Notes under the pieces: generated by a model | What the model saw: the letters and a program-made list of their open reading frames with translations, nothing else | Databases searched by the model: none | What the model was told of the DNA's origin: nothing | NCBI GenBank assembly: GCA_965232515.1 | Contig: CBDDPY010000002.1 | Coordinates: 3,456,001 to 3,520,000, forward strand | Length of the DNA stretch: 64,000 nt | From: Alphaproteobacteria bacterium | GTDB lineage: Bacteria; Pseudomonadota; Alphaproteobacteria; GCA-2731375 | Direction: 5' to 3' | Program-made: the position numbers and the translations under genes | Shown: positions 1 to 64,000 of the stretch, in pieces | Layout: each line of letters begins with the position of its first letter | Position numbering within the stretch: position 1 is the first letter of the stretch

Positions 1-2
1 GC

Positions 3-581
3 GCTGCCCGCATCGACCTGATCGCGCATTCCTGGGGCACGATCCCGGCGCGCCTGTTCGCAGCGCAACGGCCCGACCTGGTGCGCCGGCTGGCGCTGTT
101 CGGGCCGATCGTATGTCGGGACGGGCCTGCCAAGCCAAGGATCACGGCGCCCTGGCGTCTGGTGACGGCGGACGATCAACGCAGGCGTTTCCTGGGCTAC
201 GTGCCGAGCGGTCACGCGCCGCTGCTGGCCGACCGGCACTTCGCGCGCTGGGCCGCGGCCTATCTCGATTCCGATCCGTACGCCCGCAACCGGACGCCGG
301 CGGCGGTGAAAATCCCCACCGGTCCCGCCGCCGATATCCAGGATACCTGGTCCGGCGAACGGCTCTACCCGTCCGCTTCGATAACCGCCGAGACCGCCAT
401 CCTACGCGGCGAATGGGACAGCCTCTGCACGGACGCGGACGCCGCGAACCTGACCGCCGAGCTGACGGCGGCGCGGGCGGTGCATGACATCAAGCTGCCG
501 GCCGGCACCCATGTCATGCACCTCGAGACCGGCCGGATGCGGCTGTGGGACGCCGCCGCCCGCTTCCTGCACGCCGGCTAA
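3..581 (+). CDS. alpha/beta hydrolase, 5'-truncated by window edge
   Basis: Frame open from base 3. Encodes DLIAHSWG (nucleophile elbow), RGEWD (acid) and GTHVMHLE (His). Confidence 0.8.
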   Translation, partial: AARIDLIAHSWGTIPARLFAAQRPDLVRRLALFGPIVCRDGPAKPRITAPWRLVTADDQRRRFLGYVPSGHAPLLADRHFARWAAAYLDSDPYARNRTPAAVKIPTGPAADIQDTWSGERLYPSASITAETAILRGEWDSLCTDADAANLTAELTAARAVHDIKLPAGTHVMHLETGRMRLWDAAARFLHAG

Positions 582-587
582 TTCAAG

Positions 588-651
588 TTCCGGTGACAGT
601 AACCGTAACTCTGGAAGCGAAGCACGCGAATTACGGTTACTGTCACCGGAA
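588..651. repeat. REP-like intergenic palindrome
   Basis: Perfect 21-bp inverted repeat TTCCGGTGACAGTAACCGTAA (588-608) / TTACGGTTACTGTCACCGGAA (631-651) with a 22-nt spacer. Confidence 0.85.
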
Positions 652-746
652 TTAAGTTCCTGCGGGTGTGGTCGGAAGGAGTCGCTGGGTCGGGTAGGCG
701 GTGGTATCGTTTTTGGTCGGGGACGTCGCTTGTCGGGGGAGCGGAG

Positions 747-1844
747 ATGGCGGTCGAAAGTCTGACGCTGCGGAACATTCGTGCGCGGCCGGTGCTGTTG
801 GCGCTGGCGCGGCCGGTGGTGGCGCGGATCGCCACCATTACCGAGTGGCCGTTGATCCTGATCGATCTGGAGACCGAAGAAGGCATCACCGGGCGGGCCT
901 ACCTCGAACCCTATGTGCCGAAGGCCATGCGCTATCTGGTGCCGGCGTTGCACGATCTGGGCGAGATGCTGAAGGGCAAGAGGGTGGCGCCGGTCGAGTT
1001 CTACGATGCCGGCCGCAAGTCATTGCATTTCGTCGGCTACGAGGGGCTGTCGATGATCGCCGTCGCCGGGCTCGACATGGCCGCCTGGGACGCGCTGGCG
1101 CGGGCCGCCGACGTGCCGCTCTGCGTGCTGCTGGGCGGCAGCACCGGTCCGGTGCCGGCCTATAACAGCAACGGGCTGTGGCTGAAGGAACCGGCTGAAA
1201 TCGGGGCCGAGGCCGTCGAGCTGCGCGACGAAGGCGGCTTCAAGGGCCTGAAGCTGCGCATGGGGCGCGAGCGGGTGGCCGACGACCTGGCGGCGCTCGA
1301 CGCGGTCCGCGAGGCCGTCGGCGACGACATGGCCGTTATGGTCGACTTCAATCAGGGCCTGCATCTGGGCGAGGCGTTGCAGCGCTGCCACGCGATCGAC
1401 AATTACGGCCTCGCCTGGATCGAGGAGCCGGTCGTTTACGACAATTTCGAAGGCTATGCGCAGCTCGCGGCCGAGCTGAAGACGCCACTGCAGATCGGCG
1501 AGAATTTCTATGGGCCCCGCGATCTCTACAAGGCCGTGCGCATGCATGCCTGCGATCTGGTGATGCCCGACTTCATGCGCATCGGCGGCGTCACCGGCTG
1601 GCTGCAGGCCGCCGGCATCGCGGCCGCCGCCGGCCTGCCGATGTCGACGCATCTCTATCCGGAAGTCGGCGCGCATGTGATGCGGGTGACGGAGACGGCG
1701 CATTGGCTGGAATGGCAGAGCTGGGCCGACCCGATCCTGCAGCAGCCCTATGACATCAGCGGCGGCGACGTCCACATACCGGACAAGCCGGGCCTGGGCC
1801 TGGACTGGGACGAGGATGCCGTCGCCGCCCACCTCGTCGAATAG
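747..1844 (+). CDS. mandelate racemase / enolase superfamily enzyme
   Basis: AGLDMAAWDA, KxR, MVDFNQ, WIEEP, GEN and MPD motifs. GGAG-type RBS just before ATG 747. Confidence 0.85.
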   Translation: MAVESLTLRNIRARPVLLALARPVVARIATITEWPLILIDLETEEGITGRAYLEPYVPKAMRYLVPALHDLGEMLKGKRVAPVEFYDAGRKSLHFVGYEGLSMIAVAGLDMAAWDALARAADVPLCVLLGGSTGPVPAYNSNGLWLKEPAEIGAEAVELRDEGGFKGLKLRMGRERVADDLAALDAVREAVGDDMAVMVDFNQGLHLGEALQRCHAIDNYGLAWIEEPVVYDNFEGYAQLAAELKTPLQIGENFYGPRDLYKAVRMHACDLVMPDFMRIGGVTGWLQAAGIAAAAGLPMSTHLYPEVGAHVMRVTETAHWLEWQSWADPILQQPYDISGGDVHIPDKPGLGLDWDEDAVAAHLVE

Positions 1845-1877
1845 CCGCAACGTTCACGCGAAAGGGAGATCCGACCG

Positions 1878-2897
1878 ATGCCCGCCAAACACCCCGCTTT
1901 CAAGGTCGCCGCCGTGCAGGCGGCGCCGGTGTTTCTCGATCTCGAGGCCACGGTCGACAAGGCCGTCGGGCTGATCGAGGAAGCCGGCGGCAACGGCGCC
2001 AAGCTGATCGCCTTTCCCGAGACCTGGATTCCCGGCTATCCCTGGTGGATCTGGCTGGGCGCACCGGCCTGGGGCATGCAGTTCGTGCAGCGCTATCACG
2101 ACAACGCGCTGGTCCTGGGCAGCGCGGAGGACCTGCGCATTCGCGAGGCGGCGCGGAAGGCCGGCCTGCATGTGGTGCTGGGCTACAGCGAGAAGGACGG
2201 CGGCAGCCTCTATATGGGCCAGTCCCTGATCGATGCCGACGGCGAGGTGATCGCCACGCGCCGCAAGCTGAAGCCGACGCATGTCGAGCGCACGGTGTTC
2301 GGCGAGGGCGACGGCAGCGACCTCGCGGTCTACGAGACCGGCATCGGCCGGCTGGGCGCGCTCTGCTGTTGGGAGCATCTGCAGCCGCTGACGAAATACG
2401 CCATGTTCTCCATGCACGAGCAGGTGCACGTGGCGTCCTGGCCGAGCTTCAGCCTCTATCGCGGCATGGCCTATGCGCTGGGCCCCGAGCTGAACAACGC
2501 GGCGAGCCAGATGTATGCCGCCGAGGGCCAATGCTTCGTGCTGGCGCCGTGCGCCACGGTGTCGCCGGAGATGATCGAGATGCTGGCCGACACCGACGAC
2601 AAGAAGGCCATGCTGAAGCCCGGCGGCGGATTCGCCATGATCTACGGTCCCGACGGCAGCCCGCTGAACGAACGCCTGCCGGAAGACCAGGAAGGCCTGA
2701 TCTATGCCGATATCGATTTGGGCATGATCTCGCTGGCGAAATCGGCGGCCGATCCGGTGGGGCATTATTCGCGGCCCGACGTGACCCGCCTGATGCTGAA
2801 CACGACGCCGGCCTCGCGAGTCGAGCGCATGGCGACGCCGATCCAGGACGTCGAGCCCAGCCACGCGGATGCCGAGCCGGCCGCCAGCGAGAGCTGA
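1878..2897 (+). CDS. nitrilase (carbon-nitrogen hydrolase)
   Basis: Catalytic triad motifs [21 protein letters not shown] and LCCWEH, plus C-terminal [11 protein letters not shown]. Confidence 0.92.
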
Positions 2898-2909
2898 CCG
2901 GAGGTTGCC

Positions 2910-3362
2910 TTGGCGCTTCCGTTGAGACGGGCAACGGACGACGACGCGCCAGCGGTCCGGGCTGTCGTGCGCGCGGCCTACGCCAAGTACGTTCCGCGCA
3001 TGGACCGTGAGCCGATGCCGATGACGGCCGACTATGCGCAGGCCGTGCGAGACAATCAGGTCTGGCTGGCCGGCGAATCGCCCGATATCGACGCCATACT
3101 GGAGCTGGTGCCGGAGGCGGATCATCTGCTGGTCGCGAACATCGCCGTGCACCCGGATCGCCAGGGCGCCGGCCTGGGCCGGCAATTGCTGGCGTTCGCC
3201 GAGACGGAGGCGAAACGGCAGGGCTTCGACGAACTCAGGCTCTACACGCATATCACCATGACCGAGAATGTGACGATGTACGAACATCTCGGCTGGGAAG
3301 AGACCCACCGCGGCGGCCAGGACGGCTTCGAACGCGTGTTCATGCGGAAGTTTTTGCGCTAG
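2910..3362 (+). CDS. GNAT N-acetyltransferase
   Basis: NIAVHPDRQGAGLGRQLL acetyl-CoA motif A and N..MYEHLGW. Confidence 0.88.
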   Translation: MALPLRRATDDDAPAVRAVVRAAYAKYVPRMDREPMPMTADYAQAVRDNQVWLAGESPDIDAILELVPEADHLLVANIAVHPDRQGAGLGRQLLAFAETEAKRQGFDELRLYTHITMTENVTMYEHLGWEETHRGGQDGFERVFMRKFLR

Positions 3363-3384
3363 CCGGCCGTCTCCCACCCAGGCG

Positions 3385-3435
3385 CTGTCGCGAAAGCGCC
3401 TCGCAAGCTTCATTGCGCTGTCACAAATCCGTCAG
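3385..3435 (+). promoter_or_regulatory. PHO box (PhoB binding)
   Basis: Heptamers in 11-bp phase resembling CTGTCAT: CTGTCGC 3385, GCTTCAT 3407, CTGTCAC 3418, CCGTCAG 3429. They lie upstream of phnC. Confidence 0.75.
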
Positions 3436-3529
3436 CCTCCCCTCGTAGCCTGCCGGCCAGATTGGTGACGCGTGTAATTCGTTCGCGGTCCGGGCGGCGG
3501 CGATGGCGCGGTCGGCATGGAGACCTGCG

Positions 3530-4348
3530 ATGCTGAGCTTGACGTCGACCTCGAAGCACTATGGCGCCGTGATCGCGGTCGACGACGTGACGTTGCGCAT
3601 ACCCAACGGTCAGATGGTCGGCGTGATCGGCCGCTCCGGCGCCGGAAAATCGACCTTGCTGCGGCTGATCAACCGGCTGATCGATCCGACCACCGGCGCG
3701 ATCAGCTATGACGGCGCCGAGGTATCGCGCCTGCGCGGGCGGGGCTTGCGCGACTGGCGGGCGAACTGCGCGATGATCTTTCAGCAGTTCAATCTGGTGA
3801 ACCGGCTGGACGTGATCACCAACGTGCTGGTCGGCCGCATCGGCTACAAGGCGACGCTGCCGACACTCGCCAAGCATTTCAGCGCCGAGGAACGGGCCGT
3901 CGCGGTACGTGCGCTCGACCGCCTGGACCTGCTGCCACAGGCCCTGCAGCGGGCCGACACGCTGTCCGGCGGTCAGCAGCAACGGGTCGCCATCGCCCGC
4001 GCGCTGGTGCAGGAACCGTCGATCATCCTGGCCGACGAGCCGATCGCCTCGCTCGATCCGGCGAACGCGACACGGGTGATGGAAGCGCTGTCGTCGATCA
4101 ACCGCGACGACGGCCTGACGGTGATCTGCAACCTGCACCACCTGGACACGGCCAAGCACTATTGCGACCGCATCATCGGCATGGCCCACGGCCGCATCGT
4201 CTTCGACGGCGCGCCGGCCGCGCTGACGCAAGCGGACGCGCGCGAGATCTATGGCGTCGACGGTACGGTCGACGAATGGGGCGGCGAGATGCGTCCCGTC
4301 GCGGTGCCGGGCGCGGCCGAGATGGAACCGGCCGCCGCCACCGCCTGA
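3530..4348 (+). CDS. phnC: phosphonate ABC transporter ATPase
   Basis: [33 protein letters not shown] and MIFQQFNLV motifs. Confidence 0.92.
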
Positions 4349-4392
4349 TCCCCATCACTGTTGCAGCAACCCCCTGGCAAAGGAGAGCCGAC

Positions 4393-5307
4393 ATGCAACT
4401 GACCCGACGATTCCTGATCACGGCCACGGCGGCCGCGGTCTGCATGGGCGCCGGCGCCGCGACGGCCGGCGACTGGCGGACGAAGTATCCCGAGCTGACG
4501 CTGGGTGTGATCACCTCGGAGAACGAGGCCGACCGCATCGCGCGCTACAAGCCGGTGCGCGAATACCTGGAGCGCGAGCTGGGCGTCGCCATCAAATGGC
4601 GCACGGCGACCGACTATGCCGGCATCATCGAGGGCGTGAAGGCCGGCAAGATCGAGATCGCCCGCTTCGGTCCGGCGTCCTATGCCAAGGCCTGGATGGT
4701 GACCGGCGGCAAGGTCGTGCCGATGGTCGGCGAGCTCGATAAGAACGGCAATTTCGGCTACCACGCGGTGGTCGTGGTGCGCGCCGACAGCCCCTATCAG
4801 AACATCGACGACCTGAAGGGCAAGAAGCTGGCCTTCGCCGACCCGAACTCGACCTCGGGCCACCAGGCCCCACGTTTCTTCATGACCGAGGCCGGCTACG
4901 ATCCGGACGCGTTTTTCGGCGAGACCGGCTTTTCCGGCAGCCACGAGAACAGCGTCATGGCGGTGCTGAACGGCACCTACGATGCCGCCGCCACCTGGTG
5001 GCGCGACGAGACCCGCTCGAACCCGAAGCGGATGGAAGACAAGGGCATGATCGAGCCCGGCCAGTGGCGGGTGATCTGGAAATCGCCGAAGCTGCCGGCG
5101 AGCCCCTGGGCGATGTCGACCAACCTGCCCGACCAGATGCGGGCCGACGTGCAGAACGTCCTCTACAACATGAAGGACAAGGACCCGAACGCCTGGCAGT
5201 CGCTGACCGACGGCAAGGCCAGCGGCTACCGCAAGGTGACGCACGAGGACTATGAAGGCATCGTGCGCATGATCAAGGCCAACCAGGCGAAGCGCCGCAC
5301 AGGTTGA
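4393..5307 (+). CDS. phnD: phosphonate ABC transporter substrate-binding protein
   Basis: Signal peptide, DYAGIIE, FADPNSTSG and GSHE motifs. AGGAG RBS before ATG 4393. Confidence 0.9.
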   Translation: MQLTRRFLITATAAAVCMGAGAATAGDWRTKYPELTLGVITSENEADRIARYKPVREYLERELGVAIKWRTATDYAGIIEGVKAGKIEIARFGPASYAKAWMVTGGKVVPMVGELDKNGNFGYHAVVVVRADSPYQNIDDLKGKKLAFADPNSTSGHQAPRFFMTEAGYDPDAFFGETGFSGSHENSVMAVLNGTYDAAATWWRDETRSNPKRMEDKGMIEPGQWRVIWKSPKLPASPWAMSTNLPDQMRADVQNVLYNMKDKDPNAWQSLTDGKASGYRKVTHEDYEGIVRMIKANQAKRRTG

Positions 5308-5320
5308 TGACAAGCGTAAG

Positions 5321-5362
5321 CCGGGATCGGCCGTCGGCATCCGTGACGACGGCCGATCCCGG
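5321..5362 (+). other. intercistronic stem-loop after phnD
   Basis: Perfect 16-bp inverted repeat CCGGGATCGGCCGTCG / CGACGGCCGATCCCGG, with no U-tract. Confidence 0.75.
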
Positions 5363-5386
5363 ACCTGCTCCGGCCATCAAACCTTC

Positions 5387-6274
5387 ATGACAAACACGAT
5401 TCAGGCGACCGGCGGCGGCGATCCGGTTGCGGCGTTCGAGGCGGCGCGGGATGCCGCGCGGCGCGCCAAACGATTGCAGACGGCTGCCGGCACCGCCCTC
5501 TTCGGGCTTGCGATCGCGGCGTCGGTCTATATCGGCGAGGTCCGGATCGACACCTTCGTCGAGGGCCTGCCGGGTTTCGCCAATTACCTGAACGACATCG
5601 CGCCGGTGCTGCGGCCGGGGCACCTGGCCGAGGACGTGGCGGAGTGGTACTGGGCGTTTCCCCGCTGGCTCGGTCTGCTCTGGGACACGGTGCTGATCGC
5701 TTTCGCCGGTACGCTGCTGGGCGGCATCGGCGCGCTCGTGTTCTGCTTCCCGGCCTCGCGCAACCTGATGCCGCACTATCCGGTCTATTTCGTCGCCCGC
5801 CGCCTGGCCGAGATCGCCCGCGCCGTACCGGAGCTAGTCTACGCGCTGATCTTCGTCTTCGCCTTCGGTCTGGGACCGCTGGCGGGCGTGCTGGCCATCG
5901 CCGTGCATACGGCCGGCGCGCTCGGCAAGCTGTTCGCCGAGGTCAATGAGAACGTCGACGCCAAACCGATCGAGGGCGTGATCGCGGCCGGCGGCAACTG
6001 GTTCCAGATGATCCGTTTCGCGGTGATCCCGCAGGTGCTGCCGAACTATACGAGCTACGGCCTGCTGCGCTTCGAGATCAACGTGCGTGGCGCGGCGGTG
6101 ATCGGTTTCGTCGGCGCCGGCGGCATCGGCCAGGAGCTGATGTTCGTGATCCGCGAGTTCATCTACACCGATGTCAGCGCGCTGGTGCTGATGATCGTCG
6201 CCGCCGTGGTCTGCATCGACATCTCCTGCGAGAAGCTGCGCCACTATCTGATCGGAGAGGAGGGCCTGTCGTGA
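5387..6274 (+). CDS. phnE: phosphonate ABC transporter permease
   Basis: GPLAGVLAIAVHT, GKLFAE and RFEINVR..VIGFVGAGGIG motifs. Confidence 0.92.
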   Translation: MTNTIQATGGGDPVAAFEAARDAARRAKRLQTAAGTALFGLAIAASVYIGEVRIDTFVEGLPGFANYLNDIAPVLRPGHLAEDVAEWYWAFPRWLGLLWDTVLIAFAGTLLGGIGALVFCFPASRNLMPHYPVYFVARRLAEIARAVPELVYALIFVFAFGLGPLAGVLAIAVHTAGALGKLFAEVNENVDAKPIEGVIAAGGNWFQMIRFAVIPQVLPNYTSYGLLRFEINVRGAAVIGFVGAGGIGQELMFVIREFIYTDVSALVLMIVAAVVCIDISCEKLRHYLIGEEGLS

Positions 6275-7131
6275 CGCCGTCCGCGAACGGCCCGTCCTCG
6301 ACTGCGGCCTTGCGTCAACGCCACCCGCAACTGTTCGGCAAGACGCCGGCCGAAAAGCTGCGCGACCGGCTGATCATCGCCGCCGTCGTCGCGTTCAGCA
6401 TTTACGCCCTCGGCGCGACGGGCTTCTTCGATCTGGACAAGATCTTCGGCGGCCTCGGCAAGCTTGGGCACGTGCTCGGCTTCATGCTGCCACCGGCGCA
6501 TAACGGCTATTTCTGGGATTTCATGGGCGGCATCTTCGAGACGCTCGCCATGGCCTTCCTGGGTACGCTGCTGGCGGCGATCATGGGCGTGCCGCTGGGG
6601 TTCCTGGGCGCCAAGAACGTGGTGCCGCAATGGGTATTCCATTTCGGCCTGCGCCGGTTTTTCGACGGCATCCGCGGAATCGACCAGCTGATCTGGGCGC
6701 TGATCTTCATCAACGTCGTCGGTCTGGGGCCGTTCGCCGGTATCCTGGCGATCGCCGTCGGCGATACCGGCACCTTCGGCAAGCTGTTCGCCGAGGCGAT
6801 CGAGAATATCGACAAGCGTCAGGTCGAAGGCGTACGCGCCGCCGGCGGCAACAAGATCCAGGTCATCCGCTTCGGCATGCTGCCGCAGGTGTTTCCGGTG
6901 ATCCTGAGTCAGGTGCTCTATTACTTTGAATCAAATACCCGTTCGGCGACCATTCTGGGCATCGTCGGCGCCGGCGGCATCGGCCTGCAGCTCTCCGACC
7001 GCATCCGCGTCTACAACTGGGACGAGGCCGCCTTCATCATCCTGATGATCCTGGTGACCGTCGCGATTATCGACGTCATCTCGCGGCACGTGCGCGAGCG
7101 TTTCATCGGTAAGACCGAATACCGGCCATAG
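6271..7131 (+). CDS. phnE: phosphonate ABC transporter permease
   Basis: GPFAGILAI, GKLFAEAIE and FESNTRSATILGIVGAGGIG motifs. Confidence 0.92.
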   Translation: MTPSANGPSSTAALRQRHPQLFGKTPAEKLRDRLIIAAVVAFSIYALGATGFFDLDKIFGGLGKLGHVLGFMLPPAHNGYFWDFMGGIFETLAMAFLGTLLAAIMGVPLGFLGAKNVVPQWVFHFGLRRFFDGIRGIDQLIWALIFINVVGLGPFAGILAIAVGDTGTFGKLFAEAIENIDKRQVEGVRAAGGNKIQVIRFGMLPQVFPVILSQVLYYFESNTRSATILGIVGAGGIGLQLSDRIRVYNWDEAAFIILMILVTVAIIDVISRHVRERFIGKTEYRP

Positions 7132-7143
7132 GGCGGGGCGACG

Positions 7144-7440
7144 TTATGGCCCGCCGGGGCGCGAATCGATGATGTGCCGCTGGATATACTGATAGGTCCG
7201 GCGTTTCTGCTCCGCGGCGAACTGCTGGCGCATGCATTCGGAGAACGCCGGGGTTTCCGGCTCCAGGCCCCGTTCCCGACAGCTTTCCTCGAACCGTTCC
7301 TGAAGCGGGCGCGGCTCGGCGCAGCCCGCGATCAAGGCGACGGCGGCCAGCGCCACGATTCCCGCCGGGATCCGCCGAAATCGGCGTCCGGCCGGACCGA
7401 TCCAGGCGCGCGAACAACGATTTTGCATCGAGAGGCTCAT
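7144..7440 (-). CDS. small putative lipoprotein
   Basis: Hydrophobic stretch ending in lipobox LIAGC, followed by a C..G..P.T..F..C motif. Start codon uncertain. Confidence 0.55.
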   Translation of the reverse strand: MSLSMQNRCSRAWIGPAGRRFRRIPAGIVALAAVALIAGCAEPRPLQERFEESCRERGLEPETPAFSECMRQQFAAEQKRRTYQYIQRHIIDSRPGGP

Positions 7441-7601
7441 TTCGGCGGCTAGCTGGTATATGGCGACGACGATCCGGCATTCCCAGGCCCGCCGCGTTGA
7501 CCGGTATCAAACGCCGCCGTCAAAGCCTATGTCCGGCCGTTTAGCTGACATAGAATTGGCCTGGGTTAACTCTCGCGGGACACGACGCCAGGACGGCCGC
7601 C

Positions 7602-10600
7602 TTGAACCTGATCTGCGAAGCCTGCGCCTACGCCAATCCGCCGAACCACCGTTTCTGCGGCCAATGCGGCGCCGCCTTGACGGCGGCGCCCGAGCATCGG
7701 CGCGCATCGCCGGTCGATGGCGAGGCCGACACGACGCCATCGGACTTGCGTCGCGCGCTGGGCGGCGAGCGGAAACAGTTGACCGTCATGTTCGTCGAGA
7801 TCGTCGATAACGCCACACAGGGCGGCGACATCGATCCCGAACAGACGGCACGCCGTGTCGAGCAGGCCATCGGCCTGATGAAAACCGCCGCGCACCGCTA
7901 TGACGGCACGGTCAACCGGGTGCATGGCGAGGGCATGATGGCGCTGTTCGGCGCGCCGGTCGCACACGAGGATCACGCCGCGCGCGCCTGTTTCGCGGCG
8001 CTCGACATGCAGGAGGCGCTTGGCGGCAACGCGCTGCGCATTGGCCTCAATTCCGGCCCGGTAATGGTGCGGACGCTGGATACCGGGCTGTCGGCCAGCT
8101 ACGACGCCATGGGCCCGGCCGTGCATCTGGCCGCCCGCATGGGACAGCTGGCGCAGCCCGGCACGGTCTGCGCGACGCAGAGCACGGTGCTGCTGGCGCA
8201 GGGATTTATCGACGCCCGCCCGATCGGTCCGGTCAAGGTCAAGGGTCTGAGCGGCACCGTCGACGCCTTCGAGGTGACGGGCGGGGCCCGCATGCGCACG
8301 CCATGGCAGGCCCGGGCCCGGCATGGCCTGGCGAATTTCGTCAACCGCACGGCGGAGCTCGACGCGCTCGACGGCGCGCTCGACAGCGCGCTGTCGCGCC
8401 GCGGTCGCGTCGTCACGCTGATCGGCGAGCCGGGCATCGGCAAGTCGCGGCTGGTGCACGAGTTCACCCGCTCGGCGGCCGCGCGACACTGGACCGTGCA
8501 TGTCTGCGGCGGCACGCCGCACAGCAAGACGAGCGCGCATCTGCCGATCGGCGCCCTGCTCCGCTCCTGGTTCAGCCTGGAAGACGGCGACAGCGGCGAC
8601 GACGCCGCGCTGAAGGTGCGCGCCAAGATAAGCGCCCTCGACCGCCGGCTGCGGCCGCAACTGCCGGCGATCTATGCCGTTCTGGGCCTGCCCGCGACGG
8701 ACTCGACGTTCCTGTCGCTGGGGCCGGAGCAACGGCGCGACCGGATCGTCAATGCGGTCAGCGACATTTTCCTGCGCGAGGCCGAGCTGCATCCGCTGAT
8801 CCTGGTGTTCGAGGACCTGCACTGGATGGATTCGCTGACCCGGCTGGTCATCGACCGGCTGACGGCGCAACTGGCGATGGCGCGCATCCTGCTGCTGGCG
8901 ACGAGCCGGCCCGAGTTCGACGACACCTGGGCCGGCGCGGCGCATTATCAACGCCTGCAGCTCGATCCGCTGGACGACGACGCGGCGGCGGCGCTGCTCG
9001 ACGGACTGATCGGCCGGGACGCCGATCTGGAGCCGCTGAAGACGTTCCTGTCGCTGCGCGGCGAAGGCCTGCCGCTTTACCTGGAGGAAGCCATCCTGGC
9101 CCTGGTGGAGACCGGCGCGCTGGCCGGCAGCCATGGCGACTACCGCCTGGTATCCGAGTTCAAGACCACCGACGTGCCGGCCCGGCTGCACGCCATCCTG
9201 GCGGCCCGTATCGATCGCCTGTCGTTCGAGCACAAGCAGCTGCTGCAAACCGCCTCGGTGATCGGCAATAGCGTACCGCTGGACCTGCTGGCGCCGATGA
9301 GCGGTCTGTCCGACGGTCGTTTGAAGCAGGTCCTGGCCGACCTGCAGGCGGGCGATTTCATCCACGCCGACGCCGCCGCGCCGGAGCGCGCTTGCGCCTT
9401 CAAGCACGCGCTGATCCGCGACGTCGCCTATGACAGCGTGCTGCTGGACAAGCGCCGCGACCTGCATGCCGAGCTGGTGGACGTGATCGAAGTGGCGCAC
9501 GCAGACGCGCTCGACGCCCAGGTCGAGCTGCTGGCATTTCACGCCGAGCGCGGCGAGAAATGGCGCAAGGCCGTGACCTATCTGGACCGGGCGGCGAGCA
9601 AGGCCTTCGAGCGCACGGCGCTGGGCGAATCCGCGCAGCTGGCGCAGCAGGCGATCGAGATCCTGGACCGCCTGCCCGACGATTCCTGGAAGGCCGAACA
9701 GGCGATCGATCTGCGCCTCAAGGCGCGGACGGCGTTGAGCCCGACCGGGCGGCTGGACCTCGCCAATCATTACCTGGCCGAAGCCGAGACGCTGGCCGAG
9801 GCCGCCGCCGACGCCCGACGGCTGGCGCTGATCAATATCTCGAAAACGCAAGTGTTGAACTACGAGGGCAACGTGGAGGAGGCGATCGCGGCCGGTCATC
9901 GCGCCTGCGCCGCCGCCGGCCGCGTCGGCGACGAGAATATCCGCGTCGTCGCCGAGTTCTTCCTGTCGCAGGCGCATTTCTTCCACGGCGACTACCGGCG
10001 CACGATCGAGATCCTGACGCCCAATGCCGATCTGTTGTTGCGCGCCAAGTTCGCGCCACGGCTCGGCACCACGGGCACCGGCGCCGTGCTGTGTCTGATG
10101 ACACTGGCCCGCGCGCACGCCTTTATCGGCGAATTCGAGAACGCCTTCGCGCATGCCCGTTCGGCCTGGCGGGCGGCCGAGGAGGTCGACCGTCCGTTCG
10201 ATCAGGGGCTGGCCTGCCACGGCTGGGGCGTGGCGGCGCTGACCGCCGGGCAGTTGTCCGAGGCGGCCGAGGTCCTGAATCGCGGCCTGGAAATCTGTCA
10301 GACGCACGGCTTCCGCTCGCAATATCCCCTGCTGGCCGGGCCGCTGGGCTACACATTCGCGCTGCAGGGCGCGCACGCGGCGGCATTGCCGCTGTTGGAG
10401 AGCTCGGTCGCCGAATCGACGCAGGCCAACCTGATCTTCTTCGAAGCCTGGAGCACCGGCCTGCTGGCCGCCGCGCATCGGCTTGCCGGCGACGACGACC
10501 GGGCGTTGACCCGGGGGCGGCGGGCGCTGTCGCTGGCCGAAGAGCGCCGGTACGAATGGCTGAAGGTCTGGCTCTACCGCATGCTTGGCCGGCTGACGAC

Positions 10601-10841
10601 GACACGGGCGCGGATGCCCGACGACGCGCTAAACCATCTGACCACGGCCCGCGACCTGGCGAACCGGCTGGAGATGCTGCCCGATCTGGCGCACTGCCAT
10701 CTCGCGCTGGCCGAGCACTTCACCGCGGCCGGACAGCATGCCGATGCGCAACGCGAGCTGGCCATGGCGCGCCGGCTCTACGACCGGCTGGGCATGACCC
10801 ACTGGTCGCCGCAGCTCAGCCGGATCGCAGGCGCAGACTAA
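7602..10841 (+). CDS. zinc ribbon / class III nucleotidyl cyclase / AAA ATPase / TPR protein
   Basis: CEAC..FCGQCG, ERKQLTVMF, ALFGAPVAHEDHA, Walker A GEPGIGKS, Walker B LVFEDLHW, and a helical-repeat C-terminus. Confidence 0.88.
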   Translation: MNLICEACAYANPPNHRFCGQCGAALTAAPEHRRASPVDGEADTTPSDLRRALGGERKQLTVMFVEIVDNATQGGDIDPEQTARRVEQAIGLMKTAAHRYDGTVNRVHGEGMMALFGAPVAHEDHAARACFAALDMQEALGGNALRIGLNSGPVMVRTLDTGLSASYDAMGPAVHLAARMGQLAQPGTVCATQSTVLLAQGFIDARPIGPVKVKGLSGTVDAFEVTGGARMRTPWQARARHGLANFVNRTAELDALDGALDSALSRRGRVVTLIGEPGIGKSRLVHEFTRSAAARHWTVHVCGGTPHSKTSAHLPIGALLRSWFSLEDGDSGDDAALKVRAKISALDRRLRPQLPAIYAVLGLPATDSTFLSLGPEQRRDRIVNAVSDIFLREAELHPLILVFEDLHWMDSLTRLVIDRLTAQLAMARILLLATSRPEFDDTWAGAAHYQRLQLDPLDDDAAAALLDGLIGRDADLEPLKTFLSLRGEGLPLYLEEAILALVETGALAGSHGDYRLVSEFKTTDVPARLHAILAARIDRLSFEHKQLLQTASVIGNSVPLDLLAPMSGLSDGRLKQVLADLQAGDFIHADAAAPERACAFKHALIRDVAYDSVLLDKRRDLHAELVDVIEVAHADALDAQVELLAFHAERGEKWRKAVTYLDRAASKAFERTALGESAQLAQQAIEILDRLPDDSWKAEQAIDLRLKARTALSPTGRLDLANHYLAEAETLAEAAADARRLALINISKTQVLNYEGNVEEAIAAGHRACAAAGRVGDENIRVVAEFFLSQAHFFHGDYRRTIEILTPNADLLLRAKFAPRLGTTGTGAVLCLMTLARAHAFIGEFENAFAHARSAWRAAEEVDRPFDQGLACHGWGVAALTAGQLSEAAEVLNRGLEICQTHGFRSQYPLLAGPLGYTFALQGAHAAALPLLESSVAESTQANLIFFEAWSTGLLAAAHRLAGDDDRALTRGRRALSLAEERRYEWLKVWLYRMLGRLTTTRARMPDDALNHLTTARDLANRLEMLPDLAHCHLALAEHFTAAGQHADAQRELAMARRLYDRLGMTHWSPQLSRIAGAD

Positions 10842-10878
10842 CCCGCTCAGAGACCCCGGGCGGTCCGTCAGGTTCTGA

Positions 10879-11490
10879 CTAGACGGATTGACCGGCCATG
10901 GCGCGGCCGAACGCGCCGCCGCCCGGCGGACGTTCGTTGGTGTTCCACTGGCACGGCGCGGCCATGTCGCAAGCCACCGGGATGCCCCAGATGAACGGCG
11001 CCGGCGGTCCGTAGGCGTCGCCCAACCGCGCCTTGGTCTGGAAGAACAGCTCGCCGGAATACTTCGCCCGGCCGGCCGAGCGCGAATCCTCGGGCTCGTG
11101 GTGCAGGAAGAAGCCGATCTTGTCGCTGAACGCCTGGTAATCCCGCGTGCGCAGGATGAACTGATGCCAGGCCATGTCGACCTTTGCCGCCGGCACATAG
11201 ACGTTGTATTCCCGAGTCGCCGCGATCTCCTTGTTCGCTTTCGGCGGAAACAGGATCGGCAGCGACAAAAAGCGCTTCAGCTCGCGAACAATGGTGCCGC
11301 ATTCTTCCGGCAGGATAAGTCCCATGCCGTCGGCGACCAGCGTATTCTCGACATAGGAAAGGTCATGCTCCTCGATGACCTTTAATTTCGCCGTCATGTC
11401 GTTGAAACGGCGCTTATCACCCCGCTTCGAATAGTAGCGCGATTCGAAGTCCTTCAGTAATCCGAGTGGCCCGAGTCCGAAATCCGACAT
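10879..11490 (-). CDS. glycine-rich domain-containing (GRDP-like) protein
   Basis: ELKRFL..VDMAWHQFILRTRDY..FLHHEP resembles the GRDP core. GGGGG RBS; lower GC than neighbours. Confidence 0.65.
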   Translation of the reverse strand: MSDFGLGPLGLLKDFESRYYSKRGDKRRFNDMTAKLKVIEEHDLSYVENTLVADGMGLILPEECGTIVRELKRFLSLPILFPPKANKEIAATREYNVYVPAAKVDMAWHQFILRTRDYQAFSDKIGFFLHHEPEDSRSAGRAKYSGELFFQTKARLGDAYGPPAPFIWGIPVACDMAAPCQWNTNERPPGGGAFGRAMAGQSV

Positions 11491-11586
11491 TCATATCCCC
11501 CTGATGACGTCGTAAAGGGGGTCAGTATATTCGCGCGCGTTAACCATGAATAGTACAACTCGCACGATTTGAGAAAAAACTACGCT

Positions 11587-13125
11587 TTAGGCCCGAATTC
11601 GCAACCCCTCGGGACTTGAGGCATAGCCGGTAAGCGTGCGTTCAGCGTAGGTCTGGCGCCAGGACAGCATCTTCTGAGCGTATTCCAGTACTTTCGGCGC
11701 CATGCTCGGATCGTTCGCCAGGTTGCGGAACTGGTTCGGATCGGTCGAGAGATCGAAGAACAGCGGCGGCAGCGATGCGAAGTGCACGTATTTGTACTTC
11801 TCGTCCTGAATGACGGCGAGCGCGCACTGGTCCATGTGCAGGCCGAGCGCCGATTCGGGCTTGCTGTAGAAGATATCCCGGTAGTCGAACTCGTAATGAA
11901 CTTCCGCGCGCCAGTCGGCCGGCGGCGCATCGTGGCAGAACGGCAGCAGCGAACGGCCGTCGCACTGGCGCGGGATCTCGGCGCCAAGCCAGGACAGGAT
12001 CGTCGGCATGGTGTCGATGGTTTCGGTGAAGCGGTCGACGATGGTGCCGCGCGTGCCGTCGGCCGCCTGCGCGGGATCGCGAATGATCATGGGGATGCGA
12101 TAGGACTGATCGAAATAGCCGAGCTTGCCCAGCAGATAGTGGTCGCCAAGCTGCTCGCCGTGATCGCAGGTGAAGACGATCAGGGTGTCGTCCCACTGCC
12201 CGGTCTCCTTCAGATGCGTGAAGATCCGGCCGAGCTGATCGTCGATCTCGCACATCAGGCCATAGTACGTGGCCCGCATCTGCCGCACGTCGGCCTCCGA
12301 CATGTCGCGGGCAAGGCCGACGCCGTCGCGGAAGAAACCGCTCTGCGCCACGTCGTTGAGATAGAACGACAGCAACGGATGCTGCTCGGCCTCGCCCTGC
12401 CAGTCGTCACCGCGCACCGGCGGCGGCATGTCGGCAGCGTCGTACATGGCATGGTACGGCGCCGGCGCGATGAATGGCGGATGCGGCCGGTAATAGCCGA
12501 GATGCAGCAGCCAGGGATTATCGCCGCGGGCCTTCAAATAAGTCAGCCCGCGTTCGGTGAACCAGGCCGTGTCGGACAGCTCGGCCGGAATGCGCGAATG
12601 CCGGGCGGTGGCGCCGCGCTGATCCGTCGCCTCGCCCGCCGGCAGCCAGATATCGGCGCGGTCGTCCGGCAACGCGAAACCCTTGCTGGCGACCCAGCCG
12701 AAATAGCCCTCCATGTAGGGCTCGAACGTGCCGACGGGCCGCCAGCCGTCCATCAGGTCACCGAGGACCTTGAAGCGCGGATCGTCGGCCGCAGTAATGC
12801 GCGGATCGGGCGTGGTCGTGGTGTAGCCGACCAGCGCCGCGTCGTAGCCGGCCTTGCGGGCCTCCAGCGCCAGGTTGGTATGCCGGGAATCCAGCGGGAT
12901 CGTGTTCTGCACCGCCCGGTGATTCATCATGTACATGCCGGTCAGCAGCGAGGCCCGGCCGGGGCCGCAGGGCACGGCCTGGGTGAAGTGGTTGCGAAAG
13001 GTCACCCCCTCGGCGCAGAGCATGTCGAGGTTCGGTGTTCGCAGTAGCGGGTCGCCGAGCTTCGACAGGATATCGCCGCGCCATTGGTCGACGACGATTA
13101 GCAGAACGTTCTTCCGGGCCGTCAT
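11587..13125 (-). CDS. phosphonate monoester hydrolase / phosphodiesterase (sulfatase-like alkaline phosphatase superfamily)
   Basis: NVLLIVVDQWR, formylglycine motif PCGPGRASLLTG, RPHPP and DHGEQLGDH. GGAG RBS. Confidence 0.88.
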   Translation of the reverse strand: MTARKNVLLIVVDQWRGDILSKLGDPLLRTPNLDMLCAEGVTFRNHFTQAVPCGPGRASLLTGMYMMNHRAVQNTIPLDSRHTNLALEARKAGYDAALVGYTTTTPDPRITAADDPRFKVLGDLMDGWRPVGTFEPYMEGYFGWVASKGFALPDDRADIWLPAGEATDQRGATARHSRIPAELSDTAWFTERGLTYLKARGDNPWLLHLGYYRPHPPFIAPAPYHAMYDAADMPPPVRGDDWQGEAEQHPLLSFYLNDVAQSGFFRDGVGLARDMSEADVRQMRATYYGLMCEIDDQLGRIFTHLKETGQWDDTLIVFTCDHGEQLGDHYLLGKLGYFDQSYRIPMIIRDPAQAADGTRGTIVDRFTETIDTMPTILSWLGAEIPRQCDGRSLLPFCHDAPPADWRAEVHYEFDYRDIFYSKPESALGLHMDQCALAVIQDEKYKYVHFASLPPLFFDLSTDPNQFRNLANDPSMAPKVLEYAQKMLSWRQTYAERTLTGYASSPEGLRIRA

Positions 13126-13150
13126 AGGGGTACTCCTCCAGACATCGGCG

Positions 13151-14239
13151 TCAGTTGATCCGTGTGCCGTGCTCGGCATCGAACAAGTGTATGCACGCGC
13201 GGTCAATGCGCAGCGGCAGTTGCTCGCCCGCCTGCACCCGGACGATGCCGGGCAGGCGGACCGTCAGGTCGTGGCCGGCGGCGGCGCCGTCATGCGCCAG
13301 CGCGCCGTGCACCAGCGTATCGGCGCCGAGCGGCTCGACCATGGTGGCGGTGACGTGCAGGTCGGCCTCGCCGCCGCCGCAGAGCGCGATATGCTCGGGC
13401 CGGATGCCGGCCGTGGCCGCGCCGCCGCCGGCCGCGGCGCCGTTGCCATTCAGCATCAGCTCGCCCGAGCCGTTCAGGCGCACGACGCGGCCGTCGCCGG
13501 TGACCTCGCAGGCGAGGAAGTTCATGGCCGGCGAACCGATAAAGCCGGCGACATAGGCCGAGGCCGGATATTCGTAGATGTCGAGCGGCGCGCCGACCTG
13601 CTCAGCGACGCCGGAATTCATCACGATCAGCTTGTCGGCCATGGTCATGGCTTCGACCTGATCGTGCGTGACATAGACGCTGGTCGCCTTGAGCTCGTGG
13701 TGCAGCTTCTTGATCTCGAGCCGCATCTGCACGCGCAGCTTGGCGTCGAGGTTGGAGAGCGGTTCATCGAACAGGAACACGGCCGGATCGCGCACGATGG
13801 CCCGGCCCATGGCGACGCGCTGACGCTGTCCGCCGGACAATTGCCGCGGCTTGCGGTCCATCAGGTCGCTGAGCTGCAGGATCTCGGCCGCGCGTTGCAG
13901 CCGTTCGGCGACATCGCGTTTCGACAGCCGGCGCAGGCGCAAGCCGAACGACATGTTCTGCGCCACGGTCATGTGCGGATAGAGCGCGTAGTTCTGAAAC
14001 ACCATGGCGATGTCGCGGTCCTTCGGCTCGACCTCGTTGACGATGCGGCCGTCGATGGCGATGTCGCCCGACGTGATCGCCTCGAGCCCGGCGATCATCC
14101 GCAGCAGCGTCGACTTGCCACAGCCGGACGGGCCGACGATGACCACGAACTCGCCGTCGCGGATGAAGACGCTGACGCCGTGAATGACCTCCGTATTGCC
14201 ATAGGACTTATGAACGGCGCGGATCTCGACATCGGCCAT
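13151..14239 (-). CDS. ugpC: sn-glycerol-3-phosphate ABC transporter ATPase
   Basis: [33 protein letters not shown] and a TOBE tail. Confidence 0.9.
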
Positions 14240-14253
14240 GGGCCATTCCTTTC

Positions 14254-15171
14254 CTATTTCTCGGCGTCGACCAATCCCTTGACGAACCAGCGCTGCAGCA
14301 ACAGCACGACGGCAACCGGCGGCAGCGTCGCCAGGATCGCCGTCGCCATGGTCAGGTTCCATTGCGCGTCGGCGTCCTCGGTCGGCAGCGTTCGGGCGAC
14401 GCCGATCACCACGGTGGTCATGTCGGGATCGGTCGTGATCAGAAGCGGCCAGAGGTATTGGTTCCAGCCGAAGATGAAGAGGATCACCGCCAGCGCCGCC
14501 ATGCTGGTGGTCGACATCGGCAGCAGGATGCGGAAGAAGAACCGCATCGGTCCGGCGCCGTCGATCTTGGCCGCCTCGCACAGCTCTTCCGGTACGGTCA
14601 GAAAGAACTGACGGAACAGGAAGGTCGCGGTGGCGGACGCGATCAGCGGCAGGATCAGGCCGGTATAGGAATCGAGCAGGCTCCATTCCAGATTGATGTC
14701 GATCGTGTGCCCGGCGAACCAGCCGGCGATCTGTTGGACCGCCAGCAACTCGAGGATCGCCTGGAACGGCGCGAGCGCGTTGGCCGCGACCTCGAAGGTC
14801 GGCACGATGCGCACCTCGACCGGCAGCATCAGCGTGATGAAGATCAGCCAGAACGCCGTCATCCGGAACCGGAAGCGGAAATAGGTGATGGCGAAGGCCG
14901 AGAGCAGCGAGATCGCGATCTTGCCGACGGTGACGCCGACCGCCATGACGCCGGAATTGAACAGCTGCCGGCCCAGCCCTTCCTTGTTCCAGGCGTTGGC
15001 CAGGTTCTCGAACAGATGCCCGCCGGGCAGCAGGTAGACGGCGTCGCTTTCGCTGCCGTCGGGCATGGAGGCGACGATCACGGCGTAGTAGATCGGCATG
15101 CAGACGATGATCGCGCCGGCGATCAGCGCGCCGTAGGTCAGCCGGTCGAACCAGTGCGCGCGTTCGATCAT
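14254..15171 (-). CDS. ugpE: sn-glycerol-3-phosphate ABC permease
   Basis: [34 protein letters not shown] and WNQYLWP motifs. Confidence 0.9.
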
Positions 15172-15186
15172 GACCGGTAGCCCGCG

Positions 15187-16071
15187 TCAGGCATAGCTGA
15201 CCCGACGCTCGATGTAGCGGAACTGCAGGACGGTGAGCGCGATGACGATGAACATCAGGATCACCGACTGGGCCGACGAGGCGCCGAGGTCCTGGTTCTC
15301 GAACCCGTCGGTGTAAACCTTGAACACCAGCGTGTTGGTGGCGCCGGCGGGACCGCCGCCCGTGACGGCGTGGATGATGCCGAAGGTGTCGAAGAAGGCG
15401 TAGACGATGTTGATGACGATCAGGAAGAACGTGGTCGGCGACAACAGCGGGATCACCACGTACCAGAGCCGCTTGCCCGGCCCGGCGCCGTCGATGGCGG
15501 CGGCCTCGATCAGGCTTTTCGGGATCGCCTGCAGGCCGGCCAGAAAGAACACGAAGTTGTAGCTGATCTGCTTCCAGGCGGCGGCGACGACGACCAGCGT
15601 CATGGCATGCGCGCCGTTCAGCAGCGGATCCCAATCAACACCCATCGCGATCAGCATGCCCGCGACCGAGCCGAAGGTCGGGTGGAACAGGAAGATCCAC
15701 AGCGCGCCGGCGACGGCGGGCGCGACGGCATAGGGCCAGATCAGCGCCGACTTGAAGGCCAGCACGCCACGGATGGCCCGGTCGGCGAACACCGCCATGA
15801 CGAAACCGGAGAGCAGCGCCGCCGCCGTGGTGAGCCCGCTGAACACCAGCGTCACCAGAATCGAGTCGTAGTATTCCGGGCTGACCAGCAGGGTCTGGAA
15901 GTTCTCGAGGCCGACGAAAATCTGCGTCGCGCCGAACGGATCGCTCAGAAAGAAGCTCTGATAGACCGCCTGCCCGGCCGGCCAGAAAAAGAACACGGCG
16001 AGGATCAGCAGCTGCGGCGTCAGCAGCAGGTAGGGCAGCGACTTGTTCGAAAAAGTGACGCGCTTGATCAC
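15187..16071 (-). CDS. ugpA: sn-glycerol-3-phosphate ABC permease
   Basis: [26 protein letters not shown] and SAQSVILM motifs. Confidence 0.9.
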
Positions 16072-16112
16072 GTCTCGATCCCCAAGACGTCGATGGCCGG
16101 CGGAACGCCGAC

Positions 16113-16140
16113 GGCTCCGGCGGCGACCGCCGCCGGAGCC
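16113..16140 (-). other. intercistronic stem-loop after ugpB
   Basis: Inverted repeat GGCTCCGGCGGCG / CGCCGCCGGAGCC. Confidence 0.65.
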
Positions 16141-16159
16141 TCAATGCGATAGCCTCGCG

Positions 16160-17473
16160 TCAATTGCCGGCGGTGCGCTCGAACCGGCGCAGATTGGCGT
16201 TGGCCCGTTTGACCGCGTCGTTCAACGCCTGCTCGACGGGCTTCTTGCCGGCCCAGATGTTCTCGAGCTCCTCGTTCAGGATCTCGGTGTTCTGCACGCC
16301 GAAACCGAGGCGCATGCCGCGCGTGTTCACCGTCGGCACCGAACGCGACAAGGACAGGATGGCGATTTCCTGATGCGGGAACTCGTCGTAATAGCCTTCC
16401 TTCTGCGCCAGGTCGTAGGCGTCGAGCGAAATCGGTACGTAGCCCGTGTTCTTGTGCCAGTCGAGCTGCTGCTCGGGGCTGGCCAGGAAGGCGAAGAAGG
16501 CGGCCGTGCCCTTGTAAACGTCCTCGTCGTGGCCCTTCATGACCCAAAGCGCGGCGCCGCCGAGGAAGCTGTTTCTCGGATAGAAGTTATCGGCCTCGAC
16601 CGGCAGGAAGCTGGCGGCGAAGCGGAACTTGGCATTGCGCGAGATACCGCCATAGCCGGCCGAGCTCTCGAGGAAGATGGGGCATTTCTCGGCGTAGAAG
16701 GCCTCGTGCCCGCCCTGCCAGGTGCGGCCGGTATAGGTGTAGATGCCCTCGTCGACCCAGCCACGCACGCGCTTGATGTGATCGACGAAGCGGGTCTGAT
16801 TGTAGACGAACTCGGCATCGAAGCCGTCCATGCCGTTGCCGTGCGTGGCGATCGGCTGGTTCTGGATGAAGCTGTAGTTGTCGCGATGGACCCAGATCTG
16901 CCAGGCCGACGTAATGCCGCATTCGTAGCCAGCCTTGACCAGCTTGCGGCCGGCCTCGCCGAGCTCGTCCCAGGTGCGCGGCACGTTGGTGACGCCGGCC
17001 TTCTCGAAGGCGTCGACGTTGTACCAGAGGATCGGCGTCGAGGTGTTGAACGGCATCGCCGCCGGGCCGTTGGCGTCGCTGAACGCGGACAGCACCGGCC
17101 CGATGAAGCGCGACCAGTCGATGTCGTAGCCGCCGTCCTTCATCAATTGATGCACGGGATAGACGGCGCCCGAATTCATCATCGTCGCGGCGCCGCGGCC
17201 GACGACCTGCACGATCACCGGATGCTTCTTGGCCCGATAGGCCGCGACAGCGGCGTTGAGCGTTTCGTAATAGCTGCCTTTATGGACCGGGACGATCCTG
17301 TAATCGGCCTGCGAGGCGTTGAATTCCTCGGTATAGCGCACCAACGTCTGGCCCAACTTGCCGTCGGGCGAGAACGCGTGCCACCACTGAATTTCGGTCT
17401 GAGCCTGCGCCACGCCGGCACTGCCGGCCAGCACGACGGCGGCGCCAGCGGCGCCAAGAATCCATTGCCGCAT
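16160..17473 (-). CDS. ugpB: sn-glycerol-3-phosphate ABC substrate-binding protein
   Basis: Signal peptide, IQWWHA, MPFNTSTPILWYN, GGAALWV and TGYVP motifs. Confidence 0.88.
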   Translation of the reverse strand: MRQWILGAAGAAVVLAGSAGVAQAQTEIQWWHAFSPDGKLGQTLVRYTEEFNASQADYRIVPVHKGSYYETLNAAVAAYRAKKHPVIVQVVGRGAATMMNSGAVYPVHQLMKDGGYDIDWSRFIGPVLSAFSDANGPAAMPFNTSTPILWYNVDAFEKAGVTNVPRTWDELGEAGRKLVKAGYECGITSAWQIWVHRDNYSFIQNQPIATHGNGMDGFDAEFVYNQTRFVDHIKRVRGWVDEGIYTYTGRTWQGGHEAFYAEKCPIFLESSAGYGGISRNAKFRFAASFLPVEADNFYPRNSFLGGAALWVMKGHDEDVYKGTAAFFAFLASPEQQLDWHKNTGYVPISLDAYDLAQKEGYYDEFPHQEIAILSLSRSVPTVNTRGMRLGFGVQNTEILNEELENIWAGKKPVEQALNDAVKRANANLRRFERTAGN

Positions 17474-17532
17474 CTCGTTCGAGACTCCCTTAGCGAATTC
17501 GATTTCTGGAGCGGGGAGTTTCGAGCGGCGGC

Positions 17533-17594
17533 GTTACCGTGTGTTGACCGACACGTGACAGTTCAGCGCGCGCCGCATGACAACCGCGTGACGC
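17533..17594 (-). promoter_or_regulatory. PHO box array upstream of ugpB
   Basis: Minus-strand heptamers GCGTCAC, TTGTCAT, CTGTCAC, CGGTCAA and CGGTAAC in 11-bp phase (plus-strand starts 17588, 17577, 17555, 17544, 17533). Confidence 0.75.
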
Positions 17595-17725
17595 TCGCCG
17601 CGACGTAAGACATCGCTAATTTGCGATGGACGCCAAATCCCGTCACCATTGAAAAACAAACGAGCGTTTGTGCGCGGCCATGTCGGCCGTGTCGCGTAAC
17701 AGCAAAATCATTCAGGAGGGTCGTC

Positions 17726-18829
17726 ATGGAGTACGGTTTGTTCACGATGCCGTCGCATCCGCCGGAGCGGCCGTTGTACGACGGGCATCAGTTCGATCTG
17801 CAGACGTTGCGCTGGGCCGACGAGCTCGGCTTCTCGGAGGGCTGGATCGGCGAGCACCACACGGCGCCGTGGGAGCCGCACCCCTCGCCCGACCTGCTGG
17901 TGGCGCAGGCCCTGATGCAGACCAAGAACATTCGCTTAGGCCCGGGCGGGTTCCTGTTGCCGTACCATCATCCGGCCGAGCTGGCGAACCGGGTGGCGAT
18001 CCTCGATCATATCTCGCAAGGACGGCTGAACTTCGGCGTCGCGGCAAGCGGCCTGCCGAGCGACTGGGCCATGTTCAACGTCGACGGCATGTCCGGCCAG
18101 AACCGCGATATGACGCGGGAAGCGCTGGAGATCATCCTGCGCCTGTGGACAGAGGACGAGCCGTTCGATCACAAGGGTCAGTATTGGCACGTGACCAAGA
18201 CCGACGTGATGTTCGATTCACTCAAGCCGCATCTGAAGCCGTTGCAGAGCCCACATCCGCCGATCGGCGTCGCCGGCCTGAGCAAGAGCTCGGACACGCT
18301 GAAGATCGCCGGAGAGCACGGCTACATCCCGATGAGCCTGAACCTGAACCCGGCCTATGTCGGCAGCCACTGGGAAGCCGTCGAGGAAGGCGCGCGGCGC
18401 AGCGGACGCACCCCGTTTCGCGGCGACTGGCGCATGGTGCGCGAGGTCTTCGTGGCCGAGACCGACGAAGAGGCCTGGAAGCTGTCGGTCGACAGCATGA
18501 TGGGCCGGATGATGGAGGAATACTTCCTGCCGCTGTTGGCGTCGTTCGGCTTCACCGAGTTCCTGAAGCATCATCCCGACGTGCCGGATTCCGACGTGAC
18601 GCCGGCCTATTGCGCCGAGAAGAACTGGCTGATCGGCTCGCCCGATACGGTGGCCGAGAAGATCGAGAAGGTCTATCACGAGGTCGGCGGCTTCGGCATG
18701 CTGCTGGTGTTCTGCTTCGACTATGCCGACCAGCCGGAAGCCTGGCACAACTCCATGCGGCTGCTGGCCGAGGAGGTCATGCCCAAGGTCGCGCATCTGA
18801 AACCGCAGCCCGGCGCCGCCGTGGCCTGA
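17726..18829 (+). CDS. luciferase-like (LLM) flavin-dependent monooxygenase
   Basis: WIGEHHTAPWEP, LPYHHPAELA and GRLNFG motifs. AGGAGG RBS. Confidence 0.9.
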   Translation: MEYGLFTMPSHPPERPLYDGHQFDLQTLRWADELGFSEGWIGEHHTAPWEPHPSPDLLVAQALMQTKNIRLGPGGFLLPYHHPAELANRVAILDHISQGRLNFGVAASGLPSDWAMFNVDGMSGQNRDMTREALEIILRLWTEDEPFDHKGQYWHVTKTDVMFDSLKPHLKPLQSPHPPIGVAGLSKSSDTLKIAGEHGYIPMSLNLNPAYVGSHWEAVEEGARRSGRTPFRGDWRMVREVFVAETDEEAWKLSVDSMMGRMMEEYFLPLLASFGFTEFLKHHPDVPDSDVTPAYCAEKNWLIGSPDTVAEKIEKVYHEVGGFGMLLVFCFDYADQPEAWHNSMRLLAEEVMPKVAHLKPQPGAAVA

Positions 18830-19009
18830 GGCCGCGCCGCCCCGCCGGCCGGTCGGACAACCAGGTCCGGCCGGCCTGCGCCGGGATCAGCCCAGCCGTG
18901 CAAAAAACGCAATGGCGACCGGGCACCGGTCGTCATAGATGACGGTTGACGGACGGCGACGAAATCGCGCCGTCCGGCACCGACAAATTGGATGTGAGGC
19001 AGGTGTGAC

Positions 19010-19165
19010 ATGCTGATCGCGACCATGGCGGCGCGCCTGCGCCGGTGGCAGGCTTATCGGCGCGTTTACAAAGAGCTGGCGGCGCTGGATGCGCGCGAGC
19101 TGGACGATCTGGGCATTGCGCCCCGTCATCTCCGCCGCATCGCACGCGAAAGCGTCGCCGTCTGA
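19010..19165 (+). CDS. DUF1127 small protein (51 aa, not in ORF track)
   Basis: Translates as MLIATMAARLRRWQAYRRVYKELAALDARELDDLGIAPRHLRRIARESVAV. ELxxLxxxxLxDxG and an Arg-rich N-terminus are DUF1127 hallmarks. Confidence 0.85.
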   Translation: MLIATMAARLRRWQAYRRVYKELAALDARELDDLGIAPRHLRRIARESVAV

Positions 19166-19336
19166 TCGCCAGACAACCGACTAGATCAATGCGGACGGCG
19201 GCGCGACGCCATCCATTGCGCGTTTACATATCGCCATAAGGCGGGCCCCAAGACCGTCGGCACTCGCGCCAACGGCGAAAAGCCCGCCGGCCGCCGCGCT
19301 TGGCAGCGGCGGACGTGACGCGACGTGGAGGACGCC

Positions 19337-20140
19337 ATGATCTATCGAACCGCGCTGCTCGCGCTGCTGCTGGTCATCAGCGCCCCGGTCCAGGCCTTCG
19401 ATCAGCGAGACGTTGACCGGTTAACCGCGGACGGCCGCTGTCCCGGCTGCGATTTGCGGGACGCCGACCTGCGCGGATTGTCGTTGACCGGCGCCAACCT
19501 GGCGCGGGCCAATCTGCGGGACGCCGAGCTCAAGGGCGGCAACCTCAGCAACGCCAACCTGCGGGCGGCGGACCTGCGGCGCGTCGATCTGGAACAGGCC
19601 GATTTGAGCAACGCCGTCTTGAGTGGCGCCAAGCTGCAGGACGCGGACTTCGAGAAGGCCGTCCTGCGTGGGGCCGATCTCAGCGGCAGCGATCTGCGCG
19701 AGGCCGACCTCGAGAAGGCCGACCTGAGCAAAGCCAACTTACGCGACAGCGACATGCGCGAGGCCGATCTGAAGCGGGCGACGCTGGCCGGCGCCAACCT
19801 GGCGAACGCCGATCTGCGCCGGAGCAACCTGGAGCGGGCCGTTCTGGAGACCGCCGACCTGCGCGAGGCTCGCCTGGCCGACACCGACCTGCATCGGGCC
19901 GTGCTGGCTGGCGCGGTGCTGGACGACGCCGATCTGACGCGGGCCGATCTAGAACGCGCCAATCTCGACGGCGCCAGCCTGCAGCGGACCGATCTGGGCG
20001 ACGCCAAGCTGCGTAAGGCCACTTTGCGCGCCGCCGACCTGTCGCAAGCCCGCGGCCTGACCCAGCGGCAACTGGACGCGGCCTGCGGAGACGCGACGAC
20101 CCGGCTGCCGGAGGGGTTGTCCGTTGAGCCTTGCGGATAG
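19337..20140 (+). CDS. secreted pentapeptide repeat protein
   Basis: Signal peptide, CPGCDL, many A(D/N)Lxx repeats and C-terminal ACGD. Confidence 0.92.
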   Translation: MIYRTALLALLLVISAPVQAFDQRDVDRLTADGRCPGCDLRDADLRGLSLTGANLARANLRDAELKGGNLSNANLRAADLRRVDLEQADLSNAVLSGAKLQDADFEKAVLRGADLSGSDLREADLEKADLSKANLRDSDMREADLKRATLAGANLANADLRRSNLERAVLETADLREARLADTDLHRAVLAGAVLDDADLTRADLERANLDGASLQRTDLGDAKLRKATLRAADLSQARGLTQRQLDAACGDATTRLPEGLSVEPCG

Positions 20141-20222
20141 ATCGCTTTCTGCCCACGGTAGGAGCTCGCATCCGCCCCCCGCCCAATCCTTTCGCGCCGT
20201 TCAATTCGTTCACCCCCGATCC

Positions 20223-20266
20223 AAAGAAAAAGGGCCGGCCCGGCGTTTGACTGCCGAACCGGCCCG
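20223..20266 (-). terminator. intrinsic terminator of the OmpA-Sel1 gene
   Basis: GC stem GGGCCGG..CCGGCCC preceded by AAAGAAAAA on the plus strand. Confidence 0.6.
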
Positions 20267-20307
20267 AGAAGCGTCGCGAGGAGACGACGACAACTCTTCA
20301 GCGACTT

Positions 20308-21753
20308 TTATGAGCGCGGCTCCGTGTTCGCGTTCCATTGAATGCTGGCCAGCCAGCCGCGGGTGGCCTCCCGCGCTCGAGCCACCTCGTCGGCCCGCAT
20401 GGTGCCAATCAGCGCATCGCGGTTCGCCCGCACCTGCTCATAGAACCGGCGCACGCCGATCGCCGCGTCGGATGGCAGGTCCGTCGGCACCAGCCGGTCG
20501 CCGCCGCTCATGGGCGCGGCGATCTCGAACCACATCAGAGCCTCGACCTTGTCCGGCGCGGTGCCCAGGCCCATGCTGAACATGACGCCCAGGTTGTTCT
20601 GCGCGATGGCGTCCCCGCGCTCGGCCGCCTGGCGATACCAGGACATGGCACGACCGTAGTTCTGTTCGACGCCATGGCCGAAGAAGTACATGTTGCCGAG
20701 ATTGGTCTGGGCGGGGCTGAAGCCGGACCGGGCGGCGGTTTCGTACCAGCGCACCGCCTGTTTCAGATCGCTCAGCGCCTGGCGCAGGTCGCGGCGCAAG
20801 CCATCACCGCTTTCCAGCATGACGCCCAGGTTGAACTGGGCGGCGACATAGCCTTGGGCCTCGGCGCGGTGGAACAGATCGACCGCGATTTGATGGTCCT
20901 GCGGCACGCCACGGCCGGTGGCGTAGAGCACGCCGAGCCGGTTCAGCGCCGTCACCTGGTTCTTGGCGGCGGCCATGGCGTACCAGCGGGCGGCCTGAAT
21001 ATCGTCACGCGGCATGCCCTGTCCGGTCTCGTAGAGAAAGCCGAGATAGGTCTGTGCATGCACCTCGCCGCGCTCGGCAAGCGGCCGCCAGAAAGCGGCG
21101 GCGGTGCCGTAGTCGCGTCTGGTGAAGGCCTGCCAACCGGCCTCGAGATCGGCCCAGGCGGGCGTATGGCTGAACGAGACCTGAATGTTGGTGCGGCGGT
21201 TCGCCGACTGGCGCACGCCGTCCGGCGTCGGCACGGCGGGGTCGAACTCGCCGCGGGCGATGACCGAGACGTCGCGCGAACGGATGCCGAGGCGGACCAG
21301 CTCGGCGCGCGCCGCGTCGGCGCGGCGTGCCGAGAGCGCCAGATTGTAATCGTCGGGACCCGAACGGTCGGTATGGCCGATGGCCAGGATACGCACCGGG
21401 CCGCCCAGCGCCCGGATCTGCTCCGCTGCGGCGGCGATTTCAGACCGCGCCAGATCCGTCAGCTCGGCCGTGTCCCAGGGGAAGGTGACCAGAAAGGCCG
21501 GCGGATCGGGCGGCGGCTCGGCCGGCCGCGGTCCCGGCTGCAGCGCCGGCACCGGGTCGCCGGGCACCAGATTGAAGCCTAGCGCGCTCGGATAGGCCGG
21601 ATGGCCGGGATCGACGATCGTTTGACCGTCATTGCCTTGCGACATCGTGCTCGCGGTCAGTGCGGCCGATGACCGATCGTCGCTTTGCGCCAGCGCGCCG
21701 ACCGGGCACAAGGCCAGTCCGGCCGACAGCAGCAACGCGTGTCTCCTCAACAT
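20308..21753 (-). CDS. OmpA-like peptidoglycan-binding domain + Sel1-repeat protein
   Basis: Signal peptide, GHTDRSG..YNLALSARRA and NRR, then AQ.NLG.MY..G.G repeats. Confidence 0.88.
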   Translation of the reverse strand: MLRRHALLLSAGLALCPVGALAQSDDRSSAALTASTMSQGNDGQTIVDPGHPAYPSALGFNLVPGDPVPALQPGPRPAEPPPDPPAFLVTFPWDTAELTDLARSEIAAAAEQIRALGGPVRILAIGHTDRSGPDDYNLALSARRADAARAELVRLGIRSRDVSVIARGEFDPAVPTPDGVRQSANRRTNIQVSFSHTPAWADLEAGWQAFTRRDYGTAAAFWRPLAERGEVHAQTYLGFLYETGQGMPRDDIQAARWYAMAAAKNQVTALNRLGVLYATGRGVPQDHQIAVDLFHRAEAQGYVAAQFNLGVMLESGDGLRRDLRQALSDLKQAVRWYETAARSGFSPAQTNLGNMYFFGHGVEQNYGRAMSWYRQAAERGDAIAQNNLGVMFSMGLGTAPDKVEALMWFEIAAPMSGGDRLVPTDLPSDAAIGVRRFYEQVRANRDALIGTMRADEVARAREATRGWLASIQWNANTEPRS

Positions 21754-22035
21754 GAGCACCCCTCCCAATTTTCGGGTTTCGCTCCTCCTGTTGAAGAGAA
21801 GATGGCAGAGCTTTCTTATAATTACGTAATTGAATACAGTCGATTTAGATAAAATTTTAGGAAAAATCTTTCTCTGCAAAGAAAATAGACATGAGTATTT
21901 AGTGTTTATCTTGAAAAATGAAATAAAAAAGAAACGTCAGGCGTTCCTTTATCGACCCCGCTTTGCCGATCGGCAAACTATTTCAAACGATCAGGTAATC
22001 GCGGCGGCCGGATCGGTCCCGGCCGCCGCGCGCTA

Positions 22036-22581
22036 TCAATCGCTGGCCGTGGCGCTTTCGATGACGACAGCCTGGCCGGCGTCCATGTCGTAACGCAGCC
22101 GGGGCACGTGATCGAGGTCTGCGCCGGTGACGCGCACGAAGCGGGCCCCGGCGGGATAGTCGATGGCGTGAATCTCGGCACCGTCGTAGAGGCCGGCCAT
22201 GCCGGGATCGAGGCGGTAGTGTTTGATCTGTTCCAGCTTGGCCGCCCCGGCGCCGGCGCCGCCGTCGAGCCGGTCGAACTCGGTCATGTCGGTATAGTCG
22301 GTCGCCTGGCCGTAGATCGCCCAGGACGTGCCGTGATCGTGCGGCGGCGACTTGTGGCCCTCGTCGGTGACGTAGGCCAGCACGACGAAGCCCATGTCCG
22401 GATCTTCGTAGAGCGTGCGCCGGCCGACCGCCTGGTCGGGCCCGAGCTCGGCGGCCAGGAAATCGGGATCGGTCAACAGCCGTTCCAGATTGCGGCGGAC
22501 CTTGTCCCGGCCATCGCGGCCAGGTTCGGCGGCGAGCGCCGCACGGCTGTCTTGGCAGAACTGATCGAGATCGTAGCTCAT
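22036..22581 (-). CDS. cupin / cysteine dioxygenase-like protein
   Basis: SPPHDHG.SWAIYG and a downstream IH metal motif. Confidence 0.75.
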   Translation of the reverse strand: MSYDLDQFCQDSRAALAAEPGRDGRDKVRRNLERLLTDPDFLAAELGPDQAVGRRTLYEDPDMGFVVLAYVTDEGHKSPPHDHGTSWAIYGQATDYTDMTEFDRLDGGAGAGAAKLEQIKHYRLDPGMAGLYDGAEIHAIDYPAGARFVRVTGADLDHVPRLRYDMDAGQAVVIESATASD

Positions 22582-22620
22582 TACCCCTCCTCTTGCTCGA
22601 CTGGCAGACTGTGGCGACAC

Positions 22621-23379
22621 TCAACCGCGGCCGACGAACGGCATCTTGGTGGCCATCACGGTCATGAACTGGACGTTCGCGTCCAATGACAAGCTCGCCA
22701 TATGCACCACCGCGCGCGCCACGTTGTTGACATCCATCAAGGGCTCGACCTCGATCTTGCCGTTGGCCTGCGGCACGCCTTCCGCCATGCGGGCGGCCAT
22801 CTCGGTCTCGGCGTTGCCGATGTCGATCTGGCCGCAGGCGATGTCGTATTTGCGGCCGTCGAGGGCGGTCGACTTGGTGAGCCCGGTAACGGCGTGCTTG
22901 GTGGCCGTATAGGGCGCCGAGTTCGGCCGCGGCGCGTGCGCCGAGATCGAGCCGTTGTTGATGATCCTGCCGCCGCGCGGAGACTGGTCCTTCATCACCC
23001 GGAAGGCGGCCTGGGTGCAGTAGAACATGCCCGACAAATTGACATCGACGACGCTGCGCCATTGCTCGACACTGAGCTCTTCCAACGGGATGCCGGGCGC
23101 GTTCTGGCCGGCATTGTTGAACAGCACGTCGAGCCGGCCGAAGCCTTCGACTGACTTGTCGAAAAGCGCGTTCACGGAATCCGGATCGGCGACGTCCGTC
23201 GGCACGGCGAGTGCCCGCGATCCGGCCTCGCCTGCCTTGGCGATGGTCTCGGCGAGCGCCTCGGCCCGGCGTCCGGCCAGCGCCACCTGATAGCCCTCGT
23301 GCAGCAGCGCCACGGCGGCGGCCCGGCCGATGCCCGATCCCGCGCCCGTAACGATGGCGACCTTGCCCGCTCCCCTCAT
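22621..23379 (-). CDS. SDR oxidoreductase
   Basis: [12 protein letters not shown] and YTATK motifs. Confidence 0.92.
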
Positions 23380-23655
23380 GTCTCGATCCTCCGCTTTCCG
23401 CTATTTCCCACGCCCAGACCAGAAATTAGGCCGGTTCCATATGCGTGAGCAATGCGGAACCGTCATGTCCTGCCGCGTCGCCCGGTCGCCGGCAAACGCC
23501 TCAACCCTCCCTCAACGCGTATTTTGATGAATATATTCCCCAAATGACAGCAATGACCGACGAATACCAATCTAAGAGCGCCCCGAACCACGGTCTTTCG
23601 ACAATTCGTTTACGAAAATCGTCGAGAATCCGCATCGGCGCGAAATCGGTACCCC

Positions 23656-25404
23656 ATGTCCAGGCACTTCAGCATCGACATCTGCGGCGAGCTCGCCCGC
23701 CTCCGGGCGAGAGTCCGGGAACTCGAGGCCACGCTCGCGGAACGCGATCCGGCAGCGGACACGCCGGACGACACCGACCGTCGGCTGGAGGACTTCGCGG
23801 CCGTCGGCAACGGCTGGTTCTGGGAGACCGACGCCGACCTGCGCTTCACCTACATGTCGGACAGCGTCTTCGACATCACCGGCGTGCGGCCGGAATGGCA
23901 CTATGGCAAGACCCGGGCCGAAATCGGCGGCCCGGCCTCGGTGAGCGCGGAGGCGTGGAGCGCCCACCTGGCGCGGCTGGAGCGGCGCGAGCCGTTCAGC
24001 GATTTCGTGTTCCAGCGCGAAGGCCCGGACGGCATGAAATGGCTGCGCACCAGCGGCCGGCCGGTCTACGACGCCGAGGGCAATTTCGCCGGCTATCGCG
24101 GCTCGGCGAACGACGTCACCGCCGAGATCCTGGCGCAAAGCCACAGCCGGCAGCTGATGGCGGCGATCGAACGGCTGGATGAGCTGTTCGTGCTGTGGGA
24201 CGCGGACGACCGGCTGGTGGTCTGCAACCGCCGCTTTCGCGAGATCAATGGCGAGGTCGTCGAGACGACCGAGCCCGGCACCACGTTCGAAGCGCATATC
24301 CGCGCGGCCATCTCGGCCGGCCTCTACCCCGACGCAGACGCCGATCCCGAAGGCTGGTACGCCGACCGCATGGAACGGCATCGCAATCCGGGCGAGCCCT
24401 TCGAGCAGCAGCGGCAGGACGGCCGCTGGCTGTTGATTTCGGAGCAGCGTCTGTCGAACGGTTCGACGGCGACGATCTCGGCCGACATCACGGGCCGTAA
24501 GCAGACGGAACAGGATCTGCAGCATCAGCACGACGTCCTGGCGACGGCGCTGAACACCATTCCCGACGGCGTTCAGGTGCTGGACAGGGACCTAAAGCTG
24601 GTGGCCTGGAACGACCGCCTGTTCGAGGTTCTGAAGCTCGATGGCGAGACGATCCTGGCGGCCGAGAACCCGGGCAAGGCATTCCGCTACGCGCTCGCCG
24701 GCCGCGGCGAATACGGCCCGGGCGACGTCGACGAGCTGGTCGCGAGCCGCGAGGAGATCGCCCGCTCGCCGGTGCCGGTGCAGTACGAGCGCCAGATGGT
24801 GACCGGGAACTGGATCGAATGCCGGGGCAATCCGCTGGAGGGCGGCGGCTATCTGGCGATCTATCGCGACATCGACGACGCCAAGAAGATGTACGAACGG
24901 CTGGAGTTCCTGGCCTCAATCGATCCGCTGACCGAGTTGTCGAACCGGCGCAGCTTCCTCGAGGCGGCGAAATCGGAATTCCTGCGGGCCCAGCGCCACG
25001 AAAGGGAGCTGTCGTTCCTGATCCTGGACATCGACCACTTCAAGTCGATCAACGACCGGTTCGGCCACGCGGCGGGCGACGAGGCGCTGCGTCAGGTCGC
25101 CAAATGCTGCCGCGAAACCTTGCGGCGGTCGGACCATATCGGCCGCATCGGCGGCGAGGAATTCGCCGTAATGCTGCCCGAGACCGGACCCGAACTCGGC
25201 TACGAGGCCGCCGAGCGGCTGCGCCTCGCGCTGTCAAAGCTGGAGATTCCGACCGAGGACGAGGTGCTGTGGCTGACCGTCAGCATCGGCGGCATGACGG
25301 CGACGCCGGCGCACGACTCGGCCGAGCAGGTCATGGCCGAGGCCGACGCCGCCCTTTACGACGCCAAGCACGGCGGCCGCAACCGCGTGGTGTTTCGGCG
25401 CTAG
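23656..25404 (+). CDS. multi-PAS diguanylate cyclase
   Basis: PAS (WFWETD), two PAS-7-like repeats, DIDHFKSIND, RxxD I-site and GGEEF. Confidence 0.92.
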   Translation: MSRHFSIDICGELARLRARVRELEATLAERDPAADTPDDTDRRLEDFAAVGNGWFWETDADLRFTYMSDSVFDITGVRPEWHYGKTRAEIGGPASVSAEAWSAHLARLERREPFSDFVFQREGPDGMKWLRTSGRPVYDAEGNFAGYRGSANDVTAEILAQSHSRQLMAAIERLDELFVLWDADDRLVVCNRRFREINGEVVETTEPGTTFEAHIRAAISAGLYPDADADPEGWYADRMERHRNPGEPFEQQRQDGRWLLISEQRLSNGSTATISADITGRKQTEQDLQHQHDVLATALNTIPDGVQVLDRDLKLVAWNDRLFEVLKLDGETILAAENPGKAFRYALAGRGEYGPGDVDELVASREEIARSPVPVQYERQMVTGNWIECRGNPLEGGGYLAIYRDIDDAKKMYERLEFLASIDPLTELSNRRSFLEAAKSEFLRAQRHERELSFLILDIDHFKSINDRFGHAAGDEALRQVAKCCRETLRRSDHIGRIGGEEFAVMLPETGPELGYEAAERLRLALSKLEIPTEDEVLWLTVSIGGMTATPAHDSAEQVMAEADAALYDAKHGGRNRVVFRR

Positions 25405-26354
25405 CGCCGTTTTGCCGTCCGGTATCTCGACCATTGCTGGTCGATGAGCACGCCGACCAGGATCACCGTGCCCATGACCGCGAAGTTCAGCGAGCTGGGA
25501 ATGCCGAGAAGGTTCACCAGGTTTTGCAGGACCTGCAACAGGATGACGCCCAGCACCACGCCGACGATGGATCCCTCGCCGCCACGCAACGAGAACCCGC
25601 CGAGCACCGCCGCGGCGATGCCGTAGAGCTCGTAGAAGGAGCCGTGCGAGGCCGGCGAGATGGACCGCGTGTACATGGCGAAGAACACCGCCGAGACCGC
25701 CGTCAGGACGGCGCAGATGATATAGGCCGCGATGATGACGCGCTCGGTCCGGATGCCGGAATGGCGGGCGGCCTCGACGTTCTTGCCCACCGCGTAGAGA
25801 TGCCGGCCGAAGACCGTGCGGTGCAGCACCACCCACATGACGACGGCGATCACGGCGAAGGCGAAGAAGCTGTGCGGTATGCCGAGAAAGCGGCCGGTCG
25901 TCAGCCACTCGAGCGTGGGAAAGCTGTCGCCGAAGCCGAAGCCGGCCGTCGCGTCCTCGGTATAGAAGCGGGCGGCGCCCCGATAGATCAGCAGGCCGCA
26001 CAGCGTGACCACGAAGGGCTGCATGCCCATCTTCGTGACCAGAACCCCGTGAAACACGCCGATGACCAGGCCGAGCACCATCACGATGACAAGGGCGTAG
26101 CCCCATGGCACGCCGTGCGTGACGACGAGGTCGACAAAGATCACGCCGAGCAGGGCGATGATCGAACCGACCGAGAGCTCGATCCCGCCGGTGATGATGA
26201 CGAAGGCCTCGGCCAGCGAGAACATGCCAAACAGACCGACGAGGTTCGCCGTGTTGGCGATGTTGATGGGCGACAGGAAACGCGGGTTGATGAGCGCGAC
26301 GACGCCGCCGACCACGAAGATCAGCACCAGGAGGCCGAGATCCTTTTTCAGCAT
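25401..26354 (-). CDS. sugar ABC transporter permease (RbsC family)
   Basis: IITGGIELSVG, GKNVEAARHSGI and YELYGIAAAVLGG motifs. Confidence 0.9.
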   Translation of the reverse strand: MLKKDLGLLVLIFVVGGVVALINPRFLSPINIANTANLVGLFGMFSLAEAFVIITGGIELSVGSIIALLGVIFVDLVVTHGVPWGYALVIVMVLGLVIGVFHGVLVTKMGMQPFVVTLCGLLIYRGAARFYTEDATAGFGFGDSFPTLEWLTTGRFLGIPHSFFAFAVIAVVMWVVLHRTVFGRHLYAVGKNVEAARHSGIRTERVIIAAYIICAVLTAVSAVFFAMYTRSISPASHGSFYELYGIAAAVLGGFSLRGGEGSIVGVVLGVILLQVLQNLVNLLGIPSSLNFAVMGTVILVGVLIDQQWSRYRTAKRR

Positions 26355-27904
26355 GGCGCGGTCACGGGCCCGATCGACGTGCCGACGGCAAGCGTCAGCA
26401 CGTTCGATTCGCTGAATTCCGCGCGGTCGAGGAAACCCGCGATCGTCCCTTCGTGGACAACCGCGATGCGGTCGCTCACGCCGATCACCTCTTCCATGTC
26501 GCTGGAGATCATCAGGACGGCGACGCCGGCATCGGCCAGTTCCCGCAGCAGCCGGTAGATCTCGTTCTTGGCGCCCACATCAATGCCGCGGGTCGGTTCG
26601 TCGAACAGAATGACCCTCGGCCGCATGGCGAGCCATTTCGCCAGCACCACTTTCTGCTGGTTGCCGCCCGACAACGCGTTGGCGGCGACCTCGACGCCCG
26701 GCACCCGGATCGCCAGCCGTTGTCGCTGCGCCTCGGCGCAATCGGTTTCGGACGCGCGGTCGACGAGATGGCCCCGCGCATGACGCCTGAGATCCGGCAG
26801 CGTGATGTTCTCGCGAATGGACATGTCGAGGAACAACCCCTCCTGCTTGCGGTCTTCCGGCGCCAGATAGATGCCGCGGTCGATGGCGTCCTTCGGCGAT
26901 GCGATGTCGACGGGCGCGCCGTCGAGGCGGATTTCGCCGGCCAGCATGCGATCGATGCCGAAGATCGCGCGGACCAGCTCGGTGCGGCCCGAGCCCATCA
27001 GGCCGGCGAGACCCAGGATCTCGCCACGGCGAAGCTCGAGCATGACCGCGCTCTCGGGAAAGGCCGCCGTTCTGACGCCGCGGACAGCCAGCGCCACGTC
27101 ACCCGGCGGGCGCGCGGGCGGCGCGTAGAGCGATTGCAGGTCGCGGCCGATCATCAGCCGGATCATGCGGTCATGTTCGATCTGACCCCGGTCGAGCGTG
27201 CCCGCGAGCGCGCCGTCGCGCAGCACCACGACGCGGTCGGCGCAGCGCGCGACCTCGCTCAGCCGATGCGAGATGTAGATGATGGCGATGCCGTCGGCTT
27301 TCAGTTCGTCGACGATCCGCAGCAGCCGGTCCGTTTCGGCGATCGTCAGGCTGGACGTGGGTTCGTCCATGATGATGAGGCGGGCGTCATGGGTAAGCGC
27401 GCGGGCGATCTCGAGCAGCTGCCGCTGCGCGATCGAAAGCTCGGCGACCGGCGTGCGGGCGCCGTAGTCGACCCCCAGCTTGTCGAGGCTCGGCTGCACC
27501 AGCGCGCGGATCCGTGCGTTGTCGACGAAGCGGAACGGCCCACCCACTGACGGCTCGCGGCCGACCATGATGTTGGCGCCGACGTCCAGATTGTCGAACA
27601 GGTTCAGTTCCTGATGCACGAAGGCGATACCGGCGGCGAGCGACTGTGCGACCGAGAGCCGGGCATGCGCGGCGCCGTCGATGCGAATGACGCCGTCGTC
27701 GGGTCCGACAACGCCGCCGAGGACCTTCATCAGCGTGGATTTCCCGGCGCCGTTTTCACCGATCAGGCCGACGACCTCGCCGGCGCGGATGGTGAGCGAA
27801 ACGCCGGCCAGCGCCGTGACGCCGGGATAGGTCTTATGGATGTCGATAAGCTCGACGAGCGCCGGCGGGTGCTTGCGCATGGACGATCCGACAGCATTCT
27901 TCAC
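26348..27904 (-). CDS. sugar ABC transporter ATPase (RbsA family)
   Basis: GENGAGKS, LSGGNQQKV and DEPTRGIDVGAK; two NBDs. Start may be 27880. Confidence 0.92.
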   Translation of the reverse strand: MKNAVGSSMRKHPPALVELIDIHKTYPGVTALAGVSLTIRAGEVVGLIGENGAGKSTLMKVLGGVVGPDDGVIRIDGAAHARLSVAQSLAAGIAFVHQELNLFDNLDVGANIMVGREPSVGGPFRFVDNARIRALVQPSLDKLGVDYGARTPVAELSIAQRQLLEIARALTHDARLIIMDEPTSSLTIAETDRLLRIVDELKADGIAIIYISHRLSEVARCADRVVVLRDGALAGTLDRGQIEHDRMIRLMIGRDLQSLYAPPARPPGDVALAVRGVRTAAFPESAVMLELRRGEILGLAGLMGSGRTELVRAIFGIDRMLAGEIRLDGAPVDIASPKDAIDRGIYLAPEDRKQEGLFLDMSIRENITLPDLRRHARGHLVDRASETDCAEAQRQRLAIRVPGVEVAANALSGGNQQKVVLAKWLAMRPRVILFDEPTRGIDVGAKNEIYRLLRELADAGVAVLMISSDMEEVIGVSDRIAVVHEGTIAGFLDRAEFSESNVLTLAVGTSIGPVTAPC

Positions 27905-27923
27905 ATGGAAAGCGCTGGCGATG

Positions 27924-27968
27924 CCCGAACCGCGCCGAAACCGTCAGCGGGTTTCGGCGCGGTTCGGG
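27924..27968 (-). other. intercistronic stem-loop after the sugar SBP gene
   Basis: Perfect 19-bp inverted repeat CCCGAACCGCGCCGAAACC / GGTTTCGGCGCGGTTCGGG. Confidence 0.75.
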
Positions 27969-27975
27969 GCGGCGT

Positions 27976-28926
27976 CTACTTGCCGAGCCGCGACTTGAGC
28001 TCGGTCTCGAACGCGTCGACGTTGGCCTTGGTGATGACCTTGGTCGGCACGATGATCAGGCCGTCGGCGGGGATCATTGACTTGTCGCCCTCGCGGTAGG
28101 CGGCCATCAGCTTCATGCCGCGATAGCCCCATTCGAAGGGATCCTGCACGACGGTGCCGGCGAACAGGCCCTGGCGCACGGCGCCCAGCGTGACCGGATC
28201 CTCGTCGAAGGCGATGACCGTGACCTCGCCCAGCTTTCCGGCGGCGCGCAGGGCGTCGTAGATCTTGGGCGGATTGTACGAGTAGAAGCCGACCATGCAG
28301 TCGATTTCCGGGTTGGCGACCAGCACGTCGTCCACGTTGGCGCGCGCCCGGGCGAAGTCGACGTCGTCGGCGCGGGTATCGACCAGCTCGATTCCTTTGC
28401 CGGCGACCGCCTGCTTAAAGCCGTCGATCCGCTCGCGCGCGTTGTCGGCGCCCAGAAAGCCGACGAAGCCCATGCACTTGCCGCCGTTCGGCATCGCCTT
28501 GACCGCGATCTCGCCGGCCTGAACGCCGGCCGCCGTGTTCGACGAGCCGAGATAGGCGATGCGGTCGCTGTCGGGCGCGTCGCTGTCGGTCGTGAACAGG
28601 GGCACCTGGACGGCGATGCGGTTGAAAGCGTCGATCGACGTCTTCGGGTCCACCGAGGAGATCATGATCGCGTCGATCCCACCGGCGACCAGATCGTCCA
28701 TCAAGGCGTTTTGCAGGGCGGCCGTGCCCTGGGCGGGATAACGGAACTGCAGATCGTAGCCAGGCAGCTCGCCCTGGGCCTTCTTGACCCCGGCTTCCGC
28801 GAGCTTCCAGAAATCGGACGCCGCGTTCACCACGAACGCGAACGACGGTTTGTCCTCGGCCCGCGCGTTCGCGCCGACCGCCAGGGCCGCCGTCAACGAC
28901 AGCCCCAAGAGAAGCGTTTTCCTCAC
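27976..28926 (-). CDS. sugar ABC substrate-binding protein
   Basis: GTG start with GGAGA RBS, signal peptide, DFW, TDSDAP, AFDED and VVQDPFEWG. Confidence 0.9.
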   Translation of the reverse strand: MRKTLLLGLSLTAALAVGANARAEDKPSFAFVVNAASDFWKLAEAGVKKAQGELPGYDLQFRYPAQGTAALQNALMDDLVAGGIDAIMISSVDPKTSIDAFNRIAVQVPLFTTDSDAPDSDRIAYLGSSNTAAGVQAGEIAVKAMPNGGKCMGFVGFLGADNARERIDGFKQAVAGKGIELVDTRADDVDFARARANVDDVLVANPEIDCMVGFYSYNPPKIYDALRAAGKLGEVTVIAFDEDPVTLGAVRQGLFAGTVVQDPFEWGYRGMKLMAAYREGDKSMIPADGLIIVPTKVITKANVDAFETELKSRLGK

Positions 28927-29004
28927 CGTATGTTCTCCCTGTTGTTGGCACGGCGCGCCGTCGTCCGATGCGCCCGCCATTGTCGAGCGGATCGCATTAT
29001 CGAT

Positions 29005-29020
29005 CTATTACTAGTATTAG
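29005..29020. promoter_or_regulatory. putative LacI-family operator
   Basis: Near-palindrome CTATTACTAGTATTAG in the divergent promoter. A related ATAAATTAGTATTA lies at 31601. Confidence 0.5.
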
Positions 29021-29319
29021 TCAATTTCGATGCGAACTGTCGCAGTACGCTTCTCTCACGCATGCCGACCAGCCGCCAAACCGACGTATCGGATAGCGCA
29101 TGTGACACAAATTGGCCTCAAATACGTTCAAAAACTGAGAGAAATGACCAATCGAACGGCTCAAGCACATTGCCTTGTCAGCAACCATCTTTACCGATAT
29201 TTTCGTTTATCTATTAGTTTCAGTGTCGTAGCCCGTCCGGTACGCAGGCCAGACGGACGGGAATCCCCGCGGCATAAACGGCATGGCTTGCGGATCTGAC
29301 AGAACCGGATACAGACATC

Positions 29320-30084
29320 ATGCAGCCATACACGCAGTACACGAGCCTCAAAGACACGACGGTATTCGTCACGGGCGGCGCCTCGGGCATCGGCAAGGAA
29401 ATCGTTCACGCCTTCGCGGCGCAGGGATCGCGGATCGGCTTCGTCGATCTGGACGAACCCGGCGGCCGGGGGTTGCGGGCGCAGCTTCGCGACGACGGCG
29501 TCGACTGTGTGTTCGAACCCTGCGACCTGCGGGATATCGCCGCCCTGCGGCGCGCGTTCGTCGCGCTTGAAGACGCGTTGGGGCCGGCGGCGGTCCTGGT
29601 GAACAACGCCGCGCGCGACGACCGGCACGCCTGGGAGACGGTGGAGCCGGACTATTACGACGAGCGGATCGCCACCAATCTCCGGCACATGTTCTTCGCC
29701 ATTCAGGCGGTCGCGCCCGGCATGATCGCCCGCCGGCGCGGATCGATCATCAATTTCGGCTCGAATTCCTGGCTGGAAGCCACCGGCGGGATGCCCGTCT
29801 ACACCACCGCGAAGGCCGCCGTGCACGGCATGACCCGGTCATTCGCGCGGGACCTGGGCCAGCATCACATCAGGGTCAATACGGTGGTGCCGGGCTGGGT
29901 CATGACCGAGCGCCAGCGCGAACTATGGGCAACGGAAGAAGCGCTGGAGGCGCATCGGCGGCGCCAGTGCCTGCCGGAGTTGCTGCGACCGGAGCACCTT
30001 GCCAGGATGGTGCTGTTCCTGGCCTCGGACGATTCAGCGATGTGCACCGCGAACAACTTCCTCGTTGAAGCCGGATCTGTGTAG
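29320..30084 (+). CDS. SDR sugar dehydrogenase (D-xylose 1-dehydrogenase-like)
   Basis: YTSLK..VFVTGGASGIG, NNAARDDRH, NLRHMFF and YTTAK, reminiscent of Caulobacter XylB. Confidence 0.8.
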   Translation: MQPYTQYTSLKDTTVFVTGGASGIGKEIVHAFAAQGSRIGFVDLDEPGGRGLRAQLRDDGVDCVFEPCDLRDIAALRRAFVALEDALGPAAVLVNNAARDDRHAWETVEPDYYDERIATNLRHMFFAIQAVAPGMIARRRGSIINFGSNSWLEATGGMPVYTTAKAAVHGMTRSFARDLGQHHIRVNTVVPGWVMTERQRELWATEEALEAHRRRQCLPELLRPEHLARMVLFLASDDSAMCTANNFLVEAGSV

Positions 30085-30112
30085 CCTACAACGCAAGCGC
30101 CCCCGGGCGGCG

Positions 30113-31171
30113 TCAGGCCCGCGGCGGCGCGACCGAGTCGCGCTCCACCAGCACGCATTCCATCTTCAGCAGGATGTTCCGCTCCTGCTCGGAGACGATG
30201 TCGCTGGTGACGTATTCGGACGCCCAGGTGCCCATTTCACGGTGCGGCAGGATCAGCGTCGTCAGTTGCGGCGCCAGATGCCGGGCGACTTCTTCGTCGT
30301 CGTAGCCGACGACGCTGATGTCGTCGGGAATCCGCAAGCCCCGTTCCTTCAGGGCCTGGTAGCAGCCGACGGCCATGCGGTCGTTCGAGCAGAAGATACC
30401 CGTCGGCGGCGACGGCAGATCGAGCAGCGCATGCGTGTTCTCATAGCCCGCGCTGGTCTGCCAGTTGCCGTCCCGGACCAGCTCGGGATCGAACGGAATG
30501 TCGGCGGTGGCGAGCGCCCGGCGGTAGCCCTGGAGGCGGGCCTTGGACGCATCCATCCACATCTCGCCGGTGATGATGGCGATCCGACGGTGCCCGGCCT
30601 TGATCAACACGTCGGTCGCCCGATGGCCCCCGGCTGCCTCGCCCGGCACGACGGTCGGAAACACCCGTTCCTGGGCATAGCAATTCAGCAGTACGACGGG
30701 CACGTTCGCCAGGCGCAGGGCTTCCGGCAGGCGGACCTCGCGCGTCATGATCCTGGCGTAGAGGATCGCGCCGACATCCTGCGCCAGGACATGGCTGATG
30801 GTTCGCGCCTCCAGCTCTTCGTCATCCAGCGTCTGATAGACCGTCACCATATAGCCCGCGGCCCAGGCAGTCTGACAAACGCCGTCGATCGAGACGGCGG
30901 CTTCCGGACTGGTGCCGATGCGGTCGAAGATAATGGCGATATGCGGCGTCTGCTCGCGATCGGACCGCGGCCGCCGCGTGTCGCGCCACTTGTAGCCAAG
31001 CTCGCGCGCGCTTTGCAGGACCCGGTTCTTGGTCTCTTCGGAAATCCGGATGTTCGGCGACTGGTTCAGCACGACGGAGACGGTGGACTGCGAACATCCG
31101 GCGCGTCGCGCGACGTCTGTCATCGTGACCTTGGGCGCGGGCGTTTTTCGATGCTCGGTTTTCTTGTTCAT
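30113..31171 (-). CDS. LacI family transcriptional regulator
   Basis: TMTDVARRAGCSQSTVSVVLN HTH and RIPDDISVVGYDD. Confidence 0.93.
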   Translation of the reverse strand: MNKKTEHRKTPAPKVTMTDVARRAGCSQSTVSVVLNQSPNIRISEETKNRVLQSARELGYKWRDTRRPRSDREQTPHIAIIFDRIGTSPEAAVSIDGVCQTAWAAGYMVTVYQTLDDEELEARTISHVLAQDVGAILYARIMTREVRLPEALRLANVPVVLLNCYAQERVFPTVVPGEAAGGHRATDVLIKAGHRRIAIITGEMWMDASKARLQGYRRALATADIPFDPELVRDGNWQTSAGYENTHALLDLPSPPTGIFCSNDRMAVGCYQALKERGLRIPDDISVVGYDDEEVARHLAPQLTTLILPHREMGTWASEYVTSDIVSEQERNILLKMECVLVERDSVAPPRA

Positions 31172-31636
31172 GTGGACCACGATCGCATGCGCCCTAGTGG
31201 ACGCCAGAGCCGTTCGGGCGCCATGACCGTAGCGTCCGAGCTTTGGTCCAGTCGCCATCGGAATGGCCGACGCGCCCCGCCCTCAGATACACGTTGCGCC
31301 GCCGACGTTCAAACGCGACCGCGTTTCCACCGGCGCCGGCCCGGCGCGGACGCCGCCCCAAGCCGGCTCGAGCGGGCATGGCGACGTGGCGTTTCCGTTC
31401 GATCAAATGTACGTCCGCCCAACTTTCAATGAAGAAAAAATTAGCAATATTATCCAGAAGGCGTCAATTCGAATTCCGCTTCGATCGCGTCGCAACGGCG
31501 TCAAGATCCTTGAATTCTTGCGATATCCCGGCAAACAAAGGGCCTTGAGCCCAACCGGCAACCCCAATGCGCTCGACGGATTCGCGCATTGACCGATAGG
31601 ATAAATTAGTATTATTAGTATATCGGGAGGCAGGTC

Positions 31637-32616
31637 ATGAAGATCCTGGTGACCGGAGCGACCGGCAAGGTTGGCGGCGAGGTCATGCGGCGACTGTTCG
31701 ACGAGAACGTGGCGCCGGACGCGTCCGTCGTGGCGCTCTGTCATAACCGCACCTTGCCGGCCCGTGACCGGCTGACGATCGTGCGCGGATCGATCGACGA
31801 CCGAAACGTCGTTTCGTGGGCCATGTCCGGCGTCAGCCACGTCATCCACACGGCGACCTGCAAGGAAACCCCCGACCAGATCATGGATGTGGCGGTCAAG
31901 GGGCTGTTCTGGCTGCTCGAGGAATTCCGCCAGTCGCCGACGGCTAAGCAATTCATCCTGATCGGCGGGGATGCCGGCATCGGGCATTTCTTCCATGACC
32001 GCGGCGACCGGATCACCGAACACACGCCGCATCACGCCTATCCCGGCTGCTATGCGCTCTCGAAGGTCCTCGAAGAGGTGATGCTCGAGCAGTTCGGCCT
32101 GCAGTACGGGATCGACTGGTGCTGCCTGCGCGCGCCGTGGATCATGGAAAAGGACGATTTCAAGTTTTCGCTGTCGTTCGGCGACGACGTCTCGGCGGGC
32201 CCGTCTGGAAGGATCTGGTCGAGCCCGAGGCCGCCCGCCGATACGCGGCGGCCGGGACGGTTCCGATCCTGCTCGACACGACCGGACGGCCGCTGACGCG
32301 GAACTTCGTGCATCTGTCCGATCTTGTCGATGCCATCTTTTGCGCGCTCGACAATCCGAACGCGCGCCAACAGCTGTTCAACATCTGCATGGACGCGCCC
32401 GTCGACTATGCCGAGGTCGGCCGCTATCTGAACCAGACGCAAGCGCTGGACAACGTCGAGATCGCCAGCGACTACCACAGCAATTGGATGGACAACGCGA
32501 AGGCGCGCGCGGCGCTCGACTGGGCGCCGCGGTACGACCTGCACCGCCTGATTGACGAGGCCTGGGCCTATCGCCGAAGCGCCGACGATCCGCGCAAGAT
32601 CTGGTACCCGGGCTGA
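31637..32616 (+). pseudogene. NAD-dependent epimerase/dehydratase, frameshifted near 32192
   Basis: N-half (TGATGKVG, YALSK) is in one frame and the C-half (RNFVHLSDLV..QLFNI..WYPG) in another. The junction GTC TCGGCGGG appears to lack one T of TTC. Confidence 0.75.
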
Positions 32617-32669
32617 CATCAACCGGCCTGTTTCAGGCCAGACAAAAACGACGACCAGGGAGAGACATC

Positions 32670-33650
32670 ATGAAAGCAAGCATCAGAACGCTGGGATTGG
32701 CCGCGGCGATCGCGCTGATGGCCGGCACCTCGGCGGCCGCGGACAAGACGCTGGCGATTGTCGTCAAGGCGATGGACAACCCGTTCTTCGACCTGGTTCG
32801 CGACGGCTGCAAGAAGGCGGCCGGCGAGCTCGACGGCATCGAGTGCCTGTATATCGGGCCGTCGACCCACACCGAAGCCGATCAGTTGCAGATCATCGAG
32901 GACCTGCTGACGCGCGGCGTCGATGCGATGGCGATTTCGCCGTCGAACGCGCCGGTGGTCGCCAAACTGCTGAAGCGGCGCAAGCCGTCCATTCCGGTCA
33001 TCACGATCGACGCCGACGTACTGCCGAGCGACGCCGCGGTTCGCAAGCTGTATCTGGGCACGAACAACTATGACCTCGGCGTTCGGCTGGCCGAATACCT
33101 GCAGGAATTGAAGCCGAACGGCGGGTCGGTCTGCCTGGTGCTCGGCGGCCCGGCCGCGGACAACATCAACCAGCGCGCACAAGGCTCGCGCGATGTGCTG
33201 TCGGGCCAGAAGGGCATCGACCGCCTGACCGGCCAGAACGGCTGGACCGAAATCGACGGGTGCCCGCTCTACACCAACGACGATGCGGCGCTGGGCGTGC
33301 AGATGATGACCGACGTGCTGACCGCGAATCCGGACCTGGATGCGTTCATTCTCGAAGGCGGCTGGCCGCAATTCGCACCGCAGGCCTATGCCCAGATGAC
33401 CGATCTGCACATGGACAAGATCAAATCCAAGAAGCTGGCCATCGTGGTGTCCGACACGCTGCCGCCGCAGATCACCGCGTTGAAACAGGGCCGGAGCCAC
33501 GTTCAGGTCGGGCAGCGGCCTTATGAGATGGGCTACCGCGCCATCTACGTGATGAACGACATGCTCGCGGGCAAAAGCTTCGACGGCGATATCTATACCG
33601 GCCTGGACGAATGCACGCCGGCGAACGTCGACAGCTGCCTCGCCAAATAG
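32670..33650 (+). CDS. sugar ABC substrate-binding protein
   Basis: Signal peptide, KAMDNPFF, ITIDAD and VGQRPYEMGY motifs. Confidence 0.9.
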   Translation: MKASIRTLGLAAAIALMAGTSAAADKTLAIVVKAMDNPFFDLVRDGCKKAAGELDGIECLYIGPSTHTEADQLQIIEDLLTRGVDAMAISPSNAPVVAKLLKRRKPSIPVITIDADVLPSDAAVRKLYLGTNNYDLGVRLAEYLQELKPNGGSVCLVLGGPAADNINQRAQGSRDVLSGQKGIDRLTGQNGWTEIDGCPLYTNDDAALGVQMMTDVLTANPDLDAFILEGGWPQFAPQAYAQMTDLHMDKIKSKKLAIVVSDTLPPQITALKQGRSHVQVGQRPYEMGYRAIYVMNDMLAGKSFDGDIYTGLDECTPANVDSCLAK

Positions 33651-33701
33651 GTCTCCACGTTGCCCGGGCCTTCCCAGACGCCCACGGCAACCAACTTCAG
33701 C

Positions 33702-33733
33702 CAGGGCGCGGCGATGCCGCGCCCTGTTTTTTT
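33702..33733 (+). terminator. intrinsic terminator
   Basis: CAGGGCGCGGC-gat-GCCGCGCCCTG followed by T7. Confidence 0.85.
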
Positions 33734-33787
33734 GCGTTTCGATCCGAACTGGCGCCGCGCGCGACGGCGCATAGCCGCCACCGATCG

Positions 33788-34699
33788 TCAGGCCTGCGCC
33801 ACTGCCAGCCGTTCGTCCTGCGCTTCCAGCGGCAGGAAGTCGTAGCCATGCAACTTATTGACGTTGGCCAATTCCGCTTGATTAAGCGCATGGAACGGCC
33901 GCTCGCTTTTCTTTAGCAGTTCCAGATTTTCCGAAAACACCTTCCAGTCGGCGTCCGAGCGATAATGCTGCTGGTTCGGCACCACGTCCCAGCGGCTGTC
34001 GGCGCCTTTTTCGGCAAAAGCCACCACGCCCATTTCGGTATCGACCGTGATGTTCGGGATCGGCGGCTGGTCTTTGGAAAAGGCGTCGTAGTCGAAGCTC
34101 CAAATCAGCCAAGGCGTATCGGGCGCGAGGATCACATGATAGATCTTACAGTCCGAAAACCGGTTCATGACGAAATAGTCCAGGAACCAATGCGCCGTGA
34201 AAATCAGATACGGAAGGTGATGGTTGCTGGCCTGGTTTATCGTGAAAACGCGCCCGTTCGGCTTCAACAGACGCGCGATGTTGCGCATCGCATCGCCCGG
34301 GCTGAACACATTGTCGAAGGTGCTGCCGTCGATGATGAAATCGGCGTATTCATCCAATTCATCCGGTATCGGCCGGTTCAGGTCATGGATGATATTGGCG
34401 CCTTCGTAGTCGCTGTGATCGAGCCAGGCGATATCGGTGGCGCCGAGCAACCGGAAGAAGGAATCGTCGGTGATGTATTCCTCGTCCTGATGCTGTCCCG
34501 CGGCCACTGTCTGCCGGTCAACCTCCAGATCGTCGATGCCGATGTCGCCCGTGTCGACGCCGAACTCATGCGCCATGTCCATCGCTTGCTGACGCGACAG
34601 TTGGACGGTCTGCCGGCCGATAAGAAGCAGCTTTCCCCGGATCGGGCGGTAAAGATGCTCCCGCATGATCATCTCGGCGAGTGTTCTGGCGATACCCAT
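33788..34699 (-). CDS. SAM-dependent methyltransferase-like protein
   Basis: LDHSDYEGANIIHDLN, DFIIDGSTFDNVF and ARLLKPNGRV motifs. Lower GC than neighbours. Confidence 0.7.
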   Translation of the reverse strand: MGIARTLAEMIMREHLYRPIRGKLLLIGRQTVQLSRQQAMDMAHEFGVDTGDIGIDDLEVDRQTVAAGQHQDEEYITDDSFFRLLGATDIAWLDHSDYEGANIIHDLNRPIPDELDEYADFIIDGSTFDNVFSPGDAMRNIARLLKPNGRVFTINQASNHHLPYLIFTAHWFLDYFVMNRFSDCKIYHVILAPDTPWLIWSFDYDAFSKDQPPIPNITVDTEMGVVAFAEKGADSRWDVVPNQQHYRSDADWKVFSENLELLKKSERPFHALNQAELANVNKLHGYDFLPLEAQDERLAVAQA

Positions 34700-35079
34700 G
34701 ACAACGCACCCTTCCGTGCAAACGTCAAAAACGTTCAGCAGGATTTCCGGGTCGTCCGTCAGCCAACACCGTCGGCGCCGAAGCGCCATTGCGCTGGCCC
34801 ACGATCGGGCCATCGAACCGCTGTGGACGGCGGAACCCCCACTGAACCACCCACAACCACAGGCAATATTCTTGTTCGCTTAATTTAGGATTAAGGCGGG
34901 CATTAAGCGGTCGCCAAATATCGGAAACGCTTACCGTCGCAACCGCCTGAAGCCGCAACGGTCGTAGGGCGAGGCCGCATTGCAAACTTGGCAATAGACA
35001 AGGTGAGGTATGTCCTCATTCGCAAGCCGCCTTCCCTAAAGCTACGGCTTCGCGCAGGCAGGCGCTCGAAGAGCGAAGG

Positions 35080-35155
35080 TGGTGCCCAGGGGCGGAATCG
35101 AACCACCGACACGCGGATTTTCAGTCCACTGCTCTACCAACTGAGCTACCTGGGC
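35080..35155 (-). tRNA. tRNA-Phe(GAA)
   Basis: GCCCAGG..TAGCTCAGTTGGTAGAGC..CTGAAAA..GTTCGATTCC..CCTGGGCACCA, 76 nt. Confidence 0.97.
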
Positions 35156-35247
35156 GCCGGCTCGGCGGACCGGCGGGGCCGGTTCGCGAGGACGAGGTTG
35201 TTTACGGGAATCGGTTCGGCCTGTCCAGAGCTTCCGGACCACTGCGG

Positions 35248-35472
35248 TCAGCGATCGTCGGCCTCGTCGCGGTCCGCCATCAGACGCTCGATATCTTCCG
35301 CATCGACGTCGTCGGGCGGTTCGACGGCGGGAATCGCATAATTGCCGCCGAACCAGCGGCCGAGATCGACGTCGGCGCAGCGGCGCGAGCAGAACGGGCG
35401 GTAGCGCGCCACCGCTGGCTTGCCGCAGATCGCGCAGGCCTTGAGCGGCGTATTGTCGTTGGCGCCGCTCAT
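35248..35472 (-). CDS. yacG: DNA gyrase inhibitor YacG
   Basis: CAICGK..RPFCSRRCADVDLGRW. Confidence 0.92.
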   Translation of the reverse strand: MSGANDNTPLKACAICGKPAVARYRPFCSRRCADVDLGRWFGGNYAIPAVEPPDDVDAEDIERLMADRDEADDR

Positions 35473-36920
35473 GCCGGGCCGATCCTGTAGTCGGCGCGGC
35501 CGCAGGCCGTATCGGCGTGCAGCGTCACGGCGCAGCCGAGCCGGTTGGCGAGCGCCTGGGTCAGCCGGTCGTCGTCGTCGCCGAGCCGGGCAATGATCTC
35601 CGGCGCGGCCGAGATCAGCAGCGGCCGGCCGGGCAGCGCCGCGGCCTCGGCCTCGGCCCGGCGCAGCAGGCCCGAGGTGACCGCGGCGACGGTCGGCTGC
35701 CGGCCGCCGGCAGCGATATCGGGCACCGGCTCGGTCAGCAGATGCGCGAGCGGCTCGCGCACGCGGCGGCGGGTCATCTCGACCAGACCCAGCTCCGACA
35801 TGCCGGCGACCCGGATCGGCGCCCTGTCGCGGGCGAGCGCCTGGCCGAACGTCTCGAGCAACCTGTTGACGTTGCCCTCGGCGTTCATGCGCATGAAGTC
35901 GACCACGACGATGCCGCCGATGTCGCGCAGGCGCAGCTGCCAGGCGATCTCCTCGGCCGCCTCCAGATTGGTCCGAAGCGCCGTCTCCTCGGCGTCGACG
36001 CCGGCGGTGTAGCGGCCGGAATTGACGTCGATGGCGGTCAGCGCCTCGGTCGCCTCGATGACGATGGCGCCGCCCGACGGCAACGGCACGCGCGGCTGCA
36101 GCGCCTCGTCGATATCGCCCTCGATATCGTAGCTGTCGAACAGTAGCGCCGGTCCCTGATGGCGCTGCAAGCGATCGACGGACCAGGGCAGGGCGCCGGC
36201 GCAATAGTCGCGCAGCCGGCCGAGCGCGGCGCCGTCGTCGACCGCGACGCGCTGCACATCGGGCGACATGTGGTCGCGTAAAGCGGCGCAGACCGGATCG
36301 ATGCCGGCCTCGATGCAGGCCGGCGGCTCGGCTGCGTCCAGACGCGCCGAGATATCGTTCCAGCTCTCCACGAGATGGGCGGCCTCGTCGCGCAGGTCTT
36401 CGGCGTCGACGCCGACGGCCGCGGTTCGCAGGATCAGGCCGCCACTACCGCCGAGCCCGTCGACGGCCGCCGCCAGCCTGTCGCGTTCGGTCGCGTCGTC
36501 GATCCGCCGGGAGATGCTGACGCCGCGCCGCCAGGGCGCCAGCACCAGATGCCGGCCCGGCAGCGTGATGTCGGTGGTCAGCCGCGGGCCCTTGTCGCCG
36601 ATCGGTTCTTTCGTGACCTGCACCAGGACGGCCTGTCCTTCGTGCACGGCCTCGGCAATGCGCGGCCGGTCGCCAACCGATCCGACACCGTCGGCGTAGC
36701 GGGCGTCACGCGCCGGCAGAAAGCCGCTGCGATCGAGGCCGATATCGACGAAGGCCGCCTGCACGCCGTTCGCCACATGCGTGACCCGGCCGAGATAAAG
36801 CCGGCCGACCATGGCCGTGTCGCCGGCCGGCGCGAAGATCAACTCGGCCAGGCGGCCGTCGTCGAGCAGCGCAATCCGCGTTTCCAGCAGGCCGACATTG
36901 ACCAGGATCTCGTCGGTCAT
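35469..36920 (-). CDS. rng: ribonuclease E/G family
   Basis: S1 domain [26 protein letters not shown] and GGIVVVDF. Confidence 0.88.
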
Positions 36921-37573
36921 GCCGGCGCCGCCTCCGCTGTCGCCATTTCGTGCACCGGAAAGCCTAGACCGTTCAGCAGGGCCGCGGTCTCGTACAGCGG
37001 CAAACCGACGACGTTTGAATAAGAGCCGTTCAGCGCGCGCACGAAGATCGCGGCGCGGCCCTGAACGGCGTAGCCGCCGGCCTTGCCGCGCCATTCGCCG
37101 CTGTCGAGGTACCAGTCGATGTCATCCGGCGTGAGCCGCTTGAAAGTGACGGTCGTCGTGACCAGACGGGTCGTCCGGCGGTTGCCGGGCGCGATCACAT
37201 GCACGCCGGTCAGCACGCGATGGCGGCGGCCCGACAGCAGATTCAGACAGCTCCGCGCCTCGGCCGGTTCGTTCGCCTTCGGCAGGATGCGGCGGCCGCA
37301 GGCCACGACAGTATCGGCCGCCAGCACGAAGGCGTCGCCATGGGCGCAGCCGTCGACCGCCGCGGCCTTGGCCTCGGCCAGCCGCCGCGCCAGATCGACC
37401 GGCCGCTCGCGCGGGCGCGGCGTCTCGTCGACATCCTTGGGCGCCACCGCGTCCGGCGTCACGCCGATTTGCCGCAGCAGCGCCAGCCGGCGTGGCGAAG
37501 CCGAGGCTAGAACCAGTCGTGGGCGCGGAGCGGCGTTATCGGCGGGCGCTGCCGGCACGGCAGAAACCGACAT
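36917..37573 (-). CDS. maf: Maf nucleotide pyrophosphatase
   Basis: [24 protein letters not shown] and NVVGLPL motifs. Confidence 0.93.
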
Positions 37574-37791
37574 TATTTGAAGCGGTAGGTGATCCGACCC
37601 TTGCTCAGGTCATAGGGCGTCATCTCGACCAGCACCTTGTCGCCGGCGAGCACCCGGATGCGGTGCTTGCGCATCTTGCCGGCCGTGTGGGCCAGAACTT
37701 CGTGATCATTGTCGAGCTTTACGCGAAACATCGCGTTCGGCAGCAGTTCGGTGACCGTGCCGGGAAATTCGAGCAGTTCCTCTTTCGCCAT
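37573..37791 (-). CDS. infA: translation initiation factor IF-1
   Basis: [25 protein letters not shown]. Confidence 0.98.
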
Positions 37792-37877
37792 TCCCTATCC
37801 TTCTTTTGTCCCTAAGCGACCAGGAAGATGCGAACGATAGGCCAAAAAAGCAAGCGATTTGGTTGGTAAACAGGCGT

Positions 37878-38330
37878 TCACGTCGCCGATCCGCCGCCGT
37901 TTTCACCGTTCAACAGCCGGGCGCGGATGCGCTGAAGCAGCCCGTCACGAACCTCGCGATAAGACTCCAGTATCCGCTCGCGGCTGCCCTGCGTGATGGT
38001 CGGGTCGAAGGTCGGCCAGTATTCGACCTCGCAGGCCATGGTGCGGGTCATCTCGACCGCCTTGTGCTGAGCTTCCGGCGTTAGCGAGATGATGAGGTCG
38101 AACGAGCTGTCCTCGAGATCGTCGAAGCTCTTCGGATTGTGCCGCGAGAGATCGATATCGATCTCGGCCATCACCGCGACGGCGAAGCCGTCGAGCTCGC
38201 CGGTACGCACGCCGGCGGAATCCACGTAGACGCGGTCGCCGGCCAGGTGTTTGGCGATCGCTTCCGCCATGGGCGAGCGCACGGCGTTGAGATTGCAGGC
38301 GAAAAGCAGGCTGCCGGGGAGCGTCGACAT
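37878..38330 (-). CDS. low-molecular-weight phosphatase / ArsC family
   Basis: LFACNLNAVRSPMAE P-loop, SAG and DP motifs. Confidence 0.88.
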   Translation of the reverse strand: MSTLPGSLLFACNLNAVRSPMAEAIAKHLAGDRVYVDSAGVRTGELDGFAVAVMAEIDIDLSRHNPKSFDDLEDSSFDLIISLTPEAQHKAVEMTRTMACEVEYWPTFDPTITQGSRERILESYREVRDGLLQRIRARLLNGENGGGSAT

Positions 38331-38357
38331 CTTTATGAGCGGCCCTTCGGGCCGCGG

Positions 38358-38440
38358 CTCGACCCGTCCCACTCCCCCACCCGACCACCCATTGAGCATA
38401 CTTCCGTGGGTGGTCGGGTTGGGGAGCGGGACGGGTCGAG
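38358..38440. repeat. long intergenic palindromic element
   Basis: 34-bp inverted repeat (38358-38391 / 38407-38440) with 2 mismatches and a 15-nt loop. Confidence 0.85.
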
Positions 38441-38465
38441 TACAGTCAACATAGACCTCACCTCC

Positions 38466-38942
38466 TCACCCCCGGATCTGCAGGACGCAGACCAGCGTGA
38501 ACAGGCGGCGCGAGGTGTCTTCGTCGATCTCGATCTTGTCGGCGAGGCGCTCGCGCAACAGCTCCGCGCCCTCGTTGTGCAGGCCCCGGCGGCCCATGTC
38601 GATGGCCTCGATCTGCGACGGCGAGGCCGTCTTGATGGCCTGGTAGTAGCTCTCGCAGATCGTGAAATAGTCTTTGATGATGCGGCGGAACGGACTGAGC
38701 GGCAGCAGCACGCGGCCGAGCGGCGCACCGTCGGCGTCGCCGATGGCCATGACCAGCCGGTTCTCCTCCATGCCGAGCTCGAGGCTGTAGGGGCCCTGAT
38801 AATCGCCGACCGGCCGGAAGCGGTTCTCCTCCAACAGGTCGTACATGGCGACGCGGCGCTCGTGCTCGATGTCCGGTGAACGCCGGATCACCGTGCGCTC
38901 GTCGAGCGCGATGTGCACGATGCGCTGGTCGTCCGACACCAT
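38466..38942 (-). CDS. UPF0262 family protein
   Basis: EHERRVAMYDLLEEN and IEAIDMGRRGLHNEG; usual position downstream of hisD. Confidence 0.92.
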   Translation of the reverse strand: MVSDDQRIVHIALDERTVIRRSPDIEHERRVAMYDLLEENRFRPVGDYQGPYSLELGMEENRLVMAIGDADGAPLGRVLLPLSPFRRIIKDYFTICESYYQAIKTASPSQIEAIDMGRRGLHNEGAELLRERLADKIEIDEDTSRRLFTLVCVLQIRG

Positions 38943-38988
38943 GCGCCCCGGTCAGCGGCCCAAACGGTCGAGCGCGCCAGGCATCGGC

Positions 38989-40290
38989 TCAATCCCGACG
39001 GTTCAGCCGGATGGCGATGGAGCGAGCGTGCGCCGGCAAGCCCTCGGCCTCGGCCAAGGCGATCGCGGCCGGGCCGATCTCAGCCAATGCGTCGGCGTCA
39101 CAGCGGATCAGGCTGGTGCGCTTGACGAAATCGAGCACGGACAGGCCGGAGGCGAAGCGCGCCCGCCGCGCCGTCGGCAGCACGTGGTTCGGTCCGCCGA
39201 CATAGTCGCCGACGGCTTCCGGGGTGTGCCGGCCGAGGAAGATGGCGCCGGCCTGGCCCACCTTGGCGGCCAGCGGCTCGGGCGCCGCGATCGCCAGCTC
39301 CAGATGCTCCGGCGCGATGGCGTTGATCAGATCGGGCGCCTCGCTCATCAGATCCTCGACGACGATCAATGCGCCGTGGTCGCGCCAGCTTTCGGCCGCG
39401 ATATGGCTGTCGGGCGCCGCGGCGAGCTGAGCCTCGACGGCGGCAGCGACGGCCTCAACGAAGGCGGCATCGTCGGTGATCAGGATCGACTGCGCGGCGG
39501 TATCGTGCTCGGCCTGTGACAGCAGGTCGGCGGCGATCCAGGAAGGGTCATTCTCCGCGTCCGCCACCACCAGGATCTCGGACGGGCCGGCGATGGTGTC
39601 GATGCCGACGTCGCCGAACACCTGCCGCTTGGCCGTGGCGACATAGGCGTTGCCGGGCCCGACGATCTTGTCGACGGGCGCGATGGTATCGGTGCCGTAG
39701 GCGAGCGCGGCCACGGCTTGGGCGCCGCCGACGCGATAGATCTCGTCGATGCCGGAGATACGGGCGGCCGCCAGCACCAGCGGGTTGAGCGTACCGTCCG
39801 GCGTCGGCACGGTCATGGCGACGCGCGGCACGCCGGCGATCCTGGCCGGCAGCGCGTTCATCAACACGGACGACGGATAGGCCGCGAGCCCGCCCGGCAC
39901 ATAGAGCCCGACCGCGGCGATCGCGGTCCAGCGATGGCCGAGCTCGACGCCGCTCGCGTCCGTGAAACGGTCGTCCGACGGCATTTGGCGGGCGTGAAAC
40001 GCTTCGATGCGGTCCGCGGCGAATTTCAGCGCGTCCAACGTCTCGGGCTCGCATTCGGACCAGGCGGCATCGATCTCGGCTGTGGTGAAACGCAGCCGGT
40101 CAGCGGTGTAGGCGACGCGGTCAAAACGTTCGGTCAGTTCCAGCACGGCGGCATCGCCGCGCGCCCGGACGTCGGCAACGATGTCGGCAACGACGTCCGC
40201 GACATCGCTCGCGGTCTCGCGCTTTTCCGCCAGCAGCGCCGCGAAGGCGTCGGCGAAGCCGGCGTCGGTGCTGTTCAGCCTATGCGGCAT
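38989..40290 (-). CDS. hisD: histidinol dehydrogenase
   Basis: [24 protein letters not shown] and [13 protein letters not shown] motifs. Confidence 0.97.
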
Positions 40291-40942
40291 CGAGGGCCTC
40301 GCCAATGCGGCCGATCCAATCGCCAATCTGCTCGGGCCGGGTCTTGAAGGCGGCGCGGTTGACGATCAGCCGCGAGGTGATCTCGGCGATCGTCTCGACC
40401 TCGACCAGGCCGTTCGCGCGCAGCGTCGCGCCGGTGCTGACCAGGTCGACGATGCGCCGGCACAGGCCCAGGCCGGGCGCCAGCTCCATGGCGCCGTTCA
40501 GCTTGATGCATTCGGCCTGCACGCCGCGGGCGGCGAAGTGGCGGCGGGTGATCTCGGGATACTTGGTGGCGATGCGAATGTGGCTCCACTGTGCCGGATC
40601 GTCCTCGGCCAAGAGCTCGGCCGGCTCGGCGACGGCAAGACGGCAGTGGCCGACCTTCAGATCGAGCGGCGCATAGAGCTCGGAATAGTCGAACTCCATC
40701 AGCACGTCGTTGCCGGCGACGCCGATCTGCGCCGCGCCGAACGCCACGAACGTGGCCACGTCGAAGCTGCGCACGCGGATGATGCTGACATCAGGGTCGC
40801 GCGTGGCGAAACGCAGCTGACGGGAATTGGGATCGTCGAAGGCCGGCTCCGGCTCGAGGCCAGCCCGGCGCAGGATCGGCATCACCTCGCCGAGGATCCG
40901 CCCCTTGGGGAGCGCAATGACCAGGGGGTCGTTGGCGCGCAT
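40280..40942 (-). CDS. hisG: ATP phosphoribosyltransferase (short form)
   Basis: ALPKGRI, IATKYP and [11 protein letters not shown]; 220 aa. Confidence 0.96.
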
Positions 40943-40961
40943 CGGCTGGTCATTCCCCCGT

Positions 40962-41420
40962 TCAGGCCGGCGCGTCGTCGGGATGTTCCGGCCGGTTCGG
41001 CGTCGGCCAGGAATCGCCGATATCGGCCAGGTGACAATCGATCACCTCGGCCTGCAGCAGCACGGCCCCGCCGCCGGCGAAGGTCAGCGTGATGTCGACG
41101 CCGGTCTCAGTCTCGGCTGCCGTCAACGCCAGCAACGGCAGCAGGCCGCCGCGATCGTCCTGGGCGATGTTCTGAACGCGCACGTTCAACACGCTGTCGA
41201 AATGCACGCCGCAGCGGATGCGCTCGCCGCCCTCGGCCATCTTGTTGTTGGCGCGGGCGTGCACGCGCTCCCACATGAAGCGGTTGACCATCAGAACGAA
41301 GCGGCGCTGGCCGCGCTGATAGGTCATGTCGGCCACCCGCGTCAGGCCGTCCTGCAGGCAGGACGAGATCACCGCCAGATCGTCGGCGTCCTGCGCCTCC
41401 AACTTCATCAACGCCGCCAC
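40962..41420 (-). CDS. DUF2948 family protein
   Basis: [20 protein letters not shown] and TFAGGG..W.T..RP.H; position downstream of murA. Confidence 0.88.
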
Positions 41421-41433
41421 GGTCCCCCCACAA

Positions 41434-42723
41434 CTACTCGCCTTTGACCCGCTCGATCTCGGCGCCGCAGCCGGCGAGCTTGGCTTCCAGATCGGCATAA
41501 CCCCGGTCGAGATGATAAACCCGATTGACGACGGTTTCGCCCTCGGCCGCGAGTCCCGCCAGTACCAGAGAGACCGAGGCCCGAAGATCGGTCGCCATCA
41601 CCGGCGCGCCGGACAGCCGCTCGACGCCGCGCACCATGGCCACGGGCCCCTTCACCTGGATGTCGGCGCCCATGCGGGCGAGCTCGGGCACATGCATGAA
41701 GCGGTTCTCGAAGATCGTCTCGGTGATCATCGCCGCGCCCCTGGCGACCGTCATCAGCGTCATGACCTGGGCCTGCAGGTCGGTCGGAAAGCCGGGATAA
41801 GGTTGGGTCGTGACGTCGACCCCGCTCAATGCGGATCCGTTGCGCGAGACCTTCAGGCCACGCTCGGTCAGGTCCAAAGCCACGCCGGCCTCGTTCAGGA
41901 TGCCGACGGCGGCTTCCATCAGGCTGCTGTCGGCGCCGATCAACTCGACCGTGCCGCCGGTCATCGCCGCGGCCATGGCGTAAGTCGCGGTCTCGATGCG
42001 GTCGGGCAGCACGCTGTGATCGGCGCCGTGCAGGCGTTCGACGCCCGTGATGTGCAGCATGTCGGTGCCGATGCCCTCGATGCGCGCGCCCATGGCGTTG
42101 AGACAGGCGGCGAGGTCGCCGATTTCGGGTTCGCGGGCGGCGTTCTCCAGCACGGTCTCGCCGCGCGCCAGGGTCGCCGCCATCAGCAGGTTTTCGGTGG
42201 CGCCGACCGAAACCATCGGAAAGCGCACCACGGCGCCGGTCAGCCCCTTGGGGGCGCGCGCGGAGATATAGCCGTCGTCGAGGTCGATCTCGGCGCCGAG
42301 TTGGGCCAGGCCCTTCACGTGCAGGTCGACCGGCCGGGTGCCGATGGCGCAGCCGCCCGGCAGCGAGACGATGGCCTGGCCGAAGCGCGCCAGCAGCGGT
42401 CCCAGCACCAGCACGGAGGCCCGCATCTTGCGCACGATGTCGTAGGGCGCGGTCAGGTTGTGGATATCGTCGGCGCGCAGCTTGACGACGCGACCGGTAA
42501 CACCGCCCGCCGGGTCGCCGCCGTTGAGCTCGACCGCGAGCCCATGCTGCGACAACAGCTGCAGCATGGTGTGGATGTCGGCGAGATCCGGCAGGTTGCG
42601 CAGCGTCAGCGTTTCGTCGGTCAACAGGCCGGCGGCCATCAGCGGCAGGGCGGCGTTCTTGGCGCCGCCGATCGCGATCCGGCCGTTCAGCGGCCGACCG
42701 CCGCGAATACGGATTTTATCCAT
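41434..42723 (-). CDS. murA: UDP-N-acetylglucosamine 1-carboxyvinyltransferase
   Basis: [28 protein letters not shown] and DLRA motifs. Confidence 0.97.
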
Positions 42724-42866
42724 GTGGTTCCCCAAGGCGCGCGGCTCGGGCCGGCGTCCCGCATCGTGCTCGCGGCGGGACTATTACCGCATTGCAACAT
42801 GTAATGAAACCGCCATCTGCCGGCCCGACAGACGCGGCCAGCGGCGCATTATCAGCGGCAATGCGG

Positions 42867-43037
42867 CTATTTTTTGACGTCGCCGTCGGCCGGCGTGTCG
42901 GCGGCGGCCGCATCCGCCCGCCCGCGCCCCTGCGCCTTGCGCCGCTGCAGGTTGTCGCGCAACGCCCGCGCCAGCCGTTCCTCACGTTCGCGGCGGGCGG
43001 CCTGCTTTGCGCTTTCCTTGTCGTTTTTGCTCGTCAT
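42867..43037 (-). CDS. small conserved protein upstream of murA
   Basis: ERLARALRDNLQRRKAQ motif, typical at this position in Alphaproteobacteria. Confidence 0.7.
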   Translation of the reverse strand: MTSKNDKESAKQAARREREERLARALRDNLQRRKAQGRGRADAAAADTPADGDVKK

Positions 43038-43176
43038 GCTCGGTTCCAGGCGTATCGTGCCGGCTCGAACCTGCCCCGCCGAACTCCCGGCGGTCAAGTG
43101 GACGCCTGTCAGGCGATCCTTGTATTCCCGCCTTGCACGCCACCCGGCCCTATGGCAGTTTCCGCGCCACACCTGC

Positions 43177-43251
<75 letters not shown>

Positions 43252-43454
43252 TCTAATCCCTTAACTCTCTTCACATATCGCCGACAACCCCGCGACGCGC
43301 GTTCGCGCCAAATGACGCGAACACCCCATGAACTGACGCAAAACCAAAGGGAAGTTAAGCGGAAGATGTTTGCGCAATGTTGGCAGGCCCCGGCGCTAGC
43401 ATCATGGCCTTGGCGATGCGTTGCAGATGACGGCCGATCCCCTGCCCGCGCCGC

Positions 43455-43800
43455 TATTGCATTGAGTAGAGCCCGCCACGCTGGACGATAACGCCCAACA
43501 GGTCCGGCGGGCGTTCGCATATCGGTGCATCCCTCTGAGCGTCCTGTGGCGTCCGCCAGAGCCGGCCCGAGCGCAGCAGGTGTCCCCGACGCTGCCCTCA
43601 TACTGCCGCAGCACGATCGCGGCGATCACATGGCCATGTCTGACCTCGATCCACAGCGCGTTTCGGTCTCCAATTTCCTTGTTCTTCGCCGGATCGAAGC
43701 TCGGATTGATGTCGGCCCTTGCCCGCCGTATGCAATCGACCCAGTTTCACAGGTCATGCTCGGCCGTCACGGTCAGGCCCTTCGCCTCAACGCGTCTAGG
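43455..43800 (-). pseudogene. decayed hypothetical gene
   Basis: Reads ..KGLTVTAEHDL*NWVD..NPSFDP..ALWIEV..VIAAIVLRQY with an in-frame TGA (43747-43749), then a frameshift into LLRSGRLW. Confidence 0.4.
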
Positions 43801-43875
43801 TGAAAGCGGTTTACACGGTAGAAGATATCGAATTCACTCATACACTCTTCTTAGGCGCAAATCATTGGGGATCAG

Positions 43876-44454
43876 ATGGGTTTTGATTTTCGCGCAATTG
43901 AAGAAAATGCAGACCTAAGAAAGCTCAATCTGGCGTGCGGACAAGACGTCCGGCCCAGGGAAGCGAATTGGATAAATACAGACGCAATTTCTAGAAACGA
44001 CGTCGACAAGCTTGATATCTTCGACTTGCCATGGCCGTTCGAATCCGCCTCATTCGATTATGTTCTGGCAAAACACATACTTGAGCACGTGCCGCACAAC
44101 GTCGAGAAGTTCGGTTACGAGCGGAATTTCTTTTTGGAATTCATTGAAGAGATCTGGCGCGTCCTACGGCCCAATGGAATCCTGCACGTGGAGGTGCCAC
44201 GCGGCCTGTCATCTATGGCCAACGCGTTCGACCACAAGCGCATTATCACCCCGGAGACCTTCCATGCCTTCTTCGGCAGCGAATGGTCCTACCAGACGCA
44301 TTGTCAGTTTGCGCTGGTCGAGACAACAAATTCAGATACTTGGCGTTTCAAGGCGTTGCGTTTTCTGATGCGCAAAGGCTTCAGTGTCGATATCACGCAT
44401 TTGCGAACCGGTAATCAGCGCTTTTTTCTGCGGAAGGTGGTCGCGGAAAATTAG
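43876..44454 (+). CDS. class I SAM-dependent methyltransferase
   Basis: LNLACG, WPFESASFD, HILEH and WRVLRPNG motifs. Lower GC than neighbours. Confidence 0.85.
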   Translation: MGFDFRAIEENADLRKLNLACGQDVRPREANWINTDAISRNDVDKLDIFDLPWPFESASFDYVLAKHILEHVPHNVEKFGYERNFFLEFIEEIWRVLRPNGILHVEVPRGLSSMANAFDHKRIITPETFHAFFGSEWSYQTHCQFALVETTNSDTWRFKALRFLMRKGFSVDITHLRTGNQRFFLRKVVAEN

Positions 44455-44912
44455 CCTGCACTCACCGGCTGAACCTATTCACAAACGGCGCAATTCGGTC
44501 TGATTGCGGGACGCGCAACCTGTACAACGCGACCACCAGCGTCGAAGCGATCCGGCGGCTGTTCGACGTCACCAATTCGCCGAACCTACAAAAACTCGGC
44601 GACATCTATCCCGGTCGCCAGACGGTCGCGGTCTATGAGCCGGACGGCACTGCATCTTCCCTCCCTCTGATTTGTCGAGTGGAAAGGTCCCGAGGGTTCG
44701 AACACCAAACACGCCTTCAGCATGCCGTCCGTTGAGCGGTACCGCATCGCCGGGGGCTTGGGCGCTCCGGGGGACAATGGCCACAATCCGGGCTTGCCGC
44801 GCTCAACAATCGTAAGGCCGACTAACGAACTCGTGACCGAATAACGCCACCGCCTGCCAGCCTGCGCCAAAACGGCCCATAATCCGCAGCGTCGTCATTT
44901 GCCATCACTTCG

Positions 44913-46451
44913 CTAACTCCCCGCGATGCGGCGGTCGTGGCCCGACCAGTGGGGTTCGCGGAGGTCCTTGCGTTTGATTTTGCCGACCGGGCTTTTGGGG
45001 AGCGGGTCGGTGCGGAATTCGACGCGGCCGGGCTTTTTGTAGGAGCCGAGGCGGTCGGTGCAGAGGTCGATGATTTCCTGCTCGGATACCGGCGTCTCGC
45101 CGTCGGTGACGCAGACGGCCATGGGCGTTTCGCCCCAGCGCTCGTGCGGCACGCCGAAGACGGCGACCTCGACCACGGCGGGATGGTCGGTGATGACGTT
45201 CTCGAGCTCGGCGGGCCAGATGTTGTAGCCGCCGGAGATGATCATGTCGTCGGACCGGTCCAGCATGTAGAGATAGCCGTTCTCGTCCAGCATGCCGATG
45301 TCGCCGGTCAGCACCCAGCCGTCGACCAGGCGCTCGGCCGTGGCTTCGGGATTGTTCCAGAAACCGACCATCTGGCCGTCGGTTTTGGCGGCGATCTCGC
45401 CGGCCTGGCCGGGCGGCAGCGGCTTGTTGTCGTCGTCGCGGATCTCGAGCTGGGCGAACGGCAGCGCGAGACCACAGGAACGCAGCGGCGTCGAGCCGTC
45501 GACGTCGGCGAACCATTGCCGCGGGCCCATCATGGCGACCGGCAGCACCTCGGTCTGGCCATAGCCCTGATAGAGCACGTCGCCGAAGATCTCGCGGCCG
45601 GTGAGCGCGGTGTCGTCGGCGATCGGCGCCGCCGCGATCAGCAGGCATTTCAACTTCGACCAGTTGCGTTCGCGCACGCCCGGCAGATGGTTGAGGGCGT
45701 TCAGCATGGTCGGGACCAGGAACATATAGGCGATGCCCTCGCCCTCCATGACGTCCAGCGTCTCGACCGGATCGAAATGGTCGAGCATGACGTTGCAGCC
45801 GCCGCCGAGCCAGACCGGCACGAACAGATAGCCGGAGCCGTGGCTGATCGGCCCGAGATGCAGGCAGGGATCGCCCGGCTCGACCGGCGGATAGAGATAG
45901 AACCAGTCGCGCCCGGCGGCGAGCCAGGCGCGATGCGTATAGGCGACGCCCTTGGACTGGCCGGTGGTGCCGCCGGTATGGCGGATGATGTAATTGTCGT
46001 CGGGATCGATCTCGAGGTTGGGATCGATATCGGAATGGCCGGCGAGCCAGGCCTCGTAGCCGTCGTCGCGCACGACGATGTGCCGGAGATCGTCGAGCTC
46101 GGCATCGATGCCGTCGACCTCGTGCGCGTACTTGTCGGCGACGATCACCGCCCGGCAGCCGGTATGGCCGAGCATGTGCAGATGCGCCTCGCGGCCGTTG
46201 CGCGGATAGAGCGGCACGCGCACGACATTGGCGACGGCGGCGCCCAGAAAGATGTCAGCCGACTCGACGCAATTGTCTTCCAGCACGCCGACGCGATCGC
46301 CGGGCTTCAGGCCCATGGCGATCAGCGCGTTGCCCATGCGCACGCCGCGCGCCCAGGCCTCGGCGAAGGTCAGCCGCCGGCCGCCGGCGACGATCGCCTC
46401 CCGCGTGGGATAAAACTGCGCGGCGCGGCGCATCTGCGTGCGCACATCCAT
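44913..46451 (-). CDS. AMP-binding acyl-CoA synthetase
   Basis: HTGGTTGQSKG, GYGQTE, TGDIG, DMIISGG and PKSPVGKI motifs. Confidence 0.93.
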   Translation of the reverse strand: MDVRTQMRRAAQFYPTREAIVAGGRRLTFAEAWARGVRMGNALIAMGLKPGDRVGVLEDNCVESADIFLGAAVANVVRVPLYPRNGREAHLHMLGHTGCRAVIVADKYAHEVDGIDAELDDLRHIVVRDDGYEAWLAGHSDIDPNLEIDPDDNYIIRHTGGTTGQSKGVAYTHRAWLAAGRDWFYLYPPVEPGDPCLHLGPISHGSGYLFVPVWLGGGCNVMLDHFDPVETLDVMEGEGIAYMFLVPTMLNALNHLPGVRERNWSKLKCLLIAAAPIADDTALTGREIFGDVLYQGYGQTEVLPVAMMGPRQWFADVDGSTPLRSCGLALPFAQLEIRDDDNKPLPPGQAGEIAAKTDGQMVGFWNNPEATAERLVDGWVLTGDIGMLDENGYLYMLDRSDDMIISGGYNIWPAELENVITDHPAVVEVAVFGVPHERWGETPMAVCVTDGETPVSEQEIIDLCTDRLGSYKKPGRVEFRTDPLPKSPVGKIKRKDLREPHWSGHDRRIAGS

Positions 46452-46621
46452 GACATTCCTCCCAAAACAGACTGGTTCCCGGCGGCCGAGTTTAAGCGGA
46501 ATTCAATCGGCGCGCAGCACGGGACGGCGACGCGGCGATGGATTTGCAAACATTTCATCCGATGCACCCGACCGCGACCGGAAATTTCAACGCCACACCA
46601 AAAATAGAAAATATATTTGCA

Positions 46622-46650
46622 TTTACTACTTAATCGTGTGTCTCTAAAAG
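46622..46650 (+). promoter_or_regulatory. putative sigma70 promoter for the Y RNA/Ro60 locus
   Basis: TTTACT-17nt-TAAAAG, preceded by an AT-rich UP-like tract and ending about 10 nt before the first RNA module. Confidence 0.45.
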
Positions 46651-46660
46651 TTGCCGCCTT

Positions 46661-46747
46661 GGTCGGGCCGGGGTTGTTGGCTTATCGCTCCCCAAGCATC
46701 GTGCTTTCAAAGCACAACGTGGCGCCAGCGACGAAACACGCCCGACC
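46661..46747 (+). ncRNA. Y RNA-like module 1 (short)
   Basis: Closing stem GGTCGGGC/GCCCGACC, inner stem GTTGTTGG/CCAGCGAC, CTTATCG and ACACGCCC motifs. Lies upstream of Ro60. Confidence 0.7.
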
Positions 46748-46798
46748 GGGACAGGTTTTTGGAGTTCGGGGACGCGTCACGAGAGATGTCGTCCTGAA

Positions 46799-46926
46799 GT
46801 CCGGGCCGGAGAAGCAGGTTTATCGTTAACCTAATGGTCGGCGGTTCGATTCCGCCTCCGAACACTGGTTCGGATAGCTCAGTTGGCAGAGCACTAGGCT
46901 TACCTGGTTCACAAACACGCCCGGGC
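46799..46926 (+). ncRNA. yrlA: Y RNA, YrlA-type tRNA mimic
   Basis: Same closing scaffold enclosing, in permuted order, a T arm (GGCGG TTCGATT CCGCC), a looped acceptor stem (TCCGAAC/GTTCGGA) and a D arm (GCTC AGTTGGCA GAGC). Confidence 0.88.
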
Positions 46927-46969
46927 ACCGAAACCGCCTGAAGGCAGTTGGGTTGAGACGGAGGATGGC

Positions 46970-47086
46970 ATGACGAATACGCGATTTATCGACGGCTGGT
47001 CGAAAACGCCGTCGACGTACGTCGCCACGTCCGTTCGCGAGACCTGGCTGAATACGTCGGCCGGCAAACCGAATTATCGGTACTGA
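46970..47086 (+). CDS. candidate 38-aa micro-ORF within the Y RNA array
   Basis: GGAGGA RBS, then ATG; translates as MTNTRFIDGWSKTPSTYVATSVRETWLNTSAGKPNYRY with mostly G/C-ending codons. Confidence 0.35.
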   Translation: MTNTRFIDGWSKTPSTYVATSVRETWLNTSAGKPNYRY

Positions 47087-47190
47087 CGACCGGCCGCTGA
47101 TCCGCGCGACAGCACAACATCACCGCAGCAAACCGGCAGGCCCAGGTTGGGCCTGACTGATCGGTCGGCGTCCCGCGTCGACAGATCCAC

Positions 47191-47322
47191 GAGGTTTGGG
47201 CCGAAGGGTCAGGCTTATCGTAGCGACGAAAGGGCGGAAAGCCCGTCGCAGCGTTCCACCGAGGACGTGAGTCCCGTGAACGCGGGCGAAGACCGCCTGG
47301 TCCGCCGACACGCCCAAGCCTT
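47191..47322 (+). ncRNA. Y RNA-like module 3
   Basis: Closing stem GAGGTTTGGGC/GCCCAAGCCTT, GCCGAAGG (GNCGAAN0-1G Ro motif), GGCTTATCG and ACACGCCC. Confidence 0.75.
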
Positions 47323-47365
47323 GCCGCGGCGACAGTGCGACGCGCACGCAATCCAAACATGAACC

Positions 47366-47505
47366 GGCGGTCCGGGCCGGCAGATCAGGCTTATCGTAGC
47401 CATAAGGCAACTGGTGTTTGGCCAGTGTAGGCGCCCCACCGAGGGCGCGAACCCCCCGTGGATGCGGGCGATGCCCGCCTGATCGAACGACACGCCCGGA
47501 CCGCC
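47366..47505 (+). ncRNA. Y RNA-like module 4 (paralog of module 3)
   Basis: 12-bp closing stem GGCGGTCCGGGC/GCCCGGACCGCC, inner stem GATCAGGC/GCCTGATC, TTATCG and ACACGCCC. Confidence 0.75.
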
Positions 47506-47522
47506 CCGTTGGGGTAGAGACG

Positions 47523-49136
47523 ATGACTTTGCGAGATCTGTTTTCGCGGCGCCGGACGCCGCAGCACGAAGCTTTGCCCGGCCAGGTGGCGAACGCGGCC
47601 GGCGGGCATGCCTTCGCCGTCGATGACTGGGACCGGCTCGACCGGTTTCTGGTGCTCGGCAGCGAGGACGGCACGTTCTACATCGCGCCGCGCGCATTGA
47701 CGCGCGAGAACGCCGAAGCCGTCGAACGTTGCCTGGCCGCCGACGGCGCGCGGGTCGTTGCCCGCGTGGTCGAAATCTCCGATGCCGGCCGCACGCCAAA
47801 GAACGACCCGGCGCTGTTCGTGCTCGCCATGGCGACGGCCAGCGACGATCAGGCGACCCGACAGGCGGCGTTGGCCGCGCTGCCCCAGGTGGCGCGGACC
47901 GGCACGCACCTGTTCCACTTCGCCGAGTTCGTCGAGGGCTTTCGCGGCTGGGGCCGCGGCCTGCGGCGGGCGGTTGCAAGCTGGTACGGCGATCAGCCGA
48001 TCGACCGGCTGGCGCTGCAGATGGTCAAGTACCGGCAGCGGGACGGCTGGTCGCACCGCGACCTGTTGCGGCTCGCGCACCCGGTCACGGCCGATCCGCA
48101 GCGTCGCGCGCTGTTCGAATGGGCCCTGCGTGGCGGCGGCGCCCCCGCGTTGCCAATGTTGGCGCAGGGGTTCGATGCGGCGCAGGCACCGGGGGCCGAC
48201 GTGCCGGCGCTGATCCGGCGGCACGGCCTGCCGCGTGAGGCGTTGCCGACCGACGCGTTGAACGACGTCGCGGTCTGGGCGGCGCTGCTGGAACGGATGC
48301 CGATGACGGCGACGATCCGCAGCCTCGCCAAGATGTCGGCGGTCGGTCTGCTGCGGCCGATGAGCGAGGCGGCCGCCCAGGTCGCGACGCGGCTGGGCGA
48401 CGGCGAAGCGCTGCGCAAGGCGCGGGTGCATCCGCTGGCGCTGCTGGTGGCGCAGTCCGTCTACGCGCAGGGCCGTGGCTTGCGGGGCAAGCTGGAATGG
48501 GAGCCGGTCGCGGAGGTGATCGACGCGCTGGACGCCGCATTCTACCGGGCCTTCGCCAACGTCGAGCCGACCGGCAAGCGGCTGCTGCTGGCGCTCGACG
48601 TGTCCGGCAGCATGACCTGGGGCCAGGTCGCGGGCTCGCCGCTGACGCCGCGTGAGGCCGCCGCCGCCATGGTGCTGGTCACCGCGGCGACGGAGCGCCA
48701 CGTGCGCACCGTCGGCTTCTCGTCGGCCGGCCGGCTGCAGTCGCGGGGCATGTTCGGTGGCAGCCGCGCCGACCACGGCCTGGTGTCGTTGCCGATCTCG
48801 CCGGGACAGCGGTTGGCGGACGTTCTGCGGATCACCGCCGATCTGCCGTTCGGTGGCACCGACTGTGCCCTGCCGATGCTGTACGCATTGGATCGGGGAC
48901 TCGAGGTCGACGCGTTCGTGGTCTACACGGACTCGGAGACCTGGGCCGGGAAGATCCACCCGGTGCAGGCCTTGCGCGACTACCGGCGCAAGACCGGTAT
49001 CGCGGCAAAGCTGGTGGTGGTCGGCATGGTGTCGAACGGCTTTTCGATCGCCGATCCGGACGATGCCGGCATGCTGGACGTGGTCGGCTTCGACGCCGCC
49101 GCGCCAGCCGTCGTCGCCGACTTCATCCGGCGTTAG
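47523..49136 (+). CDS. rsr: Ro60 / Rsr TROVE-vWA RNA-binding protein
   Basis: QVANAAGG, RLDRFLVLGSEDGTFY, RTGTHLFHF, GWGRGLRRA, KYRQRDGWSHRDLLRL, MIDAS DVSGSM, GGTDCALPM and YTDSET; 537 aa. Confidence 0.96.
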   Translation: MTLRDLFSRRRTPQHEALPGQVANAAGGHAFAVDDWDRLDRFLVLGSEDGTFYIAPRALTRENAEAVERCLAADGARVVARVVEISDAGRTPKNDPALFVLAMATASDDQATRQAALAALPQVARTGTHLFHFAEFVEGFRGWGRGLRRAVASWYGDQPIDRLALQMVKYRQRDGWSHRDLLRLAHPVTADPQRRALFEWALRGGGAPALPMLAQGFDAAQAPGADVPALIRRHGLPREALPTDALNDVAVWAALLERMPMTATIRSLAKMSAVGLLRPMSEAAAQVATRLGDGEALRKARVHPLALLVAQSVYAQGRGLRGKLEWEPVAEVIDALDAAFYRAFANVEPTGKRLLLALDVSGSMTWGQVAGSPLTPREAAAAMVLVTAATERHVRTVGFSSAGRLQSRGMFGGSRADHGLVSLPISPGQRLADVLRITADLPFGGTDCALPMLYALDRGLEVDAFVVYTDSETWAGKIHPVQALRDYRRKTGIAAKLVVVGMVSNGFSIADPDDAGMLDVVGFDAAAPAVVADFIRR

Positions 49137-49200
49137 GACGGTGTGACTGTCCGCCGCCCGTGGTGTTCGACAACCCCGTCGCGCACCACGGGCGGCGGCG

Positions 49201-50733
49201 TCAGCCTTCGCTGCGGTTCCACGCGCCGGTGAAGCCGAGCGGGCCGCCCTCGGCGGTGACGCCGATGGCTTCGTGCGGCGGGCGGCAGACGACGTTCTTG
49301 CCCTTCCACGGATTGGCCCAGATCGCCACGCCCTTCGGCTTGCCGGCTTGATCGACGCGCTTGTTGACGACGTGCAGGCCGCGGATGGTGATCCGGCCCA
49401 TGGCGATGTCGGAGACATCCGGATTGGTCTGGGCCCGACGCGTCATCCAGGCGCAGAGATTGGCCTCGCCGTAGTTTTTGTCGGTGCGCGGCGAGCCGTC
49501 CTTCAGGTTCGCCTTGTCCGTACCGAAGCCGATGGCCAGCCATTGCGGGCCGTTCGGCTTCACGCACCTGACCTCGCGGATCACGGTGGCGCCGCCCTGG
49601 GGCACCTCGATGCAGGCGCCGGCGGACGCCTCGTAGACGCCGCCCTGGAAGTAGTTCACGGCGCAACGGCTCTTGGCGCCATGCGCCATGACGTTGTTGA
49701 CCGAGGTGACGTCGACCATCACCAGCATCGGGCAGAACCGCTTGCGGCGCCAATCGCCCGAGGCATAGATGCCGTGCGCGCCGTTGGAGTTGGCGCAACC
49801 GTCGAGCCGCGTGTTGAACAGCATCACCCAGCGCCCGGTCGTGCGCACGCAATTGTCCATGCCCTTGATGGTCATGTCGATCAGCACCAGCCGCGAGTCC
49901 CGCCGGCTGGTGGCGCCGATGCCAGCGGTGTATTTGCCGTAAGCCTTGCCGGCCACCGTGAAGCCTTCCATGGTCATGATGCGGTCGGCGTTGTGGCTCA
50001 GACAAAAGCTGCCGCCGCCGGGCCAGCCGTCGCGACAATCGATGACGGTCGGCCGCGTCTTGTCCTGCGCCCGCAGGCGCGACGCATTACGGGCGAACGT
50101 CTCGGTCGCGATCTTGCCGTTGGCGTTCTGATGCTGGCCGATGACGCGGATCGAATGGGTGCCGGGCAGGATCGCGATGCCGCCGTCCTTGGTCCGCCAG
50201 CTTCGCCACTGCCGGTCCGCCTGCAGGATCGAACCGTTGACACCGCGCATGCCGGCATACTGCGGATTCGACCTCAGATCGGCCACACAGGCCCAGGGCT
50301 TGCCGCAATCGACCGTATCGGGGCCGGGACGGCCGAGCCGCAAATACGGTTTCACGAGCGCGAGCACCGTCCGCTCGTTCTCGGTGCCGGCGATGGGCGG
50401 CCCGGCATCGACCACCACCGGCGCGGCGCGGCCGGTCACCACGGCCGGCCCCGGCGGGGCCGGTTTTTCAGCCTTCGGCGGCTCAGCCGCGGGTGGCGCC
50501 GCGGGTGCGTCGCGCTCAGCGGACGCGGCCGGTTGCTCGACCGGCACCGGCGTCAGCAGGAATTCTCCCTCGAGGCGATAGCGTTTGCCATCGATGGTGA
50601 CCTCGAGCTGAGACTGCGCCACCGCGCCCTGCCAACCAAGCGCCAGCAGCAGCAAGCCGCCAATGCCGGCCCAACGCGCGCGCCGCCAGACAAGCGAAAG
50701 ACTGGCAAGAAATATCATTGAACACCGTGTCAT
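49201..50733 (-). CDS. exported protein with probable right-handed beta-helix
   Basis: N-terminal hydrophobic segment, Pro/Ala linker, and HGIY, HGAKSR and IEVPQGG motifs. Start uncertain. Confidence 0.6.
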   Translation of the reverse strand: MTRCSMIFLASLSLVWRRARWAGIGGLLLLALGWQGAVAQSQLEVTIDGKRYRLEGEFLLTPVPVEQPAASAERDAPAAPPAAEPPKAEKPAPPGPAVVTGRAAPVVVDAGPPIAGTENERTVLALVKPYLRLGRPGPDTVDCGKPWACVADLRSNPQYAGMRGVNGSILQADRQWRSWRTKDGGIAILPGTHSIRVIGQHQNANGKIATETFARNASRLRAQDKTRPTVIDCRDGWPGGGSFCLSHNADRIMTMEGFTVAGKAYGKYTAGIGATSRRDSRLVLIDMTIKGMDNCVRTTGRWVMLFNTRLDGCANSNGAHGIYASGDWRRKRFCPMLVMVDVTSVNNVMAHGAKSRCAVNYFQGGVYEASAGACIEVPQGGATVIREVRCVKPNGPQWLAIGFGTDKANLKDGSPRTDKNYGEANLCAWMTRRAQTNPDVSDIAMGRITIRGLHVVNKRVDQAGKPKGVAIWANPWKGKNVVCRPPHEAIGVTAEGGPLGFTGAWNRSEG

Positions 50734-51137
50734 GGTCGCGCCGACGGTCTCTTTCGACCTTTCAGGCCGGACCGTCGTGTTGCCAGACAGTATAACCGGA
50801 ACCGCGCCGATCGCGACCTCAGCGGATATGACTGGATGTGGGAAGCGGCGCGGCTGCAACAAGTTTTGTTTGGTATTTTATATAAATACAAATCGTCTCT
50901 TTAATAAAAATTCAATTTTTCTTAAATGATCTCTAATTTCACAAGTATTCTTGCATCAAAATCAAACAATCACGGCTCAAAGCGGGACGTTTTTCTGACA
51001 CAAATTGTACCATCTCGTATCGGCAATGTCCGGAAATCCCAGGATTCCGGGGTTCGGCCGTTTGGCCCGCCACCTGCAATGATAGCGGTTGGGAGCCGCA
51101 CGGGTGCGGCGTTCGGTTAACGGAGGGCAGCAGAGCC

Positions 51138-51515
51138 ATGCAGGCACAGAACCGCCAAATTCTCGACTATTTCGGTTTCCTCCGGACGCTGAACCACGTC
51201 GACCCCGTTGCCGGCGACCGCCTGGCCGCGCAGCTCGACGACGATCTGTGCTACGAGTTCAGCAGCGCCCAGCACGAAGTCGATGGCGCCCTGGAAATCC
51301 ATACGACGGAATCGGTCAGGACCGCGGCAGATACGGCGCCGCAGATCAGCGTGCACCGGATTTTGCAGGTCGAACGGGGCCGGAACTGCCGGATCGATCG
51401 GGAAAAGATCGTCATCGACGGCTATTTCGACGACATCGACCGCCTGGGCTCGTCGCTGTTCACCTTCCTGACGGAACACGGGTTCGACCGGGTCGCGGGC
51501 GACGCGACCGCTTAG
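51138..51515 (+). CDS. hypothetical protein
   Basis: GGAGG RBS and genome-typical codon usage. No recognised motif. Confidence 0.65.
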   Translation: MQAQNRQILDYFGFLRTLNHVDPVAGDRLAAQLDDDLCYEFSSAQHEVDGALEIHTTESVRTAADTAPQISVHRILQVERGRNCRIDREKIVIDGYFDDIDRLGSSLFTFLTEHGFDRVAGDATA

Positions 51516-51691
51516 GCCGAACCGCTCAATCGCGGCCGGCGAGGCGGTCGGCCGCGTTCGTTTGCTAAACCAACCGTAAATCCCGTTTTACGGTTTTTTA
51601 TTCGTTCTCGCGCATACTTCCGACGAATTCGGAACCGGCGCATTCGTTCGCCCAGTATTCAAATTTGAGCCGATAGTAAAAGAGGCGACAG

Positions 51692-52918
51692 ATGCAAGCC
51701 ACCGCGCGCGGCGCCCTGCCAGCACCGAGCAATCCCGACGACTCGCAAGATCACGACGTTGCCCAGGCGCCGGAAGGCTCCGACATCTCAGCCATTGGCG
51801 CGCTGTCGGCGCAAGACGGTGAGAGCGAGATCGGCCCCGGCCAATATGTCTTTCTGATGGCGCTGGTTATCGTCGGCGTGCTGACGGGCGTCGCCTTCGC
51901 CAATCACAACCTCACCCCCCTGATCTATCAGGAGCCGGCGCAGGCCGAGGTCGCCCAGACCCTCCATGGCGGCCAGAATTACGCGCTCTACGACCTGAAC
52001 TTCGAGATCCGCGGCGTCCGCCGGCATCAGATCCGGCTGATGACCAAAACGCCCGAGTTGATCATCCTGGGCGCCAGTCACTGGCAGGAAGCGCATGCCG
52101 GCCTGGTGCCGGGCGTGGACTTCTTCAACGCCCATGTGCACCGGGATTACTACGACGATCCCATCGGCATGGTCGGCCACCTGCTCGACTACAACCGCCT
52201 GCCGAAGACTCTTGTGATCAGCGTGCGCGACGCCACCTTCACGCCGGTCGCGGAGCGGACCGACTATCTCTGGCTGGGCGGCATCCCGTCCTTCCGGGCC
52301 ATGGAACCCCGCCTCGGCCTGCCGAAACGGCCGTGGTACGAGGACTACCATCTGCAGCCGGTGCTGGACCTGTTCTCCCTGCGATTGGCCATCACCGGCG
52401 GCTTGCGCGAGCTGCGCGCGGAGAACCGGCCCGGCCCGACGGATGCCGATTTCGCCGAGGACCTGGACATCTTCATGGCCGACGGCTCGATCCGCTGGTC
52501 GGGCGAGCACCTCGCCGCCTTCACGCCTGAATATGTCCGCGACCGGGCGCTGGAAATGGCCCAGCACGTCCGCCGGCATCCGCCACGGATCAACGCCGAC
52601 ACGGTCGACGCCTTCCGCCGCATGCTGGCGCTGCTGCAGAACCACGACGTCGATGTTGTGCTGGCCCATCCGCCGTTCAATCCGCAGTTCCACGACGCCG
52701 TCGCCGGCAGCGACTATGCCGATCACCTGAACGCCGTCGAGGCCCTGACCCGGGATCTCGCCGCGCAGTACGGCGCCCGCACCGCCGGCAGCTTCGATCC
52801 CGCCCGGGTCGGCTGCACGGCCGACATGTATATCGATTCCGAGCACAGCCGGCCGGTCTGCCTGCAGAAACTGCTGACGCAGGTCGTGTCCGGCCGCTCA
52901 CAGGCGCCGTCGCTTTAG
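51692..52918 (+). CDS. membrane-anchored SGNH/DltD-like protein
   Basis: One TM helix, LIILGASH (block I Ser) and C-terminal DSEH (DxxH). Adjacent to an MBOAT. Confidence 0.7.
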   Translation: MQATARGALPAPSNPDDSQDHDVAQAPEGSDISAIGALSAQDGESEIGPGQYVFLMALVIVGVLTGVAFANHNLTPLIYQEPAQAEVAQTLHGGQNYALYDLNFEIRGVRRHQIRLMTKTPELIILGASHWQEAHAGLVPGVDFFNAHVHRDYYDDPIGMVGHLLDYNRLPKTLVISVRDATFTPVAERTDYLWLGGIPSFRAMEPRLGLPKRPWYEDYHLQPVLDLFSLRLAITGGLRELRAENRPGPTDADFAEDLDIFMADGSIRWSGEHLAAFTPEYVRDRALEMAQHVRRHPPRINADTVDAFRRMLALLQNHDVDVVLAHPPFNPQFHDAVAGSDYADHLNAVEALTRDLAAQYGARTAGSFDPARVGCTADMYIDSEHSRPVCLQKLLTQVVSGRSQAPSL

Positions 52919-52943
52919 CCGGCCGCCCGTTGGAGCAACCGTC

Positions 52944-54467
52944 ATGCTTTTCCATTCCGTTGAGTTCATTCTGGGCTTTCTGCCCATCTGCTTCATCATC
53001 TTCGCGATCGTGCACCGCACGGCCGGCAAGCGGGCGGCGCTGGCGTGGCTGGCGCTGGCGTCGATTATCTTCTATGCGCAATGGAGCCTGGCGCATGGCG
53101 CCTTGCTGGTGGGTTCGGTCGGCACGAACTACCTGTTCAGCCGGGCCATGCTGCGCACCGATCAGCAGCCGAAGCTGCGACAGGCGATCTTTATCCTCGC
53201 GATCGCGGCGAACCTCGCCCTGCTCGGCTATCTGAAGTACACGAACTTCCTGATCGACAATATCAACGCGCTGACCGAGGCGAACTATCACTATGTCGCC
53301 GTGCTGGCGCCCGTCGGCATCTCGTTCTTCACCTTCATCCAGATCGGCTTCCTGGTCGAGGTCTACAACCGCCAGGTCTCGCGCCTGTCGATCGTCGACT
53401 ATTTCCTGTTCGGCTCGTTCTTCGGCTACGTGACCGCCGGTCCGCTGGTCCTGCAGCGCGACATGACCTCGCAGTTCGAGCGCAAAGACGACAAGGTGCT
53501 CGATCTGTCGCGAATCTCGATCGCGATCACGGTCTTCGGCTTCGGCCTGTTCAAGAAGATGGTGCTGGCCGACAGCGTCGCGCCCTATGCCGACGCAGTC
53601 TTCAACGGCGTCGCCGACGGCGCGCTGCCATCGACCAGCCTGGCCTGGATCGGCGCGCTGGCTTACACCGTGCAGCTCTATTTCGACTTCTCCGGCTATT
53701 CCGACATGGCGCTGGGCGCCGGCCTGCTGTTCGGCTTGAAGCTGCCGTTCAACTTCAATTCGCCGCTGAAAGCGACCAGCATCACCGATTTCTGGCGCCG
53801 CTGGCACATGACGATGACGCGGTTCTTCACCAACTATCTGTATTCACCGCTGGCCGTCGCCGCGACCCGGCGGGCCATGGCCAACAAGTCTTCGAAGGCT
53901 CAGCGATTTGTCGCCTCCGTCGCCGTGCCGGTGTTCTTCACCTTTCTGCTGGCCGGCATCTGGCACGGCGCGGGCTGGACCTTCGTCATCTTCGGCGCGA
54001 TCCACGGCCTGGCCATGGCGATCAATCACGCCTGGCGCCAATCCAAGGCGCCGACGCTGCCGGCGCCGGCGGGCTGGCTGCTGACAATGTCGGTGGTCAT
54101 TACCGGCCTGGTGTTCTTCCGGGCGCCGGACGTGTCGACCGCGCTGGTCATCCTGACCGCGATGGTCGGCGCCGGCGCCGACGCCAGCGGCTGGGTCGCG
54201 ACCGTCAACGTGCCGACTGTGTCCTATCCAGACGCCGTCGCCGTCATCACGCTGCTGGCCGCCATCGCCCTGATGATGCCGAACACGCAGCAGATCCTGT
54301 ACCGCCACAAGATCAGCTCGGACCCGGCCGACTACGAGGAGCTGTCGTTGTCGAAGTGGCTGCTCTGGCGACCGACGCTGCGCTGGGCGGCAACCTGCGG
54401 CATCGTCGTCGCCGTGGCGCTCGGCCTGGCGACCGGCGAGACCGCGTTCATCTATTACCAGTTCTGA
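52944..54467 (+). CDS. MBOAT membrane-bound O-acyltransferase (AlgI/DltB family)
   Basis: PVGISFFTF, GLFKK, QLYFDFSGYSDMA, FWRRWHM, AGIWHG (catalytic His) and FIYYQF. Confidence 0.94.
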   Translation: MLFHSVEFILGFLPICFIIFAIVHRTAGKRAALAWLALASIIFYAQWSLAHGALLVGSVGTNYLFSRAMLRTDQQPKLRQAIFILAIAANLALLGYLKYTNFLIDNINALTEANYHYVAVLAPVGISFFTFIQIGFLVEVYNRQVSRLSIVDYFLFGSFFGYVTAGPLVLQRDMTSQFERKDDKVLDLSRISIAITVFGFGLFKKMVLADSVAPYADAVFNGVADGALPSTSLAWIGALAYTVQLYFDFSGYSDMALGAGLLFGLKLPFNFNSPLKATSITDFWRRWHMTMTRFFTNYLYSPLAVAATRRAMANKSSKAQRFVASVAVPVFFTFLLAGIWHGAGWTFVIFGAIHGLAMAINHAWRQSKAPTLPAPAGWLLTMSVVITGLVFFRAPDVSTALVILTAMVGAGADASGWVATVNVPTVSYPDAVAVITLLAAIALMMPNTQQILYRHKISSDPADYEELSLSKWLLWRPTLRWAATCGIVVAVALGLATGETAFIYYQF

Positions 54468-54495
54468 CCCCGCGTACTGCCTGGGAGATCATGTC

Positions 54496-55701
54496 ATGAC
54501 GATCGTCATCGACCTGCCACGACAAATCGACGAAACGCTCGCCGCCGACATCGAGAAGGAGTCGGTGTTCGTGTCGCCGCATCTGTCCACGCTGCGGGTC
54601 AACCCCGACCGCACCAACATCGCCGCCGAGCTGACCGATCCCATGTGGGACGCCGACGTGCGGGAAAAGCTCGGTCGGTTCCTTGACGCCATGCTGAAGC
54701 GGGTGCATCAGTTCGACACCAAGGTCTTCCTGCAGACCGAACGTCGCGATCCGAACCCTTTTCACACAGATGTGCACGGCGAGCTGAAACGCCGCGGTTG
54801 GCTCTACGACTTTGGCGGCGGCCATGTATCGCTGGCCGGCCCGGCCCTTAACCTGGCGCGGGCCATCGACGCGGCCGCGGCCGACCTCTATCGGCAGAAT
54901 TTCCCGTTCGAGGAGCGCCAGTATCCGGCCCTGATCCGGGCCGATCTGCTGGCGCGCTGCGGCTATTTCGAATCGCACCCCAATGCCGTCTGCTTTGTCG
55001 GCCACATCATCGAGGACTTCGACGCGATCGAGAACTTCCGCGTCACCAACAGCAATGTCGACGAGACCGTTCTGCCGCCGAAGGATCACGTGCACCTGCC
55101 GGGCATGTGTCTGAACCCGGCTGCCTGCTTCCCTTGCTACCCGTCGCTGCAGGGCCAGAAGATCGCCGACGACGGCCGCGTCCTGTCCTGGAACGGCCGG
55201 GTCTTCCGCTTTGAATCCCGCAACGTGTCGGGCCTGGACCGGCTCTGGGAGTTCGGCGTCCGAGAGATCGTGTTCATCGGCACCGAGGACTTCGTCACAC
55301 GGAGCCGGGAGCGGGCACTGCCCCTGGTCGCGAAGCTGGCCGAGACATTCGACCTCGCCTGCCAGGTCGAAACCGCGGCCGATCCGTTTTTCGCCACGGT
55401 CTCGGCGGCAAAAACCTTCTGGCAGCAGGCCCAGGAGGTGAAGAACGAGATCATGGTGCCGATCGGCGTTCGCGAGGACGGCAGCGAGCGGCGGCTGGCC
55501 TGCGGCTCAGTCAACCTGCACGGCAACTTCTTCGGCGAGCGCTTCGACATCACCGATAGCGAGGGCTTGGCCGCCTTCACGGCCTGCATCGGTCTCGGCA
55601 TCGAGCGCTGGGTGCTGGCGGCGTTCGTGCAGCACGGTTTCGATCCCGAACGCTGGCCGAGCCAGGTGCGCGACCTTGTGTTCGCCGGAACCAACCCCTG
55701 A
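54496..55701 (+). CDS. amino acid:[carrier protein] ligase (class II seryl-tRNA synthetase paralog)
   Basis: GYFESHP, PAACFPCY, motif 2 FRFE..RLWEF..RE, A.DPFF, SVNLH..FG and motif 3 ACIGLGIERW. Adjacent to a carrier protein. Confidence 0.82.
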   Translation: MTIVIDLPRQIDETLAADIEKESVFVSPHLSTLRVNPDRTNIAAELTDPMWDADVREKLGRFLDAMLKRVHQFDTKVFLQTERRDPNPFHTDVHGELKRRGWLYDFGGGHVSLAGPALNLARAIDAAAADLYRQNFPFEERQYPALIRADLLARCGYFESHPNAVCFVGHIIEDFDAIENFRVTNSNVDETVLPPKDHVHLPGMCLNPAACFPCYPSLQGQKIADDGRVLSWNGRVFRFESRNVSGLDRLWEFGVREIVFIGTEDFVTRSRERALPLVAKLAETFDLACQVETAADPFFATVSAAKTFWQQAQEVKNEIMVPIGVREDGSERRLACGSVNLHGNFFGERFDITDSEGLAAFTACIGLGIERWVLAAFVQHGFDPERWPSQVRDLVFAGTNP

Positions 55702-55757
55702 CAGGTGGCCGACGGCCGGCCTGTTCACTACCAACCGAAGCAGAAAGGCTTTGCGCT

Positions 55758-55988
55758 ATGTCAGCTTTGCATCAGATCGTGGCAGACGTCCTGGAAATGT
55801 CGGTCGCCGAGGTCAGTGACGAAACCAGTCCGACCACGGCCAAGAGCTGGGACAGCATGAAGCACATCGAGCTGGTCCTGGCGCTGGAGACCAATTTCGG
55901 CGTCAAGTTCGCACCGTCGGAGATCATGCTGATCAACTCGCTCGGCGCGGCGCGGGATCTGCTGAGCCAAAAAGGCGCGGCGGTCTAA
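55758..55988 (+). CDS. acyl/aminoacyl carrier protein
   Basis: 76 aa with the WDSM phosphopantetheine Ser motif and LE.NFGV. Confidence 0.9.
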   Translation: MSALHQIVADVLEMSVAEVSDETSPTTAKSWDSMKHIELVLALETNFGVKFAPSEIMLINSLGAARDLLSQKGAAV

Positions 55989-56081
55989 CCGGGCCGGCCA
56001 CGCCGGCCGGATTCCAGAACTGATCCCTTCGTTTCCGATTTCCGTTTCGGGGCCCGCGGGCCCCGACGCCCGGAGCAACGG

Positions 56082-57599
56082 CTAGCCGACAACGAGCGCC
56101 GCCGGCGCGACGATGCGGTCCTTCGGCAGCAGGATGCGCGCCGTCGTGCCGACGCCCGGTTCGCTCTCCAACTCGAAGCTGCCGCCGTGCAGCTCGGCAT
56201 ACCATTTCACCAGCGGCAGGCCGAGACCCGTGCCCTCGTAGTGACGGCTGAGCTCGCTGTCGGCCTGGCCGAAGGGCGTCAGACACTTTTCAATGTCCTC
56301 GGCGGCAATGCCGATGCCGGTGTCCCGCACGGTGAATTCGAGACCGCCGTCGCCTGCCCGATCTACCTCGAGGGTGACGGTGCCGTTGCCCGGCGTGAAC
56401 TTCACGGCGTTCGACAACAGATTGATCAAGGCCTGGCGCAGCGCCCGTTCGTCACCCTGGACCGCGTGCAGATCGGACGCAATCCGCGACTCCACACGGA
56501 CGCCTTTGTCGTCCGCCTGAGGCGCCGTCTGGCGCAGGCAAAAGGACACCAGCAGCTCGAGGTCGACGGCCGCTTCATGAATCTCGGTCATGCCGGCCTC
56601 GATCTTGGACAGGTCAAGGATGTTATTGATGATGCCGAGCAAATGCTCGCCGCTGTGGTAGACGTCATCGATATAGACACGATACTTCTCGTCGCCGAGC
56701 GGTCCGTGCAGCTCCTGCATCATGATTTCCGAGAAGCCGATGATCGCGTTCAGCGGCGTGCGCAGCTCGTGACTGACATTGGCGAGGAACGCCGACTTCG
56801 CCCGGTTGGCCGAATCCGCCGCCTCCTTCGATCGCACCAGCTCGATTTCGGCCGCCTTGCGCTCGGTAATGTCGAGGCAGATCAACACATGCATGCCCTG
56901 CGGCGCCGCGTTGTGGCGCACCTCGAGGATGTGCTCCTGCGGGGTTGTAACCTCTTGCGCGCCCTCCGACTGCAGCGCGGCGATATCGACCAAGCCGAGC
57001 AGGGCATCACCGACCGGCTTGTCGGCGCCCGACGAAACGGCGCTCTCGTCGCTCTCACCGGCGCCGGATGCATCGAGTTCCAGCAGATCCCGCAAACGGC
57101 TGTTGCAGGCAACCAGTCGCATGCCGCGGTCGAAGGCCGCAATGCCCGCGCCCGTATGCTCCAACGTCGCGGTCAGCAATGCCGTACGCTCGGCCAGGTC
57201 GGCCCGGTTGCGGGCCTGCACGATGGCGTAGCGGATGGTCCGTTCCAGAATTTCCGGCGACAGGCTGCCCTTCTCCAGGAAGTCGGCTGCGCCGGCTTCG
57301 GACGCCTCGACGTCGATTTCCCGGTTCGCCAGGCCGGTCAACAGGATCAGCGGGACCTGGCAGCCCTCGGCAACCGCCGCGCGGATGAAGGCCAGACCGG
57401 TCTCGGCGCCGATCCGGTAATCGACGAGACCGATGTCATACATCTCGGCTTCGAGCTGGCTGCGCGCTTCGTCGAAGCTGCGGACCCAGGTCAGGTCCAG
57501 ACTGAACAGCTTGGAGTCGCTGAGCAGATCGTCCAGCAACAGGTAGTCGTCCTCGTCATCCTCGACGAGAAGGCAGCGTATGCGCGCGGCTTCACTCAT
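56082..57599 (-). CDS. hybrid sensor kinase REC-PAS-HisKA-HATPase
   Basis: LLVEDD, VDY, SHELRTPLN, NLLSNAVKFT and GTGLGL motifs. Confidence 0.92.
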   Translation of the reverse strand: MSEAARIRCLLVEDDEDDYLLLDDLLSDSKLFSLDLTWVRSFDEARSQLEAEMYDIGLVDYRIGAETGLAFIRAAVAEGCQVPLILLTGLANREIDVEASEAGAADFLEKGSLSPEILERTIRYAIVQARNRADLAERTALLTATLEHTGAGIAAFDRGMRLVACNSRLRDLLELDASGAGESDESAVSSGADKPVGDALLGLVDIAALQSEGAQEVTTPQEHILEVRHNAAPQGMHVLICLDITERKAAEIELVRSKEAADSANRAKSAFLANVSHELRTPLNAIIGFSEIMMQELHGPLGDEKYRVYIDDVYHSGEHLLGIINNILDLSKIEAGMTEIHEAAVDLELLVSFCLRQTAPQADDKGVRVESRIASDLHAVQGDERALRQALINLLSNAVKFTPGNGTVTLEVDRAGDGGLEFTVRDTGIGIAAEDIEKCLTPFGQADSELSRHYEGTGLGLPLVKWYAELHGGSFELESEPGVGTTARILLPKDRIVAPAALVVG

Positions 57600-57637
57600 C
57601 CGTTCTCTCTACGCGTCGCCTACAGAGGATCGGCGGA

Positions 57638-58099
57638 TCAGGCGTGCCGCACGCAACCCGGCGGCAGCTGGACGATCTCGATCCAATAATTGCTGAGGAT
57701 TCGCACGACCTCGACCAAGCCTTCGAACGTTACCGGCTTGGTGATGAAGGAGTTCACGCCGGTGACATAGGTCCGCAGGATGTCTTCTTCGGCCTTCGAC
57801 GTGGTGACGACGACGACCGGTATCGTGCGGAACCGCTCATCTTCTTTCATCTGCCGCAGCGCCTCACGGCCGTCCATCTTCGGCATGTTGAGGTCGAGCA
57901 GAACCAGGCCCGGATAGGGTTGGCCGTCGAGATGCGCCCAATCGCCTTCCCGGCGCAGATAGGCGAGGAGCTGCTCCCCGTCCTCGACAAAGTCGAGGTG
58001 ATTGCCGATGCAGTTCTCCTTGAACGCATCCTCGATAAGCATCCGGTCGTCCGGATCGTCGTCAGCGACCAGAATCGAGATGGAATCCCGTCGGTTCAT
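57638..58099 (-). CDS. single-domain response regulator (Rcp1-like)
   Basis: ADDD, LLDLNMPKMDG, FITKP and YW motifs. Confidence 0.93.
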   Translation of the reverse strand: MNRRDSISILVADDDPDDRMLIEDAFKENCIGNHLDFVEDGEQLLAYLRREGDWAHLDGQPYPGLVLLDLNMPKMDGREALRQMKEDERFRTIPVVVVTTSKAEEDILRTYVTGVNSFITKPVTFEGLVEVVRILSNYWIEIVQLPPGCVRHA

Positions 58100-60090
58100 T
58101 GCATTTCCGTCCCTTGCTCGTGCTTGAGGGGCAGCGTGAGGATGAACGTGGCGCCCTCGTCCTCGACGCCGCGGGCCTCTATGGCGCCGTAGTGGCGTTC
58201 AACGATCTTCCGGCAGGTCGCCAGTCCGATTCCGGTGCCCTCGTAGGTGCCACGTCCGTGCAGGCGCTGGAAGATCCCGAAGATCTGTTCGGCGTATTTG
58301 GCATCGAAGCCGATGCCGTTGTCGGCGATGCTGATGCGGCAGGCCTCGGCGTCCGCGCGCGCGACCGGTCCCTCGCCGTCCGATGCGATCAGCTCGGCCG
58401 TGATCTCGACCCGCGACGGCACGCCGTCACGGCGGAACTTCAGCGCGTTGCTGATCAAGTTCTGGAACAGCTGCCGCATCTGAACCGCGGACGCCTCTAT
58501 ATCGGGCATTTCGGCGACCTCGACCGTCGCCTCCGTTTCGGCGATGCGGATTTCCAGATCCGACAGAACCTCCTCGATGACCTTGTTCAGGTCGATCGGC
58601 TCGAACGGCTCGGTCCGCGAGGTCACGCGCGAATAGGTCAGCAGGTCGTTGATCAGCTCGTGCATGCGCCCCGCGGCGTCCTGGATGCGGCCGATATAGA
58701 GCTGACCGTCCTCGCTCACCTGGTCGCCGCACTTTTTGACCAAGCGGTCGCTGAAGGCCTGAATCTTGCGCAACGGCTCCTGCAGGTCGTGCGAGGCGAC
58801 GTAGGCGAATTCCTGCAGTTCCCGGTTGCGCCGTTCCAGCGCCTCGGCATGCTTATGAAGACTGGCTTCGGCCTGCGCCCGGGCGGTGATGTCCTCGTAG
58901 GTGGCGACCGAACCGCCACCGGCCATGGGCTGATGCAGCACGGCGATAACGCGGCCGTCGCCCAGGCGCTGCTCGATGATCGACTGCTGCCGCTGCGCGG
59001 CCTGGCTCGGCCGCTCGGCCAACGCCCGGCCAGCTTCGTCGCGCCGGTAATTGCCCAGCGAAATGCTGTATTCCATGATGTCGCGCAGCCGGATGCCGGG
59101 CTTCACGACGTCGGGCGAAAACCCGTACATGTCCAGGTAGCGTTGATTGCAGACGATCAGACGCTGGTCCGAGTCGAACAGGCAAAGCCCCTGGGCCATG
59201 TTGTTCAAGGCCGTGTCGAAGTGCAGATTCTGCACCTTCAACACCTCGCTCAATCGCGTCAGTTCGGCTTCGCGCCGCTTCAACTCGGTAATTTCGGAAC
59301 GAATGCTGACAGTGTTGCCGTCGCTGGTGCTGGTTTCGCTGCAATGCAGCCAGCGCCCGTCGCCCAACTGGATTTCGAAGCTGTCGCGGCGTCCACGAAT
59401 GGCGTCCTTGCGCAACTTCAGCAAGCTCTCGGCCGACTCGTATTCGCTGGAATACTGTCCTAGCGCGAAGGCGTCCCGCAGCAAACTCTTGTAGCGGGAG
59501 CCGGGCAGCAGGCGGTCGGCGATCACCGGGTGATAGTCGCGATAGCGCTCGTTGCAGAACATCAACCGGTCGTCCTGATCGAACAGGGCGAAGCCGTCGG
59601 CCATGCAGTCCAGCGCATCCAGCACTTCGGCACGGGCCGCGACCGCGGCATGCTGGCGCAGAAACTGGTCGAGCGCATCGTCGGCATCCTTGCGGGCGCA
59701 GACCCGGATCAGACCGCCGCCGTAAAGCGGCGCCGTGACGGTGGTGATCGTGCAATCGTCCCGACGCGCCCAGTCCTCTCGGAAGGGTTGCGCCTTGTGA
59801 GCCTGGTCGATCAACCGGATCGTCTGCCGCTCGGTCTCGCCCAGGCTCAATTGTCCACGCGCGGCGGCGAAGCGAAGAAAGTCCTCATACGCCCGTCCAC
59901 GCTGGGCGAAGGCGACCGGCAGTTCGAGCAACTCGAAAAAGTCGTGGTTCCACGCCGTCAGCCGCAGACCGGAATCAAACAGCGCCATGCCGACATCGAG
60001 ACGGTCATCGGCATCCGACGCGAGCGTCCGGTTTTCGGCCGGCCGCTGAGTGGACCTGATGGGACGGATCGCGACCATGAAGGAACCCAT
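58096..60090 (-). CDS. multi-PAS sensor histidine kinase
   Basis: Three PAS-7-like domains, ASHDLQEPLRK, NLISNALKF and GTGIGLA. Start uncertain. Confidence 0.92.
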   Translation of the reverse strand: MGSFMVAIRPIRSTQRPAENRTLASDADDRLDVGMALFDSGLRLTAWNHDFFELLELPVAFAQRGRAYEDFLRFAAARGQLSLGETERQTIRLIDQAHKAQPFREDWARRDDCTITTVTAPLYGGGLIRVCARKDADDALDQFLRQHAAVAARAEVLDALDCMADGFALFDQDDRLMFCNERYRDYHPVIADRLLPGSRYKSLLRDAFALGQYSSEYESAESLLKLRKDAIRGRRDSFEIQLGDGRWLHCSETSTSDGNTVSIRSEITELKRREAELTRLSEVLKVQNLHFDTALNNMAQGLCLFDSDQRLIVCNQRYLDMYGFSPDVVKPGIRLRDIMEYSISLGNYRRDEAGRALAERPSQAAQRQQSIIEQRLGDGRVIAVLHQPMAGGGSVATYEDITARAQAEASLHKHAEALERRNRELQEFAYVASHDLQEPLRKIQAFSDRLVKKCGDQVSEDGQLYIGRIQDAAGRMHELINDLLTYSRVTSRTEPFEPIDLNKVIEEVLSDLEIRIAETEATVEVAEMPDIEASAVQMRQLFQNLISNALKFRRDGVPSRVEITAELIASDGEGPVARADAEACRISIADNGIGFDAKYAEQIFGIFQRLHGRGTYEGTGIGLATCRKIVERHYGAIEARGVEDEGATFILTLPLKHEQGTEMQ

Positions 60091-60375
60091 AGAACAGTTC
60101 AGGCCCGTTTGACCGGCGGAAAGGCCCAACGGGCCAGCGCGCCAGCCCCGCCGATACGCCGGGCTTTGACATGAGGGGAATCTAGTCGACCGTGCTTAAA
60201 GATGCCCTAATCAGCGCACGGCAATCGCAGGATTCGGAAAAAAATCACAATCGGAAGTTGATAAACCGTTCAAATCGAACGGCAGCGCCACTAAACCGTG
60301 CCACTGCTGAACGCATTCTTAATGGTCGTCCGACAGAATGGCGCTCGTCAGTTTCGCAAGATGTGAGAGGCAGGA

Positions 60376-61518
60376 ATGCCTTCGCAGGGAAAGCGGCAGA
60401 AGCGGCCGCCTGCTGTTGGAGATGCCCCGTCTTCCCTGCCATCCGCCGGGAACCAGACGGATGATTCCGATCATGCCGGATCGGGCGACGGCCTGTGGCA
60501 TCAAGCCAGGACCGAGCTCGCCGACAATGAGATCGGCCGCCGGTTGATCAGCACCGACGCGGACGACAAGGGCTCGGCCAATCTTCGTTACTATGGCCGT
60601 TTCGTCGTCTTCGGCGGCGTCATCGTCGGCTTCGCGGTGCCGGCGATCTCGGAGGCGCTTAAGCCCTTCTTGTCGGTCCTGCTGATCGCCACCCTGGTAT
60701 TCGGGTTGCTGCAGGTCGACTTCGAGCGTCTCGCCGGCTTCCGCAAACAGGTCTGGCCCATCACGGGCCTGCTCTTCGCCGTTCTGCTGCTGCTGCCGGT
60801 GTTCGTCGCGCTTGAGGCCAAGGTTGTCCTTGTGGCCTACGGTCTGCCACAGGGGATCGCCGACGGATTGATTTTGGCGGCCCTGTCGCCGCCGCTGCTG
60901 GCGGCGCCAGCCATTGCCTTCCTGCTTGGCCTGGACTCGCTGCTCGCTTTCGTGGTCGCCATGATCGCCCACCTGCTGGCGCCGTTGACCGTGACGTTCC
61001 TGGCGCAATGGCTGGTCGGGCCGCACCTGCAAATCGACTCGGCGGAGCTGATGTCCCGGCTGACCGTCATCATCGGCACAGGCTTCATCATCGGTCTGAC
61101 GCTGCGACGGATTCCGCTGACCGCACGTGTCAGCAAGGCGAATCGCGGCCTTATCGACATCCTGTCGATCGCGACCCTGACGCTGCTGGCCGCGGCCCTG
61201 ATGGATGGTGTCGCAGAGATCGCAATCCGCGACCCGCAATACGTCCTTATCGCCGTGGCCTGCGGATTTCTGCTCAATCCGCTGCTGCAACTCCTCGGCG
61301 CCTTCCTGTTCGTGAAGTCGGGATTCGAAATGTCGCTGACGGTCGGCCTGCTGGCCGGCTATCGAAATGTCGGCCTGCTGATCGCGGCACTGGCGGGCGG
61401 CGCCGACCAGGAGGTCATCGCCTTTCTGGCGATCGTCCAGATCCCCGCCTTCGTCATTCCGATGCTGTCAGGCCCCGTCCTGAAGAAAGTCAAAACCATC
61501 GGCTTCGACAGACCCTGA
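60376..61518 (+). CDS. bile acid:sodium symporter-like membrane transporter
   Basis: About 10 TM segments, SPP..AAPA.A.LLG and GYRNVGL motifs. Start uncertain. Confidence 0.65.
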   Translation: MPSQGKRQKRPPAVGDAPSSLPSAGNQTDDSDHAGSGDGLWHQARTELADNEIGRRLISTDADDKGSANLRYYGRFVVFGGVIVGFAVPAISEALKPFLSVLLIATLVFGLLQVDFERLAGFRKQVWPITGLLFAVLLLLPVFVALEAKVVLVAYGLPQGIADGLILAALSPPLLAAPAIAFLLGLDSLLAFVVAMIAHLLAPLTVTFLAQWLVGPHLQIDSAELMSRLTVIIGTGFIIGLTLRRIPLTARVSKANRGLIDILSIATLTLLAAALMDGVAEIAIRDPQYVLIAVACGFLLNPLLQLLGAFLFVKSGFEMSLTVGLLAGYRNVGLLIAALAGGADQEVIAFLAIVQIPAFVIPMLSGPVLKKVKTIGFDRP

Positions 61519-61615
61519 GCGGCCAAGCGGCATCGCATTAGCGGTAACGAATTCTCAGGCGGATACGGGTAATAGTTGCTGATGGAGACCTCTGGCTGAA
61601 CGGACTGGCACCCGG

Positions 61616-62206
61616 ATGTCCGCGCCTGGAAAGTCGAATCCCGCCACCAGCCTCGCCGCCGGCGAGTATGCCGCGATCGAGTGGTATTGCACCGAGCAGG
61701 GCATGGATGTGCCGAAGTTGATCTGGTCGCCGGCGCCGGAAAACCTCGAACACAACCCTCTGCGCTTTCTGATGGACTATTGGCAGCGCCTACGGCAGGC
61801 CGACGGCCTGCCCCGCGCGACCGCGATCGACCCCGTCGAAATGCGACCCGCATTGGGCAATGTGATGCTGCTGGACGTCCTGGACGGCGGCACCGACTTC
61901 CGCTACCGCCTCTACGGCAGCAAGATCGCCGAACGCGCCGGATTCGACATGACGGGCAAGCGCGTGTCGGATATCGGCACCAGCACCGCCGTCGCCACGT
62001 TCTTCACCTATGTCTATCAGGCCGTCCTCAAGCGCCGCGAGCCGATCTATACGGAGCACCGGCCACCCGCGGCGATCCGGGTCACCAAATGGTACCGCCT
62101 GATCCTGCCGCTAGGCGACGCGGATGGTGCGATCAACCGCTTGCTTGTCGGAAACATCCCCGGCGATTGGCGGCCATCGCCGGCCACCAACGACACGCGA
62201 GACTAG
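61616..62206 (+). CDS. PAS_5 domain protein
   Basis: DYW..LP....IDP, FRYRLYGS..G.DMTGK and RLILPL motifs. Confidence 0.85.
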   Translation: MSAPGKSNPATSLAAGEYAAIEWYCTEQGMDVPKLIWSPAPENLEHNPLRFLMDYWQRLRQADGLPRATAIDPVEMRPALGNVMLLDVLDGGTDFRYRLYGSKIAERAGFDMTGKRVSDIGTSTAVATFFTYVYQAVLKRREPIYTEHRPPAAIRVTKWYRLILPLGDADGAINRLLVGNIPGDWRPSPATNDTRD

Positions 62207-62238
62207 CCAAACCGGCCGCGCCGGCGTCAGGTTGCCGT

Positions 62239-62553
62239 TCAGACCTTGCCGGACACCGCCTGGCTGAGCTCTCGCCCGAGCGCATTAGCCCGCTCCGGCG
62301 TGACGTCAAAACTGACCGCCAATCCAATCCCCAGTCCGCGTACGATCCGCACGTCGAAGCGGCCCATGCCGTCGATCTCGAGCACCGCGCGGCTCCCGGG
62401 CGACAGCGTCAGTGGTGTCATGATGGCAGCGCCGCCCACCGACATGTCCAAGAGCGAGCAGCGATATTCCGCGCCGTCGACCTCGAGGCGGGCATCGCTC
62501 ATCATCGAGATACGCTTGTGCTTCCGCTGGTCGGCCAAGCCGATATACGCCAT
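62239..62553 (-). CDS. PilZ domain protein
   Basis: QRKHKR (RxxxR) and DMSVGG (DxSxxG) c-di-GMP motifs. Confidence 0.85.
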   Translation of the reverse strand: MAYIGLADQRKHKRISMMSDARLEVDGAEYRCSLLDMSVGGAAIMTPLTLSPGSRAVLEIDGMGRFDVRIVRGLGIGLAVSFDVTPERANALGRELSQAVSGKV

Positions 62554-62686
62554 TGCCAGCTCCCCTTCCGTTGCCAGCCCATATTCAGCTCCGGCCGACA
62601 GCATGACAGATGGAAGCTTGCCAAATGGTTGACGCGTCGAGGCGCGCGAGAAACCGCCTGGGCGAGCGGTCGTCGGCGCTCGCCTG

Positions 62687-64000
62687 TCAAGCGGACTCGG
62701 CCGGCGGCAGCGCCGTCTCGGCCACCGGCGCCGCAGCGATCCGATCGACCGGAAACCGCACGATGGCGTCGGTGCCCTTGCCGACGCTGCTGCGCAAGGC
62801 GAAGCTGCCGCCGTGCAGATTGACCAGAGAGCGCACGATCGGCAAGCCAAGGCCGGTGCCGCGATGACGCCGCGTAAACGGATTTTCGCCTTGTTGGAAC
62901 GGCTGCTGCACCATTTCGATCTCGGCCTCGGGAATGCCGACACCGGTGTCCGATACGCAGAACTCGTAGCCGCCGTCGTCCAGCGGCCGCGCCGATACCG
63001 TCACGGCGCCCCCGTCGGGCGTGAACTTCACCGCATTCGACAGAAGATTGACGAAGATTTGCCGAAACAGCCGTTCGTCGGCGATCACCGGCGGCGCCGC
63101 CGGCGGCAACGACAATTCGATGCCAATCTTCTTGGCGTCGGCCTTGGTCCTGACGATCTCGACGGTTCGTTCGAGCGCCGGAGCCGGATCGAATGTCGTG
63201 TCGTGCAGGTCCGTCTCGCCGGCCTCGATCTTGGACATGTCGAGAATGTCGTTGATCACCGACAGCAGATGGCTGCCGCTCTGATGGATGGCGTTGACGT
63301 ATTCGCGGTATTTCGACGAACCGAGATGTCCGAACAACTCGCCGCGCATCAACTCTGAAAAGCCGATGATTGCGTTCAACGGCGTGCGCAGTTCGTGGCT
63401 CATATGGGCCAGAAAGTCCGTCTTCGCGCGGCTCGCGAACTCGGCCTTCTTGCGCGCCTCTGCCTCCTGCCGGCTCGACGCGTCGATCGCCGCCGCCATG
63501 GCGTTGAACGACAGCTCCATCTCGCGCAGCTCGCGGGGCTCGTGCCAGCCGATCGAGCGCACCCTGGCGGAGCGGTCGCCGCCGGCCATTTTCTTCGCCG
63601 CCTCGGCAACCGCCTGGACCGGCCGGGTCAGATAGCCCGAGAGTATCCAGCTGACCGCGGCGGCGGCGGCAAAGCCCAGGGCGACAACGCCGAGCGCCGA
63701 GCGGCGGATGGTTTCGGCCTTTTCACGCAACTCGGCGACGGGCTGCGGAATCATCACGCCCCAACCGTTCGAGGCAACGGCCGTGAACCCGGCGATCATC
63801 TCCTCCTTCAGCGCCGGGGAGTAGAAGGTCGCGGTGCCGGTCTCCCGCTGCAACATGCGCCGTACGGGTTCCAGGTCGGACATGTCCCGCATCGTCTCGC
63901 GCCATTCCGGCAGCGGGTGCGCCAGCACACGGCCGGTGTGATCGACGATCGCCGCGTGACCGCCGCGGCCGAAGGCGATGTCCTCGCCCAACTCGATGAA
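62687..64000 (-). CDS. Cache-HAMP sensor histidine kinase, 5'-truncated by window edge
   Basis: GRVLAHP Cache, HAMP, SHELRTPLN, NAVKFT and GTGLGL motifs. Confidence 0.9.
   Translation of the reverse strand, partial: FIELGEDIAFGRGGHAAIVDHTGRVLAHPLPEWRETMRDMSDLEPVRRMLQRETGTATFYSPALKEEMIAGFTAVASNGWGVMIPQPVAELREKAETIRRSALGVVALGFAAAAAVSWILSGYLTRPVQAVAEAAKKMAGGDRSARVRSIGWHEPRELREMELSFNAMAAAIDASSRQEAEARKKAEFASRAKTDFLAHMSHELRTPLNAIIGFSELMRGELFGHLGSSKYREYVNAIHQSGSHLLSVINDILDMSKIEAGETDLHDTTFDPAPALERTVEIVRTKADAKKIGIELSLPPAAPPVIADERLFRQIFVNLLSNAVKFTPDGGAVTVSARPLDDGGYEFCVSDTGVGIPEAEIEMVQQPFQQGENPFTRRHRGTGLGLPIVRSLVNLHGGSFALRSSVGKGTDAIVRFPVDRIAAAPVAETALPPAESA

Follow-up and report, generated by a model that had tools for sequence, protein, structure and literature searches.

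A row of four probable Y RNAs with one handle type and differing inner domains upstream of a bacterial Ro60 gene

The Ro60 locus and its four RNA units

The window (the whole 64,000-nucleotide stretch of alphaproteobacterial DNA that was analysed, numbered from its first base) contains an open reading frame at 47523–49136 with Pfam matches to TROVE (9.6e-45) and vWA_Ro60 (9.3e-62). Comparison with the PDB gave human RO60 (8e-121), D. radiodurans Rsr (2e-119) and Xenopus Ro (7e-115). It is the sole TROVE gene of the 7.4 Mb genome, and among the 32 other genomes from this family a single one, of the same genus, has a Ro60 gene; a metagenome scan for Ro60 loci found none above about 70% identity. 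Upstream of the start codon (47523), at a distance of 17–865 nt, lies a + strand row of four structured RNA units, the limits of which were set by pairing. The features are as follows, with scores from the covariance model R1 described below.

46590–46657, + strand: A+T-rich conserved block directly 5' of U1
46658–46750, + strand: probable Y RNA unit 1 (U1), 93 nt; R1 37.0 bits, fold z = −2.7
46799–46926, + strand: probable Y RNA unit 2 (U2), 128 nt; R1 36.8 bits, fold z = −3.4
46927–47189, + strand: U2–U3 spacer, 263–264 nt; strong fold, not a Y RNA by R1
47190–47323, + strand: probable Y RNA unit 3 (U3), 134 nt; R1 30.5 bits, fold z = −3.9
47366–47505, + strand: probable Y RNA unit 4 (U4), 140 nt; R1 29.2 bits, fold z = −5.5
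47523–49136, + strand: Ro60/Rsr gene (537 aa) by Pfam and PDB matches; its product is the presumed partner of the RNAs

The initial annotation had placed at least four units with a shared scaffold upstream of Ro60; all were present, with coordinates within a few bases. The four units have a common layout, outer stem–GGGCCG–N11–UUAUCG–cargo–inner stem'–ACACGCCC–outer stem', in which pairing analysis gave outer stems of 8–12 bp and inner stems of 5–9 bp. In the window GGGCCG–N11–TTATCG occurs four times, solely at 46665, 46803, 47198 and 47374 on the + strand, against 0.19 expected, and none of 100 shuffles attained four. ACACGCCC is likewise found four times, solely at the corresponding 3' positions of the units, but this count alone is at chance level (3.24 expected in the window), so the uniqueness of the layout rests on the combination of the 5' and 3' motifs. 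Each unit folded more stably than its shuffles (z values above). The marks by which Y RNAs are recognised, a position less than about 2 kb from rsr on the same strand and a long stem formed by the 5' and 3' ends and enclosing a second module, are seen in all four.

The enclosed domains are of the three kinds that had been proposed at the outset: one hairpin, one permuted tRNA mimic and a pair of multi-hairpin paralogues. In U1 the outer stem, which includes GGGC/GCCC, measures 11 bp and the inner stem 9 bp; UUAUCG is present, and the 37-nt cargo contains a single small hairpin (hairpin type). This cargo was matched by blastn over the Ro60 loci in the sister genome only. The 77-nt cargo of U2 consists of a T arm, a closed acceptor-like stem and a D arm (GGCGG-UUCGAUU-CCGCC, UCCGAAC-ACUG-GUUCGGA and UAGCUCAGUUGGCAGAGC, by alignment to the YrlA model), as in the permuted tRNA mimic of YrlA type. 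The handle of U3 encloses a 75-nt cargo composed of a long hairpin P1, a hairpin P2 (loop CACCGA) and a hairpin P3 (CCCGU-N4-GCGGG). U4, whose 3' end is 17 nt from the Ro60 start codon, is a paralogue of U3 that has the same P2, P3 and tail and a different 5' part of its 81-nt cargo.

The block at 46590–46657 is near-identical in the locus of a sister species (L011), where intergenic DNA farther 5' is much more diverged; from this comparison, it is a likely candidate for the promoter or regulatory region of the array. No sigma-70-like promoter for the array was detected, no sigma-54 or EcfG-type site was seen by eye, and no terminator-like site was found on the + strand between the units. A tRNA gene is located at 43177–43248, 3.4 kb upstream of the array, and rtcB about 790 kb from it.

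The U2–U3 spacer has a predicted fold of −113.4 kcal/mol (z = −3.6), shows about 90% identity to L011 and contains a 41-codon ORF (46961–47086) preceded by GGAGGA. Three candidates for this gap were rejected. A fifth unit between 46927 and 47190 (264 nt) scored at most 4.8 bits with R1, filters off. The ORF, as a conserved peptide, had 13 differences from L011, of which 11 changed the residue (manual count), and protein-level constraint was not seen in this comparison. Read as the remains of a duplicated rsr 5' end, the gap gave a local alignment score of 20 against a shuffled mean of 20.0 ± 2.7.

The handle at other Ro60 loci

The 20 units used to build model R1 all came from other phyla; none was from the window or the sister species. 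On the window R1 recovered exactly four units at 29–37 bits, U3 being missed under default filters and scored with filters off; the next best match was at 9.3 bits (filters off, 46000–49500). With 150 of 2091 first-look candidates scored, the Ro60 locus was the single site in the window's own genome with an R1 match at E ≤ 1. The short 5' pattern elsewhere in this genome was at background (26 occurrences against 18 for the control), and blastn of the genome with the cargo domains returned self matches only.

Across 139 other Ro60 loci R1 gave 164 further matches, or 170 including the window's own, in at least eight phyla; of the 99 matches in the first set, six come from the window (three) and L011 (three). 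Every match was on the Ro60 strand (99/99 and 71/71; window and 139 loci, 786 kb, both strands searched). Rows of two to six units, or up to eight by the 5' motif, are found at Ro60 loci of many phyla. Such arrays can be called common, since 13 of the 75 sources having an R1 match carry at least four units. The rarity implied in the initial annotation was not supported, and it is also countered by D. radiodurans, in which five small RNAs lie upstream of rsr according to the available part of the literature source. As the array is not rare, its value lies in the question of cargo and partner and in the likeness of the handle described below, not in copy number.

Pairing is maintained while the stem sequences differ, as had been noticed from the four copies. 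When the window units were fitted to R1, an alignment that is hence biased towards R1, 66 of 68 stem cells were standard pairs (97.1%, against 24–46% for slid partners), with changes on both sides in 8 of 17 pairs among the four paralogues. The seed alignment A4 had 88.7% of its cells paired (36–47% slid) and 66 double-change cells, where shuffles had 23.6 ± 4. For the 99 R1 matches, in an alignment again fitted to R1, the values were 93.9% (34–45% slid) and 406 against 113 ± 9. RNAalifold on a first MAFFT alignment (A2) gave the outer stem only, because the 3' strands were misaligned there. Folding and a covariance model of the scaffold had been proposed as checks on the initial reading; the folds were better than shuffles, and R1 recovered the four units.

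The Ro60-binding motif of the 5' strand is given as GNCGAAN0-1G in bacteria and GGUCCGA in vertebrates (PMC4201824, available text). U3 fits the bacterial form exactly (GCCGAAG); U1, U2 and U4 have GCCGGGG, GCCGGAG and GCCGGCA, with G at the first A of the published motif. At other Ro60 loci GGGCCGGAG is the most frequent form (50 of 99 aligned units), and the Rfam consensus of nematode stem-bulge RNAs (sbRNAs), homologues of Y RNAs, has CCGGaG at the motif. The R1 and Rfam sbRNA consensus sequences also agree in GG(G/U)CCGGAG, UGGGUUAUC, CCCA and CAACUUG(C/A)CC. As judged from these consensus sequences, the bacterial handle nearly equals that of the nematode sbRNAs.

Inner domains, expression and possible explanations

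The three-hairpin domain of U3 and U4 was found in this genus only. Blastn with it across all loci matched L011 and L072 only, and model R2, built from four sequences (U3, U4 and their L011 copies), returned from the window and 99 loci just these four sources at 67–68 bits (self matches; 68.2 for U3). The next R2 match there (L136 447–503, 19.9 bits) was rejected as it lies inside a small coding ORF; in the window's own genome the next best reached 25 bits (E about 0.08). The domain structure comes from a consensus fold with the L011 copies, and so covers two species of one genus. Over the cargo, identity to the sister species is 98% for U4 and about 90% for U3; P2 remains paired where U-A or U-G has become C-G, whether paralogues or species are compared, and one P3 pair is broken by a change in the L011 U3.

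Comparison with Rfam, which had also been proposed, gave no family match for U3 or U4. U2 matched the tRNA-like core of YrlA RF02553 (35.2 bits at 46832–46896, model positions 23–85; E 9e-6 in a 1 kb search) under the cut-off of 69, and U1 scored 25.0 bits with nematode sbRNA RF01656, under its cut-off of 38. With the Rfam tRNA model there was no match in the array, and ARAGORN found no tRNA gene within 44000–52000. The expectation that some units would belong to undescribed classes was supported in that neither an Rfam family nor a unit of the 139 other loci matched the U3/U4 domain; by these searches, two of the four units carry an inner domain without a known relative. This cargo presumably binds another, putative, partner. 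Standard annotation overlooks these RNAs: none of the four units reaches an Rfam curated cut-off, and all YrlA-like units of the 19 + 10 related loci tested stay below that of YrlA (at the latter 10, the YrlA model gave 10 matches of 29.7–43.6 bits and none at 69).

Contigs were available from two RNA-seq libraries, of one study, of a relative with 93–97% similarity; they may contain DNA, and strand and ends are not visible in them. In contig X15 (46679–46921) 14 of 14 substitutions and the sole indel fall in the 48-nt U1–U2 spacer and none in the units. The units are under purifying selection. Only the U1–U2 part was assembled in X15, at a depth of 22, and rsr was not, which fits a stable product. 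Other contigs (records 4 and 6) cross unit borders and reach into rsr.

It is very probable that the stretch 46658–47505 encodes four Y RNAs that are partners of the ring protein Ro60/Rsr. The four units and rsr are probably transcribed together from a promoter upstream of U1, and the units would then be cut out of the precursor into discrete RNAs. The two ends of each RNA would pair into a handle whose outer stem ends in GGGC/GCCC and whose 3' bulge ends in ACAC, with an inner stem of about 9 bp and UUAUC at the loop entry, and this handle would be the docking site for Ro60. On it U2 would present a permuted tRNA look-alike of YrlA type, U1 a small hairpin that resembles the hairpin-type Y RNA occurring as the second one in studied species, and U3 and U4 a lineage-specific three-hairpin junction, presumably for another partner. 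These domains would tether or gate Ro60. As the enclosed domain varies by unit, one Ro60 could take part in several kinds of particle.

The structures might instead be Ro60 sites in a long 5' leader of the rsr mRNA, by which Ro60 would regulate the stability or translation of its own message, and not free RNAs. All units are upstream of rsr on its strand, the + strand between them lacks a terminator-like site, U4 stops 17 nt short of the start codon and contigs of the relative span unit borders into rsr. Assembled contigs, however, cannot show single transcripts, and X15 has U1 and U2 at a depth of 22 and no rsr. Units downstream of Ro60 at L042/L133, L091/L092, L112 and L152 also count against a leader, as does the finding that upstream Y RNAs of studied species are processed and accumulate as free RNAs (PMC4201824, available text). 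We consider this explanation improbable, although free RNAs and a leader function are mutually compatible.

That U3 and U4, or U1, are decaying Y RNA duplicates in which recent ancestry has preserved the handle is less probable still. The U3/U4 cargo is restricted to one genus, the two units are paralogous and L011 U3 has its broken P3 pair, but the cargo identity to the sister species and the compensating changes in P2 count against decay; moreover, the U3 and U4 handles differ at several pairs and are still paired, and in fold z (−3.9 and −5.5) these two units surpass U1 and U2. That the units are tRNA-derived debris, or a mobile or REP-like repeat, lying beside Ro60 by chance would account for repeated units with stems and for the tRNA-like arms in U2, and has in its favour the tRNA gene 3.4 kb upstream. 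Genome-wide dispersal of this kind, named at the outset as fatal to the Y RNA reading, was not borne out: the 7.4 Mb genome yielded no further copy (R1 scored 150 of 2091 candidates there), 170 of 170 R1 matches at Ro60 loci are on the Ro60 strand, and ARAGORN gave no tRNA in 44000–52000. This last explanation, the least probable of all, is refuted for practical purposes.

The Y RNA reading may have a wider meaning. Y RNAs are thought to set the activity of Ro60, either as gates to its cavity or as tethers to enzymes such as PNPase, and only a handful of bacterial Y RNAs have been studied. UUAUC has been tied to DNA replication activity in nematodes and vertebrates. We suggest, tentatively and as a joint proposal more doubtful than the assignment of the units themselves, that the metazoan-type handle (Ro60 helix, upper stem and UUAUC loop-entry motif) is an ancient part of the Ro60 particle across bacterial phyla and that U3 and U4 carry a new non-tRNA effector module. 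If so, the upper stem and UUAUC would serve Ro60 docking or particle architecture and not a function exclusive to eukaryotes, bacterial and animal Y RNAs would be homologous or have been exchanged together with Ro60, the U3/U4 module would recruit a partner other than that of YrlA-type RNAs, and this Ro60 would run three or more kinds of particle from a single operon. The likeness of bacterial and nematode handles bears on a possible common ancestry of Y RNAs in animals and bacteria and on the purpose of UUAUC. The U3/U4 domain is a candidate for binding a new partner, and four handles with three kinds of cargo in a compact operon make a convenient system for testing whether the cargo determines the choice of partner.

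Comparison with known Y RNAs

The handle is nearly that of nematode sbRNA RF01656 and vertebrate Y RNA RF00019: the bacterial consensus shares GG(U/G)CCGGAG with them, its upper stem likewise ends in UGGGUUAUC, and the 3' strand in common is CCCA...CAACUUG(A/C)CC. Five bacterial units at related loci, relatives from other phyla, pass the curated RF01656 cut-off and nine more score 31–37.5 bits, but the upper stems in the window end in GGC/GGU-UUAUCG and not in UGGGUUAUC, and RF00019 gave no match at E ≤ 5 in the array region (46600–47560). The window units are also bacterial and adjoin a bacterial Ro60. UUAUC is described as a motif common to sbRNAs and vertebrate Y RNAs, and bacterial Y RNAs are stated not to be homologous with the vertebrate clades (PMC4726728, available text). 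No account of such arrays or of UUAUC in bacteria was found in the accessible literature, and the words UUAUC and sbRNA are absent from the searchable part of PMC4201824.

YrlA (RF02553; Salmonella Typhimurium, M. smegmatis, structure 6cu1) resembles U2 in the order of T arm, acceptor-like stem and D arm, whereas its terminal stem, model positions 1–22 and 86–114, was not aligned in U2 (35.2 against 69 bits) and U1, U3 and U4 had no YrlA match. In Salmonella the RNAs are 3' of rsr, in an rsr–yrlBA–rtcBA operon, while the window array is upstream. The hairpin-type Y RNAs (YrlB of Salmonella and M. smegmatis, Yrn2 of D. radiodurans), compared by description, are like U1 in having a long stem and a small apical part beside a tRNA-like Y RNA. 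Also by description, U1 was compared with Yrl1 and Yrl2 of Thermus phage phiLo, which are likewise encoded upstream of Ro60, to which they bind in vitro (PMC12135203, available text).

In D. radiodurans Yrn1 and Yrn2, with the small RNAs a, b and d (RF01053), form a row upstream of rsr on the same strand, as here, with a long terminal stem bearing a metazoan-like Ro60 site, one RNA being tRNA-like and another a plain hairpin (PMC4201824, available text). The same source has the Y RNAs of D. radiodurans and M. smegmatis upstream of rsr and cut from one precursor. The cargo domains differ, the window array encloses no tRNA gene and RF01053 had no match at E ≤ 5 in 46600–47560. The published pattern, as far as the sources are available, is at least two Y RNAs per species, with about two per studied species in the accessible literature and one YrlA per Ro60 gene in Table S1 of PMC4201824. 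A Ro60-binding stem joined to an effector module is the field's standing model of Y RNA modularity. With high confidence, the four units are Y RNAs, a known kind of RNA, which share one handle type and differ in their inner domains.

Layout of the array and the Ro60 locus

The region 46300-49400 was found on reading of the sequence to hold four units of one common build on the + strand, followed by the Ro60 gene. The limits of the units were set by a pairing script.

Units of the array and the adjoining gene
46658-46750, +, U1
46799-46926, +, U2
47190-47323, +, U3
47366-47505, +, U4
47523-49136, +, Ro60/Rsr ORF (Pfam TROVE and vWA_Ro60; PDB matches human RO60, Deinococcus Rsr and Xenopus Ro, E ~1e-115 to 1e-121)

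Each unit opens with the 5' strand of an outer stem, GGGCCG, an 11-base stretch and UUAUCG. The variable inner domain (the cargo) follows, and after it come a strand complementary to the bases preceding UUAUC, a bulge with ACAC at its end, GCCC and the 3' outer-stem strand; outer and inner stems together form the handle. The 5' pattern has four matches in the 64 kb window, all in the array, against an expectation of 0.19; none of 100 shuffles reached four. The four matches of ACACGCCC are confined to corresponding positions of the units, their bare count being not above chance. All four units are more stable than their own shuffles (z = -2.7 to -5.5), and they are very probably Y RNA genes.

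The Ro60 gene is the one TROVE gene in the 7.39 Mb genome, and the upstream neighbour of the array is a divergently oriented gene for an AMP-binding enzyme. Ro60 is patchy in the host's family: of 32 other genomes a single one has it, a member of the same genus. This pattern is consistent with an accessory, possibly transferred, locus. A long inverted repeat (~49150-49205) lies directly 3' of the Ro60 stop codon, and the ~2.5 kb downstream of Ro60 (49137-51690) contain long overlapping ORFs on both strands, e.g. 49201-50862 (-), 553 aa, none of which gave a Pfam match.

The U2-U3 spacer (46927-47189, ~264 nt) has a much more stable fold than its shuffles (z = -3.6) and contains a 41-codon ORF (46961-47086), preceded by a good GGAGGA site, that is open in the sister species too, with mostly residue-changing differences. 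The stretch after U2 (46940-46965) resembles that after U4 (47506-47527) in a pattern, GUUGGG(U/G)U..GAGACG..AUGAC, which leads in the first case into the start codon of the small ORF and in the second into that of rsr. The likeness may be due to chance or to a common context for ribosome binding or processing. In an actinobacterial-looking group of metagenome loci (L101:2116-2500 and L136:124-500), a small protein-coding ORF of ~125 codons separates the last Y RNA from Ro60.

Contigs assembled from two RNA-seq libraries of one study, X4 and X15, are 93-97% identical to the array stretch. Those of X4 cover 46560-47698 completely in three pieces; X15 gave a single 242-nt contig (46679-46921, U1 to U2, depth 22). 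They are a weak sign of transcription, because they carry neither strand nor ends and the libraries may contain DNA. The X15 contig differs by 14 substitutions and one indel, every one of them within the 48-nt spacer, so that the units are free of changes; this shows purifying selection on the units it contains (U1 and U2).

The handle and its linkage to Ro60

Ro60 loci were fetched from species genomes (59) and metagenomes (80). A plain search placed the 5' motif upstream of Ro60 and on its strand in many phyla, with up to 8 copies per locus. Alignment A4 was made from 20 short-cargo units of Verrucomicrobiota, Armatimonadota, Chloroflexota, Acidobacteriota and other Alphaproteobacteria (by record title), excluding units of the window and of the sister species. 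In its two stems 88.7% of cells are paired, against 36-47% with the partners slid, and 66 cells are double changes, against 23.6 +/- 4 in shuffles. In the four window units alone, 66 of 68 cells are paired and both sides have changed in 8 of 17 pairs.

The covariance model R1, made from A4, scored the window units at 37.0, 36.8, 30.5 and 29.2 bits with filters off, the next best match being 9.3 bits; U3 is lost under default filters. Across the window and the 59 genome loci R1 gave 99 matches (three from the window and three from the sister species), all 99 on the Ro60 strand, as are all 71 matches in the metagenome loci. Most lie upstream of Ro60, with downstream cases in L042/L133, L091/L092, L112 and L152. 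A match was found in 38 of the 59 genome loci and 36 of the 80 metagenome loci, many of the rest being cut short upstream. When the 99 matches were aligned, 93.9% of cells were paired (34-45% slid) and double changes numbered 406 (113 +/- 9), in an alignment that leans towards R1 because it was fitted to it. Taken together, these pairing and double-change results mean that the central observation of the initial annotation, stems that vary between copies yet keep their pairing, stands. A dispersed REP-like repeat is contradicted by the host genome, where R1 found nothing at E<=1 outside the Ro60 locus among the 150 of 2091 first-look candidates scored.

Units per source were counted from the R1 matches (171 in total, 148 distinct), U3 being added by hand from the filters-off run.

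Units per source (75 sources with a match); the counts are underestimates, because units with long cargo are lost under default filters and many of the contigs are short
1 unit: 26 sources
2 units: 22 sources
3 units: 14 sources
4 units: 7 sources
5 units: 5 sources
6 units: 1 source

The accessible text of PMC4201824 gives 'at least two' Y RNAs each for S. Typhimurium, M. smegmatis and D. radiodurans, and five small RNAs plus a tRNA in one precursor upstream of rsr in D. radiodurans; its Table S1 has one YrlA per Ro60 gene. From the counts and these published cases, therefore, a Y RNA array is the common state and no exception, though not one catalogued in the accessible literature. The copy number, initially thought unusual, is ordinary: 13 of 75 sources have at least four units, and rows of 2-6 occur in many phyla.

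Cargo domains

The proposed modularity, a common scaffold with differing cargo, is right and agrees with the field's existing model, as given in the accessible part of bioRxiv 10.1101/312249. The cargo kinds were also correctly read as a hairpin (U1), a permuted tRNA mimic (U2) and two multi-hairpin paralogues (U3 and U4). That of U1 is 37 nt with one small hairpin. The U2 cargo has a T arm, a closed seven-pair acceptor-like stem and a D arm, and scores 35.2 bits on Rfam YrlA (model positions 23-85); judged from its sequence, U2 is a YrlA-type mimic carried by a handle of another type.

In the sister species (L011) both the T and D loops of U2 are strongly changed, the remainder of the locus being ~94% identical. 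The T loop is canonical in the window (46799-46926) and takes the form GGUG(A/C)AA(G/A)UCC in the sister species; this form replaces GGUUCGAAUCC in the YrlA-like units L011:2277-2403, L020:1644-1772, L021:147-276 and L069:2472-2603. Conservation of the tRNA-like loop is thus not universal.

The cargos of U3 and U4 share their 3' half and have unlike 5' halves. They contain a hairpin of six pairs with loop CACCGA and a stem that shifts from U-A to C-G and from U-G to C-G across copies and species, then a hairpin CCCGU-N4-GCGGG (one pair broken in U3 of L011) and a short tail. The junction is closed by a three-pair helix of the UCG of UUAUCG with CGA. The domain has no Rfam match at E<=5, blastn matches were confined to the same-genus genome, and its model R2 found nothing in 99 other loci besides its four source sequences. 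The cargo type is so far, by these searches, apparently restricted to one genus. The U3/U4 domain is new here, and for it the suggestion of undescribed Y RNA classes is supported. A rough motif classification divided the 148 distinct units into short cargo (80), T-loop and/or D-arm motifs (41) and longer cargo with neither motif (27). As the last class includes recurrent non-tRNA types of other Alphaproteobacteria, non-tRNA cargo is not rare.

Other tRNA-like features also occur at Ro60 loci. In other phyla, some tRNA-like genes (L034:2745-2885) retain the acceptor stem of a normal tRNA together with its D and T arms and an encoded CCA end. In these genes the Y RNA handle forms an additional arm in permuted order (3' strand ...CUUUGCCCGC, loop, GCGGGCCG...GGUUAUC), so that they are in effect tRNA-Y RNA chimeras. 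MAGs of Gaiellaceae, Anaerolineae, Verrucomicrobiota and Acidobacteriota have large tRNA arrays immediately 5' of the Y RNA row and Ro60 and in the same orientation, with 15-22 tRNA genes by ARAGORN in those of L044 and L036. Such an arrangement resembles an island of tRNA, Y RNA and Ro60 genes that may be mobile or derived from a phage.

tRNA features at Ro60 loci
tRNA-model matches of ~100-200 nt: L036:2255-2388; L044:2101-2237, 2323-2454; L047:1004-1167, 1969-2103; L053:997-1099, 1185-1305; L062:1550-1657
tRNA arrays: L012:171-2154; L036:84-2173; L044:74-1534; L047:51-1676; L029:2182-4045; L039 and L040 (both sides of Ro60)

Comparison with known Y RNAs

The R1 consensus is uugcgCGGGCCGGAGcgggUGgGUUAUC...CcCAcccgCaaCAACUUGCCCG, and that of the nematode stem-bulge RNA family RF01656 in Rfam is UCGGUCCGGaGucgaUGGGUUAUC...CCCAucgaCACCAACUUGACCG. 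At ten related loci RF01656 found five units above its curated cut-off of 38 bits (39.6-43.1), two of which had passed it in a previous search too, and nine more at 30.9-37.5; U1 scored 25.0 bits. At the same loci the other models stayed below their cut-offs: YrlA with ten matches (29.7-43.6 bits; cut-off 69), the Deinococcus Y RNA family with one (44.3; 80) and vertebrate Y_RNA with two (29; 38). R1 had no match in the enterobacterial locus L031, and two (23.8 and 23.5 bits) upstream of the Ro gene of mycobacteriophage ScottMcG.

According to the accessible text of PMC4726728, stem-bulge RNAs are homologues of vertebrate Y RNAs and require UUAUC for their DNA-replication activity, and bacterial Y RNAs are non-homologous to the vertebrate clades. 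UUA(U/C)C is kept in 96-99 of the 99 bacterial units beside Ro60, and this conservation suggests a possible role in the Ro60 particle itself. The motif is not mentioned in the accessible text of PMC4201824.

The rtcB gene is ~790 kb from the Ro60 gene; the locus is therefore not a Salmonella-type rsr-rtcBA operon. The consensus and Rfam scores place the handle with the 'metazoan-like' type known from D. radiodurans and not with that of enterobacterial YrlA, with which U2 shares its tRNA-like core. Also new is a wider point drawn from this locus: a stem-bulge-RNA-like handle with UUAUC is the common bacterial form.

Follow-up and report, generated by a model that had tools for sequence, protein, structure and literature searches.

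The rsr gene of this alphaproteobacterium, a Ro60 ortholog of 537 aa (47523-49136, + strand; Pfam TROVE, E = 9.6e-45; vWA_Ro60, E = 9.3e-62; third codon position GC = 0.90), is preceded by four tandem structured modules. These span positions 46655-47505 (+) of the window, that is, of the whole 64,000-nucleotide stretch of DNA analyzed here, and the rsr start lies 17 nt further on. The next real gene downstream of rsr, judged from third-position G+C, lies on the opposite strand (49201-50862), and the upstream neighbor of the array is a divergent gene for an AMP-binding enzyme; because both neighboring genes face otherwise, the array and rsr stand alone. No effector gene was found adjoining rsr, with Pfam giving no match on the neighboring ORFs, and a sigma-70 promoter scan of 46400-47600 found none. 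The spacer between modules 2 and 3 holds two further UUAUCG-like motifs and a 38-codon ORF (46969-47085, +) that has GGAGGA just upstream and stays open in the sister species. In an alignment read by eye, 13 nucleotide changes in this ORF relative to the sister species give 11 amino-acid changes, Pfam found no match, and the ORF is probably not coding.

Module 1 (46659-46750, +) is a short hairpin-type Y RNA that carries the scaffold motifs GGGCCG, GGCUUAUCG and ACACGCCC and is 96.7% identical to its counterpart in the sister species. It gave no match at E ≤ 10 to R1, a covariance model built from four sequences, modules 3 and 4 as found here and in the sister species, with a structure consisting of the outer stems and one hairpin. 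Positions 46659-46748 weakly matched RF01656 (25 bits, E = 0.2; gathering score 38), an Rfam nematode sRNA family that we take to be a stem-bulge RNA family. Another short hairpin-type module (L072:1916-1986) also matched RF01656 weakly (32.6 bits; gathering score 38), and these matches have GG.CCGGAG and GGGUUAUC in common with the family consensus. Module 2 (46795-46930, +) is a tRNA-like Y RNA of the YrlA type, with an Rfam YrlA match at 46832-46896 (35.2 bits, E = 1.3e-4, below the gathering score of 69) and an R1 score of 28.6 bits.

Modules 3 and 4 are the last two of this four-module Y-RNA array directly upstream of rsr. As whole RNAs they are predicted at 47190-47323 (R1, 149 bits) and 47366-47505 (R1, 151.3 bits), on the same strand as rsr (+), with their ends 200 nt and 17 nt from it; these R1 limits begin one base outside the start at 47191 given in the first-pass annotation, an earlier reading of this DNA. 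The predicted fold of each has a terminal stem (47190-47203 with 47306-47323 in module 3; 47366-47379 with 47488-47505 in module 4; +) and a second stem (47207-47214 with 47295-47302 and 47383-47390 with 47477-47484, respectively; +). Together these enclose an inner domain, located at 47215-47294 (+) in module 3, the region covered by alignment A6 and the model R2 described below, and predicted at 47391-47476 (+) in module 4. Across the organism's own whole genome, R1 matched at this locus alone (3/3 matches).

The outer part of these modules recurs beside rsr in other genomes. Searching 60 sources (the window and 59 rsr loci from species genomes), R1 returned 41 matches at E ≤ 0.3 in 17 of the 60, all on the rsr strand; one of the 41, L040:3356, is a false hit inside an ORF downstream of rsr. 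Across the 41 modules, in an alignment fitted to the R1 model and thus favorable to the stem-pairing figure, the two outer stems were paired in 92.4% of 876 cells and 19/26 pairs changed on both sides. None of 500 shuffles reached this pairing and covariation, and slid controls were 35-46% paired. The long stem formed by the 5' and 3' ends, by which Y RNAs are recognized, is supported by this covariation. In the same alignment GGGCC was found in 40/40 rows with letters and the next G in 39/39, UUA stood in 39-40 rows, with UUA(U/C)C placed after the second stem, and the 3' side showed a nearly invariant ACA(U/C)-GCCC. For C15, the second C of GGGCC, only 16 of 36 cells showed a pair with the partner column, and in most modules it is modeled as an often unpaired C facing a bulge of 4-5 nt. 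Because they are common to 41 modules near rsr in 17 loci, the UUAUC-holding block and CGACACGCCC constitute a generic Y-RNA scaffold.

Each module thus appears to have a Ro60-type site in its terminal stem, made up of a GGGC/GCCC helix, an often unpaired C and an opposite ACAY. The site appears to fit the vertebrate Ro60 site as described in the available text of PMC4726728, namely a 7-bp helix and one bulged cytidine, with 3 nt bulging from the opposite strand. The 5'-strand motifs of Ro60-type sites given in the available part of PMC4201824 are GGUCCGA and GNCGAAN0-1G; module 3 fits the latter exactly (GCCGAAG), module 4 (GCCGGCAG) is off at two positions, and the consensus of the present clade is GGGCCG-R-A-G. 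In animal Y RNAs and nematode stem-bulge RNAs, the loop domain is described as opening with a conserved UUAUC (PMC4726728, available text). Y RNAs are further described as modular, with Ro60 binding the terminal stem and another module binding an effector (10.1101/312249; PMC4201824; available parts), and the characterized Ro60 sites covered in the available text of 10.1101/312249 are all in the stem formed by the RNA ends.

Between themselves, modules 3 and 4 have more in common. Four blocks had been proposed in the first-pass annotation as shared by the two, and all are in place: TCAGGCTTATCGTAGC (47209-47224 and 47385-47400; 0 expected by chance), CCACCGAGG (47256-47264 and 47436-47444), CCCGTGRAYGCGGGCGA.G.CCGCCTG (47273-47299 and 47455-47481; 0 expected by chance) and CGACACGCCC, found in both modules. 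However, the UUAUC-holding block and CGACACGCCC are not peculiar to them, as they also belong to the scaffold of the 41 modules. CCACCGAGG has one unrelated copy at 28650, with 0.68 matches expected by chance and three matches reached in 4/100 shuffles. Comparing both modules bore out that the intervening hairpins differ. BLAST aligned module 3 with module 4 at 69% identity (E = 1.8e-5), and on this similarity the two are clear paralogs. The features between the stems that are special to them are GUAGC, a variable hairpin region, GCG, CCACCGAGG, CG.GA and CCCGUG.A.GCGGGCGA. Rfam run on the 336 bases alone (47180-47515) at E ≤ 10 gave no family match, including to tRNA, YrlA and Y_RNA, ARAGORN called no tRNA in either module, and both are without the conserved T-arm and D-arm of YrlA. 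With no ARAGORN call and no Rfam match, the earlier description of modules 3 and 4 as Y-RNA-type units with a shared non-tRNA inner domain holds.

We then assessed how far the inner domain extends beyond this genome using R2, a covariance model of the inner domain alone. R2 scored 92-97 bits on the four known copies and at most 25.6 bits elsewhere in 63 sources. The next best match (L040:3354-3419, 25.6 bits) lies inside the ORF downstream of rsr, is without the hairpin B1 described below, and was rejected. The combined R1 and R2 search located the domain only in the window and in the sister-species locus (L014), and in 0/58 other rsr loci; when module 3 was compared by BLASTN with 61 related genomes, only its own genome and G001 yielded full-length matches. 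Scans of metagenome and viral contigs used a pattern that required exact blocks, so that diverged relatives would escape: 73 metagenome stretches were recovered, of which 0/73 matched R1 at E ≤ 1, and none of three viral stretches was convincing (best 13 bits with R2). As far as these searches reach, the inner domain appears to be lineage-specific, held by this genome and one sister species. The motif, whose lack of conservation among homologs had been named at the outset as evidence against a conserved element, is kept in the sister species and missing from every other rsr locus searched. A non-exhaustive literature search, which left aside the PMC4201824 supplements (2014 loci), found no published account of such a domain.

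Relatives of the whole array (46600-47620) at 90-99% likeness occur on contigs of two runs (X4, X5), one an RNA-seq library labeled with another organism and the other a run labeled as coral metagenome. The RNA-library contigs, which belong to a relative, cover the locus and are not evidence of transcription. Among the differences listed, the C to T change at 47235 turns a C-G pair of the variable hairpin of module 3 into U-G and so preserves it. The rsr gene itself is present in 2/33 genomes of the family (G000-G032), both of this genus, and the closest other Rsr proteins (≤65% identity) come from other alphaproteobacterial families and other phyla; this distribution suggests that the rsr locus was acquired horizontally.

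Conservation between the two species differed among the modules. Module 4 was 98.6% identical to its counterpart (2 mismatches in 140 positions) and module 3 was 91.1% identical, compared to only 70.5% for the tRNA-like module 2. Third codon positions of rsr were 86.8% identical (13.2% divergence), at which rate, by our own arithmetic, ~18 mismatches would be expected in module 4 where 2 were observed. Because the identities of modules 3 and 4 exceed that of the rsr third positions, this comparison indicates that the inner domain is under constraint. In module 2 of the sister species (L014:2273-2407), the T-loop reads UGAAAAU where the window has UUCGAUU, and the GG of the D-loop is lost. The Rfam YrlA model found no match at E ≤ 0.01 anywhere in that locus, and eight of the nine loci searched have one or more, so the sister species may lack a recognizable tRNA-like Y RNA. 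Given how little module 4 has changed between the two species, and that the tRNA-like module 2 is decaying in the sister species, module 4 is probably the main working Y RNA of the lineage.

The 17-nt spacing between the module 4 terminal stem and the rsr start would allow Rsr to act on its own mRNA. Module 4 could accordingly work mainly in cis, as a leader where Rsr binds its own message and tunes rsr translation or stability, with module 3 as a decaying duplicate. We consider this improbable, although module 4 adjoins the start region and is 98.6% conserved, the intervening spacer (47506-47522) is identical in the sister species at 17/17 aligned bases, with one inserted base there, and module 3 both changes more (91.1%) and carries the one pair break described below. 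These observations are compatible with a role in trans as well; moreover, the distance from the last module to rsr varies in other loci, and the M. smegmatis Y RNAs upstream of rsr are described, in the available part of PMC4201824, as processed from one precursor and acting bound to Rsr.

The inner domain can be folded in two mutually exclusive ways. The first-pass annotation had drawn a helix, here Fold A, in which CAC(C)G(A)GG pairs with CC-C-GUG, corresponding to columns 74-82 with 91-97 of alignment A4. It lies at 47257-47265 with 47272-47278 (loop 47266-47271, +) in module 3 and at 47437-47445 with 47454-47460 (8-nt loop, +) in module 4, and its bulges, C77 and A79, fall within CACCGAGG (47260 and 47262 in module 3; 47440 and 47442 in module 4). 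As drawn, the pairing with a bulged C and a bulged A proved sound, with standard pairs in 28/28 cells (7 pairs × 4 sequences), and the GUGA (GNRA) cap is present in module 3, with an 8-nt loop instead in module 4. The helix can therefore be drawn in 4/4 copies, but as the native fold it is not what RNAalifold prefers. On the four sequences, which are two paralogs in two species and not independent, RNAalifold picks Fold B, whose parts are a 6-bp hairpin (B1; columns 68-73 with 80-85), a 5-bp hairpin CCCGU/GCGGG (B2) and a closing helix UCG/CGA. In module 3, RNAalifold places the variable hairpin at 47223-47249, B1 at 47251-47256 with 47263-47268 around the loop CACCGA (47257-47262), B2 at 47273-47277 with 47282-47286, and the closing pairs at 47218-47220 with 47287-47289 (all +). 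In module 4, the minimum-energy fold has two hairpins (47399-47408 and 47410-47426), B1 at 47431-47436 with 47443-47448 around the same loop (47437-47442), B2 at 47455-47459 with 47464-47468, and closing pairs at 47394-47396 with 47469-47471 (all +). All folds predicted for modules 3 and 4 branch, and their loops are purine-rich or mixed.

Homolog covariation, which had been put forward as the check on the bulged helix, left 100% of Fold A cells paired and was not significant, as 263/500 column shuffles reached it. One pair changed on both sides (82-91: A-U, G-U or G-C), one changed on one side (75-96: A-U or G-U) and none was broken. For Fold B, 98.2% of cells were paired, with changes on both sides in one pair (71-82: U-A in one sequence and C-G in three) and on one side only in two that still pair (72-81 and 68-85); one pair was broken, a C-A in hairpin B2 of the sister species' module 3. 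With four sequences this was not significant either (110/500 shuffles reached it).

Predicted energies distinguished the two modules. With outer stems fixed, Fold A and Fold B reached -74.3 and -81.6 kcal/mol in module 4 of the window and -71.8 and -78.2 kcal/mol in that of the sister species, with Fold B the minimum in both; in the module 4 ensembles of both species, pair probabilities were mostly 0.9-1.0 for Fold B vs. 0.0 for Fold A. In module 3 of the window, Fold B with outer stems fixed reached -61.6 kcal/mol, and the unconstrained minimum of -67.4 kcal/mol, which holds the inner part of Fold A (probabilities 0.89-1.0), beat it by 5.8 kcal/mol. Module 3 of the sister species gave -65.1 kcal/mol for Fold A, about -59 for Fold B and -66.4 for the minimum, again with outer stems fixed. 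For the mean of the four sequences on a common scaffold, Fold B came out ~13 kcal/mol better (-54.5 vs. -41.3 kcal/mol). The Fold A segment alone was no better than dinucleotide shuffles in 3/4 sequences (fractions of 500 shuffles folding at least as well: 0.022, 0.178, 0.142 and 0.290). The conserved GCG (columns 68-70) and CG (columns 83-84) are paired in Fold B and are unpaired or in a loop in Fold A.

That Fold A is nevertheless native, with CAC(C)G(A)GGR pairing with YCC-C-GUG, a bulged C and A and a GUGA cap in module 3, and docks a protein partner, seems to us rather unlikely. All 28 cells hold standard pairs, and pairs 82-91 and 75-96 vary yet stay paired; module 3 of the sister species has A to G at columns 75 and 82, both opposite U, so that pairing is kept. 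The only indel and the variable bases lie in the apical loop, and the minimum-energy fold of module 3 in the window includes the inner part of the helix. Against this, enforcing the helix in module 4, where its pair probability is 0.0, costs 6.4-7.3 kcal/mol, the mean energy is 13 kcal/mol worse than that of Fold B, the segment does no better than shuffles in 3/4 sequences, its covariation is reached by 263/500 column shuffles, and the GNRA cap is found in module 3 only. Given the module 4 ensemble, the mean energy, the Fold A shuffles and the role for the conserved GCG and CG, we put Fold B ahead as a preference, at slightly better than even weight, with a clearly smaller share for Fold A and the rest for a switch or another fold. 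Two further pairings were set aside: a GCGG/CCGC hairpin in the block GCGGGCGA.G.CCGCC, which overlaps the top of the second stem, and the GCGUUC/GAACGC pairing of the window's module 3 fold, which is broken in the sister species. The closing helix of Fold B uses the UCG of the UUAUCG motif; because this motif is conserved in modules with quite different interiors, it may instead be single-stranded or protein-bound.

The bulged C had also raised the idea that the inner helix is a second Ro60 site, such that each RNA would hold two Rsr rings. In this segment one unpaired C precedes G-A-(R)-G-G, an arrangement resembling the CCGAAGG of the module 3 terminal site as well as the GGUCCGA and GNCGAAN0-1G motifs (PMC4201824, available part), and a single bulged cytidine is found in 4/4 sequences, as C77 is unpaired in the drawn helix, only if Fold A forms. 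Two of the three vertebrate features quoted in the available text of PMC4726728 are missing, however: only 3 bp (CAC/GUG) precede the C, compared to a 7-bp helix, and both bulges (C77 and A79) are on the same strand, the opposite strand CCCGUG having none. The GGG before CC, invariant in 40/40 terminal sites, reads CCA here (CCG in one copy), the motif is missing from 58 other rsr loci, and its position is internal (columns 74-97 of 142), whereas the known sites in the available text of 10.1101/312249 are in the terminal stem. We consider a second Ro60 site highly improbable.

A bistable inner domain would reconcile the two folds, switching between Folds A and B upon binding Rsr, a partner or a substrate and thereby exposing or hiding the CACCGA loop. 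Both folds are 98-100% pairable in the four copies, covariation links column 82 to 71 as well as to 91, its partners in the two folds, and the thermodynamically favored fold of module 3 is not that of module 4. Yet G+C-rich sequence gives alternative pairings by chance (shuffle fractions 0.14-0.29), the four sequences lend no statistical support, and the alternative fold in module 4 has essentially zero equilibrium population, such that we assign this reading a low probability. Quite improbable, too, is its extension to a two-state inner domain that gates access to the Ro60 ring or a recruited enzyme and displaces the near-universal tRNA-like Y RNA in this genus. Our preferred model remains Fold B, and the native inner fold is more likely a multi-way junction than a single bulged helix. 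This predicted junction would comprise the variable hairpin, a 6-bp hairpin presenting the conserved hexaloop CACCGA, and the 5-bp CCCGU/GCGGG hairpin, the last of these stacked on the short closing helix.

Modules 3 and 4 share features with each known group of Y RNAs. Like YrlA (Rfam RF02553), they are encoded beside rsr and in its orientation, carry a Ro60-type motif in the terminal stem, and have a multi-hairpin inner domain opened by a YUAY/UUAUC element; unlike YrlA, they have no T-arm or D-arm, no match to the YrlA or tRNA models (E ≤ 10) and no ARAGORN call, and the YrlA-type member of the same array is module 2. YrlB of Salmonella and M. smegmatis and Yrn2 of D. radiodurans are likewise additional, Rsr-associated non-tRNA Y RNAs whose locus also encodes a tRNA-like one, with sequences restricted to their lineages (PMC4201824, available part). 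Modules 3 and 4 nonetheless fall outside the YrlB/Yrn2 type, as they are 134-140 nt long and their branched inner domain has, in Fold B, 3-4 hairpins, and module 1 fits the YrlB description better. With metazoan Y RNAs and nematode stem-bulge RNAs, as described in the available text of PMC4726728, they have in common a lower stem with a bulged C and an opposite bulge, an upper stem and UUAUC, whereas the loop domains are unrelated, the bacterial RNAs stand in tandem before rsr, and there is no Rfam Y_RNA match.

Other alphaproteobacterial rsr loci carry non-tRNA Y modules with different interiors. Seven have a class, called type X here, on the same scaffold as modules 3 and 4 (in rsr-locus coordinates, L016:1663-1773, L048:1547-1657, L019:1780-1892, L069:2375-2487, L021:292-406, L022:2475-2591 and L028:2438-2549). 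Its inner three-way junction has a GCGGGC...GCCCGC hairpin, whose loop contains GGAG, and another hairpin that is usually GCAA-capped, and 9/35 predicted pairs keep pairing through changes on both sides; the YrlA model gave no match to type X modules in the four of these loci searched. Modules 3 and 4 resemble type X in their scaffold and in a G+C-rich branched inner domain with a GCGGGC...GCCCGC hairpin, but the type X junction is closed by GGGR/YCCC, and neither CCACCGAGG nor CCCGUG is conserved in it. R2 did not match type X modules at E ≤ 10, and homology of the inner domain to type X was rejected, the common CCACCGA occurring in only 1/7 type X members. In a further non-tRNA class, type Z, the inner sequences of three loci are nearly identical (L035:2476-2577, L048:2556-2656 and L069:2622-2722). 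Seven loci (L019, L048, L016, L025, L027, L029 and L072) have 3-5 R1 matches each, upstream of rsr on its strand, and multi-module arrays combine YrlA-like and other modules. Large Y-RNA arrays seem to be common in these Alphaproteobacteria.

We propose, at even confidence, that modules 3 and 4 are old paralogous two-part Y RNAs that combine Rsr-binding stems with a private branched effector domain. By analogy with D. radiodurans, Salmonella and M. smegmatis, the array would most likely be transcribed together with rsr and then processed into separate RNAs. The first part, comprising the terminal and second stems with GGGCCG, UUAUC and ACAYGCCC, would be the Rsr (Ro60) binding module, as conservation and the literature point to, with Rsr binding the terminal stem of each RNA. 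The second part, the branched non-tRNA inner domain private to the genus, would by the same analogy serve as an effector- or partner-binding module, and that of modules 3 and 4 may recruit or exclude a partner.

Second, non-tRNA Y RNAs are already known in the form of YrlB and Yrn2; what appears to be new is a Y RNA that is 134-140 nt long and has a private, branched domain retained in duplicate, and the inner region of modules 3 and 4 may represent an effector domain of Y RNAs that is new and specific to this lineage. The picture of Ro60 in bacteria rests on tRNA-like Y RNAs, and second Y RNAs have been described as simple hairpins. In this lineage a larger, branched non-tRNA domain is maintained in two copies under strong constraint. 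The UUAUC element is common to the bacterial scaffold and to animal Y RNAs, and the several distinct classes of inner domain on this one conserved scaffold are candidates for curation as new RNA families. Should the domain recruit a partner, the identity of that partner would show what Ro60 is specialized for in this lineage.

Follow-up and report, generated by a model that had tools for sequence, protein, structure and literature searches.

Within the window, by which we mean the whole 64,000-nucleotide stretch of DNA analysed, four co-directional ORFs on the plus strand follow one another with gaps of 25, 28 and 56 bp, and the ORF coordinates thereby confirm the layout given in the initial annotation (four co-directional genes, gaps of 25-56 bp). 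They encode an SGNH-fold, DltD-like transferase (P0001, 408 aa; 51692-52918), an MBOAT acyltransferase (P0002, 507 aa; 52944-54467), a zinc-type class II aminoacyl-tRNA synthetase (aaRS) homologue predicted to be an amino acid:[carrier protein] ligase (aa:CP ligase; P0003, 401 aa; 54496-55701) and a carrier protein (P0004, 76 aa; 55758-55988). Each of these assignments had been made from the ORFs beforehand, and each was supported here by HMM, fold or alignment. All four ORFs carry the coding signature of a high-GC genome (GC3 0.83-0.90 vs GC2 0.39-0.44). Two terminator-like hairpins on the plus strand (51531-51556 and 51572-51595), identified by a consensus scan that returned 10 sites against 3.8 expected in shuffles, each site being weak alone, likely mark as a pair the end of the upstream unit and the 5' boundary of the operon, so that the four genes resemble a transcription unit of their own.

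Components of a putative aminoacyl relay

The first protein, P0001, has no Pfam family, with a PF25182 (NonGDSL) match staying sub-threshold in the Pfam scan, and its assignment comes from its fold. DltD chains (3bma, 6pfx, 6o93 and 7dxm) were the top Foldseek matches of its AF2 model (pLDDT 89.2) at E 2e-4, and VIA alignments gave Z 12.9-13.2 over 248-261 residues for DltD, Z ~12 over ~180 residues for generic SGNH proteins and Z 10-10.9 for PatB. The Z for DltD lies within 1 of that for generic SGNH esterases, which counts against a DltD-type assignment, and a profile of the P0001 family (42 sequences) gave 0 matches to PDB chains, DltD included, at E up to 10. The protein has an acidic N-terminal tail and one TM helix (residues 52-70), a layout in which the catalytic domain is predicted to be extracytoplasmic and membrane-anchored, and we propose Ser129, Asp382 and His385 as its catalytic residues. 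G127-A128-S129, N330, D382, H385, C375 and C390 are invariant in the alignment of SGNH homologues (42/42), the two cysteines being the only ones in P0001 and lying either side of the Asp-His loop. A scan of 10 long forms found a C-terminal SPOR match in three SGNH homologues, two of them above the Pfam cut-off, hinting at peptidoglycan, and in one related locus (L116) the SGNH protein bears an N-terminal receiver-domain fusion, which bears on its topology.

P0002 matched the MBOAT family PF03062 well above its cut-off (89.1 bits vs 27, E 4.3e-25) and stayed below that of the DltB model TIGR04091 (173.7 bits vs 375), with DltB (6bug, E 7.4e-30) as its nearest solved MBOAT in the PDB. Its RWHMT and GIWHG segments align with the DltB His motifs, and H288 and H341 are invariant in 20/20 aligned MBOATs. 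The protein has the PatA/AlgI architecture, with two additional C-terminal TM helices by hydropathy (426-444 and 478-496), and it ends in FIYYQF (residues 502-507; 54447-54464, plus strand). This segment corresponds to the FXYXXF acyl-shuttle motif, which PatA/AlgI-type MBOATs carry as a fusion and Dlt has on a separate protein, DltX (PMC12148441). F502, Y505 and F507 are invariant across the 20 aligned MBOATs and Y504 is retained in 19, the exception (L093) reading FLDYSF; the earlier suggestion that FIYYQF may perform the Tyr relay of DltX fits both the published motif and the conservation of the tail.

The ligase candidate, P0003, stands at an equal distance from methanogen-type SerRS and from Bll0957, a glycine:[carrier protein] ligase, in sequence as well as in fold. 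It matched the amino acid--[acyl-carrier-protein] ligase model NF005479 at E 1.7e-45 (~155 bits, cut-off 357) and the methanogen-type SerRS model NF002120 at E 1.5e-45 (155.8 bits, cut-off 611), both scores lying under the equivalog cut-offs, and the large shortfall on NF005479 counts against an aa:CP assignment; its PDB sequence matches were Bll0957 (3mey, 1.6e-32) and type-2 SerRS (3w3s, 2.7e-32). VIA alignments of the AF2 model (pLDDT 83.8) gave Z 30.6 over 324 residues for 2cj9_B and Z 30.3 over 292 residues for 4h2s_B, the Bll0957-type fold (27% identity), with bacterial SerRS at about Z 25. A small N-terminal domain (residues 1-67) precedes the catalytic core (~68-401). This N-terminal piece of about 67-90 residues falls outside the coverage of the solved Bll0957 structure, whereas methanogen SerRS has ~160-190 residues before the aligned core, which starts at chain residues 159-168 in VIA alignments and at 191 with phmmer. 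We propose C211, E240 and C364 as Zn ligands, R238 of motif 2, and G366-G368-E370-R371 as motif 3; all of these are invariant in 33/33 sequences.

P0004 matched PF00550 (PP-binding) at 27 bits (cut-off 20.8, E 5.5e-6), and its phosphopantetheine serine, Ser33 in a WDS motif, aligns with the serine of the ACP DSL motif; W31, S33, H36, E44, F51 and E55 are invariant in 28/28 carriers. A predicted complex of MBOAT and carrier scored 0.37 vs 0.00 for the best control, passing a mark that is also passed by 58/80 solved complexes and 2/110 mismatched pairs, with scores of 0.60 or under accounting for 7 of the 80 solved complexes and for both passing mismatches. The runs had at least 89% of contacts in common and a partner pLDDT of at least 79. 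This prediction lends weak support to docking of the carrier on the MBOAT, and because the DltB-DltC complex is already solved, the score may reflect memory.

Conservation of the four-gene linkage

The initial annotation had staked its reading on the linkage of the four genes, and this linkage is strongly conserved over 35 related loci, whose ligases share about 50% to 91% identity with P0003. The carrier is present in 34/35 loci, the MBOAT in 28/28 that were testable through their upstream flank (one truncated) and the SGNH gene in 24/25 testable loci. Some loci depart from this pattern: L097 and L098 have an altered gene order with all four genes retained, the carrier of L006 lies 6.9 kb away, and in L110, from a MAG that is 83% complete, ligase and carrier are intact, the MBOAT is reduced to its last 195 residues and the SGNH gene was not found; L006 and L110 count against a single pathway. 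In a reciprocal test with the SGNH homologue P0149 as query, a search of 401 genomes of the class was positive in 3 (G522, G652 and the window's own genome), each of which contains all four genes.

Beyond these relatives, ligases of three distant lineages adjoin an MBOAT and a carrier-like ORF (L042 and L043, at 26-27% identity, and L009 from Planctomycetota), a recurrence that further supports the linkage, and the MBOATs of L042 and L043 terminate in FIYFQF. An MBOAT was nearby in only 2/40 more distant ligase loci, such that the co-occurrence of aa:CP ligases with MBOATs, which the initial annotation had suggested surveying, holds for one ligase clade and does not extend to aa:CP ligases generally. 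That clade, to which P0003 belongs, is separate from the Bll0957-type ligases in a quick tree (SH-aLRT 98).

A phosphorelay and an SBF-like protein accompany the operon

Going further than the initial annotation, we observed two companions of the operon, a phosphorelay of soluble proteins and a membrane protein of SBF-like type, and these are the only recurrent neighbours across the 35 loci. On the minus strand lie a soluble hybrid kinase with REC-PAS-HisKA-HATPase organization by Pfam (56082-57599), a single-domain response regulator of 153 aa (57638-58099; PF00072) and a soluble histidine kinase of 677 aa with three PAS_7 domains by Pfam (58096-60129), in which no TM segment was found. The response regulator is the most conserved neighbour, having a homologue of at least 50% identity in 19/35 loci, at 60-95%; homologues of the 677-aa kinase in related loci are 45-89% identical, and those of the hybrid kinase, whose best NCBIfam matches (PdhS, DivJ) are far under cut-offs, are near many of the loci. 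On the plus strand, a polytopic protein with nine hydrophobic segments (60376-61518) resembles the bile acid:Na+ symporter (SBF) family (PF01758, E 2.8e-10) and has a homologue in 13/35 related loci. In L003, L004 and L005 the SBF-like domain is fused in frame, N-terminal to the SGNH protein, and an 819-aa homologue (P0261) combines a weak SBF match with an SGNH part. The SBF-like protein is a probable accessory subunit.

Comparison with known systems

P0003 shares with Bll0957 and Bll6282 of Bradyrhizobium and Atu2573 of Agrobacterium a homologous zinc-type class II core and an adjacent dedicated carrier gene; it differs in its separate clade, in about 67-90 more N-terminal residues and in staying under the NF005479 cut-off. 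The short-form type also differs in its neighbourhood, with no MBOAT within 8 kb of the 15 alphaproteobacterial relatives of this form in the tree. Work by Mocibob et al. (2010/2013) reportedly found Gly and Ala substrate preferences for these three ligases. A Gram-negative precedent for envelope aminoacylation through a ligase-loaded carrier is AlmEFG, which modifies the lipid A of Vibrio cholerae with glycine; a dedicated ligase (AlmE, DltA-like) loads the carrier protein, and AlmG acts as a lipid A acyltransferase on the cytoplasmic face. AlmEFG is not known to include an MBOAT, SGNH protein or aaRS homologue, all of which are present here.

AlgI/AlgJ/AlgX and WssH/WssI are MBOAT-SGNH O-acetyltransferases of Gram-negatives that are comparable with PatA/PatB. 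The locus resembles PatA/PatB in having an MBOAT with a C-terminal FXYXXF tail and a separate periplasmic SGNH partner (PMC12148441), PatB being among the fold matches of P0001. PatA/PatB is unlike it in using acetyl-CoA and, in common with the other MBOAT/SGNH pathways apart from Dlt, in having no carrier protein (PMC12148441), whereas here carrier and ligase occur together in 34/35 loci. In Dlt (DltA, DltC, DltB, DltX and DltD), D-alanylation of Gram-positive teichoic acids proceeds through a relay of carrier, MBOAT, FXYXXF Tyr and SGNH protein (PMC12148441), and the present operon would follow the same logic, with DltB as the nearest solved MBOAT and DltD as the best fold match of P0001. 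It differs from Dlt in its activating enzyme, a class II aaRS homologue where Dlt has an ANL adenylating enzyme; in the Tyr motif, carried on the two extra MBOAT helices where Dlt has the DltX microprotein; in falling short of the DltB, DltC and DltD family models; in its hosts, alphaproteobacteria-like Gram-negatives without teichoic acids; and in the attached phosphorelay and SBF-like protein.

Proposed pathway and alternatives

The operon probably attaches an amino acid to the cell envelope, and we judge it rather likely that it does so by a Dlt-like pathway in which a synthetase homologue takes DltA's place and the MBOAT bears its own fused Tyr shuttle, in the manner of PatA/AlgI. The zinc-dependent ligase would activate a small amino acid with ATP in the cytoplasm and load it as a thioester onto the phosphopantetheine arm at carrier Ser33, and the loaded carrier would dock at the cytoplasmic face of the MBOAT. 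His288 and His341 would then shift the aminoacyl group onto one of the tyrosines in the FIYYQF tail on the periplasmic side, from which the membrane-anchored SGNH protein would receive it on Ser129 and hand it to an acceptor hydroxyl, leaving an extracytoplasmic molecule of the envelope with an aminoacyl ester. The SBF-like protein may be an accessory subunit of this membrane complex, and control of the system may lie with a phosphorelay made up of the soluble PAS kinase, receiver protein and hybrid kinase. We infer that the ligase loads this carrier and that the MBOAT draws its acyl group from the carrier instead of acyl-CoA. The operon has no linked glycan-synthesis genes, and the best lead for the acceptor is peptidoglycan or some other molecule on the inner membrane's outer face. 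Our literature search found no description of this four-gene system, and the role of aa:CP ligases was described as unknown in 2022 (PMC9437257); if the pathway is true, these orphan ligases gain a job.

We consider it unlikely that the locus instead holds two co-located, chemically separate modules tied only by regulation or target, with the MBOAT-SGNH pair acylating an envelope polymer from acyl-CoA (e.g. PatA/PatB-like O-acetylation) and the ligase and carrier feeding another cytoplasmic reaction. Acetyl-CoA is the donor for PatA-type MBOATs bearing the fused motif (PMC12148441), so P0002, with the same architecture and tail, could likewise use it, and the complex score of MBOAT and carrier is weak. 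Ligase and carrier of sister clades pair with GNAT-like cytoplasmic proteins and no MBOAT, showing that a ligase-carrier donor module can work with other acyltransferases; no third acyltransferase, however, is conserved in the 35 related loci. The short intergenic gaps and the MBOAT-carrier-ligase association, which arose or persisted in three or more other distant lineages, also argue for a single system, as does the second MBOAT of the genome, which works without a carrier in a glycan locus (it sits among sugar-nucleotide genes, with no ligase or carrier found nearby).

Quite unlikely, in our estimation, is a version in which the carrier-bound group is built further, or a lipid or small secreted molecule serves as the acceptor, the product being an aminoacyl lipid or metabolite and not a glycan. 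In L097 and L098 the MBOAT and the ligase are separated by the gene of an ATP-grasp ligase similar to L-amino-acid ligases, L043 has a KAS III-like gene adjoining the carrier plus a methyltransferase/PIG-L gene, and the SBF-like partner comes from a family of transporters, but neither the window nor most of the 35 loci contain such extra tailoring genes. The SPOR matches also speak against a lipid or metabolite, as do the MBOAT-SGNH pairs described in the available part of PMC12148441, all of which act on envelope polymers. Finally, that P0003 has remained a tRNA synthetase, namely a duplicated and perhaps inhibitor-resistant or stress-specific SerRS unrelated to its neighbours, seems very improbable: it is as near to methanogen-type SerRS as to Bll0957, retains a small N-terminal domain and has many homologues labelled seryl-tRNA synthetase by JGI, but it falls far below the NF002120 cut-off, its N-terminal piece is shorter than that of methanogen SerRS, a carrier gene stands alongside in all but one of the 35 loci, a canonical serS is present in the genome (526.7 bits), and its own gene is patchy, occurring in 3/32 genomes of the same family.

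Organization and conservation of the four-gene operon

The operon consists of four genes on the + strand, encoding an SGNH-fold protein (P0001, 408 aa, 51692-52918), an MBOAT (P0002, 507 aa, 52944-54467), an aminoacyl-tRNA synthetase (aaRS)-like ligase (P0003, 401 aa, 54496-55701) and a carrier protein (P0004, 76 aa, 55758-55988). The gaps between them measured 25, 28 and 56 bp, in agreement with the initial annotation, which had described four co-directional genes with 25-56 bp gaps. All four ORFs had a GC3 of 0.83-0.90, the third-position GC excess that marks genuine genes in this genome, whose GC content is 65%. Because two terminator-like hairpins (51531-51595) lie just 5' of the first gene and the gene directly 3' of the carrier gene runs convergent to the operon, the four genes look like one transcription unit.

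Two further candidates for operon membership, a 125-aa ORF (51138-51515) and an AMP-binding gene (44913-46451), were rejected because, among L001-L011 (loci around ligase homologues), each had its only close match in L001, the locus at 91% identity. For the AMP-binding gene there was, in addition, a match at 27% identity in a distant actinomycete locus (L010).

We compared 35 loci whose ligases were 50-91% identical to P0003, of which 8 came from species genomes, 23 from metagenomes and 4 from additional genome searches (L110, L111, L115 and L116), a set that contains near-duplicates (L090/L091 and L097/L098) and in which genome G401 is the same contig as L001. These tblastn comparisons bore out the expectation that the four-gene linkage would be conserved. 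A carrier turned up in 34 of the 35, an MBOAT in all 28 loci with upstream flank (seven with <100 bp of flank having been set aside) and the SGNH gene in 24 of the 25 testable loci. The sole locus without a carrier match, L086, sits on a contig that ends 28 bp past the ligase match, and the L006 carrier is found 6.9 kb upstream rather than beside the ligase. The exception for the SGNH gene, L110 (genome G402, a MAG that is 83% complete), contained only the last 195 MBOAT residues, which reflects either decay of the copy or an assembly error. Decay or assembly errors may also explain the single in-frame stops in the L008 MBOAT (3168-4700) and the L082 ligase (3342-4532), as in L110. The set stays intact despite rearrangement in L097/L098, where the order is SGNH, carrier, MBOAT, ATP-grasp gene, ligase. 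This ATP-grasp gene (7716-8966 on the + strand of L097, and also present in L098) matched PF13535, with weak matches to L-amino-acid ligases (such as dapdiamide synthase and BacD), which hints at a dipeptide or modified donor in these two loci.

The distribution of the operon is patchy: among 32 same-family genomes, 3 had the ligase, and a phylum-wide sample of 401 genomes contained no close ligase copy besides the window's own. When the SGNH homologue P0149 was used for a reciprocal search across 401 genomes of the class, only the SGNH part of the query was matched, and 3 genomes were returned (the window's own, G522 and G652), all of which carried all four genes.

The ligase and its carrier

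P0003 matched the model for Bll0957-type aa:CP ligases (amino acid:[carrier protein] ligases, NF005479; 155.3 bits, E 1.7e-45, residues 139-395) and the model for methanogen-type SerRS (NF002120; 155.8 bits) equally well, and both matches were far under their cut-offs of 357 and 611, respectively. A further model for methanogen-type SerRS, TIGR00415, gave 124.3 bits against a cut-off of 489.55. The same balance was seen in a PDB sequence search, which returned the solved Bradyrhizobium ligase Bll0957 at 1.6e-32 and type-2 SerRS at 2.7e-32, and in fold comparisons with the AlphaFold model (pLDDT 83.8), which matched Methanosarcina SerRS (Z 30.6, 324 residues aligned) and the Bll0957 glycine:[carrier protein] ligase (4h2s_B; Z 30.3, 292 residues aligned), followed by bacterial and eukaryotic SerRS at Z about 25.

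Across a ligase alignment that takes in three members at 26-27% identity, C211, E240 and C364, motif 2 R238 and motif 3 G366-G368-E370-R371 were invariant in 33 of 33 sequences. The Cys and Glu positions align to Bll0957 and type-2 SerRS, and we take them by this alignment to be the zinc-ligand positions of the solved relatives, with metal binding predicted in P0003; together with motifs 2 and 3, they give the protein a zinc-type class II catalytic core. Residues 1-67 form a small beta-alpha-beta-beta-alpha domain in the AlphaFold model that aligns loosely (rmsd 9.6) to part of the N-terminal domain of methanogen SerRS, far shorter than the latter yet present, and the aligned core begins at SerRS residue 159-191, such that P0003 does not carry the full N-terminal tRNA-binding domain. 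A dedicated carrier gene accompanies the ligase in 34 of 35 loci, and a canonical serS (526.7 bits) is present elsewhere in the window's genome. The P0003 ligase belongs to a clade sister to the known aa:CP ligases and falls outside their family by its curated cut-off; our guess, by analogy with these relatives, is that its substrates would be small amino acids.

The carrier P0004 belongs to the PP-binding family (PF00550, 27 bits, cut-off 20.8), and its Ser33 aligns to the ACP serine and was invariant in 28 of 28 relatives. Against the DltC equivalog (NF003464) it reached 15.5 bits, where 68 are needed. Complex prediction for the MBOAT and the carrier gave a score of 0.37 versus 0.00 for the best control and would lend weak support to contact between the two. 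In the method's own calibration, most passes in this score range are false, except for pairings that were likely beforehand. The solved DltB-DltC complex could itself account for this score.

An MBOAT with a fused acyl-shuttle motif

P0002 is a member of the MBOAT family (PF03062, 89.1 bits, gathering cut-off 27) whose closest curated model, DltB (TIGR04091), scored 173.7 bits, below the equivalog cut-off of 375, and whose closest solved structure is also DltB (6bug, E 7.4e-30). Its RWHMT (H288) and GIWHG (H341) segments align to the His motifs of DltB, and both His were invariant in 20 of 20 relatives. P0002 exceeds DltB by about 100 residues, with extra hydrophobic segments toward the C-terminus (426-444 and 478-496), and ends in FIYYQF (residues 502-507). 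Among 20 aligned MBOATs, F502, Y505 and F507 were invariant, and Y504 was present in 19, with L093 carrying FLDYSF.

FXYXXF is an acyl-shuttle motif whose Tyr bears the acyl group, and excerpts of PMC12148441 place it on the microprotein DltX in Dlt and on two extra MBOAT-fused helices in other bacterial MBOATs. P0002 has this second, PatA/AlgI-type construction, a C-terminal FXYXXF with two additional TM helices. It departs from the DltB-type arrangement with a separate DltX in that the motif is fused to P0002 itself.

A second MBOAT, ending in FIYFRF, is encoded elsewhere in the window's genome (G000:C2:2945842-2946468; 7525-8898 on the - strand of locus L108), with a UDP-GlcNAc 2-epimerase, an NAD-dependent epimerase/dehydratase, a SIS-domain protein and a protein with APS-kinase and GTPase domains as neighbours. 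No ligase or carrier was found near it in L108, which offers an internal contrast to the operon.

The SGNH protein

For P0001, which falls in no family, a Pfam scan returned only a sub-threshold NonGDSL match (18 bits), an NCBIfam scan returned no match, the DltD model PF04914 gave no match at E up to 0.1, and none of the PDB chains was retrieved by a profile of 42 relatives, even with E values up to 10 allowed. One homologue, P0251, had a sub-threshold DltD match (18.9 bits), and among the 120 listed of the 442 database relatives all were unnamed or hypothetical. In comparisons with the confident AlphaFold model (pLDDT 89.2), DltD entries made up the first four Foldseek matches (E 2e-4) and the top four VIA-align rows (Z 12.9-13.2 over 248-261 residues), followed by generic SGNH esterases at Z about 12 over about 180 residues and PatB at Z 10-10.9. 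Because the DltD Z scores are within 1 of those of the generic SGNH esterases, the predicted structure makes the SGNH fold class firm and the special likeness to DltD modest, the latter resting mainly on the longer aligned span. In a protein atlas, DUF1574, DltD and SGNH clusters were among the nearest named neighbours, which we treat as leads only.

The invariant residues G127-A128-S129, N330 and D382-x-x-H385 fit the SGNH blocks (42 sequences), and with its one TM helix (residues 52-70) the modelled protein would share the DltD-like architecture of an N-terminal anchor followed by an SGNH-like fold with a Ser129-Asp382-His385 triad. Its sole cysteines, Cys375 and Cys390, are invariant and flank the Asp-His loop on either side, a placement that would suit an extracytoplasmic disulfide.

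Domain fusions on the SGNH protein were seen in L116 (8353-10059, + strand) and in the proteins P0140, P0149, P0152 and P0156. SPOR, a peptidoglycan-binding domain, was matched at the C-terminus of 3 of the 10 long SGNH homologues scanned, with P0149 (38.8 bits) and P0152 (22 bits) passing the Pfam cut-off of 21 bits and P0156 (19.6 bits) below it. A small SPOR profile made from these three found nothing in the loci examined or in the window, and among 27 long SGNH targets it matched its own 3 only. Among the other long SGNH homologues, the C-terminal extensions that we inspected were low-complexity tails, and SPOR was rejected for these. The SGNH ORF of L116 opens with a receiver domain (PF00072, 36.8 bits), and this one case ties the co-travelling phosphorelay to the SGNH transferase and puts the N-terminal end of the latter on the cytoplasmic side.

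Regulatory and SBF-like genes travelling with the operon

Three regulatory genes on the - strand, opposite to the operon, travel with it and were assigned from Pfam as a hybrid REC-PAS kinase (56082-57599), a 153-aa receiver protein (57638-58099) and a soluble kinase with three PAS_7 domains (58096-60129). None has TM segments, and no DNA-binding domain was found in any of the three. Receiver homologues of 60-95% identity flank the operon on one side or the other in 19 of the 35 loci. A membrane protein of the SBF family (60376-61518; PF01758, E 2.8e-10) has homologues in 13 of the 35 loci, and in L003, L004 and L005 the two form a single in-frame fusion with the SBF-like part N-terminal to the SGNH part. 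An NCBIfam scan of the kinases, the receiver and the SBF-like protein gave generic sub-threshold matches only. For the hybrid kinase the best of these were the cell-cycle kinases PdhS and DivJ (about 211 bits, far under the cut-offs), and the receiver also matched a DivK-type model; a connection with control at the cell pole or the division site is conceivable.

A proposed Dlt-like relay built from different parts

The best-supported reading of these genes is a Dlt-like relay, each step of which we infer from homology and linkage. The ligase would charge the carrier, the aminoacyl group would pass from the carrier to the MBOAT, the MBOAT would put it onto its own tail tyrosine on the outer side of the membrane, and Ser129 of the SGNH protein would receive the group before it reaches the acceptor. 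For that acceptor, peptidoglycan is the only lead, and no glycan genes were found linked to the operon.

Two known systems come close to this scheme. Dlt works alike, yet the window system falls outside membership of DltA, DltB, DltC, DltD and DltX alike. PatA/PatB is built alike, and the window system differs from it in encoding a carrier and a ligase within the operon. MBOAT/SGNH pathways other than Dlt are described in the excerpted text of PMC12148441 as using acyl-CoA and no carrier protein, and the operon, with its predicted carrier and ligase, departs from this description.

Taken as a whole, we hold with about even confidence that the operon encodes a regulated envelope O-aminoacylation machine in some Gram-negative alphaproteobacteria, a Dlt reinvented from different parts, in which a SerRS-derived ligase feeds a private carrier, an MBOAT of the PatA/AlgI type, with its own Tyr shuttle built in, carries the group across the inner membrane, and a DltD-like SGNH enzyme, at times fused to an SBF-like, receiver or SPOR domain, esterifies peptidoglycan or another periplasmic polymer, with a cytoplasmic phosphorelay in control.

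Solved structures and in vitro activity have been available for aa:CP ligases since 2010. A 2022 review still describes what such loading of carrier proteins with amino acids does biologically as unknown (PMC9437257), and our literature search found no paper joining an aaRS-like ligase with an MBOAT. Through the operon, one aa:CP ligase clade gains a concrete partner downstream and a product that can be tested, and the question of the role of these ligases becomes directly testable. It also cuts across the current split of bacterial MBOAT-SGNH systems, as drawn in the excerpts of PMC12148441, into Dlt (carrier and separate DltX) versus the others (acyl-CoA and fused motif), since here the motif is fused and a carrier is present. 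If true, the proposed relay would give aa:CP ligases a physiological role for the first time and would be the first carrier-protein-dependent MBOAT-SGNH pathway outside Dlt. Should its product be a cationic aminoacyl ester carried by an envelope polymer of Gram-negatives, surface charge would be modified there in a new way, and one whose regulatory input, the phosphorelay, is already identifiable.

Specificity of the ligase-MBOAT link

The co-occurrence of aa:CP ligases with MBOATs that the initial annotation led us to look for holds for the window clade and a few others, and does not extend to aa:CP ligases generally. Around more distant ligases (27-36% identity), an MBOAT lay within 8 kb in 2 of 40 loci, L042 and L043, and a third distant MBOAT-bearing locus, L009, was found in a Planctomycetota MAG. 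A carrier-like ORF is present in each of the three, FIYFQF forms the C-terminus of the MBOATs in L042 and L043, and L043 has a DUF1574-like gene just 5' of its ligase. L043 (5168-13606) is a low-GC variant that comprises a KAS III-like gene, carrier, DUF1574-like gene, ligase, MBOAT and methyltransferase/PIG-L fusion.

In a quick maximum-likelihood ligase tree of 48 rows (15 of 62 rows were dropped, namely 7 short matches, 7 overrunning the terminal stop, and L082 with its internal stop), the window clade was MBOAT-linked in 16 of 16 rows (SH-aLRT 98), and a short-form alphaproteobacterial clade of 15 rows had none with an MBOAT. A third clade placed L042 and L043 as sister to 12 rows without MBOAT, several of which combine the ligase with a carrier and weakly GNAT-like proteins of about 370 aa. 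Because the partner is an MBOAT in some clades and GNAT-like in others, the pattern suggests that ligase and carrier form a portable donor module, serving MBOAT-SGNH pairs in some lineages and GNAT-like transferases in others.

The sister clade L044-L056 has long-form ligases with a carrier and no MBOAT, with a ~370-aa weak-GNAT protein in five loci and a polysaccharide deacetylase in two. This arrangement may be a second, cytoplasmic use of the aminoacyl-carrier.

Other features upstream of the operon

A 553-aa ORF on the - strand (49201-50862) has a good coding signature (GC3 0.85), with no Pfam match and no homologue in the related loci. Further upstream, an orthologue of Ro60/TROVE (PF05731 and PF25045) is encoded at 47418-49136 on the + strand, and its gene starts about 520 bp 3' of a YrlA Y-RNA-like match on the same strand (46832-46896; 35.2 bits versus a gathering score of 69, E 1e-4, sub-threshold). 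The two are likely to be a bacterial Ro-Y RNA pair.
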